NCBI RefSeq assembly: GCF_018350175.1
Contig: NC_058368.1
Location: 89,778,001 to 89,842,000, forward strand
Origin: Felis catus
Lineage: Eukaryota
DNA length: 64,000 bases
Reading direction: 5' to 3'
The notes below the pieces were generated by a model. The model did not search any database. It was not told the origin of the DNA and saw only the letters and a program-made list of their open reading frames with translations. This document shows, one piece after another, positions 1-64,000 of this stretch; the stretch's first letter is position 1; every line of letters begins with the position of its first letter. The translations under genes and the position numbers were made by a program.

Positions 1-952
1 GTAAAGAAACTCTCATGAGGTCCTTATTCCTTTTTACTATGCAGCAAATGGTAGGAAGCAGCAAAACAGCCAGGGGAATAAAAGAAAAGGCAAGTAATAT
101 GATATGGAGCAAGATTTTTCCACTGGGATTAACATAATAACTAGAAATTAGCTTTACTTTCAACTTGGGTGGATCCCATCTACCATACAAAAAAACAGGG
201 ATAATAAAAGAAATAGCAATTACCATTTATTAAATACAATATGTGTCCAGCAGGGTGCTAGTAGTTTCTTACTCATTATCTCAGGTATCTCTAATCTCAG
301 CCCTGGCTAGGTAGGCTTTACAGTAACTTTACAGAGGACAAAACACTCAGCAAAGTTAAGGAGATTGCCCCAAATCACACAACTTGTAAATGGCAAAGTC
401 ACAGGATTCCAAACTGAACTGTGTGACACCATATCCTATCTACTCCTCTACTCCGCACTGTAGTCCTCCAAATGCAGTGACTAATTCTAGCTTTTTTTTT
501 TGAGTCCAGGCTTTATTACTATCATGCGTACAAGCCCTGGGATGGCCAAAAAGGTGTCATTCCTTGGCAGTGGTATCCTGGACCCTGTGTTAAGCATAAT
601 ATGGTACCCCAGAATTTAGAGGGGAAAGCACCACAATCGTTTGTAACAGGAGAGTCCGTATGTAGGATTAACATAACTGCCTTTTATTTATTTACCCCCA
701 CTTTATCCAAAAATTTTGTTTAGGAATAAAGTATATTACACATAACATAGCAATAAAACAAATTTTAGGCAATGTATCTACCTAATTTATTATTTATTGA
801 CATTCAATTTTCCCAGAAAACTTTACAAGGGATACAATTATGTTTGCTCTTGTTCAAATACCATTTAATTGGTAGTGCAGTTTCCTAGCAAAATAAGTGT
901 TCTATTTTGTTTGTAGGGGGTTAAAGTCAGAAAAGAAGTCGAATCTGCACAC

Positions 953-1139
953 CTGAGTGATACCATGTTTCCGAGTTCTGCCGGTAAACTCCGGATTTTA
1001 TTAGAGGACAGGTCCAGATACACCAGATTGTGAAGCTTGGCAATGTCTGAAGGAATGCGGGACAGGGAATTGTCACTCAGATGCAAAGCTGTCAAGTGAG
1101 TTAGTGACCACAAAGATGAGCTTAAGCTTCTTACTTTTC
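953..1139 (-). CDS. CNOT6: CNOT6 coding exon (exon 3), leucine-rich repeat region, 187 nt
   Basis: Translates (G)KVRSLSSSLWSLTHLTALHLSDNSLSRIPSDIAKLHNLVYLDLSSNKIRSLPAELGNMVSL(R), the CCR4a LRRs. Acceptor ttttccttctcttacag|GA (AG at 1141-1140), donor CAG|GTGTGC (GT at 952-951). Its phase-1 start matches the end of exon 2. Confidence 0.97.
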
Positions 1140-2474
1140 CTGTAAGAGAAGGAAAAAATGGGGAAAGGATTATATGGTGTTGTCTACAATTTGATCCCTG
1201 GATCAAATAACATTTAGATGTTTCAATGAATAATAATCTATCTTTCAAAACATTGTGAGGAAGGGTTTAAAAGGAGAAAGCTTACCTATTCTAGGACAAC
1301 GTACTGCTATGATTAGGTTATAAGCTCTACTTAGCAAACTAAAAAAATCTCAGTGTTTAAAATGCATCATTGTTTTTTAAGAGCACAACAGCTAAGACTT
1401 TATCCTTTAAGGTTGCCTCAGCTACGACACGAAAGAAAGATATGAATGATTTATAGTAATGATAAATCTAGTATGTCACCACGATCAATTTGGATATGCA
1501 AAAAAAAAATCAAATCCTCTCTCGGAGGCTGTTCCTATCTATAGAAAACAAGAATTCTGCCTGCAAAAAAAAGGTAAACCATATATTCTCAGCTTAACAA
1601 AGTTTTAAGACCAGTGTACTCAAGTGTGATAACTGCATCAAGAATCATATAACTAAACAAAAGCTGTACTGAATAATTTACAAGCAAAAATACTTGCCCA
1701 GAAACATCAAAGATATGAAGTCATAATCAAACAGTAGTAGACCCCGGGTTCAGTAACTAAGAAAGTAATCTCTTTCAATGTAACATTAAATCAGTACTTT
1801 GGTACTTCTTGGTAAGATGACAATCATTTCTACAATCCATCTAAGAACTTTCCTCCAATCTCTTTAATGGTCTAAGATCTAGTCTGAGACAGAATGAAAC
1901 AAACAGATGTAATGGAAATACACTAGTCTTTGAGAACTGATTTTCTATCGGCTGAAAAAGCAATCTTAAGATTTCTAATCAAGGTGGAGTAACAGAGACC
2001 AAATTTACTATCCTACCTGAACAACTACCACACCAGACAATATATATGATCAACAAATTTCAACGATTAGACTTCAACCAGTGCAGAAGAGTGATCCCCA
2101 AATGATCACAAACAAGGCAGGCCTTACAACTGTCTCAGCTTCCTGGACTGCAACAGGTAGGAGATCCCAAGGGCAGCACAGTGATCTCCCCTAAGTTCTG
2201 GAGCAGGGAAGCCAAGATGACCAGAATTTACAAAGGCAGAGACAGTACCAGAGAGGAAGAGATAAACAAAGAAGTCTGGAGATGGGAAAAAGTTCCCCTC
2301 AAGTTTTCAGTATAAACATGTGAGAAATTGCCTGAGCCAGAAGGAAAAACACCCAAAAGAAGTAAAAACAATCCCCACATTTCCACAGAACTGAAGCTAG
2401 CTAGTGCTGCCAACTACCAGAAGGAAATGTATCATAACTCACAAGGTGCTGGACTTATTAGTGGTATAAAATCA

Positions 2475-2698
2475 GGGGCACCTGGGTGGCTCAGTTGGTT
2501 AGACGTCCAACTTTGACTCAGGTCATGATCTCACGGTCCATGAGTTCGAGCCCCGCATCAGGCTCTGTGCTGACAGCTCAGGGCCCGGAGCCTGCTTCGG
2601 ATTCTGTGTCTCCCTCTCTCTCTGCCCCTCACCCGCTCATGCTCTGTCTCTCTCTCTCTCTCTCTCTCAAAAATAAATAAAAACATTAAAAAAAAAAA
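2475..2698 (+). mobile_element. CanSINE (SINEC_Fc-like)
   Basis: ggggcacctgggtggctcag head, (CT)n tract, aataaa, poly(A); aaaatcag flanks both sides. Confidence 0.92.
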
Positions 2699-2920
2699 TC
2701 AGCCCTAAAGATTGCTCTGGTCTCACCTAAGAAAGTTTAAGAGCAAGCCTCAAAAGAACTAAACTGTTTCTGAGTAACCTAACTGTATCCCAAAATAAAG
2801 TTCAATACTGGTTATAGGAATACAAAAATATGCATTGCCCAACAGGGCAAAATTCACAATACAGCAACAAAACTACTCAAAATGAAAAGAGAGAAAAATA
2901 CTAGAAAAAAACACATGCAT

Positions 2921-3105
2921 GGGCACCTGTGTGGCGCAGTTGGTTAAGCATCCAACTCCCGATTTTGGCTCAGGTCATGATCTCACAGTTTGTGAGACCA
3001 AGCCTCACCTCAGGCTCTGCGCTAGCCTACTTTGGATTCTCTCTCTGTCCTGCCCCCACTCGTGCTCTCCCCCCCCCCCAAAATGAATAAAAATTTAAAA
3101 AAAAA
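2921..3105 (+). mobile_element. CanSINE
   Basis: tRNA-derived head, CT/C tract, A-rich tail. Confidence 0.85.
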
Positions 3106-4782
3106 CAACGTCCATGAACTCTTGGACAACTTTAAACAACCTAATATATATGTAATTGGAGTCCCCAAAATAGGGGAGTTGGGGACAGAAAAAAATATCT
3201 TAGGAAATAACCCCAAAAGATAACCAGATATCCACATGTTTTAACTTTTAAGAGTTAAACCTTTACCTTACACCATATACAAAAACTGACTCAAAAACTT
3301 TTGGAAGAAAACAGAGGCATTTACCTTCAAGACCTGAGATTATGCAATGGTTTGTTAGATAGGACACTAACAGCATAAGCAACAAAAAATATGTTAAACT
3401 GTACTTCACCAAAATTAAAACCTTTTGTGCCTCAAAGATCACCATCAACAAAGTGAAAAGTGTGTTCACACAGGAGAAACTATCTGAAAGTCATAAATTT
3501 AATAAGATATTTATATCTAGAATATATAAAGAACTGATACAACTCAGTAAGAAAAGACAAATAATTCAATTTATAAGTGGGCAAAGAACAGGCACTTCTC
3601 CAAAGAAGATACACAAGTGGCCAACAAGCACTTGAAAAGATGCTCATTATCACCAGCCATCAGAGAAAGGCAAATCAAAAACAACAATGATACGCTACTT
3701 CATACCCACTAAGATGACTATAATAAAAAAGACAGAGTATTGGCAAGGAGTAGAGAAACTAGAACCTTCACATACTGCTGGTGGAAATGTAAACTAACGA
3801 AGCCACTTTGGAAAATAGTATGGCAGTTCCTCAAAAAGGTTATACAAGTTACCACATGAGCCAGCAATTCATTCCGATGAATATGCCCAAAAGAAAGAAA
3901 AACACGTGTCCACACAAAAACTTAAATGCTCACTGCAGAATTATTCTTAAGAGTCAAGAAACAGAAACAATCCACATGTCTGTCAACAGATAAATAAAAT
4001 GTGGTATATTTAAACATAAGAAATATTAATACGTGTTAAAGCACGATTGAACCTTAAAAATAATTCGCTGAATGGAAAAAGCTAGTGACCACATATTACA
4101 TAATTCCATTTATTTGAAATGTCCAAGAGAGTAACAAATTCATTCAGACAGAAAAAAGATTAACGCTTTCAAGGTCTGGCTAGCTGAGGTGAAATGAAAG
4201 CTAATATGTATCGGGTTTCTTTTGGAGGCAATGAAAATGTTGTCAAAACTAATTGTGGTAATGGGTGCAAAACTCTGTGAATATACAAAACCACTGAATG
4301 TGCATTTAAGTGGATGAATTATGTGAATTATATCTTGGGCTATCACCAAAAAGAAAAAAAAAGAAGACAATGAAGAGATGCAAAAAATTTTCTACTTTTC
4401 ATGAAAACTATAAACCTAGACACAAAAAGCTCAATGAACCCCCAAGTACATGAAAACTCCACGAAGAATAAAAAAGAAAACTACAGGAAGGCACATCTTA
4501 ATCAAATGGCTTAAAACAAATGATAAACAGAAAATCTTAAAAGCTGCAAAAGGAAAAATAATTACACAGAGAAACAAAGATAAAATGTCTGCAGACTTTT
4601 ACTTGTGAACAGTACGAGAGAGATGACAAGCAGAGCAAAATCTTTAATATACTGAAAGAAAAAAAATACTATGAACCTAGCAACCCAGTAAAAATACCTT
4701 TCAAAAAAGAAGACAAGTTAGAAGATGAAAAGAGCTACAGAGATGGATGGTAGAGACGGCTGCACAACATTATGAGTGTTTT

Positions 4783-4884
4783 GTTTTTTTTTTAATTAAG
4801 TGTATTTTAAGAGAGAACGAGCACAAGCAGGGTAGGGGCAGAAAGAGAGGGGGGAGACGGGGGGGGGGGGAGGGAGGGAGGGGG

Positions 4885-4935
<51 letters not shown>

Positions 4936-5058
4936 TATCCCAAAAAGGCTCCACACTGTCAGCGTAGAACCTGATGCAGGGCTTGCACTCATGAGCCTTG
5001 AGATCATGACCTGAGCTGAAACCAAGGAGGACGCTTAACTGAGTCACCCAGGTACTCC
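4783..5058 (-). mobile_element. CanSINE with expanded (GA)n
   Basis: Reverse-complement SINE: T-run, (GA)n at 4887-4930, head at ~5058. Confidence 0.85.
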
Positions 5059-7397
5059 TGAACATATTTGATAAAAACCTTCCCACAAAGAAAATTCTTG
5101 AACCAGAAAGGCTCATTGGTGAATACAACCAAATATTTAAGGAATAACTATAACAATTCTACACAAACTGATCCAGAAACGTGAAAGCAAGAAGATCCTT
5201 TCGAACTCATTCTATGTGGCCAACATCACTCTGATACCAAAACCAGATAAAACTAGTACCAAAAAAACTACAAATCAAATCCTTCATGAACAAGAATGCA
5301 AATTTTAACAAATCAAATTCAACAATAGATTAAAAAGATAATGACCAAGTAAGACTTGCGCTAGGAAATTCAAGGTTTGTTAAACATTCAAAATAATTTT
5401 TCAAAAAACTTTTTTAGAAAAGAAAATCATATACACAGATGTAAAAAAGCATATGACAAAATCAACATTTAAAAATCAGCATTTAATCAAATCAAATCCT
5501 GATTTAAAAAAAAAAGCTTGCTTGTAAGCTAAGAACAGAACTTCCTAAATCTTGAAGAAGGGTATGTATAAGAAGGTTAGTGGTAAGGGAATGAACACTT
5601 TCCTCCCGAGATCAGAAACAAAGCAAGATACGTCCACTATCACCATTCCCAATCAAAATTATGCTGGAAGTTTTAGCCTGTGCAATAAGAAAAAAAGTCG
5701 AAAGAAGTCAAGTCATGGTTATCTGCAAATGGCACAATCATCATGTAAAATCCTAAGAATCTACAAAAATACCACCAATAAATGAGTTTAGCAAGGTTGT
5801 AGGATAAAGTATCAATATACAAAATATCTACTGTATTTTTATATACAGCAATGCATAATCAGAAACATATTTACAATAACATTTACATTAGTACCAAATT
5901 ACAAAGTAGAGGAAAATATGACAAAAATATGTGTAGGACCAATATATTAAAAACTACAAAACACCCTGAAAGCAAGTAAAGAAGTCCTAAAGAAGCAGAG
6001 AGATATACAGTGTTCACAGATCAGAAGATTTAATGTTGTTAAGATATTAGATCTCCCCCAAATTGGTTTAGAGTCAACACAATCACAATCAAAATGCCAG
6101 CATGTCTGAAAATGGCAAATGGATTCTAAAATTTGCATGGAAATTCAAAGGCCTTATAAAATTCAAAACAACTCTGAAAAAGAGGCTGGAAGACTAAAAC
6201 TACCTGATTTTAGAAATTATATAAAGAACTCTCAAAACTCAGTAATAACAATCCAATTTTCAAAACAGGAAAAACATCTAAATAGACACTTCACCAAAGA
6301 AGACATACAGCTGGTAAATAATCATATGAAAAAATGCTCAACATCAGCATCATTAGGGAAATGAAAATTAAAACCGCAATGAGATACCACTACAAACCCA
6401 AAAGAGTGGCTAAAATTAAAAAGACTTGACAAGTGTTGGTGAGGATATGGATCAAAGATATCTAGTAAGAATGTAAAATGAGACAACCTCTTTGCAAAAT
6501 AGTTTGAGGTTTTTAAAAAGTTAAACCTTACCTACCTTATGATCAATTTCATTCTTAGGTATTTGCCCAAGAAAAATGAAAGTTATATCCTCTATAAAGA
6601 AGTGTACATAAAGCTTTATTTGTAGAAATTATCAAATATTTTCATCAACAAAGAAATGGATAAATAAATGCTGGCATATACAAATAATAGGATACTACTC
6701 CGTAATAAAAAGTATGAACTATTAAAAACCAACTGCATGGATGAATATCAAAATAAGTAGCAAAACTAAACAACAACAACAAAAAGTACATACTGTATTA
6801 CTTCTTTTAAATAAAAATTCTACAAAATGTAAACCAATCCTATGGTTAAAGAAAACAGAACAGCAATTACCTGGGATTGGGGGAAGGGACAGAGAAATGA
6901 AGGAGGTAGAGAAAGGAATTACAAATTTAGGGGAATGATAGAGATGTCCCTTGAATGTGGTGATGGTTTCAAGGATGTATAGATGTCCAAATATATCACA
7001 TTATTCACTTTGCATACATGCTGATTATTACATGTCAACTTAAATCAATACAGCTATGCAATAAAATCTATCTTGGTCTAAGAAAGTATTTTTCCTTACT
7101 GTGTAATAATTACAGTAGAAACCACATCATTTCCTATTTGTAAAACAAATTTATTTACTTTTCAGTTCATAAAACTAAAGCACACAGCTAACAGTCAATA
7201 TAAATAAATAAAGCACTTAAAATATCACAAACTACTTATTGGGTACATGTCTTAACATATGTTTCAGCCTCAAGATAACACTTAACAAAAGAAGGTAGAA
7301 GGGTTTGAGAAATACATTTTTATACCTCAACTTAATAGGAAGGATACAAAATTAATTCTCAAGAAAGTAGGCAGAAAGAAAACCAAGAAGAAAGGAT

Positions 7398-7595
7398 GAG
7401 GGGCTGGGTGGCTCAGTTGGTTAAGCATCCAACTCTTCATTTTGGCTCAGGTCATGATCTCATGGTTTGTGGGTTCAGACTCTGCACTGGACTCTGCACT
7501 GACAGTGCGGGGCCTGCTTGGGATTCTCTCTCTATTCCTGTCTCTCCGCCCCCACTCCTGTCTCTCTCTCAAAAATAAACATTAAAAAAAAATTT
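7398..7595 (+). mobile_element. CanSINE
   Basis: gggtggctcagttggttaagc head, ctcaggtcatgatctc, CT tract, A tail. Confidence 0.85.
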
Positions 7596-7862
7596 TAATC
7601 AAGTATAAGGAGTCATGTATTAAATCAATCATACAAGATTTAAGGGAGAGGGAAAGGAGGAATCAGATCTCTACCATACACAGATAAGTAACACAAATAA
7701 ATTTCTAAATGCCAAAAAACCAGAAAAGTAATGGAAGAGATTATTTCTAAAAATAACTCAAACCCAAGATTCCAAAAACTGTCAGGTTTGAGTACATTAA
7801 AATTTAAAACCTCTCTAATGTGGAGATGCCAACAAGTACAGCAGCCAAAGAGATAATATTCA

Positions 7863-8058
7863 GGGACACCCAGGTGGCTCAGTCAGGTAAGCATCCAACT
7901 CTTGATTTCGGCTCAGGTCATGATCTCGTGGTTGTGAGACTGAGCCCCACATAAGGCTCCGTGCACAGATCTGCATAGGGCTCCACGCTGGACATGGAGC
8001 CTGCTTCAGATTCTATCCCTCTCCCTCGGCCACTCCCTGCATGAGTGCCTGCTCTCTC

Positions 8059-8095
<37 letters not shown>
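7863..8095 (+). mobile_element. CanSINE with long poly(A)
   Basis: SINE head, internal duplicated segment, A-run at 8063-8095. Confidence 0.85.
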
Positions 8096-8096
<1 letters not shown>

Positions 8097-8904
8097 AGAG
8101 AGAGAGAGATAACATTCATTTATTCGGTCAACTTTCAGTGACTAGTAAGCTGGTGTGGGGACAGAACAGTAAATATAAAGTCCTCAAGAAAAAAGGGTTA
8201 GTTATAAAAAAATGTTTATTTCAATAATAAAACATATGCAAATTTAAACAAAGTAGTCACTTCTACTTATGCAAATAACAAAATAAGATTAGTATCCAAT
8301 ATTCACAAGGCTAAGAGGGTTGAGACACCTTCATTAATTATGGGGAAAAACACAACTATATTTTGAAACCAATCCTGAAATAGCTACTAAAAAATTTAAA
8401 TGTGAATATCCTTTGCCCCATCACAATTCCTCAATTAGATTAAAACTCTACTGGTAGAACTATGTAACCTAAGAAATTAAGGTTCTTAATTTTTGAGAAT
8501 AAAAGAGAGTCACCTTTTGAAATTCTGAGGATATCTATTTACTTCTCCATAAAATTGTACATATTCCTCTGCATCCAAAAATGTGCATTCAATTTTAAGC
8601 AGCTTTGTGACTTGAGAAATGCTGAGATTATCCTGACCTAAATTAAGAGCTGTGTTTTGAGAAGTAATTTCATTCTAACATATCCAGAATCTTTTATTTG
8701 TTAAATACTAAGAGACAGGGGGAATCTAACTAGTGTTCCCTCAAATCAGAGGGGCGATTAGCAAACTCTAGGGACCAGGTATAATTAACATCCCTATGAA
8801 GAAATCAAAATTGCTACCTCTACATTTGCAGATTTAGAGAAAGCAAGGAAGAAAACATCTTGACTTGAATCTTTAAAACTGACATTTTAGAAGAAAAGGG
8901 AATT

Positions 8905-9535
8905 ATACTTATCTCCATTATTCCCAGATTCTGTATCTGTGAATTCCCCTATCCCCTCCAGTTTACTTGTAACTCCAAATGCAATTCTTGTATTTCTGTT
9001 ACACTCATTCACAAACATGCACAGAGAAGCAAAAAACTGTAGTCACCCAGAACAGTTCCCAGATGAGGTCCAACAAGGTAACACTCTGGCTTCTTGCTCC
9101 ACTTTTCACAATGCGAACAAGTGTCTTCTTCATAATTTAGTGCTATATTTGTTTTTGCATATTTGTTTTTTGCGTATTTGTGCTTTTTGTGGGTGAATTT
9201 GAGGTTTTAAATGGCCCCAAAGCATGGGGCTGAAATGCCAGCTGCAAGGCTATGAGGTGTCTAGTGTTTGAGCTAAGTTTCCCTCAGGCATTTGTTAGTG
9301 TCCAAGAGTTCAAGGTTAATGAGTTGACAATATACATTAAATAAGGTGTCTTTAAACATAAACACACATAAAACAAGCTTATGTATTGACTAGTTGATGA
9401 AAAGTGTTGTGACTAGAGGTTCACAGGAACCTAACCATGTATCTCCTCTCGGAGCAATGCTTCAGTACTTGCTAATTCCATGCTCAAGGTGACCATATAG
9501 AGCATAACTACTGTGAATAACAAGAATCCACTGTA
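8905..9535. mobile_element. Tigger-family (Tc1/mariner) non-autonomous DNA transposon
   Basis: Right end ...tgtgaataacaagaatccactg|ta resembles a Tigger TIR plus TA; left end degenerate. Confidence 0.55.
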
Positions 9536-10261
9536 ACTGGAAACGGTGGCCATTTGAAATTTTCCCCACTCACAACTCCTGATGAAGTTAAAGACCAGGA
9601 TTTCGGGGTCATGGTAAGGTAAACTTCACAAAAGGAAGAGGACTGTGCTGTGAGAATGGCAAATTGGATTAAGAAGAAGAAGAAGAGAGACCCGATTAAA
9701 TTACATGAAGGGCACTAAGGAGAACATTTGGCAGATTAAATCCATTGATAGTGCTTAATTTAAAAATAGCAAAGTTGATGGGGAAGGAAACGGCCTTAAC
9801 AGGGCATGTGAGTTAACAAATGGAAGTTTCAATCCGTGAAGGAAAACACATCTGCAAAGGTACCCTCATCAAACTTTGGTGGGAAAGAATTCAGGTCTTA
9901 AATGCAAGTAAAGAATGTCGCTTGTTCAAATTAAAGAGATCTAGTTTAAGTAAAAGAAGATTAGGCCTGGAGGTAAAAAGCCTAGAACCTGAGAATGCAA
10001 AGACTGAGGTGAGTATTAGAAAAAAGGCAAAAGAACAAAGAAAGGTGAGAATATCAGGCTCAAAACAGAATGACAGTGGAGGTGGTGTGATGCAGATGAA
10101 GAAAGGGCTGAACTCAGGTAAGGGGACTCACAATAGTCTGTGCTCTACCACTAAGGGGCTCCACCATCTGGTTAACTGACCTTAATAAAAGGAAGTGTTT
10201 GTTGCGAAGCTCAGTCAGTAACATCCGAACCGGTTACACCTTTTGCACTTTTCTAACTTCA

Positions 10262-10605
10262 TTTTTTTAAGATTTTATTTTTAAGTAATCTGCACACCCA
10301 ACATGGGGCTTGAACTCACAACTTCAAGATCAAGAGTCAAATGACTGAGCCAGCTAGGTGCCCTGTTAATAAATTTATTTTTATTATTATTTAAAAAAAT
10401 TTTTTTAACGTTTATTTATTCCTGAGACAGAGAGAGACAGAGCATGAGTGGGGGAGGGGCAGAGAGAGAGGGAGATACAGAATCAGAAGCAAGCTCCAGG
10501 TTCTGAGCTGTCAGCACAGAGCCCGATGCAGGGCTTGAACTCACAAACCGTGAGATCATGACCTGAGCCGAAGTTGGTCGCTCAACCGAGCCACGCAGGC
10601 GCCCC
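10262..10605 (-). mobile_element. Two adjacent CanSINEs (10262-10363 and ~10385-10605)
   Basis: Two reverse-complement heads (ggtgccc at ~10363, ggcgcccc at ~10605). The second is flanked by the direct repeat taataaatttatttt. Confidence 0.88.
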
Positions 10606-11009
10606 TAATAAATTTATTTTTAAATGAACATGCTTATTATATAATTCAACACTGTTTAAAAATACCAAATCCCATCACCTGGTGTAACTACCATTATATC
10701 ACATTCGTGTTAATATAAAAAAAAACAGGAAACAAAATTAAACTACACATGATTCCTTAATGTGATTTAAAAAAAAAAAAGAAAAAAATTAAAAAATGAT
10801 GGAACCATAGAACTTTTGTTTGCTATAAAAGATTTTCTAAAACTGATCTAAGATTAACAGATTCTAAAAACATTAAAGGTTACAAATCTTAGTTTTAACT
10901 GCATGTTTTGCTTTTAAACTTGATTGCCTACAATGAAAGTGAAACAGACCATCATTGTACATTTCCCCCATCCACTCATTACATACTTTTTCTATCAAAA
11001 GCTTGTATC

Positions 11010-12660
11010 ATCTCCAAGGAAGATAAGTAAATGGTCAATAAATACACGCAAAGATGCTCAATTTCATGAACCATCAAGGAAACCCTAATCAAAGCCACAA
11101 TGCTTCTTTCATGCCCACTACGATGGCTAAATCAAAAACACATATGTAACAATTGTTGCCAAGGAGTGGAGAAATTGTAACACTTGTACAAGGTGGTTTA
11201 GAATGTAGAATGATGCAGAAACTTTCAGAACAGTCTGGCAGTTACTCAAAAAGTTAAACATTTACCATATGATCTAGTAATTCCACTCCTAAGTACCTAC
11301 CTGACAGAAATGAAAATGCCCACAAAGAAACTTGTACACAAATGTTCACAGCAGTATTATTCTTAGAGCCAAAAAGTAGAAACAATCTGTGATGCTTTGA
11401 TTTATAACAAAAAATATACATTTGATCTTCACCTCTGTTTCCAGAATGGAGCTCCTAAAATCCTTGGAATTTCTGAAGTGATTAAAACAGTAAAGGTGTC
11501 TTTTATTACAGGTGCTCCTTTCAAGGACACCAGAGTTTAACCTTAAATGAGGTGACTTTTTTAATGCCCCCATAAATGGGGACTTGTTGCCAGGGACACC
11601 AAGCAGGATTAGAGAATTGAAATTTTCAGTTCCCACCAGCCCCCATCCCCAACCACCAGGGAGAAGAGAGGGGGGAGAAGTTGTACCAATCACCAGATTT
11701 AATCAACCGTGCCTAACGAAGCCTCTGAGGGAATCTGTTAAGTACGGAGTTCTGAGCTTTCAAGAGTAGGGAACACAGGGAGGTATGGGGAAGGCGAGGG
11801 GTCTGGAAAGAGCATGGAAGTTTCTTACCTATTCCCTACACCTTGCTCTATGGGATCTCTTCCATTGGCTGTTCCTGAGGTTTTATAATAAGCCAGTAAT
11901 CTAGTAAGTAAACTCTTCTCCTGGTTCTGTGAGCTGATAATAGCAAATTAATTAAACCCAAGGAGAGGATGATCCTGGGAACCTCTGGATTTGTAGCTCC
12001 TCAACTGAAAGCACAAGATAACCTGGACTTGTGACTAGTGTCTGAAGTTGAGGGGAGCAGTTCCATGGGACTGAACCCTTAACTTGTGGTACCCGACACT
12101 AGTGTCAGAATTGAGTTCAATTATAGGACACCCAGCTGAGGTGGTGTCACAGAATTGCTTTAAGTGTAGAAAACCAGCACATCCAGTGTTGAAGTAAAGT
12201 AGTATTGTAGTAGAGTACTGAGTAGACAAGACACACAGGAGTGTGTTTTTACACAGATAAATAAATACAATTCCATGTGTGATATCCACACATGGAACAT
12301 TATTCAGCCACTAAAAGGAATGAAGTACTAATACATGCTACAACACGGATGAATCTTGAAAACATTACCCTAAGTATTAAGAAGGCAGTCACAAAGACCA
12401 CAAGAAAATGTTTGGAACAGGCAAATCTATAGATGTAGAAAATAAACTACTGGCTACCTAGGGCTAGGGGACCGGAAGGAAATGGGAAGTGACTGCTAAT
12501 GAGTATAGGGTTTCTTTTGGGGTGCTAAAAATGTTTTAAAAGTGAATGTGATAATGGTTGCACACCTGTGAATAAACGAAAACCCATTGACTGTGCACTT
12601 TAATGAATTATAGGATATGAGAATTATATCTCAATAAAACAGTTACATAAAAAAGTTTAT
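11010..12660 (+). mobile_element. Old L1M 3' end, split by an LTR
   Basis: L1 3'UTR motifs on both sides of 11388-12255 (aacttgtacacaaatgttcacagcag; ctaaaaggaatgaagtactaatacatgctacaac). Confidence 0.75.
11388..12255 (+). mobile_element. Solo LTR (MER21-like)
   Basis: TG...CA bounded ~870-bp insert interrupting L1; internal motifs recalled from the MER21 group. Confidence 0.65.
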
Positions 12661-12845
12661 AGCATAACAGAGAACAAAGCACAAAATAACATATGCAAAA
12701 CAATTTGCATGTATACAATAATTAGATGAAAAAGTAACAGAAGATTCTATTCATAAGAAGAACCAGAAGGTAAAATACCTATGAATAAATCTACCAAGAA
12801 GTATATAGGACTTCTACAAAAAAACAAATGGAAAGACATCCTATA

Positions 12846-13055
12846 GGGAAGCCTGGGTGGCTAAGTTGATTAAGCATCTGACTTCAGGTCATATTACAGT
12901 TTGTGAGTTTGAGACCCACATTGGGCACTGCACTGATAGCTCAGAGCCTGCAGCCTGCTTCGGATTCTGTGTCTCCCTCTCTTTCTGCCCCTCCCTGCTT
13001 GTGCTCTCTTTCTCTCTCAAAAATAAATAAGCAAACATTAAAAAAAAAAAAAAAA
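12846..13055 (+). mobile_element. CanSINE
   Basis: Head, CT tract, poly(A); flanked by similar aagacatccta/aaagtatccta. Confidence 0.88.
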
Positions 13056-13380
13056 GTATCCTACAAATCACCCTAATTTATAAAACAACATGATCATGAT
13101 AAAAATGCCAGGACCAGATAAGTTGATTCTGAATTTCATTGTTGAAAAAAGTTGCCAACTATCATCTGTCAAAATTATAAACACATACACCCTTTTGACC
13201 TACATATACATTAGAAAGGATGCAAAACAATCTACAAGGTTATTCACTGTAGCAGTGGTTTGTCATAGACTGAACATCAATAGAGTACTACTTAAATAAG
13301 TTACAGGGGTGCCTTGAGCCCTTCATCGGGCTACACACATGGAACCTAGTTGAGATTCTTTCTTTCTCTCTCTCGAAAAT

Positions 13381-14104
13381 GGGAAGGGAGAGGGAGAGGG
13401 AAGGAGGGAGAGGGAAGGAGGGAGAGGGAAGGAGGGAGAGGGAAGGTGGGAGAGGGAAGGAGGGAGAGGGAAAGAGGGAGAGGGAAAGAGGGAGAGGGAA
13501 GGAGGGAAGGAGGGAGAGGGAAGGAGGGAAGGAGGGAGAGGGAAGGAGGGGGAGGGAGAGGGAAGGAGGGGGAGGGAGAGGGAAGGAGGGGGAGGGAAGG
13601 AGGGAAGGAGGGAAGGAGGGAAGGAGGGAGAGGGAAGGAGGGAAGGAGGGAGAGGGAAGGAGGGAAGGAGGGAGAGGGAAGGAGGGAAGGAGGGAGAGGG
13701 AAGGAGGGAAGGAGGGAGAGGGAAGGAGGGAAGGAGGGAGAGGGAAGGAGGGAGAGGGAAGGAGGGAAGGAGGGAGAGGGAAGGAGGGAAGGAGGGAGAG
13801 GGAAGGAGGGAAGGAGGGAGAGGGAAGGAGGGAAGGAGGGAGAGGGAAGGAGGGAAGGAGGGAGAGGGAAGGAGGGAAGGAGGGAGAGGGAAGGAGGGAA
13901 GGAGGGAGAGGGAAGGAGGGAAGGAGGGAGAGGGAAGGAGGGAAGGAGGGAAGGAGGGAAGGAGGGAAGGAGGGAGAGGGAAGGAGGGAAGGAGGGAGAG
14001 GGAAGGAGGGAAGGAGGGAGAGGGAAGGAGGGAAGGAGGGAGAGGGAAGGAGGGAAGGAGGGAAGGAGGGAAGGAGGGAAGGAGGGAGAGGGAAGGACGG
14101 AGGA
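13381..14104 (+). repeat. Purine minisatellite of GGGAAGGA and GGGAGA units, at the tail of a truncated SINE (13306-13380)
   Basis: About 720 bp containing only one T (13447) and one C (14098); recurrent 22-mer GGGAAGGAGGGAAGGAGGGAGA. Confidence 0.95.
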
Positions 14105-14233
14105 AAAATTACAGTGATAAGAGAACTATCTATTATTTAGAATCTCTCCACAGTACAATGTTACATGGGAAAAAAAGCAAAGTGCAGAAATTTGTACATA
14201 ATACACTATCTTTTGAATTAAAAATAAGGTGTA

Positions 14234-14450
14234 GGGGCACCTGGGTGGCTCGGTTGGTTAAGTGTCCTGACTTCAGTTCAGGTCATGATCTTACACTTTG
14301 TAGGTTCGAACTCTGCGTTGGGCTCTGTGCTGACAGCTCAGAGCCTGGAGCCTGCTTCAGATTCTGTCTCCCTCTCTCTATGTCCCTCCCCTGCTCATGT
14401 TCTATCTCTCTCTGAGAGATATTTAATGAATACACATTAAAAAAAAATTT
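14234..14450 (+). mobile_element. CanSINE
   Basis: Head, CT tract, A tail. Confidence 0.88.
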
Positions 14451-15165
14451 TTTTAAATACGGTGTGGAATAAGAAACTATATTTGTATTTACATATGTAT
14501 GGAAGGACTCCAGAGGTGTATAAAAGAAACTAATAACCCTGTGTATGAATGCATACGTGTGTGCATGCTGGGAGGTATAACGGGAAAAGGGGGATGAAAG
14601 GGAGACTTCCACCGTATACTTTATATTCTCCATGTCCCCTTTTCCTGTGATGTCCTTAACTCCACTTTCTCCTGGCTAATATCATTAACTCAGTAGTCAG
14701 CTATTCTAGGATGTTTTCCCTGATCCTGCCAAGCTGGCTAAGACCGTCTTAAAGAAAAGATAATATAATAGGTCAAGCTTTCTGTCCTGTATTTATCATG
14801 GTTTTATAATTATCTTCTTGTGGGAGTCTTCTATAGCCTGTAAGATTCCTGAAACCTTATGTCTCATCACCTTCCACATCAGAAGTCTCAGAGTAAATGA
14901 ATAACATGTAAGTGATTTCCAGTAAGTTAGTGATGGCCTCAAAACTAGTATTGTACATGTTCAGCCTCCACTTGAGTTTCCCTCCTCTCTTGTTTACCTG
15001 TCCTCACTCTAGACTTCCCTAGAGTAGACATCAGGGTCACCGAGAGGGTGGACAGCTGCACAAGCTGTTAACATTCTGAAAGCTACTTGACTCTGGAGTT
15101 ACACTTACCACAATTACCAAAAAGAGCTAAATGTAGTACTATCTTTAAAAAATTCAGAAGAACTT

Positions 15166-15331
15166 GGGACGCCTAGGTGGCTTGGTCAATAAAGCATCCA
15201 ACTTCAGCTCAGGTCATGATCTAACAGTTCATGAGTTCGAGCCCCATGCCAGGCTCTCTCTGCTGTCAGTGCAGAGCCTGCTTTGGATCCTCTGTTCCCT
15301 CTCTCTCTGCCCCCAACCCTCACTCATGCAT

Positions 15332-15374
<43 letters not shown>

Positions 15375-15393
15375 AATAAACATTAAAAAAAAA
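15166..15393 (+). mobile_element. CanSINE
   Basis: Head, (CT)n, aataaa, poly(A) abutting the L1 that follows. Confidence 0.88.
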
Positions 15394-15396
15394 ATC

Positions 15397-16396
15397 ATAC
15401 TGGCACAAAAACAGGCACTCAGACCAATGGAACAGAATACAGAACCCAAAAATAGACTCACAAACATATGACCAACTAAATCTTTGACAAAGCAGGAAAG
15501 AATATCCAATGGATAGACAGTCTCTTCAGTAAGTGGTGGTGGGAAAGCTGGCCAGTGACATGGAGAAAAATGAACCTGGACCACTTTCTTCCCCATACAC
15601 AAAAATAAACTCAAAATGGATGAAAGACCTCAATGTAAGACAGGAAGCCATCAAAATCCTCGAGGAGAAAGCAGGCAAAAATCTCTTTGATCTTTGCTGC
15701 AGCAATTTCTTACTCAACACATCTCCGGAGGCAAGGGAAACAGAAGCAAAAATGAACTATTGGGACCACATCAAAATAAAAGGCTTCTGCACAGCAAAGG
15801 AAACAATCAGCAAAATGGAAAGGCAACCGACAGAATGGGAGAAGATATTTGCAAATGACATATCAGATAAAAGGTTAGTATCCAAAATCTATAAAGAACT
15901 TATCACACTCAACACCCAAAAAACAAATAATCCAGTGAAGAAATTGGCAAAAGACATGAACAGACACTTCTCCAAAGAAGACATCCAGATGGCCAACTGA
16001 CACATGAAAAAATGTTCAACATCACTCATCATTAGGGAAATACAAATCAAAACCACAGTGAGATCCCACCTCACACCTGTCAGAATGGCTCACATTAACA
16101 ACTCAGGCAACAACAGATGTTAGCAAGGATGTGGAGAAAGAGGATCTCTTTTGTACTGCTGGTGGGAATGCAAACTGGTGCAGCCACTCTGGAAAACAAT
16201 ATGAAGGTTCCTCAAAAAATTAAAAATAGAACTACCCTACGATCCAGCAACTGCACTACTAGGTATTTATCCAAGGGATACAGGTGTGCTGTTTCAAAGG
16301 GACATATGCACCCCAATGTTTCTAGCAGAACGATCAACAATAGCCAAAGTATGGAAAGAGCCCAAATGTTCATTGATGGATGAATGGATAAAGAAG

Positions 16397-16491
<95 letters not shown>

Positions 16492-16855
16492 TGGAGTATT
16501 ACTCGGCAATCAAAAAGAATGAAATCTTGCCATTTGCAACTACATGGATGGAACTAGGGGTACTATGCTAAATGAAATTAGTCAGAGAAAGACAAATATC
16601 ATAGGACTTCACTCATGAGGAATTTAAGACACAAAACAGATGAACACAAGGGAAGGGAAGCAAAAGTAATATAAAAACAGGGAGGGGGAGAAAACATAAA
16701 AGACTCTTAAATATGGAGAACAGACGGTTACTAGAGGGGTTGTGGGAGGGGGGATGTGGGCTAAATGGGTATGGGGCATTAAGGAATCTACTCTGGAAAT
16801 CATTGTTGCACTATACGCTAACTTGGATGTTAATTTTAAAAAATTCTAAAAAAAG
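15397..16855 (+). mobile_element. 5'-truncated carnivore/felid L1 (ORF2 C-terminus plus 3'UTR)
   Basis: ORF 15533-16000 ([25 protein letters not shown]...[12 protein letters not shown]) is L1 ORF2, followed by an L1 3'UTR and an A-rich tail. Confidence 0.93.
16398..16488. repeat. Inverted compound microsatellite (TG)n-(TATG)n-(CA)n within the L1
   Basis: (TG)n at 16398-16430, gtacgtac at 16441-16448, (AC)n to 16488. Confidence 0.95.
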
Positions 16856-17060
16856 AAAATCAGAAGAACCTGATCCAGAATTTCAGCAACATGGTCTACC
16901 ACTCTTCATGGAAAAACATGAAGAAAGCTTACTCAAACTAGACTCAAACTCAATGGAAGCCTTCAAAATGTCAGAAAATGTCACAAACTAGAAAAGGCTA
17001 ATGTGTGACCCTACAGCTAAAGGCACCTGATTTATAGATCATTTAAAAACTACCAAGGAG

Positions 17061-17750
17061 GACCCCCCGCCCTCCAAGGCCCCTGCACCCACTCTCCTGG
17101 GTGCCCAGCAGGCAAAGGTGCTGGAGGACATGCTGTGGGAGCAGTCTGAGCCGCTGCCCTAGCTGGCCACCATCTGCCAGTTCAAGTGGTTACCTCCAAC
17201 TGGTGCTGGAGCAGGAGCACGTGGCCAACACCAAAGAGTATGAGTGGATAAAAAAATCTGAACTTCGGTTTTGCCAAACTGAAGGCACTTGTGCTATTTC
17301 TTCCCCAGAGCAGGAAGCACAGCAAAGCTGATATCCTTAAAGGTGCAACTGAATACATGTAAGTTCCCAGTGATATTTTCAAAAGAGCCAAAGACTCAGA
17401 AGAAAATCCAGATCACCAGAACTATAGCAACAATACTTCTGAACCACATATATCCTTGGCTTGAAATCTATCGAGAAACAACACCCAATATGCCAGCTGT
17501 ATTGTGGGCTTGAAGAATGAGGAGGAAAGGCCCGGGGCAGATGGTAGCAGTGGTGAGTCAGCATACACTTAGTCGCCAGAGCATGATGTCTAGGACTGGA
17601 GAGATCTCCCCAACCGGGAGTCTGGACAGATTCTTAGAAGTGGATGTCCTGAGTCACAGGCTTCCCCAAGTATGCGAAGTGAAAAGGCCAGACCAGGCCT
17701 ACCTTCTAGAGACACATGCAGTCTTGAAAGTTTAAAAAAAAAAAAAAAAA
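17061..17750 (+). pseudogene. FIGLA: Processed pseudogene of FIGLA (folliculogenesis-specific bHLH), antisense within CNOT6 intron 2
   Basis: Piecewise translation DPPPSKAPAPTLLGAQQAKVLEDMLWEQSEPLP*LATICQFKWLP / LQLVLEQEHVANTKEYEWIK / NLNFGFAKLKALVLFLPQSRKHSKADILKGATEYM*VPSDIF... / ...EISPTGSLDRFLEVDVLSHRLPQV is collinear with FIGLA as I recall it. Intronless, with stops and frameshifts, poly(A) at 17734-17753, and TSD aaaaactaccaaggag (17045-17060) / aaagactcccaaggag (17751-17766). Confidence 0.9.
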
Positions 17751-18399
17751 AAAGACTCCCAAGGAGTCCAGACCTAAGTTCCTATATCCTGGAAAGTTCC
17801 TTAGTGTGACTCTGGTCAGTATTATCTCCCCCTACCTGCACTGCTGCCTCAAGGGCCTGGAACAAGTACCTGTTCTGGGCTACAGATGTACCTCAAAAGC
17901 AGGCAGTCACAGTGCTGCCACAACACAATGGAAGAACAAGAGGAACATGAAAGTTGTTTGTTATCTGCAGATTCTTTACGTAGAATTAAAAAATTTGTAT
18001 AGATCTGAATTTCAGCTTCCTGTAACAACAAAATAATTTGCTGTTGACCAACCACCCTACTGAAGGAAAGAAAAACTAGATGAAAACTGGGTACAAAACA
18101 CAAAAATGAATTTGAAAGCACCAGAGAACTACCAAGGCAGCAAAGAGATGAGAGACAAAGAGCTCAGAAGAGAAGTACCAGGTAGGACAGGTCCCACATT
18201 ACCTTTGGCAAAATATGCAGAATCACAAGCAGCTAAGGCAAGTAGATGAGGCGAAAGCAGAGAGGCTGAGGTGCTAAGCAAAGCTTTAATCCCTCTTCCA
18301 CCGCTGGGGAAACAACACAGGAATTCGGGAACCATCACAGAAGACCCTGCTAAATCATCAAGATTCTAGTTAGGATCTATAAATGGTGGGGGGGTGGGG

Positions 18400-18600
18400 A
18401 GGGGGTGCCTGGATGGCTCAGTTGGTTAAGCTCAGGTCATGATCTCACAATTTGTGAGTTCAAGCCCCGCATAGGGCTCCCATGCTGACAGCGCAGAGCC
18501 TGCTTGGGACTCTCTGTCTCCTGCTATCTCTTTCTGCCCCTCCCCTGCTCATGCTCATACTTCCTCTCAAAAATAAATAAATAAACTTAAAAAAAAAAAG
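18400..18600 (+). mobile_element. CanSINE
   Basis: Head, CT tract, poly(A); flanked by gatctataaatg on both sides. Confidence 0.85.
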
Positions 18601-18823
18601 AAGATCTATAAATGTAGTAAGTATGACCTGCAATAAGCCAACCCAATGAACACCACACAAAAGGAGATAAATCCTTGATTAGATTATGGTCAGCTGCTCC
18701 TACCGTGACTACCTGCTCAAGGACAAAAGTAAATCCACCCGTAAGGAAAAAGAACACCATCCAGACTATCAAATTATTCTACCATTTCATACAATTTCCA
18801 GAACTCAATGAAAATCACCAAAG

Positions 18824-19148
18824 TGGGGTGACTGGGTGGCTCAAGTAAGTGTCTGACTCTTCATTTTGGCTCAGGTCATGATCTCACAGCTATGAGATCA
18901 AGCTCTGCAGCAGGATTCACATGGAGCCTCCTTAAGATTCGCTCTCTGCCCCTCCCCCGCTCATGTGCATAGGCACACTCTCTCCCTCTTTCTGAAAGAG
19001 AGAGAGAGAAGGAAGGAAGGAGGAAAGGAAAGGAAAAGAAAGGAAAGGAAAGGAAAAGAAAGGAAAGGAAAGGAAAGGAAAGGAAAGGAAAGGAAAGGAA
19101 GGAAGGAAGGAAGGAAGGAAGGAAGGAAGGAAGGAAGGAAGGAAGGAA

Positions 19149-19206
<58 letters not shown>

Positions 19207-19208
19207 AA
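18824..19208 (+). repeat. CanSINE with compound purine STR tail (GA)n-(GGAAA)n-(GGAA)n-(GAAA)n
   Basis: SINE body 18824-18995, STR ~18998-19208; flanks aaaatcaccaaagt / aaaattaccaaagt form a TSD. Confidence 0.9.
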
Positions 19209-19319
19209 ATTACCAAAGTATTGAAAACCAAAAGAAAAAGGAAAAAAAAACAAAACAGAACTCCCAGGAGATTTGGATATTGGAGTTATCAGACACAATC
19301 TTAAAAAAAAAACTATGAT

Positions 19320-19512
19320 GGGGGCACTGGGGGGCTTGGATGGTTGAGCAATCAACTTCAGCTCAGGTCATAACCTTGCAGTTCATGGGTCTGAGCCCTA
19401 CATCAGACTCCCTGCTGTCAGCACAGAGCCCACTTTGGAGCCTCTGTCCTCCTCTGCCCCTCTCCCACTTGCACTGTCTCAAAAATAAACAAACATTGAA
19501 AAAAAAAAAAAA
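19320..19512 (+). mobile_element. CanSINE
   Basis: Head, CT tract, A tail; ctatgatgg flanks both sides. Confidence 0.85.
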
Positions 19513-19529
19513 CAAACCTATGATGGACT

Positions 19530-20576
19530 TGCATTTTAGGCAAGAGTGACACATACTAGATTTACCCTCCTACATAAAACAACTAAAAACCAAACAAATA
19601 TATGAAAAATTGAGTTTCAGACATTAGACATCAAGTAGCACGGGACAATAATCATTGACAGATGGGACATAGACAAGGTGAGCCTTTGTGACAGTTGTGC
19701 CTGGACGGCTTCCTTAGAGTGGTGTGGGGAGATGGAACCCAAGTGGAGTCTGGTGGTCTATGTGAATTGAGATGAAGCTGTCAGTCCAGGGACATCAAGG
19801 TGGCTACAGTTCACAGGGCAAAGTGCCAGAGAGAGCTACACAGATAGAAAGCTCTAAAGATCTGAAGATCCTCCTGAGTCTTCAGCTGAGTAATGATCAG
19901 CAAATGCATATGAACAGAATCTGAGACCAGAGATGGGGGAGGACAAACAGAAAAGGGAAGAGGAAACAAACCATAGATAGATCACACAGGACCAGGAATA
20001 GTTTGTGTTCCCATCAGATGGAAAATTTCATAATTCAGAGAATTTAGAAAGGTAGTACTTAAAGCAGATCTTGAGAAAAATCAAACTGTTTCCAAATAAT
20101 TCAACTGCATCCCAGAACAAAGTTCAGGAGTATTTATAGGAGTACAAAACCATCAAGCACCCAAAAAAGTAAAATTCACAATGCAATGTGACTAATACAA
20201 AATTACCAGACATGCAAAAGGAGAGAAAGAAAAAGAGCAATGGGTAGAGGGAAAGTGAAAAGGAATCATAACCAATCCAATCTATCTAAAAAGACAGAAT
20301 TAGCAAATAAGGACATTAAAAGTTATTTTAACTGTATTACATACCCTCAAAAAGGTAGAGGCAAAATGTTAAGTAAAGGCATGGAAGATTAAAAAAAAAA
20401 CACACTTTTAACTTCTAGTTATGGAAAATACACTATTACTGGATGAGATTAACAGCAAATTAGATATTGTAAAAATTAATGAAATTAAAGACAGCAATAA
20501 AAACTGTCTAAAAGAAAAAAAAGGAACAAATTAATAAACAGGTTTAGTGAGCTATAAGGCAACTTCAAGATACAAG
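19530..20576 (+). mobile_element. Old L1M 5' region
   Basis: Shares motifs with 1975-2880 (aaactgtttc...aactg.atccca.aa.aaagttca); continues as ORF1-like sequence after 22222. Confidence 0.6.
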
Positions 20577-20639
20577 TACAGTAAAACCTTAGATTCTGAG
20601 TAACTTCTTCTCTTAGTGTTCCACAAGTAAACATTTCTT

Positions 20640-20862
20640 TTTAAAAAAAATTTTTTTTAATGTTTATTCATTTTTTGAGAGAGAAGAGAGACAGAGCATG
20701 AGTGGGAGAGGGGAGAGAGAAAGAGGGAGACACAGAATCCAAAGCGGGCTCCAGGATCTGAGCTATCAGCACAGAGCCTGACATGGGGCCCAAACTCATG
20801 AACCACAAGTTCATGACCTAGCCGAAGTCAGATGCTTAACTGACTGAGCCACCCAGGTGCAC
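20640..20862 (-). mobile_element. CanSINE nested in the DNA transposon
   Basis: Reverse-complement SINE; aaacatttct on both flanks. Confidence 0.88.
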
Positions 20863-21351
20863 CGATGACCAAACATTTCTAGCACATTTTAACTTGAAAA
20901 ACGAGCCATGTCTTGCAATAAGAGTAGTATATGACGCTGAACGTCACATGATCACAACTGAGCCAATGGTTCTTTCTCTCTCTCATTGCAGGATTGTGGG
21001 TGATCCTCTCCCATGGCTGTGGTGCTTGCAGAAATCAGTGATTTCTTTTAGAATGTTGGAAGGGCACTAGTGTTATTTTTTGTCACTTCAAAGCACCTAT
21101 GGACAGTCCTTTTCCACAAAAGAGTAAGCTTAGGAATTCTTTGCTTCATTCTAGGTCAGGCTGCCTGCAGGGACCCTTTCCTCTGTCTTACTGCCAGTTA
21201 CATTAACTACAGTATATAACAAGAGTTTATTAATACTGCACTGTAGTAAACATCCATGAGAGCACATACAATGGCTCCCATGCAGAAAAAGGTTGAAAAG
21301 AAAGGCTGTAAGAAGGAGATGATTACAGTGGAAGTGAAGAAGAACATCATG

Positions 21352-21565
21352 GAGGGACGCCTTAGGTGGCTCAGCCGGTTGAGCGACCAACTTCAGCTCA
21401 GGTCATGATCTCACGGTTTGTGAGTTCGAGCCCCACATCAGGTTCTGTGCTGACAGCTCAGAGCCTGGAGCCTGCTTCTGATTCTGTGTCTCCCTCTCTC
21501 TCTGCCCCTCCCCCACTCATGCTCTGTCTCTGTCTCAGAAATAAACATTTAAAACAAAAAAAAGC
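21352..21565 (+). mobile_element. CanSINE interrupting the transposase remnant
   Basis: Full head, CT tract, A tail. Confidence 0.9.
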
Positions 21566-23876
21566 AAATCATCCAGAAGCATGAATGAGGTATGAGGGTG
21601 GCCGAAATTGAAAGATTTTGTAAGAAGTCTACATGTGCATCTCATCTGTAGAGAAGGAGGAGAAAAGGCAAAGGGATCCCTCACTTCAAATGAGATTAGG
21701 GAGATGTGTAAAATGTGGGAAACAGTCCAAAATTTTGTAAAAAAGCACCACCTGAATAAGGCTGTGGCAGTGCAAGTGATGAATCTGTTTCACAATAATA
21801 CAATATTCCATTTCTGAGAAATCCTCAATGACAAAAGCCAAGTGTCATTGGATAGGTTCCTTGTTAAAGCTGCACCAAAAGAAAAAGATTCCATTGAGCC
21901 AATGAGTAACAGTGATTCCGTTAGGGATACTGGAAGTTGTCCTACACAATAACCCTCCTCTCTCATCTACCTCACATCAGTCATGAAGGTTTTCAAAGGT
22001 AAGTGCAGGTTAATTTGTTTATTTTTCTTTATAATTTTGTATTTTCTTTATTATTTTGTATTATATTACAGTATTGTAATCATTTTTATATGCATATTTT
22101 TGGTTGTGGAACAAATCATCTGAGTTTCCATTATTATGTGGAAATTTGCTTTGATAGACAAGTGCTTTCTTTGGAGAATGTTTCTGGAACGAATTATACT
22201 CACAAACCAAGGTTTTACTATAACTGTATTCCAAAAAAGGTGGGGAGTGGAGGGAAGAATATAAAAAATTACTTAAAGAGTAGCCTAAACTCTTTCAAAT
22301 TTTCTGAAAACTATTAACCTACAGATCCAAGAGGTTCAACAAAACCTAAGCACAAGAAAAAAAAAAGACACCAAAATACATCATAATCACATTGCTTAAA
22401 ACCAGTAATAAAGAAAAAAATCTTAAAGCAGCCACAGAAAAGGGACATACATAAAAGAGGCAAGGGTAAGAACAACAGCAGACTGCTCATCAAAAACAAT
22501 GCAAGCACAAAGATGGAACAGGATCTTTAAAGTACTTCAAGATGAAAACTGTTAACCCAGAATTCTATACCCAGAAAAATTATCTTACAAAAAAGAAGGC
22601 AAAATAAAAAGACTTTTCAAACATGAAACCTGAACAAACCAGCAAGCATACCTCCACCACAGGAAATACTAAGGGGAAGTCCTTCAATCAGACAGAAAAT
22701 GAGAACAGAAAAAAACTTGCCTATACGCAAAGAATCAAGAACACTGGAAACAGTAAGTACATGGGTAAATAAAAACAACTTTTCCTAATACTTCAGTGTT
22801 TAAAGCAAAAATAACAATATATTGTGAGATTTATAACACATATAAGGAAAATATATGACAGCAACAGCACAAACACCAGGAGAAAAGAAACAAGTAGACT
22901 GTTAAAACTCTCATACTAAATATGAAGTAAAAGAATATAACTTGATATACTTTGTATTATTAACCCTAAAGAATTAGACATTATTAAACAAAGAATTATA
23001 GCTTACTAGTCAACAAGGAGATAAAATGCAATTTTACAAAAAATACGGAGTTAATTCAAAATGAAAAAGGCAACAAAAAAAGATTATGAAAATGGAAAAT
23101 AAATCACATGACAACAGATTTAAGCCCAACTAAAAGAACTGAAAAGAGAGAAACCAGCTAGTATCCACTGGAAGCACCTGAGAACATCATCACAGCTGGC
23201 AGGAGTTTAGTGCAACTCAATTATGAGAGCAAAGTGTCCACAATAAGTCAAAAAAGCAGTCTGGACCCCAGGAATTCCAAAAACTGGCCAGCCAAGGCCC
23301 CCCACTGTGGGGGGGGGGGCCAGGGGGGACACGGACACTCTCTAAAAATGAGAGCAGGGAACAGAATCAGGAAGTTTCACTCTGCAAAAACCAGAAGAGG
23401 AAGCTCTAAAGTTAGAAAAACAATCCTGAATCACACCTTCTAAAAGTTCAGAAAAATGAAGTTTAAATAAAAATGAACAGAAAAGTTATATGGTCAAATC
23501 TCATAGAAGCTATTAAGTTTTTTTAAAAGTTACCAGAATAACTAAACTCCCTATGGACAAGGAAAGCATACCACAAACATGCTCAAAAAACTACTTATAA
23601 TTTCAAACGGAGCTAAAAATTTGACATTAAGAAATGATTAAAAAAAACATAAATAAGAATTAGAAAAACTCAGTAAAGGAAAACTAAACTACCAAGAACT
23701 TAATGATGAATAACCACAAAAAGAGTATGCTTTTACAAAAAGAGGAAATTTTTTAAAATCACAAATAAATGAAGAACTAAGGGTTCAGAATCAATTGTTT
23801 TGTTATACACCAGCAATGAACAATTGGAATTTGACATTAAAAACAGCAATACCATTAGCACCCCAAAAATGAAATA

Positions 23877-24105
23877 CAGTAAAATCTTGATTTGCGAGCA
23901 TAATTTGTTCCAGAAACATGCTTATAATCCAAAGCATTCGTATATCAGTGAATTTCAAGAACCCGTCTCAGTTGTGATCATGTGAGATTCAGCATCACGA
24001 AGGACTCATATTGCAAGCCACTGCTCATTTATCAAGTTAAAATTTATTAGAAATGTTTGTTCATCTTGCAGAACACTCACAGAACAAGTTACAAAGGTTT
24101 TACTG
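23877..24105. mobile_element. MITE of the same family as 20579-22220
   Basis: TA|cagtaaaatcttgatttgcgagc ... aaaggttttactg|TA, inserted at a TA within L1 sequence (gaaaTA...TActta). Confidence 0.85.
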
Positions 24106-24983
24106 TACTTATGTACAGATCTAATAAAATATACACATGACCTGTATGAGGAAAACTAAAACTTTGATGAAAGAAATCAAAGAATTAAATAAATGGTAGA
24201 TATTCCATGTTCAGCAACAGGAAGACTAAATATTATCAAGATGTCAGCTCTTCTCAACTTGACCTATAGATTCAATGCAATCTCAACTGAAAGTACAGCA
24301 AGTTATTTTGTAGATGTTGACAAACTAATTTTAAAGCCTTATATGCAGAGGCAAAAGATCACAAAATAATCAACACAAAATTGAAGGAGAAGAAGCTGGA
24401 GGATTGATGCTAGCTGCCTTCAAGACTTACTCTAAAGCTACAATCATCAAGACAGTGTGGTACCGGCAAAAGAATAGACAGATCAACAGAACCCCAATAC
24501 ATTCATACAGTCAACTGATCTCTGACAAAAGAACAAAGACAATACAATGGAGAAAAGTTTTTCCAACAGATGCGCAGGAGTAACTGGATATCCACAAGCA
24601 AAAAAAAAAAAAAAAAAAAAGTAGATACCTCACACTCTTTATAAAATGAATTCAAAATGGATCACAGACTTAAATGTAAAACACAAAACCATAAAAATCC
24701 TGGAAGATAGTACAGAAGAAAATCTATTGTGATTTGGGTTTGCAATGACTTTTTAGCTATAACACCAAAAGCACAATCCATGAAAGAAATAATAAGCTGG
24801 ACTTCATTAGAATTAATAACTTCTGTTCTGTGAAAGCCACTGTCAAGAGAATGAAAAAACAGGTCACAGACCGGGAGAAGGCATTTGCAAAGACCTATCT
24901 GGTAAAGGACTGTCAATCAAATACACAAAGAACTCTTAAAACTCAACAATAAGGAAACAACCCAATTTAAAACTGGGCAAAAG

Positions 24984-25180
24984 AGGGCACCTAGGTGGCT
25001 CAGTTAAGTTAAACATCCAAATTTGCCTCAGGTCATGATCTCATGGTTCATTAATTCAAGCCCCACATTGGGCTCTGTTCTGAGAGTGGAGACCCCACTT
25101 CGGATCCTCTGTCTCCCTCTCTCTCGGCCTCTCTCCGACTAGTGCTCACTCTCTCTCTCAAAAATAAACATTAAAAGATT
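24984..25180 (+). mobile_element. CanSINE
   Basis: Head, CT tract, aataaacatt tail. Confidence 0.85.
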
Positions 25181-28100
25181 TTTTTAGCATATAAGCATAA
25201 GAAAAGTTATGCTCTTAATCATATGTCATCAGGGAAATGAAAATTAAAAATAGTAACAATGAGATACCACTACACATACCATTTAGAGTGGTCAACATCC
25301 AGAACACTGACAACATCAAATGCTGGAAAGGATGTGGAGCAATAGGAAGTCTCATTCATTGCTAGTGGGAATGCGAAATGATATAGACATTTTGGAAGAG
25401 TTTAGCAGTTTCTTACAAAACTAAACATATTCTTACCATATGATCCAGCAATTGTACTCCCTGGCATTTACCCAAAGGAGTTGAAAACTTACATCCACAC
25501 AAAAACCTGCACATGGATGTTTATAGCAGCTTTATTCATAACTGCCAAAACTTGGAACAACAAAGATGTCCTTCCGTAGATGAACGGATAAATAAACTGT
25601 AGTAAACCCAGACAATGGAATATTATTTAGCACTAAAAAGAAATGAACTATCAAGCCATGAAAAGACATGGAGGAACTTAAATGCATATTATTAAGTGAA
25701 AGAAGCCAATCTTTAAGGCTACATACATACTATATGATTCCAACTATGTGACATTCTGGAAAAGGCAAAACTATGGAGGCAGTAAAAAGATCACAGGTTG
25801 CCAGGGTTCAAGGAGAGGGAAAGGAGGATGAATTGGCAGTGCACCAAAGTCTTTTAGAGCAGTAAAAATATTCTCTATGACTCATAATGGTGGATACACT
25901 CCATTATATATTTGTCTAGACCCGTAAAATGTACAACACCAAGAGTGAACCCTAATGTAAAGTATGGACTTTTGGGTGATCACATGTCACTGCAAGTTCA
26001 TCAACTGTAATAAATGCATCATTCTGGTAGAGGATGTTAATAGTCAGGAGGTGGAGGGAGTCGTGCACTATACTTTGTCAAATTTGCTGTGAACCTAAAA
26101 CTGCTCTAAAAATTAAAGTCATTAAAAAAACAAAAATCTAGATCAGTGGCTGCCAGGGGCTGGAAGTCAGGAGGTCTGCTTAAAAAAGGGGAAGTTTTTT
26201 GGGGGTGATAAAGCTCATATTGTAACTGTGGTCGTGGTTATACAACTGTGTATTTATTTTAAAAGCTGTACAACAGTAAAGTGAGTTTTACGGTATTTTT
26301 ATTTTACTGTAAATTATACCTTAATTTTTTTTAAGTTTTAAAAATGATTCAAGAGACCAATATGCAAATTAAGAGAATAAATTTCTGAAAAAACACAAAG
26401 GAATTGGAATAATAAAAAAATATCCAAACTATACTGAAATGGTTTTCTTTAAAAATAATGTATAGTTTGAAATTTTTTTTCTTTATATACTGTACTTGAG
26501 AATATCAAGATAGAACAACCAACACCAAGATATATTCCAGTAAAATTACAGGTAAAAAAAGAAAAAAAAAAAAATCCTTTGGGTATCTAGGCAAAAAGAG
26601 CAACTAATAAAAGAAAGAAAATTATACTGGCATCAAGGCCATAGCAAAACTGAAGTAACATACATAAAATATTTAAAGAAAAAATGTGAGCCACCAATTT
26701 TACATTCAGCCAAACTGACTTTCAAATATAAAGGACACAAACTGTTATCAACATGCAAGAAATACAGAAAATACTACTCCCATGAGCCCTTTCTAAAAGG
26801 AAACATCTAGAGAACAAGCTTCCAGAAAACCGAAATGATTAGGAATAAACGAACTGGTGGGAGTCACTGAATATATACTTACCTACAAAACAAAGTCTAA
26901 ATGGGGAATTATGCAGGTTAAATGGGAAGGCTGATAGTATATAATGACTACATACTCTATCTAACAGTATAGACAGAAAATAACTACTTAATGGGAGTGA
27001 GGAGGGAAATGGGGATAATATTCTGAGCAGTTTTACCCGCTTTCAGTACTCATATTAGTAGTAGTATTTTTAGTACTGTTATTCTGAGACTGCAATGTAA
27101 TATGGGATAAACCAAATAAGTAATTACGGGATATTCAAATTCCAACATCCCATGTCCCTGAGAACTAGGACACCCAGTATTAAAGGAGATACACATGTAA
27201 TTACAGAAAAGGTTAACTAAAATCCCTGTTATTCTGATTCTGAATCAAAAGTCTCAATATATTTTTATATTTTAACTGTAAATATACACATATATTTTTT
27301 AAAATTTTTATAAGTATGTATATATCATATAAATATATATCTTTCAATCATAAACGTGTACGACTATACATATATGATGAAAAGCTATGATGCATATAGT
27401 CTTATTTCACAGCTCTGTCCAGTGAAAAGACCTAGAAACAGTGACCAACCCAATAGTAACAAGCATCTGTAGCAACAGATATTTTGGTCTTGAAATATCA
27501 TTTCCAACTTAAAAAAAAAAAAAAAGATTTCTTGGAAAAAATTATAAATTCCAGGTTTGAAGCAGTAAATACACAAGATGAGTCAAGAAAATCTTATTAT
27601 ATCAGATAGCAAGGAAACTACCAAAGACAGGGTTGACAAAAAACTCATAAATCCTTTAAGAAGCTCTCCCACTGGCCGACAACAGGGCAATTTAAGCATC
27701 AAAATAAAAGTAATAATCACAATCCACAACATATGTTTGAAACTAAAATGTTTAGATATGGTAGTTAATAATGACACTTTAAAAAAACCTAATTAGTCAC
27801 CATCAAAGAATGATAGTTTATACTGAAAACTAGTAAATAAAAGGAAACAAGCTTTCTTTTCTAATTAATCAGTAAGTGTGGGAAAGCATGTGTTTGTAGA
27901 TGTAGCTCACTTAATGAAAAAAGATGACAGAATTAGAGTATCACTATTTTGCTTAGATATACATAATTTACTATTAAAACTATAAGGAAACAAAGGAAGT
28001 GATTAAAAGAAAGTAATGGTTACTTTTGAGAGCACAGAGGTGGTTATAATTGGCTGTGGCAAAGGAAGGGGCTCTGGGGTAGGTGAAAAAGTTCTAATTC

Positions 28101-29610
28101 TTGACCTGGATAGCGGTTACAAGGCTATTGACCTTATAATAATTCATTAATAGATTTGTCTGTGTGGTTTTCTTTATCTGTGTTTCATTTTACAATAAAA
28201 AAGGTTTTCTTTAAGAAGTAAATGATGAATAGCTGTTTGGCTTATCTGGTTAATACCAAATGGCAAAAGGAACTCACCACCCATCCCGCTGGAACCAGAG
28301 GAGCATATGAGATAACTGTGGGTCCAGGATTCAATGACCTCAGGTCCCTAGAACTCTGCATCACAGAATCTTAAGGAACTGGTGCTAAAGCATATACATG
28401 AACTGTCTTTGCATGAACTGAATTCAGGCCTTGACAATTTCTACATGTAGGAGCTTATGTACTCAAGACTGCTAAGACAAAAAGTGACCTTTCTGATAGC
28501 GGCTTTATTACAAGTTCCTGTTCCATAGACCAATTTCAACCAACAGTTTATCCTCCGTGTTACTTGGTAAAGATACGACTATTTGTTAAGAAAGTTACTT
28601 CACAGGAATCCTTTCTTCCTTCCTATCTTGTATACAGATTTCTTACCAAAGCTCAGAGTAAGCAGAAAACAATAATTCAAAATTGTCAAGTAGTTCTCAA
28701 CATAAGGTAAAGGGGGGGGGGAAGAGTGAGGTAGTAGGAGGAAAGAGTGGAAGAGAATCCTCTTAACCTCAGAGATATAATCTCACTGACCAAAGTGAGT
28801 ACTTTTTAGTTTATCCTGGTATTGTAAGAAAATGGAAACTTCCCTACATGCAAAGGACCTATAATTCAAAAGCCACTAACACAGGCTGAAAAAGAAAAAT
28901 ACAGTTAAATACCAATCATGAGGAAATTAAAAGGGAAAAGCAAGAAAGGGTGACTGCCTGAGCTTTAAAGGTAACTGGTAAATCAGACAGCATGTTTCCC
29001 TTTGGGCTTACCTGATCCAGAAAGCCATATCTGACAGAAGAGGGAGAAATTTTACTCTCTACCACACCTACTCTATGAAACTGAACACCCCTTACTTACC
29101 ACCAGCACTCTAAAGAGAGAGGGAAACCAAGAGAGACTTGCGTGGGTACCCAGGGAGAGTGTTTAGGTTTACTGAATAGGTTCATAGAGATCTTGAGCTG
29201 ACAAGGAAAGAATACTACTATCATTACTTTCTTTTTGCTTCCTGTAAATATTTTCCTGCCTAGTCTTGGCAATTATATTTTGTCTATTAGTTACTTATAT
29301 TGGTGCACTCCGTTCTTCTCACTCCCTAATATGCCATAAGCTTCAGAATGCAGGGACTGTGTTTTTTTCCATCCTATGTATCTTCCATATACCTAGTACA
29401 GCACCTGGCAAGATGTTATACACATAGCATGTGTTCAGTATGTTTGCTGCATTAAATTAAAAAAAAAAAAAAATTAAGGACAGTCAGGAAAAAGAGGAGA
29501 AAACTTGCAAAACTCAAGACAGAATAGAAGAAAAGTATGAGGAGGCATATTAGGCCAATATTAACACAAAACCTCTTTAGCACTGGTTGCCTTAAGAATA
29601 AGGCACCTGG

Positions 29611-29822
29611 GGGGCGCCTGGGTGGCGCAGTCGGTTAAGCGTCCGACTTCAGCCAGGTCACGATCTCGCGGTCCGGGAGTTTGAGCCCCGCGTCGGGCTC
29701 TGGGCTGATGGCTCAGAGCCTGGAGCCTGTTTCCGATTCTGTGTCTCCCTCTCTCTCTGCCCCTCCCCCGTTCATGCTCTGTCTCAAAAATAAAATAAAA
29801 TAAAAAAAAAAAAAAAAAAAAA
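29611..29822 (+). mobile_element. Young SINEC_Fc-type element with a perfect 17-bp TSD
   Basis: CpGs largely intact; TSD aagaataaggcacctgg at 29594-29610 and 29823-29839; long A tail. Confidence 0.95.
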
Positions 29823-30469
29823 AAGAATAAGGCACCTGGTATTAACCAGGTGTATCCCTTCACCACCTTTGAAGTATTAAAAAAGAGGCTGCAGGCTCCC
29901 CGGCAGGGATGATGGGGATATCTCTGCGGCTCTGGTTCTAGGGGCTCTCCTATTTCTCTGACTAGGTCTAAACTGCATTAAGGTAGAAGGGAACTTTGAG
30001 ATCTGCTTTGAATTCTTTAAAGATTTTGTGTTTCTGAATAAGGCTATCCTTAGAGACTCAGACTGAAAAGCAAATGAAAAAAATAAGGAGAAACAAATCA
30101 CATAACCTATTCTAGAACAGGCATTTCCCATCCCACTGGAAATCTGTAATTTGATAATACAAAAGCTCAATCCTACTTTATCAGAGAATTAAGTATCAGA
30201 ACAAACCTTTATGCACTAGGCAGTTCACGTGTCATTTTTATTTCATCCTTGTCATTCCCATTTTTATAAAAGGACACTGACACTGAAATAAGCAATGAAT
30301 GGGTTTTGAACTTTGACCAAAACCATATTCTTTCCACTGAACCTTCCCACTTCTAAGATAATTAGCACTGGTAAAATACAACACTGCCTCTTTAGTGCAC
30401 TGGCATTAGAAAGCTTAATTTCTACTATCTTGATTTCCACACCATTAAATTTATGCGTGCATGTCTTAC

Positions 30470-30581
30470 CACTTATTTCAAGCTCTGCCCAATGTGATTT
30501 CTTTCCATTTGCTGCTTCTTCAGAGGACATAATTGTGTACATCCTCCTAGGGTCAGGAGGCTCGTATTTTTCTTTGGGCAT
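30470..30581 (-). CDS. CNOT6: CNOT6 first coding exon (exon 2; exon starts at 30583, 112 coding nt)
   Basis: MPKEKYEPPDPRRMYTIMSSEEAANGKKSHWAELEIS(G) is the CNOT6 N-terminus. Acceptor tactgattgcttttttcaattcaacag|GCATG, donor G|GTAAGA at 30469. G+GA gives Gly across the junction with exon 3. Confidence 0.97.
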
Positions 30582-31330
30582 GCCTGTTGAATTGAAAAAA
30601 GCAATCAGTATTCTGAAGAACCAAATAACTGGAAATAACCAACATCCTTTTAAAAGTAAGTACCCGTATTATCATCTCTAAATACCACTTCCCACTAAAA
30701 AGAAGCTTCTTGGAGAAATGGAGAATTGCAGGTCCAGGATCAGAAAAATATAAAACAAGGCTGGGTGCTAACAAAGATGCTGTGACAGCAGACAGCTTGG
30801 AGAAGCTTCCATTGGCCACAAGTAAGACAACATGAACATCAAAGAATAACTATTAAAAAAAAATTTTTTTTAAAAATTCAGTCACCTAAAAAGTGGCAGA
30901 AGGGAAAGAATTAAGCATTTATCCTGCATTTCTGGCCAAAACTAAATAAGGGAATAATCTTAATAGAATTCCATCTAATAAATGCAGAAAGTTAAATAGT
31001 TAGAAAAATCACTATTTCACAACCCAAAACGAAAAAAAAAAAAAAAGGACGGAGACAATGACCACCAATGATTAATGAAAGCATTAGGTGAAAAAAGAAT
31101 ACAATGGAAAAATTACAAATGGATATTCAGGCTATGAGATGTCAACACAATGGTCCATCTCATCATTAGGATGACTAAACTCATGTGCCAACACGACATA
31201 TTTTGCCCCCTCATCTAAACATAGTAAAAATAAAAAAATTGAACATGAATCAAATCAAGCCCTCCTACTCCTGGTAACCAGTTGACACAAAATGAAGAGG
31301 ATAGAGGAATATGTTAAAAATAATACATTC

Positions 31331-31508
31331 GGGGTGCCTGGGTGGCTCAGGTCATGATCTGGTGGTTCATGAGTTCGAGCCCCACGTTGGGCTCTGCACT
31401 GACAGCTCAGAGCCTGGAGCCTGCTTCAGATTCTGGGTCTCCCTCTCTCTCTTCCCCTTCCCCACTTGTGCGCATGCACTCTCTCAAAAATAACATTAAA
31501 AAAAAAAC
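31331..31508 (+). mobile_element. CanSINE with internal deletion
   Basis: Head jumps from ggctcag to gtcatgatc; CT tract and A tail present. Confidence 0.85.
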
Positions 31509-32530
31509 ACAAGACATAACACGTGAACACACTGAACACTTCTGAACTGTATACTTAAAAATGGTGAAGGCAGCAAATTGTTATATTTAACCACAATTAA
31601 AATTTTTTAAAAAATTGTAAACAACTCCACAAAAATACAGCCAACCAGATACAGAATATGGAAAGTTCTACATGAGAAAGATCCAATTTCTTCAAAAATA
31701 AAGGACATGAAAAAGAGGAGACCAAATTGACATGGATTATACAACTTACAGGGCACAGCAATGAAATGCAATACCCACACCTTGTTTGGGTCCAATTTGA
31801 ACAAACCAAGCATAAAAATTTTTGAGAATTTGAAAAACTAAATGTAAGTTGATACTGAAAGATTACTCTTCATTTCATTTGTGGTTATTTCCTTAATCCT
31901 TATCTGTTATCCATACATTCTGACATATTTACGTGAAACGAAGTCTCACACCCTTGCATATCCCCCAAACTCCTTGCCTGAGTCTTACTTCACCTTATTT
32001 GTTTGGATGAGCCCAAAGCCACTTAAGCCAACTCTCCACCTACTATGGATACATACCCAGCTAAATATAGCCAGAGAAAAACCTACTACACCATGTGAAC
32101 TTAAAGGGAATCACTCAGCAACCACTTACCTCAAATGGACTATTTATGCCGCCAAGAAATTATACTTTAAATTCTCCTAGTCCCTTCTACATGACTTTCT
32201 CTTCAAACTTCTAACATTTACCCTCCATCCTCCCTTTCTTACTTCCATTTTCTCATTGAAACAGAAAACAACCAAAAGAGGCCTTTCTATGAACTCCCAC
32301 CCCCACCCATCTACACTCTCATTTAGTAGGACAAATTGCCCCTCTGAACACTCAATCTCATCCCCATCATCTTGCCTGTTGAAGGACATTACTTGGCAAT
32401 TCTTTCCTACATCACTTTCCCCCTCTATACTAGATCTTTATCTTCAGTATACATATATATGGTATTATCTCCTTTATTTAAAAGTCCTGACCCCATTTCC
32501 CCCTCCAGTTACACTTTTTTTCTCATTCTC

Positions 32531-32533
<3 letters not shown>

Positions 32534-32580
<47 letters not shown>
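32534..32580 (+). repeat. (CA)n microsatellite
   Basis: Uninterrupted CA run. Confidence 0.95.
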
Positions 32581-32582
<2 letters not shown>

Positions 32583-33009
32583 TTATCCTTGGAAGTTACA
32601 TATGCTGTCTCCTCCTCCCTTTTTCCCAGTTAAAATCATTCAAATCCGTATGTGCTTTTAACATTCCACCAAAAACTGCCAGGAAGAAAACCAGTGGCCC
32701 AACATTGTTATAATCAATGCTCGTTTCTTAGACCTACTTTTGCTTGTCCTACGATCAGTATTTGATGTAGATGATCACTCCCTCTTAGACAGACTCACTC
32801 AGTTGGCTTCCAGGATATCTTTTCTCTTGGTTTTCCTCTCATCTTACTAAATTTAGTCTTTTGCTAGTTCTTCCTACAGTCAGAATTAACTCCATTTTAC
32901 CAGCAGAAACCTGAAGCCCAAAAACGTTTAAGAAATTTAACCAGCATTATAAGGCTGGGAAGTAGCAGAGTCAGGCTTTGATTGCATCTGATTAAAAAGT
33001 TAAAGCTAC

Positions 33010-33295
33010 TTTCTAAGTGAAATAAGACAATCACAAAAAGACAAACATTATTTCATTTACATGAGGTACTAAAGTAGTCAAACTCACAGAGACAGAAAGT
33101 AGAATGGCAGCTGCCAGGGGCTGGGGAAGGGAAGTTACTGAATGGGTGCAGAGTTTCAGTTTACGAGAATTACGGAGATGGATGCGGGGTAACTGTTGTA
33201 CAACATTATGAATGTATTTAATACTACTGAATGCTACATTTAAAAATGGTTTTAAGATGATAAATTTTATGTACATTTGCCACAATAAAAAAAGA
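33010..33295 (+). mobile_element. L1M 3' end fragment
   Basis: ctaagtgaaataagacaatcacaaaaagacaaac ... tttgccacaataaaaaa. Confidence 0.75.
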
Positions 33296-33796
33296 CTGGA
33301 AAAAAGTCAAAGCAACTTTCATTATACTATGCTGCCTTCCTAACTGATGGGAAGTAGAGCTATTTTTGAAACAGAAATGAGCTTTGGGCAGTCAAAACAT
33401 AGAAGTAAATAATCCTTAAAAAGCTGCTTTAAAAAATATAAATGATGAGACTAATCATCTGCACAAGAAACAGCACATCTATTTTTTGTTTTCTTAAATA
33501 TTATTGATGAAACTGTTGTCTTACATGTTAACTTCTGGAAAAGAGAAATACAAGGTCTGAAGTTTTTAGACTGTTACAAAATACCTAACAGAGAGCTATA
33601 CAGTCAGAAAACTGTTCCTATTCTAGAAGACAATCTGGCAAAGCAAGTGCCTTTTCTGAATGATATGAATATCCTAGTAATAACCTAGAAAATATAAAAC
33701 GTTGTGTAAGGCTACCAAAGCTTGATGGTTAACAGTGCTTAAGATCACCCAAATGCCATGATTTTGATCAGACTCTACTTAGAAAACAACCATCTG

Positions 33797-34030
33797 GGGG
33801 CACCTGGGTGGCTCAGTTGATTGAGCATCCAACTTCAGCTCAGGTCATGATCTCGAGGTTCATGAGTTCAAGCCCCACACTGGGCTCTGTGTGACAGCTC
33901 AGAGCCTGGATGGAGCCTGCTTCAGATTCTGTGTCTCCCTCTCTCTGTGTCTGCGTGTGTGTCTCTCTCTGCCCCTCCCATGCTCATGCTCTCTCTCTCT
34001 CTCTCAAAAATAAATAAGACATTTAAAAAA
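33797..34030 (+). mobile_element. CanSINE
   Basis: Full element; caaccatctg flanks both sides. Confidence 0.9.
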
Positions 34031-37000
34031 ATTTGGAAACCAACCATCTGATCTTCATTGGCTTTTCCAAATAGAATTTAACAATGGTAAGAAATTGGCT
34101 CTCTCCAGCTGAGTTTAGTATCTTGGTCCTATTATTAATCATTTGACTCCTTAGTGAAAGTTCAGAAGTCTGATTTGCCAACTACATGTGAGCTTGAATC
34201 AAGGTCCAGAGTTTGATTCCACTTCGGAGAATGGACAGAAGTGCCACTGAACTAATAAGAAATCTGAAAACTAGGCCCTGCACTTGGGGTCATTCCATTA
34301 GAGGGTCATAATTTCTGCATAGGTAGCCAACCACTCCCTTTCTTGATTTTTCATAATGTGGGATGGGTTGTCTTAAAATTTAAGAGACAGCTCATTAAAT
34401 GTGAAAGCAGTGAGGAGATCATCTTTATTTCCAAATCCCTGAGACTGAGGATTCGGAAGTGGGGGTGGGGGGAGGTGTATGACAGCAGAGAAGTTGGCCA
34501 ACCACTATACTGTACACCTGAAACTAATTTCAGGTGTCAACTATAGTCAAATTTAAAAAAAAAAAAAAAAGCAAATTGGACAAACTCCAGAAGCAGCAAG
34601 ACAAGCACATCTGCCCACTGAACACCTCCCCATTTTTTTTTTTTTTTTTTTTTTTGACTCTGGCAAAGCACAGCATCGGTAGGGAAAAGGATATAAGAAT
34701 GCACACAATTTAGGATCTTTCCCAAGACTTTGAAATCAACAAGCAGATCTCTCCTCTAAATAATCTGCAGTGGCATACCTTATTTTTATCTAAAAAGACT
34801 AAAAGGTTTCCAAAACAGACTTAAAAACTGTCAAGGATTACAAAAGAATTAGAAACAGCTAGGCCAGGGTAAGCAGCTATGCAGCACCTGACTAGTCAAT
34901 CCCCTATCCCTCCAACCCAATACCAGACATCACTACTGACCCTGGCAACATAAAACCCACGCCCACTCTGGATCTGAGAAACAGTTTTTCATTATCTTAG
35001 AATAATTATTTGCCTTAAAGAAACACAGGACATAATTTACCAACATAGAAAGACAGGCTTTCATAATTAAACATTTTAAGAAATGGCCTCAAAATACAGA
35101 ACTATAATCACAGTGGGAAAGTTAGCGTTGGCAAAGCAGAGTTACAAACCATAACACAACTAATAAGGTTATCCTGGAGTGTTTAAACTAAGAGTGGCCT
35201 AACTGCATACCATAAACTTAGAAAAACAGCTATCTAAATGAGGAAAAAAAATTAGGAACCTACAGATTCTTTACCTAACATTTCCAGAAATGGTCTGTGT
35301 GTGTGTGTATGAATATGGTGCAGTGAGGGGCCTGGGGCAGGAATCACAGGGAGGGGTTACGAGGGATTTATCAGAATCTAAAATAAAAGAACACCTAAAT
35401 AGGAAACAGACTAGAATGAAGATACAAAGATAACTTGCAAAAAGTTATACCCCACCCCCATAGCCCTAAAAAGATTCATAGTTCCCTAATCAAAGGCCTT
35501 ATATTAAATCTATTTTAACCATCCTCTGGCTAGGAGTGGAAAGAAACAGCTGCTAGAAACAGGAACATAAAGAAAGGGGTAGGAACCTCTGGTCTTTTTC
35601 CTGTTAGGAAACAAACTTCTACCAATCAAAACCAGGGACAATCAGGTATCTGAATGTTCCCATGGAAGGAATATGTAATTATAAAAAACCACCAACTGGG
35701 GGCTGAAATCCACTAATCATAACTACCCACAGCCAATAGGTGTGCCACAGCCTGCCTCTCCCTCATCTGTACTTAACCTTCACAATCAGTCCGGGTGGAA
35801 GCCAACAGAAGTGCTTAAGTACCCACCCACACCATATCTGTATAAAATGCAAGTCAACAGAGTGGTCAATGTCAAACACAAATTAAGCATAATACACGTA
35901 GCACAATGATTATACAAAATCATACACAAGAGAAAAGAAATACTACAGAAATCGAAAAACATTCCACAAAAAAATTGTTTCTTATGCTTAAAAAACTACA
36001 TAAACAAAAACTACAAATAAAGAAGTCAACTGTGCAACAACAAAAAGTGAGATAAAAAGAGTGTAGATCTAAGAGTGTAGAGGAAAAAATATTTGAATAT
36101 TAGAATCTCTAGAACAAAATCAAGGCAAAAAAGGAAAGTCACAGACTACATAAACATAATTCCTACTAAAACAAGAGGCAAAGACAGGTGAAAATTAAAT
36201 ACACGTTTATATGGAAAAACAAAAGAAAAGAGATGATTAACATAATATCTAAGAGAGTAATTGAGTAATGCCATAACTCAATAAACCTACGCTTTGGTAT
36301 TTACCAAAGAGAAAAAAAACCTCATTTCCAAAAAAATACATTTATATAAACTTGCATAATAGTTTTATTCATAAGTGCCAAAACCTGAAAACTGAAATGT
36401 CCTCAACAATGAAAGGATAATCAAAGGATAAATACTACTCAGCAATAAAAAAGGAATAAACTATTGATACATAACACACATATACAGACGAATCTCAAAC
36501 ATTACACTGAATGAAAAAGACCCAAAAGAGATTCCATTTACATGAATTTGCAGTGGTAACAATGGCTGCCCTAATGGGAAATGATGAAAATACCCAATAT
36601 CTTAAATGAGGTGTGGTTTATATTGGTATATATTATGTATCAAAATTCAAACTGTACATTTAAGGCCTATACATTTTACTTTATATAAATTTTACCTTAA
36701 CTAAAAAACCTTCTGTACTCAAAGACTTGGTCAGGTGTGAAGACAAACAAAAGGACATTTTCAAGCAATTACTAACAAAACATACAACCCATGTACTTTT
36801 CTAAATTACTCATTATAGCATTATGACAAAAAGTGCACACAACTTAAGTGGCCATTAACAAGAATGTTCAATTAAATGAGTCACTCTACAGCCACACTAG
36901 GGGAAATCATGCAGCTGTGGGAAGAATGATGGTAAGTATTGGCATTACATTGAATTATTTACTTTGTATTTTAGGATTAAGCAAAGAATGACTTATGTCA

Positions 37001-38276
37001 ATGATGTTAAGAACCAAGATTTTCAGGGTAAGAAAGCATTTATAAATCAAGTGAAAACACCAACACCAAAACTGACTTGAGAATACCAATATAAACTAAT
37101 GATTTTAAATTTGTTTCTAACAATGCACTGGAGTGCTTCAGAAGCTATGCTATGTCTGGAATAACAGCACCTCTAATCCTCAGTTTTGATCTCTAATACC
37201 AAGAAAGCAAAGTTCTTTGTAAAATGGATGATTACAAGTCTGGGGCAGGAAATGTATAAAATGTATAAAGCCTGAGGCATCCTTTAGTGCCAAAAACCTA
37301 AGTCAACAGGACACAGGAGCCAGTTAGAAGGGGTCCTCACTGGCCAAAACTGTGGACAACTTGAGCAAAAAGAATCATAAGTATAAAGGAATGAAATACA
37401 CTGAATCAACAAAGATGTGTAGATAATATAAGTACCTGTGCTACAGAAAACAGCTGGCAGTGCTGTAAAAGGTGGATTAGCAGCAGAGGAAACTACTGCA
37501 GTAATCAAGGCAAGAAGAAAGCAAGGGGGAGGAGGAGGAAAGGGAGTGCCAAAGGTGCAAGTTAGACAAACACCATTGCAGGCAGCTTTCAAACTAAGAA
37601 AATTGGTCACCAAAGAGAAAGATTTAGGTGTTTAACTTTTCAGCAAGTACCGCATTTGAGTTAACCAAACAGTTCCAGTTGAAGAACAGCCCCACTTTAC
37701 AAAAGAATGACAGCTAACAAATGAACGAATAATAAAAAAAAAAAGGCAATATCATTTTATAACTCCTTTTTAAGGCAAGGATTCTAAATTGTGTTAAAAC
37801 CATTAGATGAATCACTGGCACTGGTGTAATGCTAAGGTAACACCATCATCCAAATTGTTTTTGGATCACAAGGTAGAAAATGTTCAAGGGAGGAATAAAA
37901 GGTTACCTTCTTCAATCTTCACGACACTAACGGGGGGGGGGGGGGGGAACCAGACACTGACTGAGTCTCTTGATATGACAGAACCCCAAGTGCACATCAA
38001 CAATGTTCACCTTGATGAAGAACTAGAGGAACTGGCCAGATAACACCAAAGAAGCAATCAGACAAAGTGAGAATGCAGGAGCTTCTGCAGGATAACTGGT
38101 CTGCTTCAACAAGCTGGTGCCAGAACTATTTTAGATTTGAAGAGAATTAAGGGATACATAATCAGAGGTAATAAATGGTCCCTATATAAGACCCACAAAT
38201 CAGCAATAAAGGACATTTTGTAGGCAGCTGGGGAAACATTTAATACCTAGTTCATATTTAAAATATGAATGAATAA

Positions 38277-38480
38277 GGGACGCCTGGGTGGCTCAGTTGG
38301 TTGAGCTCTTGATTTCAGCTCAGGTCATGATCTTGCAGTTTGTGAGATGGAGCCCCGTGTCTGGCTCTGTGCTGACAGATTCTTGGGATTGATTCTCTCT
38401 CCCTCCCTCCCTCCCTCTCTCTCTCTCTCTCTCTGTCCCTCCTCTGCTCATGCTCTCTCTCGCTAAATAAATAAACATGA
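38277..38480 (+). mobile_element. CanSINE
   Basis: Head, CT tract, aataaa; aatgaataa on both flanks. Confidence 0.85.
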
Positions 38481-38836
38481 ACAAATTTTAATATTAATGA
38501 ATAATTATGAAATCATGTTATTTTGGCCATGTACAAAAATGTTAAGAGGCACTCTGAAGTTGAAGAATTTATTTTAATTATATTGGCCAGATCTTTTTCA
38601 AGGAAAATGAAGTTGAATTACAGCCATCCTCAACTGACAAAAAATGCTAAATTTAACATCTCTTTTTTCCTTTTTACATTTTCATATCCATTCTTTGTGT
38701 ATTCTTTCTCAAACATGAAGGAGAAAAGGACTGGGGCAGAGGAAAGGGAGGCAGGGAAGCAGAAAGAAACTCATGCGCAGAAAGACCCTTTTGATTGACT
38801 TATCAGGCCCCTGTCAGAGCTACAAGTTAGGGTGTA

Positions 38837-39111
38837 CAGTTGACACCTGAACAACACAGCTGAAAACCCATGTGTAACTTCCGACTCCCCAAAATCTTTA
38901 CTAATAGCCCACTGCCGACCTCAAGCCTTACTGATAACATGAACGTCTGATTAATACATATTTTGTATGTTATATATTATACACTGTATTCTTACAATAA
39001 AGCTAGAGAAAAGAAAATCATATGGCAGAGAAAGTAGTTACAGAACTGTACTATAAAAAATCGACACATAAATGGACCTGTGCAGTTCAAACCCGTGTTA
39101 AGAGACAACTG
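38837..39111 (+). mobile_element. Tigger2-type MITE
   Basis: TA|cagttgacacctgaacaacac ... cccgtgttaagagacaactg|TA terminal inverted repeats. Confidence 0.8.
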
Positions 39112-40502
39112 TATTTGAAAAACTAGTGACACTAACCTTGGTGCCAATTTATTTCTTCTAATCCAATCTTTCACTAAATCAGACTGATTTTTAACTCTTT
39201 ATAATTTCTAAACCTGTCTTCTCCATTTTCATTGCTACTGAAGCTAATTTACACCCTCCTCATTTCTCACCTTCAAGTACTAACAATCTCCTCTATCCAC
39301 ATCTACCTTCCAGATAGATGCCTGCTCATGTTGCTCCCCTGCTTAAAAACCAAAGATGGCCCTTTCCACCAATCTACCTACCTAAATTTCAAATTCCTTT
39401 ATTATCTAGACTTAGCCAACTATTTTCTCATTCCTCTTCATCCACTTACACTCATGCCACCCTATAAAGTCCTAAATTGATTACAGCAAACCTACTTGTA
39501 AGGGGTAGTATTTTAGTATGTGCTAACCCCTTCACCAAAGACAACCTTCACGCTAGACTTCTACTCGCCCTCCAAGCAAACCCAAGTCACATGTTGGAGC
39601 CTCTGTAAACCCTTCCCAATAAAAGCACATGTTCACTACTCCCTCCTCTGTGCACCAAACACTTTCTCCACCATCTGTCACACCGAACACCCAAACAGTT
39701 TGCATCTCCCGGAGTCTGGTGGAAGCACTACTAGAACATTCCACTAATGAACTGGTCTAAACATTCTTTCATTCATAACCCAGAATCAGGTTTTCACAGA
39801 AGAAAAATCCCAAAGCAACTCAGTACATCTGAACCATGCTTCCTTAGGGAGCTTTCTTTACAGAATCACTCATTCACCAAATGCTTACTAATCACCTTCT
39901 CTGTGTCAAGTACTCTGTCAGGTGCCAGGAATAAACAACAAATAAATACATGGTCATGGCACTTTATCTGCTTGGGGAGCAACAATTTCACAATCATATA
40001 ATCACACTACAATCCTTTCTTATTTTTACAGTCATCACTCTAATTTAGGACTTTGCCTTTTTTCAACTATTATAATAAACTCTCATAATTGGTATTTATG
40101 CCTTATAGATTACAACTAACCTACATAACACTCTCAAATTATTAATTATTATTAACCTACATAACACTCTCAACTTCTAAAGCTGAGTCCTAATTACACT
40201 GCAGAATTTAGGAAAAAGAACCATTCTTTGTAAAAAACTGGGAAGTCTTCTGGAATGATTTCTGGTCCTATATCAGCTTTAAAACTGGGATTCTATGGCA
40301 TCCTCTCTCCCATCACTGCCCCCCACCTAAACTTTCTACTCCTTAGAAAACAAATTCAAACTTCTTAGTTTAGAATTCAAAATATTCCCTTTCCAGATTT
40401 TATCCAATACTTTTTTTTTGGATGTAACTGCCATCCTTCAAATATGCTCCACTATCTTCTATTACCATTACAAAAACACCAAGCCACTCTAAGAATGCCA
40501 CC

Positions 40503-40537
40503 AAAAAAAAAAAAAAAGAAAAAGAAAGAAAGAAAAA

Positions 40538-40605
<68 letters not shown>

Positions 40606-40635
40606 AAAGAAAGGAAAGAAAAAGGAAAAGAAAAA
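40503..40635 (+). repeat. Poly(A)/(GAAA)n microsatellite
   Basis: A-run grading into GAAA repeats. Confidence 0.93.
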
Positions 40636-43164
40636 GTTACTCCCTCTTTGAATACAATCCAATTTATTCACAGGTACATTAAAAATCTGCATAACAATAA
40701 ATACTAATTTAACCTGTTTTCTGTTCCTACCAAGACATGTAATAAGACATGTAAAATGTCACATAAACACAATAATTCGATGCTTTTTTAAAATATGAAA
40801 ACACTCTGGAATTTTAAATCGATAGTAATTATGGCAGGCCTAGCACACCCTGTACCTTACCTTCTGTTTCTTCCAGGTGTATTAGTTGAATTCTACACAT
40901 GAGAAACATGTGACTCTCTGTAACTGAAATCAGCTACTTCCCGCGGACTATATTCTTAAGTCTTTTTTTAGAACTTCAAGTCAGTTAAGGCACAGCTCCA
41001 TCTCACTTTAAACCCCAATCATCCTGACTCTCAATGTCATCACATTTGTCTTCTTTTTCTATCCAGATTTCCAGCACGATTGATGGGCCAATTAAAAGTT
41101 TACACAGATGATAAGCCTCATTCAGGAGCTGTCCTTAGTGGCAAAACTATCACCCTGTCTATCACTAGTGCCCTGTGGCAAGCCAAGCATAAAAAAACCT
41201 TTGCAAGAAGACTACTCTTATCTAAAACGCAAAACTTAAATCCAAACTGTGAGATCTGTTGAGTTCAAGGCTACTGTTATAAACAGCCAAAGATACAGCA
41301 GGTATCTTACATTTCATGATTATCTCTCAAAACAGGTTTCTGAATTGCATAGGAGAGATAATAGAAAAAAACAAGGCACCAAAAAGATCTTACTAAAAAG
41401 TGAAATTGTCATCTTGGTCTTCCAACCTGCCCTTCCTCTATGATCCCCACACTAGCTTTCCAAGCCAGAAATAGGAGTATTATCCTTAACTCCTTCCTAT
41501 CCAATCCCAGCCTTCATATCCAGTTCCCTAGTTCTAGTCCACTTGACCTCCTAAATCTTCGTCTCACCCAATCTGTCTCAACCTCCCAGGCTCTTCCCTG
41601 AGATACGAGCTAATGCAACAGTCTCAGACCCACGTTCTTCTGCTGCACCCCAACTTGAATGCAGCCCTAGACACTATCCAAAGTGACCTCCTAAAAACAC
41701 AAGTACTTAACTCATGGTCCTAAAACCACATCTCCTTCATCTTTGCACCCACGGACTGACAGTGCACCTGACACAAAGGAGGCTCAAATATGAGTTGAAT
41801 TAAACAGAGGAAACCCAGGCTCATCTACAAAACAGGCCCCTGTGTGCCTCTCCAGTCATATCCAATTCCCACTTACCTCTCACAAACCTCTGTGCTTTAC
41901 CATATGCTATCGCTCCTGCCTGAAATGCCATCTCTCCCTCTCCTCCAGATACCTTAAGGAACTCTGGTCATCTTCAAATGCCAAATCAGATATCCGACTT
42001 CAAACAGGTCCTTCCTTCCCTATCCCTCCCAAACACAGAGCTTATCATTCCCTGCTTTGAGCTTTTCCGAACCTTGAAGATTTTTTCTATAAGAGTATCT
42101 TTAACCACACCTGACTTTCTCTTTTATGTCTCACTCACCTACTCTAATATAGCTCCTTGCACTTCTATTTTTAATATTTTTTCTCTTCAGAGCCTGGCAA
42201 ATAGTAAGTGCTTGGTGAATAATTATAAGAATTCAAGGAGAGAAGCTGTGATAGTTAAAAAAAAAAAAAAAAGACAGCAAACATTTGTAAGAGACAAGTG
42301 TGCTAACAGAAGCAGGGCCCATTTTACCAGCAATAAGAAAAACTAACATCTATACTTCTAACCTTGAAAGCAAAATCTAGAAAAACCAGACAGAAAGGAC
42401 CAAAAACCGAGAGTACTGGTTCTAGGACAAGAATCAAGGGGACAAACTTAAAGATTAAATTGTATAAACATAATCTTAGTGACATGCCCTAGCAGATTAA
42501 GAGCAAACCTCAAACAGATGGGGGTAACGGCAAAACTGTGTTGCACTGCCCATCTGCCACACTCTGCACTTGGCAGTAACAGCCAATGTTATCTGAGCAC
42601 TCACCTCGTGACAGGCCTATCAGGCCCTTCACATACATGGTCTCATTTAACCCTTCAGGACTCCTGTAAGTAAATACTACTATTCTCCTTACAAACAGAA
42701 GGGAAGGTCCAGAGAATGAGTAACTTGCCCGAGGTCACAGAGATACCAGTGGCACAACTATGATTTTAACCCAAGTCTGATCCACAAGTCTGTGCTCTAT
42801 CTAACCACTATGCAGTCATTTACTTTTATTACTCTCAATTCAATTCTCAAAGCAGCCCATGAGTTAGATAATACCGCATTGTATTTTAGACGAAGACACA
42901 AGGGTTTAAATCATTTGCCAAGGTCATACATGCTTGTTAAGTAGTAGAGCTGGGGGGCGGGGGGAGGGGTTGAACCTAGGACAATCTAGCTCTTCACACA
43001 ACTCTAGAATTCTGTCACTGATAAAGCCAAGATCTCATGTTCATTCCTCAAATATTGTGTGGTTGAGACCATCAGCCCTCCAGTTTCCTTCACAGATATA
43101 TCATCTTTCCAAGCTACTCCCCACCTGCCTTCTCTACTCCCAACCTCTGCCTAATACTCTAAGA

Positions 43165-43620
43165 CAGCAGATCTCAAACACTATCACCTCAGAATGCTTA
43201 CATACTTCTAAAAACTCACAAATACCCCCAAAGAGCTTTCATTTATGTCGGTTATACCTATCAACATTTGTCATCCTAGAAATTAGAACTAAGAAAATTT
43301 TAATATGTATTAACTTGTTAAATATACAACCATCCCATGTTAAAACATTTTTATGAAAAGGAACTATTTTTGAAAACAAAGTAAAATTTTGTGAGAAGAA
43401 TGACACTGTCTTGCATTTTTGCAAGTCTCTTTAATGTCTGACATACTAGAAGACAGCTGGATTCGCATATCTGCTCCGAAGTCAATCTGATCAGATCCCA
43501 CACATCATTTTTTTTAGCTTCTGGAAAACTCCACTGTACACTCATTAAGAGATTAAGAACGAAAAAGACAAATAACATCTTAGTAATATTTTTAAGAACT
43601 TAAGGTTTCTGTAGCCACCT
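43165..43620. mobile_element. hAT-Charlie-type DNA transposon fragment
   Basis: Motifs cccaaagagctttcatttatgtcggttatacctatc and gaagacagctggattcgcatatctgct recalled from the Charlie1 group. Confidence 0.6.
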
Positions 43621-44044
43621 CCCCCTCCTCCTAAAATCTCACACACAATTTCCTTAAATCCTTTTTCAAGTAGTACAAAAATAAGTTCCAGTCCAAATTG
43701 GTTTAAAATTTCCAATCAGTAAAAGACCTTGGTGAAAATGGAGCGATTTTTAAATTATGGTAAAATATTCCTCCAAAACATAGAGCTGAACAGCAGATGT
43801 AGCAGTCAAAACCAAGCTCTAACAGGAAAAGATCGGCATACCCATCTGCATCCGCAGTGCCCAGCCCGTAACAGACAGCCTGCAACAGCCTGTCACCAGA
43901 CTCCTGTCACAACGCAATTCTAACTGTGTGCATGGGCCCAATCACACACGAGTGAGTATAAAATATAGTCAGAGAAGCAGAGAGAGAAGTTTCCTGTGCA
44001 ACAACCATAGGAAACTACCAATTTGAAAGGTCAAAAATGGTTCA

Positions 44045-44215
44045 GGGGGCACAGCTCAGTTGGTTGGGCATCCGAATTTAGCTCAGGTCATGATCTTGTG
44101 GTTTGTAAGTTGTTTATGAGTTTGAGCCCCAGATCAGGCTTGTTGCTGTTGGCGCAGAGCCCACATCAGATCCTCTGTCCCCCCCTCTCTGCCCCTATCC
44201 CACTTGCGCTCTCTT
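44045..44215 (+). mobile_element. CanSINE (degenerate, tail-less)
   Basis: Head and CT tract present. Confidence 0.75.
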
Positions 44216-45233
44216 ACTTATTGAAATACTAGCAATTTCAGTCAATCCAATAAATTAACTCAAAACACAACTATGAAAATACAGCAAATACAGGTTAGGT
44301 TAGATTTTTATTTTCTATATTTGAAGTTAAAGTACAACATACTAAGACAAGTAAGATTTGCCATCTAATCAGCAAAAGCTAAGTAAGTGCCCACTAATAA
44401 GCAGGGTAAGTAAGTCAAAACCTCACCAAGATCAAAACAGCAAGGTAAGGGGGGCCACCAATCCTAAATCTGCTCCTTAGCATGAGATAAGCTGTAAACA
44501 ACCATCTCATTTACAGCTTCAGCACCAAATGATGGATGCCAACAGAAATCTCTTCATTTCCTTCTTATCTTTTGTCAGATTTTCCATAATCTATTTGCTG
44601 CTCTCTCTCTTACAATAACTCATGATAGTCTAGCTACCACCAACTAGTGGTGATTTTGGCCTTTGAGGCATTCAACATTTATTCTAATTCATATATCCAA
44701 TCACTTAGGAGGTTTTAATATCCTGGCCATGTTTTAACCCACTAGTCCTTTTTTCCCCTACAAGAAAATTATTCATGAAATGCTGACCTTACAAATCATC
44801 AATAATAACACTACAATATTGCTCTGAAGCTACCTAGTGATGTTTCAGAAGATTTGGAAAGAAATCTTAAGCAACTCTGTTGAAATGGAGTTCCATTATG
44901 CACTGCTTTCTGACCACATAAGTGACTGCCTTTTCCTAAAACAATGAAATGCTTTAAAACTGGATTTTTGGCCAGCATGAATAGTATTCTTATGTGGACT
45001 CTCATGAAGTTTTTGATCCATAACCTAAGAGGATCACAAATATTAAGAATCTGCCAGGTAGTTTCATTCTATCAACACGATCAGCCACCAATGTAAATGG
45101 TTATAAATCTGGGGCAGCAATTGGGTCTCCCTATATCATCAAATGTATATCAAAGGTCCATTCTAAGCCACAGCACCATGAGAGTGTGTTAGGACGGAAG
45201 TGGGGGATGTACAGTGAAATTAATACAAACTAG

Positions 45234-45645
45234 AGGGGCGCCTGGGTGGCTCAGCCAGTTGAGCATCTGACTCTTGATCTCAACTCAGGTTGAGACCAAT
45301 GTCATGGTCCTGAGACACAGCCCCACATCAGGCCTGCTTAAGATATTCTCTCTCTTGGGGGCGCCTGGGTGGTTCAGTCAGTTAGGCGTCCAACTTTGAC
45401 TCAGGTCATGATCTCGCGGTCCGTGAGTTCGAGCCCCGCATCAGGCTGTGTGCTGACAGCTCAGAGCCCGGAGCCTGCCTCAGATTCTGTGTCTCCATCT
45501 CTCTCTGACCCTCCACCGTTCATGCTCTGTCTCTGTCTCACAAATAAACATTAAAAAGAAAATTAAAAAAAAAGACATTCTCTCTCTTTCTCTCCCTCTG
45601 CCCCTCCCCTGTTCACTTGCACTCTCAAAAACAAAAACAAAAACA
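45234..45645 (+). mobile_element. CanSINE with a second CanSINE (45357-45573) nested in its CT tract
   Basis: Inner TSD aagatattctctctct / aagacattctctctct; outer flanks acaaactagag. Confidence 0.88.
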
Positions 45646-48600
45646 CACAAACTAGAGTCAAACAGACCGATATCAAGAAAGATATGTTTACATTCATCTT
45701 TAAGGCTAAAGCTTCCTCATTTATAAAATGATATCTACCTCACAATTTTGGTATGAGGATTAAATAAAATAACACATGTAAAGCACAATGCGTACCACAT
45801 CATTAGCATTCAACAAAGCTCCTTCTTTGACTGCAAATCCCTAAGTCTGAATATCTCTAGTCTCCCTAAAATTAGAAACCAAATGATAATTCTTTAGATG
45901 TCCCAAATAAAGTACAGTTTTCATTTTCAACAATTTTAGATGAAAATATACAAAAGAAGCTTTCAGTCCACAAAACATGGCAGTTAGCTTCATCAGATAC
46001 TGCTTTATGATGCTGTGGTGTTTGCATACAACCATACACAATCTTACGGAAGAAAAAAAAATTGCCCCCCAAAAAGCTGAATGCAAGAAATATTTTTGAC
46101 TTAACTTGAATAAATCTTCGTTTCTGTTTGGTCTTAATTAGCAAGGACTCCTCTAATATCCTTTTTCATCTATCTTGCCACACCACCCCCACTCAAAATC
46201 TGCCTGTTAAAAAAAAATCTATATGGGACAGCTAGATGTATCCAGAGAATCACCTGTAATACTCCTTTTAGATACAAAGATCACTGTCTAATTTTTGTTT
46301 TGTTAGATCTCCATATGCTTCCTTTGTAAGGTATATATGTGTAGCAAATAACTTTGAAAGAAAATGACTATGCCTTCTTTGCTACTATTCTACATTTAAA
46401 AGTACATCAAACATTTAACTCAACTGCAGACTGCTGAGCACAGGACAAATACAAATCTTAGCAAGGGAATATGAAGAGTAAATTTTAGGCTTTCAGTAAC
46501 TGAAGACTGAAAGTTCTAATATTATGATTTCACATCAGGTCCACCTCCAATGAGGAAATTTTTCCTTTGCTTTTTAAATCACATAAAATTCCACAAAGAA
46601 AAAGCTTTATGTGATCCAATAAAAAGTTCATCATTTCAGCTAATATATCAGGGAAAAGTCTGAAATATAAATATATATAGAAATTTCCTAAGTTTTGGGC
46701 TTAAGGAAAACATAAGGTAGGCAACAAATATAGGTGTTTACCTTCAGTCAACCCTGTCCTCTTCTTTATATTACCCCCTTTCCTTCTTTCCCACTCTAAA
46801 CTTTTCCAAACAGCAGTCTATAACATTTTTCCATCTTAACCTCCCATTTGTCCCCAGCCTAACCTACAGTCTGACTTCCACCTCCCTGGTCCCAGAAAAA
46901 TTTGCTCTGCTTATATTCACCTAACCGCCAAATCCTATTAAACTATTCTCAGAGCTCATCCTACCCTAAACCTGGCCATCACTCGTCACTGAAAACTCCC
47001 TCTTGCTCGGCACTCCTACCTTTCTTGGCATCTGTAATTGTACTCTCTTATTCTCCTACCTCTTTAACCATTTTATTGCCGTTGTGTCCAAAATGTAATT
47101 TTGGCTGTTCCTAAGGGTTCCCTTGGTCACCTCTTCTTCCTGTCCTATATTATCCTGTGTTTCATTAAGTAAGTTTCACACTTAAGCATATGCATATTTT
47201 TATTCTCTTCAGCAGGAGCCATAATTCTCAACCGATTCTCAAATGGGGACTCTACCTCCCTAAAAAAAGGTAAAAAGCATTTGTTCATACACTCTTCCTG
47301 AGTGATCTCCTAACTTCCAATACTAACTATATACTAACCCAGTCTTTAAAATTCCCAACCATACTCTGGTCCAGATACCTATTAAGACATAGTGCACCTA
47401 AATACCCAATGGGCATATGAAAGTCAGATGCAAAAGCAACCTATTCCACTTCCTTTGCCCAAATCTGCTCTTCTTCCTCTACTTCCCCCAAGTTAAATCA
47501 TACCAAGTTACCCAAGCTAAAAACCTTCTGAGTGGTACTCAATTCCCTATTTTTATAACTCATTGCTTGTCTGTCTCTAATTCTGGTATCTTTCAAATTT
47601 ATCCTATTCTTGCCCAGCTCCTATGCTGATATCCTTAGCCTCTCACAAGGACTTAAATGAACTCTGACCCCTTTCATCCACTGTCCGTATTTTTACTGTC
47701 TCCTGAAAAAAGTGTGTCACACACAATTGCCCCACTACTATCCACTCAACGTCTCAGTGGATCCCCAGGATATACAGACAGAAGTCCCAACACTTTAAGA
47801 AAAAGCCTTAGACTATTCACAAACTGTTTCCGGCCACTCCTCCTATCCCTCCCATCCTTGCGTCCTATGTTTCACAGCCAAAGTCGTATGTAACTTGACT
47901 TTGCAAATATCATTCCTTCTCCATGAAAAGTCCTACTCAGCCTGGCAAGTGCCTATTCACCCTTCAAAACTCAGCTTAAAGACCTCGGAGATGACTCTAT
48001 CAAGTTTCCCAAGCAGAATTAGTTGTTCCTTTCTTAGCACTTGCTTTGTATACTCCTTATTACTGTATAACCTGTGAGAGTTTTATTGGTCCATTTGTCT
48101 TTACACCCCACTATAAACCCCACTTGGGACAAAAGACCATAAGTCCCATAAGGATAGCAAGTCTATACATGGTGCCTAACATATGGGTGTTTGGGTATTT
48201 TTTGAACCGCGTTTCAGTACTATTTTAAAATGCTGTATTCAAGTATAATTAGTTCTGCTTTATTGCTTGTTCTGAAATGTGAGTTTGTTCCAGTGTGATT
48301 GATATATTAGGGAATTTAAGCGTAACGCAAAATTCTCATTTGCACGCCATTTCTCATCTGCATCTACCGCACTAAACGAAGGTAGAAAACTGCACCCAGC
48401 CAAACTGAGCTGAGCAGAAATACACAAAACACACACATCTTAAACACCCACCCTCCAGACAGTTCTCCATGTGTGTGATACAAGACACACCCACCCACCC
48501 ACATCTGGTGTTACTAAACATTCCATTTGATTTCAGATAACCTGCCTGCTACCACTTCAAAGTAACAAACAGCAAACATTTTGATGCCCATTTCCACAAG

Positions 48601-50469
48601 CAAATGAGGTCTTTCTCAATGTAAAGTGCCACATTTACTGGAATATTTAGATACTCCTTAGCCATTTCACATGTGTAAAACTTTGCTACCATTTTCATCA
48701 GGTTCCTTTTTCAAAATAAGTCACTACGTTTTTGAGGGTTGGACTCCAATCTCATTTTCCCCCACAAGGCCTGTAGTTTTTACTGCACAATCTTGCATAC
48801 CATGGTAGCTTTTGGGAACCTGTATGTTGCTACACAGCAGAATAGACTACATAAATTAACAGCTAGCTGTATCATGAGCTCAGAGACTTTAATTTCAATG
48901 CTCCAATTGCAGTAAATTACTGGAGAGAAAACTCTGCCCTCCTGCAAGTTTCACATACATATGGCCTATGTCCCAATAGACTATTAGGAGAGTTGCAATC
49001 TTTAAAAGTTGGTGCCTCCCACTTCTGGTGAGCAGAGAGTTGTTTTTTCCAGCTTAAGCTCTACAGTCTGCCTAAGCAGAACTCAAAAAACAAGTTCTCA
49101 GTGCCTGAATTTTCAAGTGTACCATTTTATGGGTTTCATTGTTTTGACTGCTTTTAACTTCTTCCAAAACATCCTGACATTTTGATTTTAAATTACCCAG
49201 CATTGTAAAGCAATTGGGCAAACCCTCAAGTCCACTATAAAAGGAACTACAGAACACAACAGACACTATATCCAAGTTAAAAAGATTCAGAGTCATTAAC
49301 TCCACAGTACCTAAAATGTGACTTTTTTTATATATAGGGCCTCCACTCAATCCTCCACACTGATGCCAAAGTGGTCTATAAATCACCTTGCTCCCATACT
49401 AAAAATATTTTGGTTCCTTCCTTTGCTACAGGATAAAGATATAAACCTCATTTTTAGTTGAGCAAGCATGGTCCTTCAAAATCTAGGCTGGGCACACCTT
49501 TGCAGGCCACTCTTCCTGTTCCATTAACACCTCACCATTGGGTCTTAGCCCAACTTTTGGCACCTGAGTGCACCCACCGTTCCCTTCTGTTTGAAATGAC
49601 CCCTCTCCCCAGTTTGACAAACACCTATTCTGCTGCTATTTTCTGTAAACTGGCCCCACGCCTTCTGCGAATTTATTCTTTCTTCTATTCTCTCATAGCA
49701 CTTCATGCACCTATGATAACTAGAGACTACATGACAAAAACTAGGTAGTATTCATTTTTGAACTCTCAGGGTCCAATACCGTGTCCAGCATGTTTTATTC
49801 CTTGACATCCAACTGAAGTTATCCAGAAAATATAAACTGATGACGGAGAGGTAAGGCCAGAGAAGGGTAAGGTTAAGGCAGCCTACACATGGGTCCTCAT
49901 TCTGGATACAAACAACCTACTCCTTTTCATTACTTGTTCAAAAACCAAAATATGGTGCATTCCATTGTACTTTAACATGCCAGGCTCTGTGTACAGGAAG
50001 TTTACAGTTTAATTTATCAAGTATATCTTAATTTCACATGGTGTTTCCTTAATCACACTTGTTGTAAACTGGCTACCTTTGGCAAGCGAGTAGCAGGCAA
50101 GGTGAAAGCAAAAAAAAAAAAAATAAAATAAGCCAAAAGTGGAAGCTGAGGATTTGAAAACTGAAATTGGAACCTTTTTCTACATAGCACTGAATTCCAC
50201 TCACAATAAAAAAACGCAAATAAGTGCTGCAGGCCCACAAATCTAAGTCTTTTCTGCATTAAAATATATATCCTTACTGAACCTATTTGGACTTTTCCAA
50301 AATGATAAGCATTTTAAAAGCATAGCTTCCCAATGAGCAAGCATATAGGAAAGTTAGTGGTCCCTCACCCCTCATGGACCAAAGGCTACGGCTGACCATT
50401 TATTCCAGTATGCCTTACATATATTATCCCTTTCCAGTGCACTACGATATGAAAAAGGTTTATGCTTCA

Positions 50470-50638
50470 GGGCACCTGCGTGGTTCAGTTGGTTAAGCAT
50501 CCAACTCTTGGTTTCAGCTCAGGTCATGATCTCACGGTTAGTGAGTTCGAGCCCCATATCAGGTCCTGCACTGGCAGTGCGGAGCGGTGCTTGGGATTCT
50601 TTCTCAAAATAAATAAATAAACTTAAAAAAAAAAAAAA
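50470..50638 (+). mobile_element. CanSINE with 18-bp TSD
   Basis: aaaaaggtttatgcttca at 50452-50469 and 50634-50651. Confidence 0.92.
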
Positions 50639-52429
50639 GGTTTATGCTTCAAAGAATATAAGAAGGTTAACACAAGTACAGTGGCATGCCTAAGCATGGA
50701 CCAAAATTCATATTTATAAACCAGTACAGTAGGCAAATTCCTACAATACCTTTATTTGCAGTCAGGACCAAGTTCTAAAACCAACTTCATTTCTAGTCAA
50801 GAGAAAATAGTCTGAAATTTTCCAATAATTGTAGTTTTGATTTACCAAGATTTAAGAAACCTGAATACACCTACAACCAAAACAGGCATTCAAAAGGGCT
50901 TCTTCATCTACATCCCACTGATCAAGACACTTCTGAAACTATGCAAAAATCAACTTTCAGAGAGTGAATCTTCCTGAAAATGTCTGTCTTCTAGCCCATC
51001 CTTGTTTTCACTACTTCATTAAGTATCTTGTTCACCTGAGAACTGAACAGACACATCTATCCCGAATAACTTCTACCCATTAAAACACCTTCTGCCCTCC
51101 CCACCAATTACATCACTCTTTGATGTGCTTTCACACTCACACAAAACCTGGTCCTTTCCCTTTAAAAGTACCTTGGGCAAATCACTTTAACCTCTTTAGG
51201 TCTCAGTTTCCACATGTAGCTTTACAAATATTTTGTTTAAAGCAAGGTGACTGGGCCAGATCACTGGTCTAAAAATATTAAGCAATTTTAACTCTGAAAG
51301 TCATCCCATTCTGAAGACTGTCATAACCGCTCTGACAGCAATTACAAGTCTTCAAAACCTCTTGATCAATGACCATATCAACTCTTAGAGCCAACAACAC
51401 TGTTTTGAAATGGTAAACCCTAGTGACTGTGAAAAACACAAAGTGCTATTAGGTGCCATTTTATTTGCCACTTGTTCATATTCCCTCTTTTCCTCTCCAA
51501 AATTAAATTTCCAGACACAAGAATGCAAGAAATTCCGCACTAACAATACAATCCACCTAGAAAATGGTAAGCGCAGGAACTCAAATTCAAGCAGATTATT
51601 TAAACAACGTCAGCTTAACACAGTAATTCCAAGAAGATCAAGCAAGATGACTATTCACAATGTTGTCATCTGCAGAAACAGTTAAAGAAAAGGTTACAGG
51701 TGTTAGCAGACTCTCCGGAGAAGATGAGAAAGGAAAAAGAGTCAAAAAGTTTACAAAGACAATAACGATTGGTGTTTAAACATAAAAAGGAGGATGAGGT
51801 TCGGGGTTACTGGAGAAAACGGCTTCAAGTAATTAATTAGGGCTATCTCCGAGCTCTGAGCAATACTATAAATCTTCAAATCTGGTGCTAAGTGCCTCTT
51901 CAACCAGGTCATTGTCACACCTCCCCCCTCCCCCCAAATCTGCGTTAAACTGAATTTTAAATACTTTTGGGGTAGAGGGTCAACAGTTGGTTTCCCGCGT
52001 TGCGGTAACTGCGAAGTTCCACACTCCACGGCGCACAATCCCACACAGCCACTCCGCCAAAGTTGCCACCCATCCTGGCCAAGAGTCCCCAACACCCACC
52101 CGCCTCCTCGGGATGACCAGAGTCGGGGTCCCAGGGCCCGGGCGCCGCTCCCCCGCGCCCTGAGCCCCCCAGTCCCCGCCGTCAATCAACGCCCCCCGCC
52201 CCCGGGCTGGGCGCGGGGGCGCGGCCTGGGACCCAGCCCGATCGGAGAAAGGCTTTCCCCCCTAAACAGCCGCCAGCTCAGCCAAGCTACGGGCTCGCTA
52301 CCCACAAAACTCAAGTTGCCCGCGCTAAGACCCCGCGCGCTTCGGTCTCGGGGGCACGACCGAGCGGGGGCCGTGCGCGGCCAGTGCGGGCAGCAGAGCC
52401 CGGCCGGGCCTCGGGTCCGTCTCCCTCAC

Positions 52430-52800
52430 CTCTCGGGGTGCGCCGCCTTCCTCCGCCGCTGCCGCCGCCTCCTCCCTGTGAGTGCAGCGGGGTCTGACCT
52501 GTGGAACCACCATACCAGTCCCGCCCGCTGCTGCAGCGCCGCCGCCGCCGCCGCCGCTCCTCCGCCGCCTCAGCCGCCGCTCTTTGTTCCCCCTCCGAGC
52601 GCCACCGCGTCAGCCGCCCGCCTCAGGCGCCCCGACGGGCCGCCACTATGCCCTCCCGCCCTCTCGGCCCCCGGCCTCGCCCTCCTCGCTGCGCCCACTG
52701 CCGCCTTCGCCTCCGCGCCGCCGACGCCGCCGCCACCGACGCCGCCGCCTCCTCCTTCGCGCCCCCCTCGTTTTCATTGAAAGCAAACAAGCATCATGGC
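52430..52800 (-). other. CNOT6: CNOT6 exon 1 (GC-rich 5' leader); 5' end approximate
   Basis: Lies within the only CpG island upstream of exon 2. Donor GAG|GTGAGG at 52429, with a weaker candidate CAG|GTCAGA at 52498. TSS inferred from the position of the CCAAT/GC boxes, not observed. Confidence 0.75.
52538..52557 (-). repeat. Short (GGC)6 trinucleotide repeat in the CNOT6 5' leader
   Basis: gccgccgccgccgccgccgc on the plus strand, flanked by further interrupted GCC runs. Confidence 0.85.
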
Positions 52801-54249
52801 GGCGGCCGCCGTCCCCCAGCCAGCGCGCACCCCGACCGCCGCCGCCGCTCCAACATCCCGGCCGCCCATTGGCCGCCGCCGCCGGGCGCGACCATTCGGT
52901 GTCCGACGGGGTGGGTCGCTCCCCTCTCGCAGCTTCCCAAGCCCCGCCTTCTCACCCCCCGCGCTGGGCAGCGGTGCGCCTGTCCGGCGCGCTCCTAGGC
53001 CAGCCCTCCCGCTCCTCTTCCCGCTCTGTTCCGCTCCTTTCCTGCTCGGTCCCTACTCTCTCCTCTCCTTAACGGTCCTCCGTTTTTCCATCTCCCCTCC
53101 CCACGCCCCCTTTGTGTGTGTGTGTCTCAGGCTGTTCACTTTTGTCTCCTCTCTTCCCTCGTTTTCCTCGGTCTCTTTCCCCTTCGTTCTCCTGTCAATC
53201 ACGTGAAGACGTGGACCAGCTCTCAGACTTTTGACTTTAGCCAGTGCCTTGATCTGATTAAAGACGAGACATTAAATCGTGAACAGGCTCACGATTCCTC
53301 TTGCCTCACATATGCAGAAAAAAAATTAAAGGCCCGTTTCGGCCCATTAATGGTCGTTCAGTCCAGCAAGTTAAGGGACAGTTCTGGTGGTGGGATCCCA
53401 GCCGGAGTAACTGTCCGAGGCTGCCTTCAAAAATCAAGATATTCTGTTCAGGTGATGATTGAAGATGAGCAGGAAAAGGACTGGGCTAATTGATGATGCT
53501 TGCATCAGTGCACGTCGGTTAACTGGCGGTTGGAGCCCCTGTGTTGGAGCCAGGATGTAGAGATGAAACACCCCACCCCGCCCTGAGTAAGCTCAAAGTC
53601 TAGGGAAAAGAGAGACACCCAACAAACAAATCCATTAGAGAGGCATGCTCAGGGGCGTGATGTGAGAGACCTACATGGCAAACTAAGACGGGCCACTGGC
53701 TCCTTCTTGAAAAATCAACCCCCAAGAGATGTGTGAAATTGATTCCAGGAATTAACAATAGCAACAAAGTGAGACATCCCCACACTGAAGGCTGTCTTGG
53801 GCTACAGGACATGGGAAATGGGTGGCAGCTTGCTGCTGGGGCAGAGGAGAACTGGAAGAGCCAGGAAACGATGGAAGGGCAAAAGCTGTTTGAGTTCCAT
53901 ACTTGCCTCTCCAGCACCGCCGTGGGATTGTCCTTACCTGTCTTCTTCCAAGAATTCAAGTGGCAGCCCCATCTTCAAGTGCCAGAGGACACTGGACAGG
54001 CAAGGCAGGGCAACAGCAAAGCCCAGCAGGGGTAAGGGATTGATAAAACAAGTGCAGACCTACACTTGCCCATCCCTCCACGTCTCCCAGCCCCAGACCA
54101 CAGAGTACTGGAATTGTGCAGCCTGGCTGAGGAGCTGACATCTATCTGGGTCTCTGCCCCCGCCTTGAGTGCTGTGCCCTGGAAACCTGTGCTCTAGCCT
54201 GGACAGTGAGGTGCCATTTTTGTAATTGATCTTTCCAGAGGGAGCTACT

Positions 54250-57200
54250 TTTTACAATTGGCACAGTGGGGATGGAGGAGGGGAGTTCATAACAAAAACC
54301 TTAGTGCATGAAACAACTAATTTATGAAATCTCATGATTCCAGTGCCTGGCTAGACAGCTCTACTGGTCTCACTGGGGGTCTCTCATGCCTGCACTTGGG
54401 ATGTTGGCTAGGGATTGGCTGTCTGCCCCCTTAGAGCACTCCCCCCCCCCACCCCCAGTGAGACCTCTTATCTCTGTGTAATGTCTCATCCTCCTGCTTT
54501 TCTGTGGCCTCTCCCTCTAGCAGGTTATCCTGGATGTCCTACTTGGCAACCCAGGGCTCCACGAGGGAGGAAGGGGAAGCTGGCAGGCCTTCTAAGGAAT
54601 ATCACTGTCTCTATTCTATTGGTTAAAGCAGTCACATGCCCAGTCCAGATTCAAGAAGGGAAGACATAAGCAAGGCAGGAGCTGCATGTACATACAGGGA
54701 AGATGGGCTTATTTGATGCCATCTCGGGAGACTACCACAGAGAGAATACCAATGGTGGTCCCCTGCCTGAGAACCTCCTGGGTTTTTTTTTTTAAGTTTA
54801 TTTATTTATTTTGAGAGGGGAGGGGCAGAGAGAGGGAGAGAAAGAATCCCAAGCAGGCACCACACTGTCAGAGCAGAGCCCGATGTGGGGCTTGAACCCA
54901 CCAACCTTGAGATCATGACCTGAGCCAAAACAAAGAGTTGGATGCTTAACCCACTGAGCCACCTAGGTGCCCACGTCCTATTCTTTCTGAAGAGAAACCC
55001 ACCAAATGCCTCACCTTTCCAGTTCCAGATCAAAGAGACCCATGTATTAGGCAGGACCTCCTGCTGCAAGTTGTAAAACCCCAACCCAAGTAGAAAGACT
55101 TCTGCATAAAGACTTCCTTTATGCAGAAAGAGGTCATTTATGGATTCAGGTGTCATGTAACTGAAAAGTTTGGGCATCATAAGATGTCACCAAGAATTGA
55201 TCTCACTCCCCCACCCTCCACTCTGCACCTCCACACCAGGGTCCTCACACAGGCTTTGTGACCAGGTAGGGAAGATGGCCACTAGCATCTGCTTCTACCA
55301 GATTCTACCAGTTTCTCCACTTGGATAGAGTACCTCTTTCCTAATCATTCCAGCAAAAAGCCCAGGACAGGCTCTCACTGACCTAGCCTAAGCCCCATCT
55401 CTAACCCTGGTCAGCCCCATGTGAACTAGATGTATTGAGAGTGAGGAAGGGATTCCTCAGGGAGAGTTGGGGACAGCCAGAGAATGGGAGCAGATTCTAT
55501 CTCATCCCTCTGGGAAGGCCTTCTTGGTAGAGCTAGTCATTCTCCTCAGACCCCCCTCCATCTTTGCCTCTATAAGGGCACTTAACAGATGATGCTGTTA
55601 TCTCCCCTGCCAGGCTCTGAGCTGCTCATGTGAGTCTAACTCATGTTGCCTCCATGCCACCAACTGGGGTTGCTTTTGAGTCTTTCCAACCTGCAGGCTT
55701 TCCCACTTTCTTCCTCTATTAGGAGAACCTTGCCCCTCAGGTCCAGGCATGTGACCTACGCAAGACCAATCTGGGATTGATTTGTGGACACAGGAACAGA
55801 ATTCTGGCTCCATTGGGATGCTAAGCTAGGACAGTATGAATTGGTGTCAGTCAGTGCATCTTCCCCACCACATGGAAAGATGACACAGTGATGAACAGAG
55901 ATTGTCTTGGTGACATAGAATCTTGGTGCTGGGCACCAAGGTCCCAGTTTCAGTAGTTTCTCCTTTTAGCCTGTGACCTATCTCAGGTACATGTCCAATC
56001 AATGCATTTTCTGCTCAAAGAGTTGGGCTTCTGTCACTTGCAAACAAAATACTTATAATGTGATGCTCACTAAATGTATTGGATAATGGGTGGGTGGATG
56101 AATAAGGAAGACGAACAACTGAGTGCTGGCCATGATCACCAATGTTGGTGTGGTGTCTATTTCTCACACATGCCTGGAGCATTGGAATTCAAACTCAGGG
56201 TCAATTTTGGATGTGGACCATAACTTGATGGGTCCAGCAGCTGGAGTTGTCAGGGTCCCCAGAAATGAGCAGTGTTGATCAGACTGACTCCAATAACTAA
56301 AATCCACAGGAGACTTCCAAATGAAGCAGGTTCCCAGGTTTATTTTCAAGATAAGCCCCAACCACTATGTGACCAGAGTGCTTGCAGTGGAAAATCCATG
56401 CACCTTCAGCCTGTAAACACAAAGTCATACGAGAGGTTGCTGCATGAGCCTGAAATATGGACCCTGGCCACTCAGCTTCGATAGTCTGATCCCTTCTCTC
56501 AGGGTGGAGACTTGCTAGCTAGGGACCAGAACTGATGACCAAGATCCCTCATCCCCACTCAGTGCCAAAAACATGGATACACCCTGCTCATCTTCTCTGG
56601 GCTCGAAGCCTCCAGACCACAGTTTTCTTCACATAGGACATAATACAATAGATGAAGTTTCAGGTCCCAGTCATATCTCCCTATAGTGTCCTTTGTCCAT
56701 TGTTTTAGCCTGAGATTGATTGAAAAATCTAACTTAAACAGCTTTAAGATAAGAAAGGAATTAGCTGGCCCAAATAGCTTTAAAGGGTGAGGAAATAATA
56801 CACCAGCTTCAGGTGTGGCTTGATCTGAGGGCTAATTCCATTCTCAGCTCTGTTCACCTCCATGTTGATTTCATCATGGGAGGCCATGGGTGCCAGCTCC
56901 TACCAAGTTCAAAGCCAGTGGGGAGAGCTTTCCTCAACAGATGAACAGACATCCTGGGCCTGACTCTCATTTCCATCCCTGAACCAAATGCCACATTCAG
57001 GGCAATGTCCTACCCTGGTCAAGAAGAAGCCACACACCCACTCTTGGACCTGGATTGTCTTCAACCTCACTCAAAACTGAGGATTTTTTTGCTGGAGGAA
57101 AGAGAACTAGATGTAGAAAGGCAGAAAGAAGCAGAGGTCCAAGGCCTCTCTATCAAGCCTTGAGCTGCGCACACTCATACACCCTGTCAGCTACTTCTCC

Positions 57201-58120
57201 AGGAATCCATCTAGTCCTGATTTCACTCCCAGTGCACAGAGTTAGAAGGTTCCTTGATGCCTCAGAACATGGGAGGCAGAGGGGGTTCTCCCATTTCAGA
57301 ACTCAGATGCTCTCCCTGAATGCTCACCTTAGAGATATAATGGGAACAGGGAAAAGCTGCAAATCCATTTCTGGTTTTAAGTGCATGTGATTTTTTTTTT
57401 TTCTCTAAGATCAACCCACCCTTTTCCTTGTAAAAGTAATTTGTGGTCATCGTTTAAAAAATGGTTGAAATCAAACAGCAGAAAGGCATGAAGAAGAAAG
57501 TGGATATCTCCTTTCTGTCTAATCCCAGCCACACTCCCTAAAAATTTGAATTGATTATGATGCTTTGGCCTTAAATAACAAAGTAAACAAACAAGCATAC
57601 ACAAACACCTTCAAATACGCTTACTGGATGAAGTACTTACTCCCAAGACTGAAAATCCAAATGTAGGGCAGCCATTAGGGGCGTTTGATTTAAAGCCTAA
57701 GGGGAGATTAATCACCGATACTACCTCCGCTGAAAAATATTTTGTTACTTTGCTACTTATTATGGGATACATGGGGTGATTAGCAGGAGTCTGAATGCAG
57801 GTCCCTCCAGAGATAGTTGGGGCCATGGGGATTCATTCAGAGGGGCTGCGGTGACAGAGTCTCAAGGGTCTTTATGTATAATTTGATCTGTGGGTCACTT
57901 TCTGAATTTATTAGGATTTATTCAGTTTCTAGGATAGAGACCTGACTCATAATTTAGGCAGAAATAGTAACTTACTGCCTCCGGGTAATGCTGGCTGCTT
58001 TAACAAACAGATACAAAATATCTTGCTCATGTAACAACCCTTAGGGCAGATGACTTTCTTCCATGCAGTGATTCAGGGACGTGGGCCCCTTCCTCTTATG
58101 GCTCTGTCATCCCCTAGGAC
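54250..58120. mobile_element. Cluster of degenerate MaLR (MLT1-type) LTR fragments
   Basis: Recurring MLT-like motifs (ctattggttaaagcagtcacatgcccagtccagattcaag; ttccatgcagtgattcaggga). Individual boundaries not resolved. Confidence 0.5.
54784..54972 (-). mobile_element. CanSINE
   Basis: Reverse-complement element. Confidence 0.88.
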
Positions 58121-58454
58121 AAGAGTTCTTATGGGGGAGGGGGGTGTAGGGAGGGGAGGTAAAGATGTGGGGCAAGTACTCCCAAGGGATCTGTGCATAG
58201 AACTCAAGGTGGGATGCTATGAACCCAGATGGGAAGATTTTCACATTTGCTGCCATTTTGAATCTAGGTAACAATCCCAGTATTATGAGTAGAACCTGTG
58301 ACTATCCCCAGTGGAAACCCCAGCCTGACAGTTCATTATTCTGTCATAGTCATTGGGGAGATCTCCCCCACTCCCAATTAATCTTTTTTTCCTTTTTTAT
58401 TAGGGTGAAATTCACATAACTTAAAATTAACCATTTTAAAGTGTACAATTCAAA

Positions 58455-58670
58455 GGGTGCCTGGTTGGCTCAGTCGGTTAAGTGTCCGACTTCGGCTCAG
58501 GTCATGATCTCATGGTTCATGAGTTCGGGCCCCTCATTGGGCTCTGTGCTGACAGCTCAGAGCCTGGAGCCTGCTTTGGATTCTGTGTCTCCCTCTCTAT
58601 GCCCCTCCTCTGCTCATGCTCTGTCTCTCATAAGTAAATAAATGTTAAAAAAAAATTTTAAATAAATAAA
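58455..58670 (+). mobile_element. CanSINE
   Basis: TSD aaagtgtacaattcaa / aaagtgtataattcaa. Confidence 0.9.
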
Positions 58671-58954
58671 GTGTATAATTCAATGGTATTTAGTATATTC
58701 ACAATGTTGAGCAATCCCCTCTCCCTCAATCGAAAACATTTTCATCATCCTAACAGAAAATGTTGGGGATATCTTGAAATATCATTTTCACTCATTCATA
58801 CTTTGAGAATGTGGTAGCTATGAGACCCACAAGTAGATCTTGTTATTTGATACTCTATTTAAATGCATAAATATGTCATAACACTTAGAATATTTTGATA
58901 ACTGTATTTCAATATAACTGATTTCCTTTGTAATGTTATGTATTGTATTTTATG

Positions 58955-59383
58955 CTTTTTATTTATTTGGGGGGTGGGCAGAGGGAAAGGGAGAGAGAGA
59001 ATCTTAAGCAGGCTTCACACCCAGCATGGGATGGGGTCTGACGTGGGGCTCCATCTGACAACCATGAGATCATGACCTGAGCTGAAATCAAGAGTCAGAT
59101 GCTTAACTGACTAAGCCACCCAGGCACCTCTATTTTATGCTTTTTAAAAAACATTATTCTGCACAGGGGTCTATAGACTTTTTTTTTTTAATGTTTATTT
59201 ACTTTTTGGGTGGGGGAGGGGCAGAGAGAGAGGAAAACACAGAATCTGAAGCAGGTTCCAGGCTCCAAGCTGTCAGCACAGAGCCTGATGCAGACCTTGA
59301 GCTCATAGACTGAACCCATGAACCATGAGGTCATGGCCTGAACCAAAGTTGGACACTTAACCAATTGAGCCACCCAGGTGCAC
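58955..59383 (-). mobile_element. Two CanSINEs (58955-59128 and 59179-59383)
   Basis: Reverse-complement elements with flanking repeats tattttatgcttttta and caggggtctataga. Confidence 0.88.
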
Positions 59384-59444
59384 CAGGGGTCTATAGAGTT
59401 TATCAGATTACCAAGAAGGTTCGTGATGTAAAAAATGCCAAGAA

Positions 59445-59768
59445 ATGAAATAAGTCAGAGAAAGACAAATAACATATGATTTCACTCATATGTGGAATTT
59501 AGGAAACAAAACAGATGAACATATGACGGCGGGGGGAGGGGGGAGAGGAAAGCAGGAAACAAACCACAAGAGACTCTTAACGATAGAGAACAAACTGAGG
59601 GTTGAGTGAAGGATGTGGGTGGGCGATGGGCTACATGGGTGATGGGTACTAAGATGGCACTTGTGATGAGCACTGGGTGTTGTATGTAAGTGATGAATCA
59701 CTGAATTCTATTCCTGAAACCAATATTGCACTGTATGTTTACTAACTAAAATTTAAATTAAAAAAGAA
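59445..59768 (+). mobile_element. Carnivore L1 3' end with TSD
   Basis: gaaataagtcagagaaagacaaat...aaccaatattgcactgtatg, A tail; aaaaaatgccaagaa on both flanks. Confidence 0.9.
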
Positions 59769-62104
59769 AAAAAATGCCAAGAACCCCAGCCCTAGGCTTT
59801 GGTCCACCTGGTCAACAGGGAAGAGGTGGAGAGAAAGCTTGTGCTTGTGTGTTTCTTCACTAGCTCAGCTTGAAATCACCCACAGAACTTCCCACACTCC
59901 ACTGCTGAGAGCTAGTTTCATATCACCACCAAGTGCAAAAAAGACGGGAAAGATTTCACAAGCTTAGAAAGAACTTACTTCATTCTTGTTGTGCTTCACA
60001 GCTACCAGTCTATACAGTGAAAGGAACAACATGAATTTGGTTAAGCAGACGACCATCTCAGGCACGGTCACCCCTCTGTATATGAGATATCCACATGCAC
60101 ACTTCTTCCAACAAAGGGTACCTCCTCTTCCTGTCCCCAAGGAAGGCCCCATCTATCACTGCCTCCTTCCCTTAGCCCTTCTTCTGTCCTGCTTCCTGGA
60201 ACTTGGAAGCTGCTGTCTTTGACCATGAGAAAGAGGCCCACAGTGTCAGAGTAAGAATAGAAGCTGGAAGAAGCCTAGTTTCTGAGCATTTTGTGGAGGA
60301 GCGACACCATCCCAGCTCTAGGCTGAATTCTTCCAGAATCAAGGTATGTATTTGGCAGGAGATAAGATTGATGCACTGTCATGCAGAAACCAACAGCTTG
60401 CTGGCAGAGTGTTGCCCTTCCAAACTAAGTTGATTATTTAAAAAATGGCCTCAATTTCATTAGGTTGTGGAATTTGGTAATGAGCAGACCACAGAAGCAA
60501 ATAAGGAAATGACTCAAGTCTCAAGATATTAAAACCGTGTCCAGGCAAGATCTTTGGTTATGAGTACTTTTATATGGAATGAATAAAATGAGAAGAGACT
60601 GGAAACCTAGTAGGTTTTAGAGGGAAATGTATTGCCAAAGGAACCACCAATATGGCCCATAACTCCATAATTATTTAACCCTGAAAGCAGCACCCAATTT
60701 CTCAAGCCTGCACCAGCTGGGAGTAGGTGCTCTACTTTCCAAATCTAATGTGATCACAAAAGAAAATATACCTTCCAGTAGGTGGGGACAAAGCTGTAGA
60801 GGGCAGCAGACAAAGGACTACCAGTTGGGCTGGCCAATAACTTACTCTACTCTGGAGAAGGGAGAAGGCAGTGTTCCTAGAAAACCAGATGGACAAGAAC
60901 CAGTGACTGCTGTGTATCCACCATCATCTCGCTTTCCTTTTTTTAAAGCTTTTTAAAGAGGCCTAAGAGGTATGTTGTACTGGGACCATAGGGTAACTCT
61001 TCTTCCGGAATAAAGATTAAATTTTCCAACCTCCTTTCACTTGCCAGCATCCTTACAGCTGAGTAATATGAATAAATATAGAGAAACCCTCTGCTTTACT
61101 CTCTTGAGAGAACAAAAACCAAAAAACAAAAAAACAGGGTGGGGGAGGGGCAGACATCTGGCTGAGCAGAGTAGGGGAGGGGACCTGGGTCTAATTTCTT
61201 CTGAGTGCTTTCTCCTGTTCTTGGTTTTAGCCTCCTTTACAATTAAAAAACAAAAACAAAGCAAAACCAAAAAACCATGATTTTTCAGTTGAAGTATAGC
61301 TGATGCCAATTTCTGAGACTTGAGGATTTTTGAAGTTTTTCATTGTTTATTTTCCTTCATAGGAGTTCCTTTCCTCCTTAAAAATTTTTTTTCATTTTGA
61401 GATAATTATAGATGTACATGAAATTGCAAGGGTATGCACAGAGAGGTCCATGCAACTTTCACCCAACCTCCCCTGATATTAACAGTGCAATATCAAACCC
61501 AGAAGGTTGACATCAGGCACAAACCATTGAGTTTATTCAGATTTCATCAGTTTACATGCACCTACATGTGCATGCATGTGTGTGTAGCTGTGCAATTTTG
61601 TCACACGTGTAGCTTCATGGAACCACCACAATCAAGATGCTTAACTGTACCATCACCTCAAGACTCTCTTGTGCTGCCCTTTTTCAGCCACATCCTCCCC
61701 TCCCCAACCCATCCCTAGCCCGAGTCACCCACTAACCTCATCTCTCTAATTATGTTTTTTCACAAATGTTGTATAGATGGAATTATGCAGTTTGTATCCC
61801 TTTGAGATGGCTTAGCATAGCTTCCTTGCCATTCATTTGAGTTGTTGCATGTGTCAATAGTTCCGTCATTTTTATCACTGAGTAGTATTCCATGGTATGG
61901 ACATACCACTCTTTAACCATTCATCAGTTGAAAGACATTAAGATCATATCTAGTTTGGGGCTATTATGCATATGGTTACTAGAACATTCACATACAAGTT
62001 TCTGTGTGAAAATTAGTTTTCACTATTCTGTGATAAAGGCTCAAGAGTGTAATTGCTGGTTCATATGATAACTACATTTTTTGTTTTAAAAGGAACTGGT
62101 GGGG

Positions 62105-62316
62105 GGGGGCACCTGGGTGGCTCAGTCAGGTAAACGAATGACTCTTGATTTTGGCTCAGGTCATAATCTCATGATTTGTGAGATGGAACCCTAAGCTCCG
62201 AAACTGGAGTCCAACTCAGGGTCCTACTCGGGGCCCGATCTCACCAACCTTGAAATCATGACCCAAGCCAAAATTAAGAGCCAGACACTTAACCAACTGA
62301 GCTACCCAGGTGCCCC
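62105..62316. mobile_element. Two tail-less CanSINE heads in inverted orientation
   Basis: ggggcacctgggtggctcag... (+) and ...ctgagctacccaggtgcccc (-), with no CT tract or poly(A) between them. Confidence 0.85.
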
Positions 62317-62716
62317 AAGATAGAATTTTTAAAAATTATATTATACTGTATTATTTTACATTCTCACCAGTAACATATGAGTGATCCAGTTTCTCCCCAT
62401 CTTCACTAGCATTTGTGTTATCACTATTTTTTATTTTGATCATTCTGATAGGTATGTGTCATTGTGATTTTGTTTGGCCTTTTACTAATAGTTAATGATG
62501 TTGAACATCTTTCCATTTGCTGTCTGCTTATTTGCCATCTACATGTCTTCTTTGATAAAACGCCTCTGTGTGTCTTTTGCCCACTTTCTAATTGGACTGT
62601 TTGTCTTTTTAATCTCAGGTTTTGAGAGTTCATTATATATTCTAAGTACAAGTACCTTGTCAGATATGTGATTTGCAAATATTTTCTTCTAGTCTGTAAT
62701 TTGTGTTTTCATACTC

Positions 62717-62915
62717 TTTTTTTAAAAATGTTCTATTTATTTTTGAGAGAAAGAGCATGAACGTGAGAGGAGCAGAGAGAGAGGGAGACAGAGGATCCAA
62801 AGCGGGCTCTGCACTGACAGCAGCAAGCCTGACGTAGGTCTCAGACTCAGGAACCGTGAGATCATGACCTGACCCGAAGTCAGACACTCAAACTACTGAG
62901 CCACCCGGGTGCCCC
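62717..62915 (-). mobile_element. CanSINE
   Basis: Reverse-complement element; ttttcatactct on both flanks. Confidence 0.88.
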
Positions 62916-63440
62916 AGTGTATTTTCATACTCTCAACAGGGTCTACTGCTGAGCAAAAGCTTTAATATTTGATGAGGTCCAATTAATCAATTATTCCTTT
63001 TACGGATCACACTCTTGGTGTCAAATTTAAGAACTCTTTGCCACTATATTTTGCCAAAATACAGAATCCAAAGTATCTTCTCTAATTTTTTTTTTCTGGA
63101 AGATTTATAGCTTTACATCTTACATTTAAGTCCATGATCCATTTTGAGTTAAAATTTGTATAAAACAGATGGCTTCGTTCAAGGGTTTTATTTGTTTGTT
63201 TTAGTTATGGATGCCCAACTGCTCCACCACTATTTACTGAAGAGGCTGCCCTCTCTTGTTGAATTGCTTTTGTTCCTTTGTCAAAAATTAATTCAGACCA
63301 TTTGTGTGGGTCTACTTTTTTTTTAATTCTCTATCTGTTGCATACAGTGCTTTGATTACTGTAGCTGATAGGAAAGCCTTAACATCTGGAAGAATGATTA
63401 CTCTCACTTTATTTTTCTTTTTAAAAATTGTTTTGGCTAT

Positions 63441-63670
63441 GGGGCACCTCGGTGGCTCAGTTGGTTAAGCCTCTTACTTTGGCTCAGGTCATGGTCTTGT
63501 GGTTCATGAGTTCGAGCCCCTGCATCAGGCTCTGTGCTGACAGCTCAGAGCCTGGGGCCTGCTTCAGATTCTGTGTCTCCCTCTCTCTCTGCCCCTCTCC
63601 TGCTCATACTCTGTCTCTCTCTCTCAAAAATAAATAAACCTTAAAAAAAGTTTTAAATAAAAAAATAAAA
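63441..63670 (+). mobile_element. CanSINE
   Basis: TSD aaaaattgttttggctat / aaaaattgttttggccat. Confidence 0.9.
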
Positions 63671-63727
63671 ATAAAAATTGTTTTGGCCATTGTAGACCCC
63701 TTTTCATATAAATTGTAAGTATTTGTT

Positions 63728-63958
63728 TTTTTGTTTTTTTTTTTTAATTTTTTTTCAACATTTATTTATTTTGGGGACAGAGAGAGACAGAGCATGAACG
63801 GGGGAGGGGCAGAGAGAGAGGGAGACACAGAATCAGAAACAGGCTCCAGGCTCTGAGCCATCAGCCCAGAGCCTGACGTGGGGCTCGAACTCACGGATCA
63901 CGAGATCATGACCTGGCTGAAGTCGGACGCTCAACCGACTGCGCCACCCAGGCGCCCC
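63728..63958 (-). mobile_element. Young SINEC_Fc-type element
   Basis: CpG-rich; TSD tgtaagtatttgtttt. Confidence 0.9.
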
Positions 63959-64000
63959 TGTAAGTATTTGTTTTAATGTTTATTTGTTATGAGAGAGAGA

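Follow-up and report, generated by a model that had tools for sequence, protein, structure and literature searches.

Overlapping upstream open reading frames (uoORFs) begin at an AUG in the leader of an mRNA, run out of frame with the main ORF, meet no stop codon before the main AUG and end inside the coding sequence (CDS); a uoORF represses the main ORF. In the leader of ATF4, a first upstream ORF (uORF1) of few codons precedes a second one (uORF2) that overlaps the CDS out of frame, and the arrangement acts through delayed reinitiation. A switch of the ATF4 type needs a short 5′-proximal uORF that allows efficient reinitiation, and long, slowly translated uORFs permit little of it. The CCR4-NOT complex has two types of catalytic deadenylase, and CNOT6 is one of them; a translational brake on CNOT6 would therefore feed into global mRNA turnover.

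Upstream ORFs in the human CNOT6 leader are already on record. Two CNOT6 rows appear in the available part of the catalogue of GENCODE Ribo-seq ORFs in the supplement of Sandmann et al. 2023 (PMC10032668). The uORF c5riboseqorf135 lies 261 nt 5′ of the orthologue of the ATG with which we are concerned here, and c5riboseqorf136 starts at that orthologous ATG with a first block of 84 nt, continues in an alternative exon ~0.9 kb downstream and is classed as a “lncORF.” Both leader ORFs are labelled “primatomorpha - young” and have negative PhyloCSF scores; those listed for c5riboseqorf136 are −110 (primates) and −288 (mammals), with 0 MS studies. No ORF overlapping the CNOT6 start is found among these two rows of PMC10032668. 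The available part of a medulloblastoma preprint by Hofman et al. reports 720 uoORFs translated in at least 5 samples, and the legend of its Fig. S2P places CNOT6 among the genes in CRISPR tiling of “parental CDS and matched uORF or uoORF.” Within the portions of the literature that our search returned, no paper was devoted to a CNOT6 uORF, and the one supplementary file of PMC10187264 checked in that search had 0 occurrences; supplementary tables elsewhere may list the overlapping form. Going by the available catalogue rows, the start codon of the element described below has been catalogued before as translated in human, and the kind of element is ordinary.

A predicted uoORF at the 5′ end of CNOT6

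We analyzed a 64,000-nt stretch of the cat genome (the window), on whose minus strand lies the 5′ end of a gene that, judging by its exon-2 CDS, is CNOT6. This CDS matches PDB entry 7ax1_A (CCR4-NOT subunit 6; E = 3.7e−20), in agreement with the identity proposed in the first-pass annotation. The same annotation had described a spliced ORF across the CNOT6 start codon, running from an ATG at 52513 through 28 codons of exon 1 and, from 30583, through 36 codons of exon 2 to a TAA at 30475-30473, and every one of these positions proved correct when checked against the sequence. The parts of this ORF are the following:

52430..52513, minus strand: exon-1 part of the uoORF, ATG plus 27 codons, up to the exon-1 donor (sequence)
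52428..52429, minus strand: exon-1 donor GT, GAG/GTGAGG (sequence; in the available human row the first block ends equally far from the ATG, at 84 nt)
52497..52498, minus strand: second, weaker donor-like GT, CAG/GTCAGA, phase 0, with the exon end at 52499 (sequence only)
30470..30583, minus strand: CNOT6 exon 2, 114 nt, with the CNOT6 start codon; its +1 frame supplies the final 36 uoORF codons and stop (sequence; PDB match)
30473..30475, minus strand: TAA stop of the uoORF, formed by CDS codons ATA-AGT (Ile36-Ser37) (sequence; same TAA at the same place in a vertebrate contig, L001)

The uoORF ATG (52513-52511, minus strand) reads ACTGGTATGG in context, with G at both −3 and +4, and exactly 28 codons lead from it to the end of the exon-1 part at 52430. 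As had been annotated, the main CNOT6 ATG (30581-30579, minus strand; AGAGGCATGC) has the weaker context, with G at −3 and C at +4. Exon 2 starts at 30583, just behind a pyrimidine tract and an AG (30585-30584), and its CDS contains both Met14 and Met18. From 30583, the +1 frame has 36 sense codons before the TAA, after which 3 nt of exon 2 are left before the donor GT at 30469-30468; the third frame of the exon contains 4 stops. Between 52830 and 52350, only the two donor-like sites listed above agree with the donor consensus at 7 or more of 9 positions. Both are in phase 0, as had been stated for the one at 52498, and use of that second site would give a uoORF of 5 + 36 codons.

Given that exon 1 is joined to exon 2 from 52430 or 52499, the frame opened at 52513 is out of frame with the CDS and has no stop before the main AUG (28 + 36 sense codons), and its termination lies downstream of that AUG (TAA at 30475-30473; main ATG at 30581). 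On the predicted exon 1-exon 2 mRNA, its AUG is located 86 nt 5′ of the CNOT6 AUG, in the +1 frame and with no stop between them, and it ends 109 nt past the start of the CNOT6 AUG, with the whole TAA included in the count; this geometry would make it a classical uoORF. At the level of sequence, the element in the CNOT6 leader is real, and as a uoORF it would be an ordinary one. The longest stop-to-stop frame spans 96 codons and offers no further ATG, GTG or TTG. An in-frame N-terminal extension of CNOT6 was ruled out, as the CDS frame meets a TGA 66 codons upstream without an ATG.

The start codon is shared with a human Ribo-seq ORF

Residues matching between the cat peptides and those of the human catalogue were counted by eye. 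The exon-1 part of the uoORF agrees with the first block of c5riboseqorf136, as given in the available row, at 26 of 28 residues (mismatches at residues 6 and 16), and because this block measures 84 nt, the donor is the same as in cat. The AUG of the first uORF precedes that of the uoORF by 264 nt in cat versus 261 nt in human, and the position of c5riboseqorf135 implies that human transcripts begin 5′ of both AUGs. The catalogue entry shows that human ribosomes initiate at the second, uoORF AUG. By sequence comparison, the ATG, the 84-nt block, the frame and the donor are common to cat and human. The start codon is conserved and is translated in human, and a 64-codon ORF on the main mRNA would follow as a corollary. 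Conservation of the ATG, frame and stop, which the first-pass annotation had named as a check, is borne out for the ATG and frame by c5riboseqorf136 (84-nt block, 26/28 residues), and for the TAA by its identical position in contig L001. The annotation had also pointed to a human overlapping ORF in ribosome-profiling catalogues. This comes close as regards the AUG and the donor, which are those of c5riboseqorf136, but the available row gives that ORF an alternative exon, the class “lncORF” and no overlap with the CNOT6 start.

The AUG that opens a human Ribo-seq “lncORF” would also open an overlapping ORF on the main CNOT6 mRNA, one that is absent from the two catalogue rows. Because both start codons and both lengths are kept in a carnivore, the label “primatomorpha - young” may underestimate the ages of the CNOT6 leader ORFs.

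Proposed effect on CNOT6 translation

Two further features of the region around exon 1 bear on how the uoORF may act:

52646..52777, minus strand: first uORF, 43 codons plus TAG, arginine-rich, with a weak start context of T at −3 and A at +4 (sequence; c5riboseqorf135 has the same length and 41/43 residues in the available row)
52000..54000, no strand assigned: GC-rich (0.63) promoter/CpG-island block around exon 1 (composition)

The first uORF encodes 8 + 6 arginines, and the gap between its end and the uoORF AUG is 132 nt. It had been missed by the first-pass annotation (52777-52646), and the available catalogue rows include it for human. A CCAAT is located at 52872-52868, and the leader contains arrays of GGC/GCC triplets. 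The window as a whole has 17 carnivore-SINE head motifs versus 0 Alu motifs; these counts mark it as carnivore DNA and rule out a non-human primate source, which the near-identity to human peptides might have suggested.

The GC-rich, non-coding exon 1 of CNOT6 carries two AUG-started upstream ORFs, and we propose that the second of these (AUG at 52513), with its strong context, would engage scanning ribosomes on the predicted exon 1-exon 2 mRNA. Ribosomes initiating there would elongate across the CNOT6 AUG, Met14 and Met18, so that no CNOT6 would be made from them. How much CNOT6 is made would then be set by the share of scanning 40S subunits that bypass the uoORF AUG, among them subunits that have resumed scanning beyond the first uORF but are still unable to initiate. 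We consider it reasonably probable that the CNOT6 leader damps translation constitutively in this way and that the 64-residue peptide is a by-product and not a selected protein. For cat, we infer use of the 52430/30583 junction, a transcription start upstream of the uoORF, its translation and its repressive effect.

Exposure of the mRNA to NMD may accompany repression of CNOT6. NMD applies where termination takes place more than ~50 nt upstream of at least one exon junction, and its targets gain in mRNA level when the pathway is inhibited. The uoORF stop lies 3 nt before the exon 2/3 junction. More downstream junctions are expected in a multi-exon gene, and the exon 2-3 splice itself is visible in a transcript-like contig, L002.

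An alternative exon and the expectation by chance

Downstream of exon 1, the cat sequence has a counterpart of the exon entered by the human “lncORF”:

51460..51556, minus strand: alternative exon, with an AG at 51558-51557 (sequence; positional counterpart of the second block of c5riboseqorf136 in the available row)

The exon contains an AATAAA (51465-51460, minus strand) and is separated from exon 1 by an intron of 873 nt in cat versus 888 nt in human. When it is joined to the exon-1 donor, the frame of the uoORF AUG runs for 17 more codons to a TAA at 51505-51503, and past the third codon the cat and human reading frames of this exon diverge. Use of the 51556 exon would make the uoORF short and non-overlapping, or end the transcript.

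The competing explanation that survives best is that the AUG matters mainly on a transcript composed of exon 1 and this alternative exon, with its own AATAAA, and carries little or no weight on the main mRNA, and that conservation of exon 1 reflects constraint at the DNA or RNA level on a CpG-island promoter and a GC-rich leader. In keeping with it, the only ORF listed from the orthologous AUG in the available human rows enters the alternative exon and is classed as a “lncORF,” and exon, acceptor and AATAAA are all present in cat at the same distance. The whole leader also looks conserved, to the extent that the available rows allow comparison (41/43 and 26/28 residues; 264 versus 261 nt). Moreover, uoORFs are common by chance. 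In dinucleotide-preserving shuffles of the leader (n = 5,000), for which leader starts at 52700, 52785 and 52800 were assumed, an out-of-frame upstream ATG opened an ORF crossing the main ATG in 41%, 49% and 60% of the shuffled leaders, respectively. Among uniform synonymous recodings of the 37 exon-2 CDS codons (n = 100,000), 30% had no stop in the +1 frame before codon 37. The uoORF arrangement, seen in a single genome, is not beyond chance, and the conserved ATG need not mean that selection acts on it, because the entire leader appears conserved.

However, scanning ribosomes meet this AUG, with its strong context unchanged, on every mRNA that retains exon 1, and therefore initiation on one isoform should occur on the other too. 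The missing catalogue row for the overlapping form is weak evidence, because ORF callers poorly detect frames that overlap a CDS. We regard a role confined to the alternative transcript as unlikely, if still deserving of some weight, and retain constitutive damping of CNOT6 translation as the preferred reading. The practical gains from this example are modest. As a kind of element it is ordinary, with hundreds of uoORFs catalogued and chance yielding one in about half of the leaders of such composition.

Stress control and dual coding, two improbable readings

The presence of two leader ORFs also raises the question of whether CNOT6 is subject to ATF4-like delayed reinitiation, in which 40S subunits would go on scanning past the first uORF and, once eIF2-alpha is phosphorylated, would reacquire the ternary complex only beyond the uoORF AUG and start at the CNOT6 AUG, so that stress would raise CNOT6 synthesis. 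The order and geometry fit such a switch, as 132 nt lie between the end of the first uORF and the second AUG and the second ORF overlaps the CDS out of frame by 109 nt, and both ORFs are equal in length in carnivore and human. However, the 5′-proximal uORF is not of the short, reinitiation-permissive kind: it is 43 codons long, starts in a weak context and encodes a long run of arginines (8 + 6). The distance from the second AUG to the CNOT6 AUG is only 86 nt, and the portions of the literature searched include no paper devoted to a CNOT6 uORF. We consider this stress response improbable. There is similarly little likelihood, in our view, of a broader form, in which the CNOT6 leader would be a two-ORF switch kept from carnivores to primates and tuned by eIF2 availability, by ribosomes that stall within the poly-arginine uORF or by use of the alternative 51556 exon. 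If a two-ORF switch did exist, cells would make a catalytic subunit of their main mRNA deadenylase under direct translational stress control.

The first-pass annotation had further suggested that exon 2 would be dual-coding. We compared the exon with two loci that match a degenerate exon-2 CDS pattern in metagenome contigs: L001, which is genomic, and L002, which is transcript-like, with a 5′ inverted-repeat artefact and without the leader. Cat and L001 differ at 14 of 114 bases, and the alternative frame of L001 is open throughout exon 2 and ends at the same TAA. Counted by eye and against this one other species, 36 of 37 residues are identical in the CDS frame versus 24 of 36 in the alternative frame, a pattern that fails to indicate purifying selection on the alternative-frame peptide. 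A 24-base exon-1 pattern had 0 matches in the metagenome contigs. Two further searches bear on the predicted exon 1-exon 2 junction and the uoORF product. In a collection of 5.8 billion proteins, queried with a 40-codon contiguous reference (exon 2 plus 12 intron bases), no protein of 22 to 70 residues had words in common with the peptide read from exon 2 in the alternative frame, which counts against the preferred reading. The 2.43-Gb genome has 1 match to exon 2, the CNOT6 locus itself, and no retrocopy in which the junction would be preserved. The comparison of cat with L001 gives no sign of dual coding in exon 2, and the idea of a selected peptide is contradicted by the residue identities together with the negative PhyloCSF scores and 0 MS studies in the available human row. 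We consider it highly improbable that the 64-residue peptide functions as a microprotein and that exon 2 is truly dual-coding: the +1 frame is open through all of exon 2 with the same TAA in a second vertebrate and 26 of the 28 exon-1 residues agree with human in the available row, but the alternative frame has changed far more than the CDS (24/36 versus 36/37), the human ORF from the orthologous AUG scores −110 and −288, 30% of synonymous recodings leave the frame open anyway, and the TAA is built from codons just ahead of the donor that are under constraint in any case.

Comparison with known systems

Among the described systems, c5riboseqorf136 is the closest in its start position, 84-nt first block, donor, gene and leader, with agreement at 26 of 28 residues in the available row. 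It differs in its continuation: beyond the first block, c5riboseqorf136 adds 30 codons from an alternative exon that lies 888 nt downstream, whereas the cat uoORF adds 36 from CDS exon 2 and extends across the CNOT6 start. A cat version that entered the alternative exon would stop after 17 codons in a shifted frame, where the human ORF adds 30. The other available human row, c5riboseqorf135, is the counterpart of the first uORF in cat (both 43 codons, 41/43 residues); unlike the uoORF, this type of ORF is separate, stopping 132 nt before the uoORF AUG without overlap of the CDS. The ATF4 leader is analogous in that CNOT6, too, would have two leader ORFs, the downstream one running out of frame into the CDS; however, the first uORF of ATF4 has few codons, and that of CNOT6 has 43 codons and a weak start context. 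With uoORFs as a class, the predicted CNOT6 element shares a leader AUG, an out-of-frame course, the lack of a stop before the main AUG and an end inside the CDS, and nothing structural appears to set it apart.

Structure of the CNOT6 leader and its proposed overlapping ORF

The elements of the CNOT6 5′ end considered here are listed below.

Features of the CNOT6 leader, intron 1 and exon 2
52777-52646, minus strand: first uORF, 43 codons (P0004), with a weak start context and an arginine run
52513-52511, minus strand: ATG of the upstream overlapping ORF (uoORF), context ACTGGTATGG
52499/52498, minus strand: second donor-like site, also phase 0
ending exactly at 52430, minus strand: exon-1 coding part of the uoORF, 28 codons (P0001), followed by GTGAGG
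51460-51558, minus strand: small exon-like block with acceptor AG at 51558-51557, 873 nt into intron 1
30583, minus strand: start of exon 2, preceded by a pyrimidine tract and AG
30581, minus strand: CNOT6 start codon in exon 2; the CDS reads MPKEKYEPPDPRRMYTIM... (P0002)
30475-30473, minus strand: uoORF stop TAA, after 36 sense codons from the first base of exon 2 and 3 bases before the donor

The exon-2 CDS peptide (P0002) matches PDB chain 7ax1_A, "CCR4-NOT transcription complex subunit 6" (E = 3.7e-20), and also the CNOT6L chain 7voi_C (E = 2.4e-18). Sequence reading and translation bore out the first-pass annotation in that the ATG at 52513 opens 28 codons up to the 52430 donor, the exon-2 frame continues for 36 codons to the TAA 3 nt before the next donor, and the alternative donor at 52499/52498 keeps phase 0. 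A scripted in silico joining of exons 1 and 2 likewise returned the proposed spliced ORF of 64 codons, whose AUG lies 86 nt from the CNOT6 AUG on the mRNA with the predicted junction. Within 52830-52350, the 52430 end and 52499/52498 are the only two donor-like sites that agree with a splice-donor consensus at no fewer than 7 of its 9 positions.

The first uORF, whose end is separated from the second AUG (52513) by 132 nt, encodes arginine runs of 8 and 6 flanking one tryptophan. Further upstream, an ATGATG at about 52797 (52794-52799, minus strand) in a GCCGCC context opens 7 codons; a CCAAT box (52872-52868) stands ~70 nt upstream of this ATGATG, which would be in the transcript only if transcription starts far enough upstream. 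The leader also carries imperfect GGC/GCC triplet arrays at 52537-52582 (15 copies) and 52700-52749 (17 copies), one of which stops ~25 nt short of the second AUG.

Because the G+C content of the leader is 76-78%, stop codons are rare in it. In dinucleotide-preserving shuffles (n = 5,000), 41%, 49%, and 60% of leaders with assumed starts at 52700, 52785, and 52800, respectively, had at least one out-of-frame uATG ORF over the main ATG. Only four CDS positions are able to make a stop in the alternative (+1) frame of exon 2, and that frame stays open to codon 37 in 30% of 100,000 uniform synonymous recodings. Within one genome, the uoORF arrangement is not beyond chance.

Conservation of the leader ORFs between carnivore and human

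The 7,264 GENCODE Ribo-seq ORFs, as given in the supplement to Sandmann et al. 2023 (PMC10032668), include two CNOT6 rows. One, c5riboseqorf135, is a uORF of 43 codons; the other, c5riboseqorf136, is classed as "lncORF," starts 261 nt beyond it, and consists of an 84-nt block and a 93-nt block lying 888 nt downstream. Both are labeled "primatomorpha - young," with negative PhyloCSF and 0 MS studies. By eye, P0001 is identical to the first block of c5riboseqorf136 at 26 of 28 residues (differences at residues 6 and 16 only), and P0004 to c5riboseqorf135, of equal length, at 41 of 43 (differences at residues 26 and 27 only). On these matches, the uoORF AUG is orthologous to a human start codon that is catalogued as translated, and the donor is identical. 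The first-pass annotation had suggested that a human overlapping ORF is present in such catalogues: the start AUG and donor are indeed listed, but the listed ORF runs into an alternative exon, whereas the uoORF of the window would continue through exon 2 of the CDS.

Both leader ORFs are common to this carnivore and human, as are the ORF lengths, the distance between them, and the phase-0 donor. The AUG-to-AUG distance is 264 nt in the window versus 261 nt in human, a difference probably located in a GGC/GCC array. The human comparison is at the peptide level only, where selection on the ATG would look the same as general conservation of the leader. The age label agrees poorly with the start codons and the first uORF; for c5riboseqorf135, either the catalogue underestimates its age or the label has another meaning. 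The window is carnivore and not primate DNA: it holds 17 copies of a carnivore tRNA-derived SINE head motif (2484 to 63949; at most 3 mismatches; 0 expected) and 0 matches to an Alu motif.

The exon-like block in intron 1 corresponds by position to the second block of c5riboseqorf136. It carries the uATG frame on for 17 codons to a TAA at 51505-51503, with AATAAA downstream at 51465-51460. Its sequence is recognizably similar to that implied by the human peptide, but indels shift the frame, which departs from the human one after three codons; the "young" label is in keeping with the alternative-exon ORF.

In the literature, Fig. S2P of the Hofman et al. medulloblastoma preprint includes CNOT6 CRISPR tiling among pairs of "parental CDS and matched uORF or uoORF"; CNOT6 was not found in one supplementary file of that preprint. 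No paper devoted to a CNOT6 uORF was found by title and abstract start among the matches listed, and "c5riboseqorf136" does not occur in the main texts of the papers searched.

Drift of the alternative-frame peptide in exon 2

A degenerate exon-2 pattern matched two metagenome contigs, both from another vertebrate; an exon-1 pattern had no match among these contigs. L001 is genomic, and L002 is a transcript-like CNOT6 contig in which exons 2 and 3 are spliced together (L002:700-957); at the 5′ end of L002, part of exon 2 recurs in inverted orientation, probably through an assembly artifact. Of the 114 bases of exon 2, 14 differ between L001 and the window. The alternative frame is open in L001 too and ends at the same TAA, which is composed from the pair of CDS codons nearest the donor. 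Identity is 36/37 residues in the CDS versus 24/36 in the alternative frame, and therefore, in this one comparison, the alternative-frame peptide drifts with synonymous change. This single comparison argues against the earlier view of exon 2 as dual-coding, if that is taken to mean selection on the peptide. No protein of 22-70 residues sharing words with the alternative frame was found in a large protein collection, and no exon-2 retrocopy was found in the genome (2.43 Gb, 71 contigs).

Proposed mechanism and alternatives

We favor, with moderate confidence, a plain upstream overlapping ORF. For ribosomes starting at 52513, translation would proceed in the +1 frame over Met1, Met14, and Met18 and stop 109 nt beyond the CNOT6 start, so that these ribosomes would make no CNOT6; CNOT6 would be made by ribosomes leaking past this AUG. 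The anatomy and conservation of the ORF are observed, and human initiation at the orthologous AUG is documented on another isoform. The repression of CNOT6, NMD, and, in this species, use of the 52430/30583 junction are predictions.

That human isoform bears on a possible but rather unlikely alternative, in which the AUG at 52513 matters mainly on a short alternative transcript, with the conservation of the leader having other causes. An ATF4-like switch of the two uORFs is doubtful, being weakened by the 43-codon length of the first. A functional microprotein from the uoORF is highly improbable, given, in one comparison, the drift of its alternative frame and a TAA built from CDS codons.

The plain uoORF is of a kind already well known, and its start codon is already catalogued in human. 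To this, our analysis makes small additions: the overlapping form predicted on the main CNOT6 mRNA and the carnivore-human conservation of the leader ORFs.
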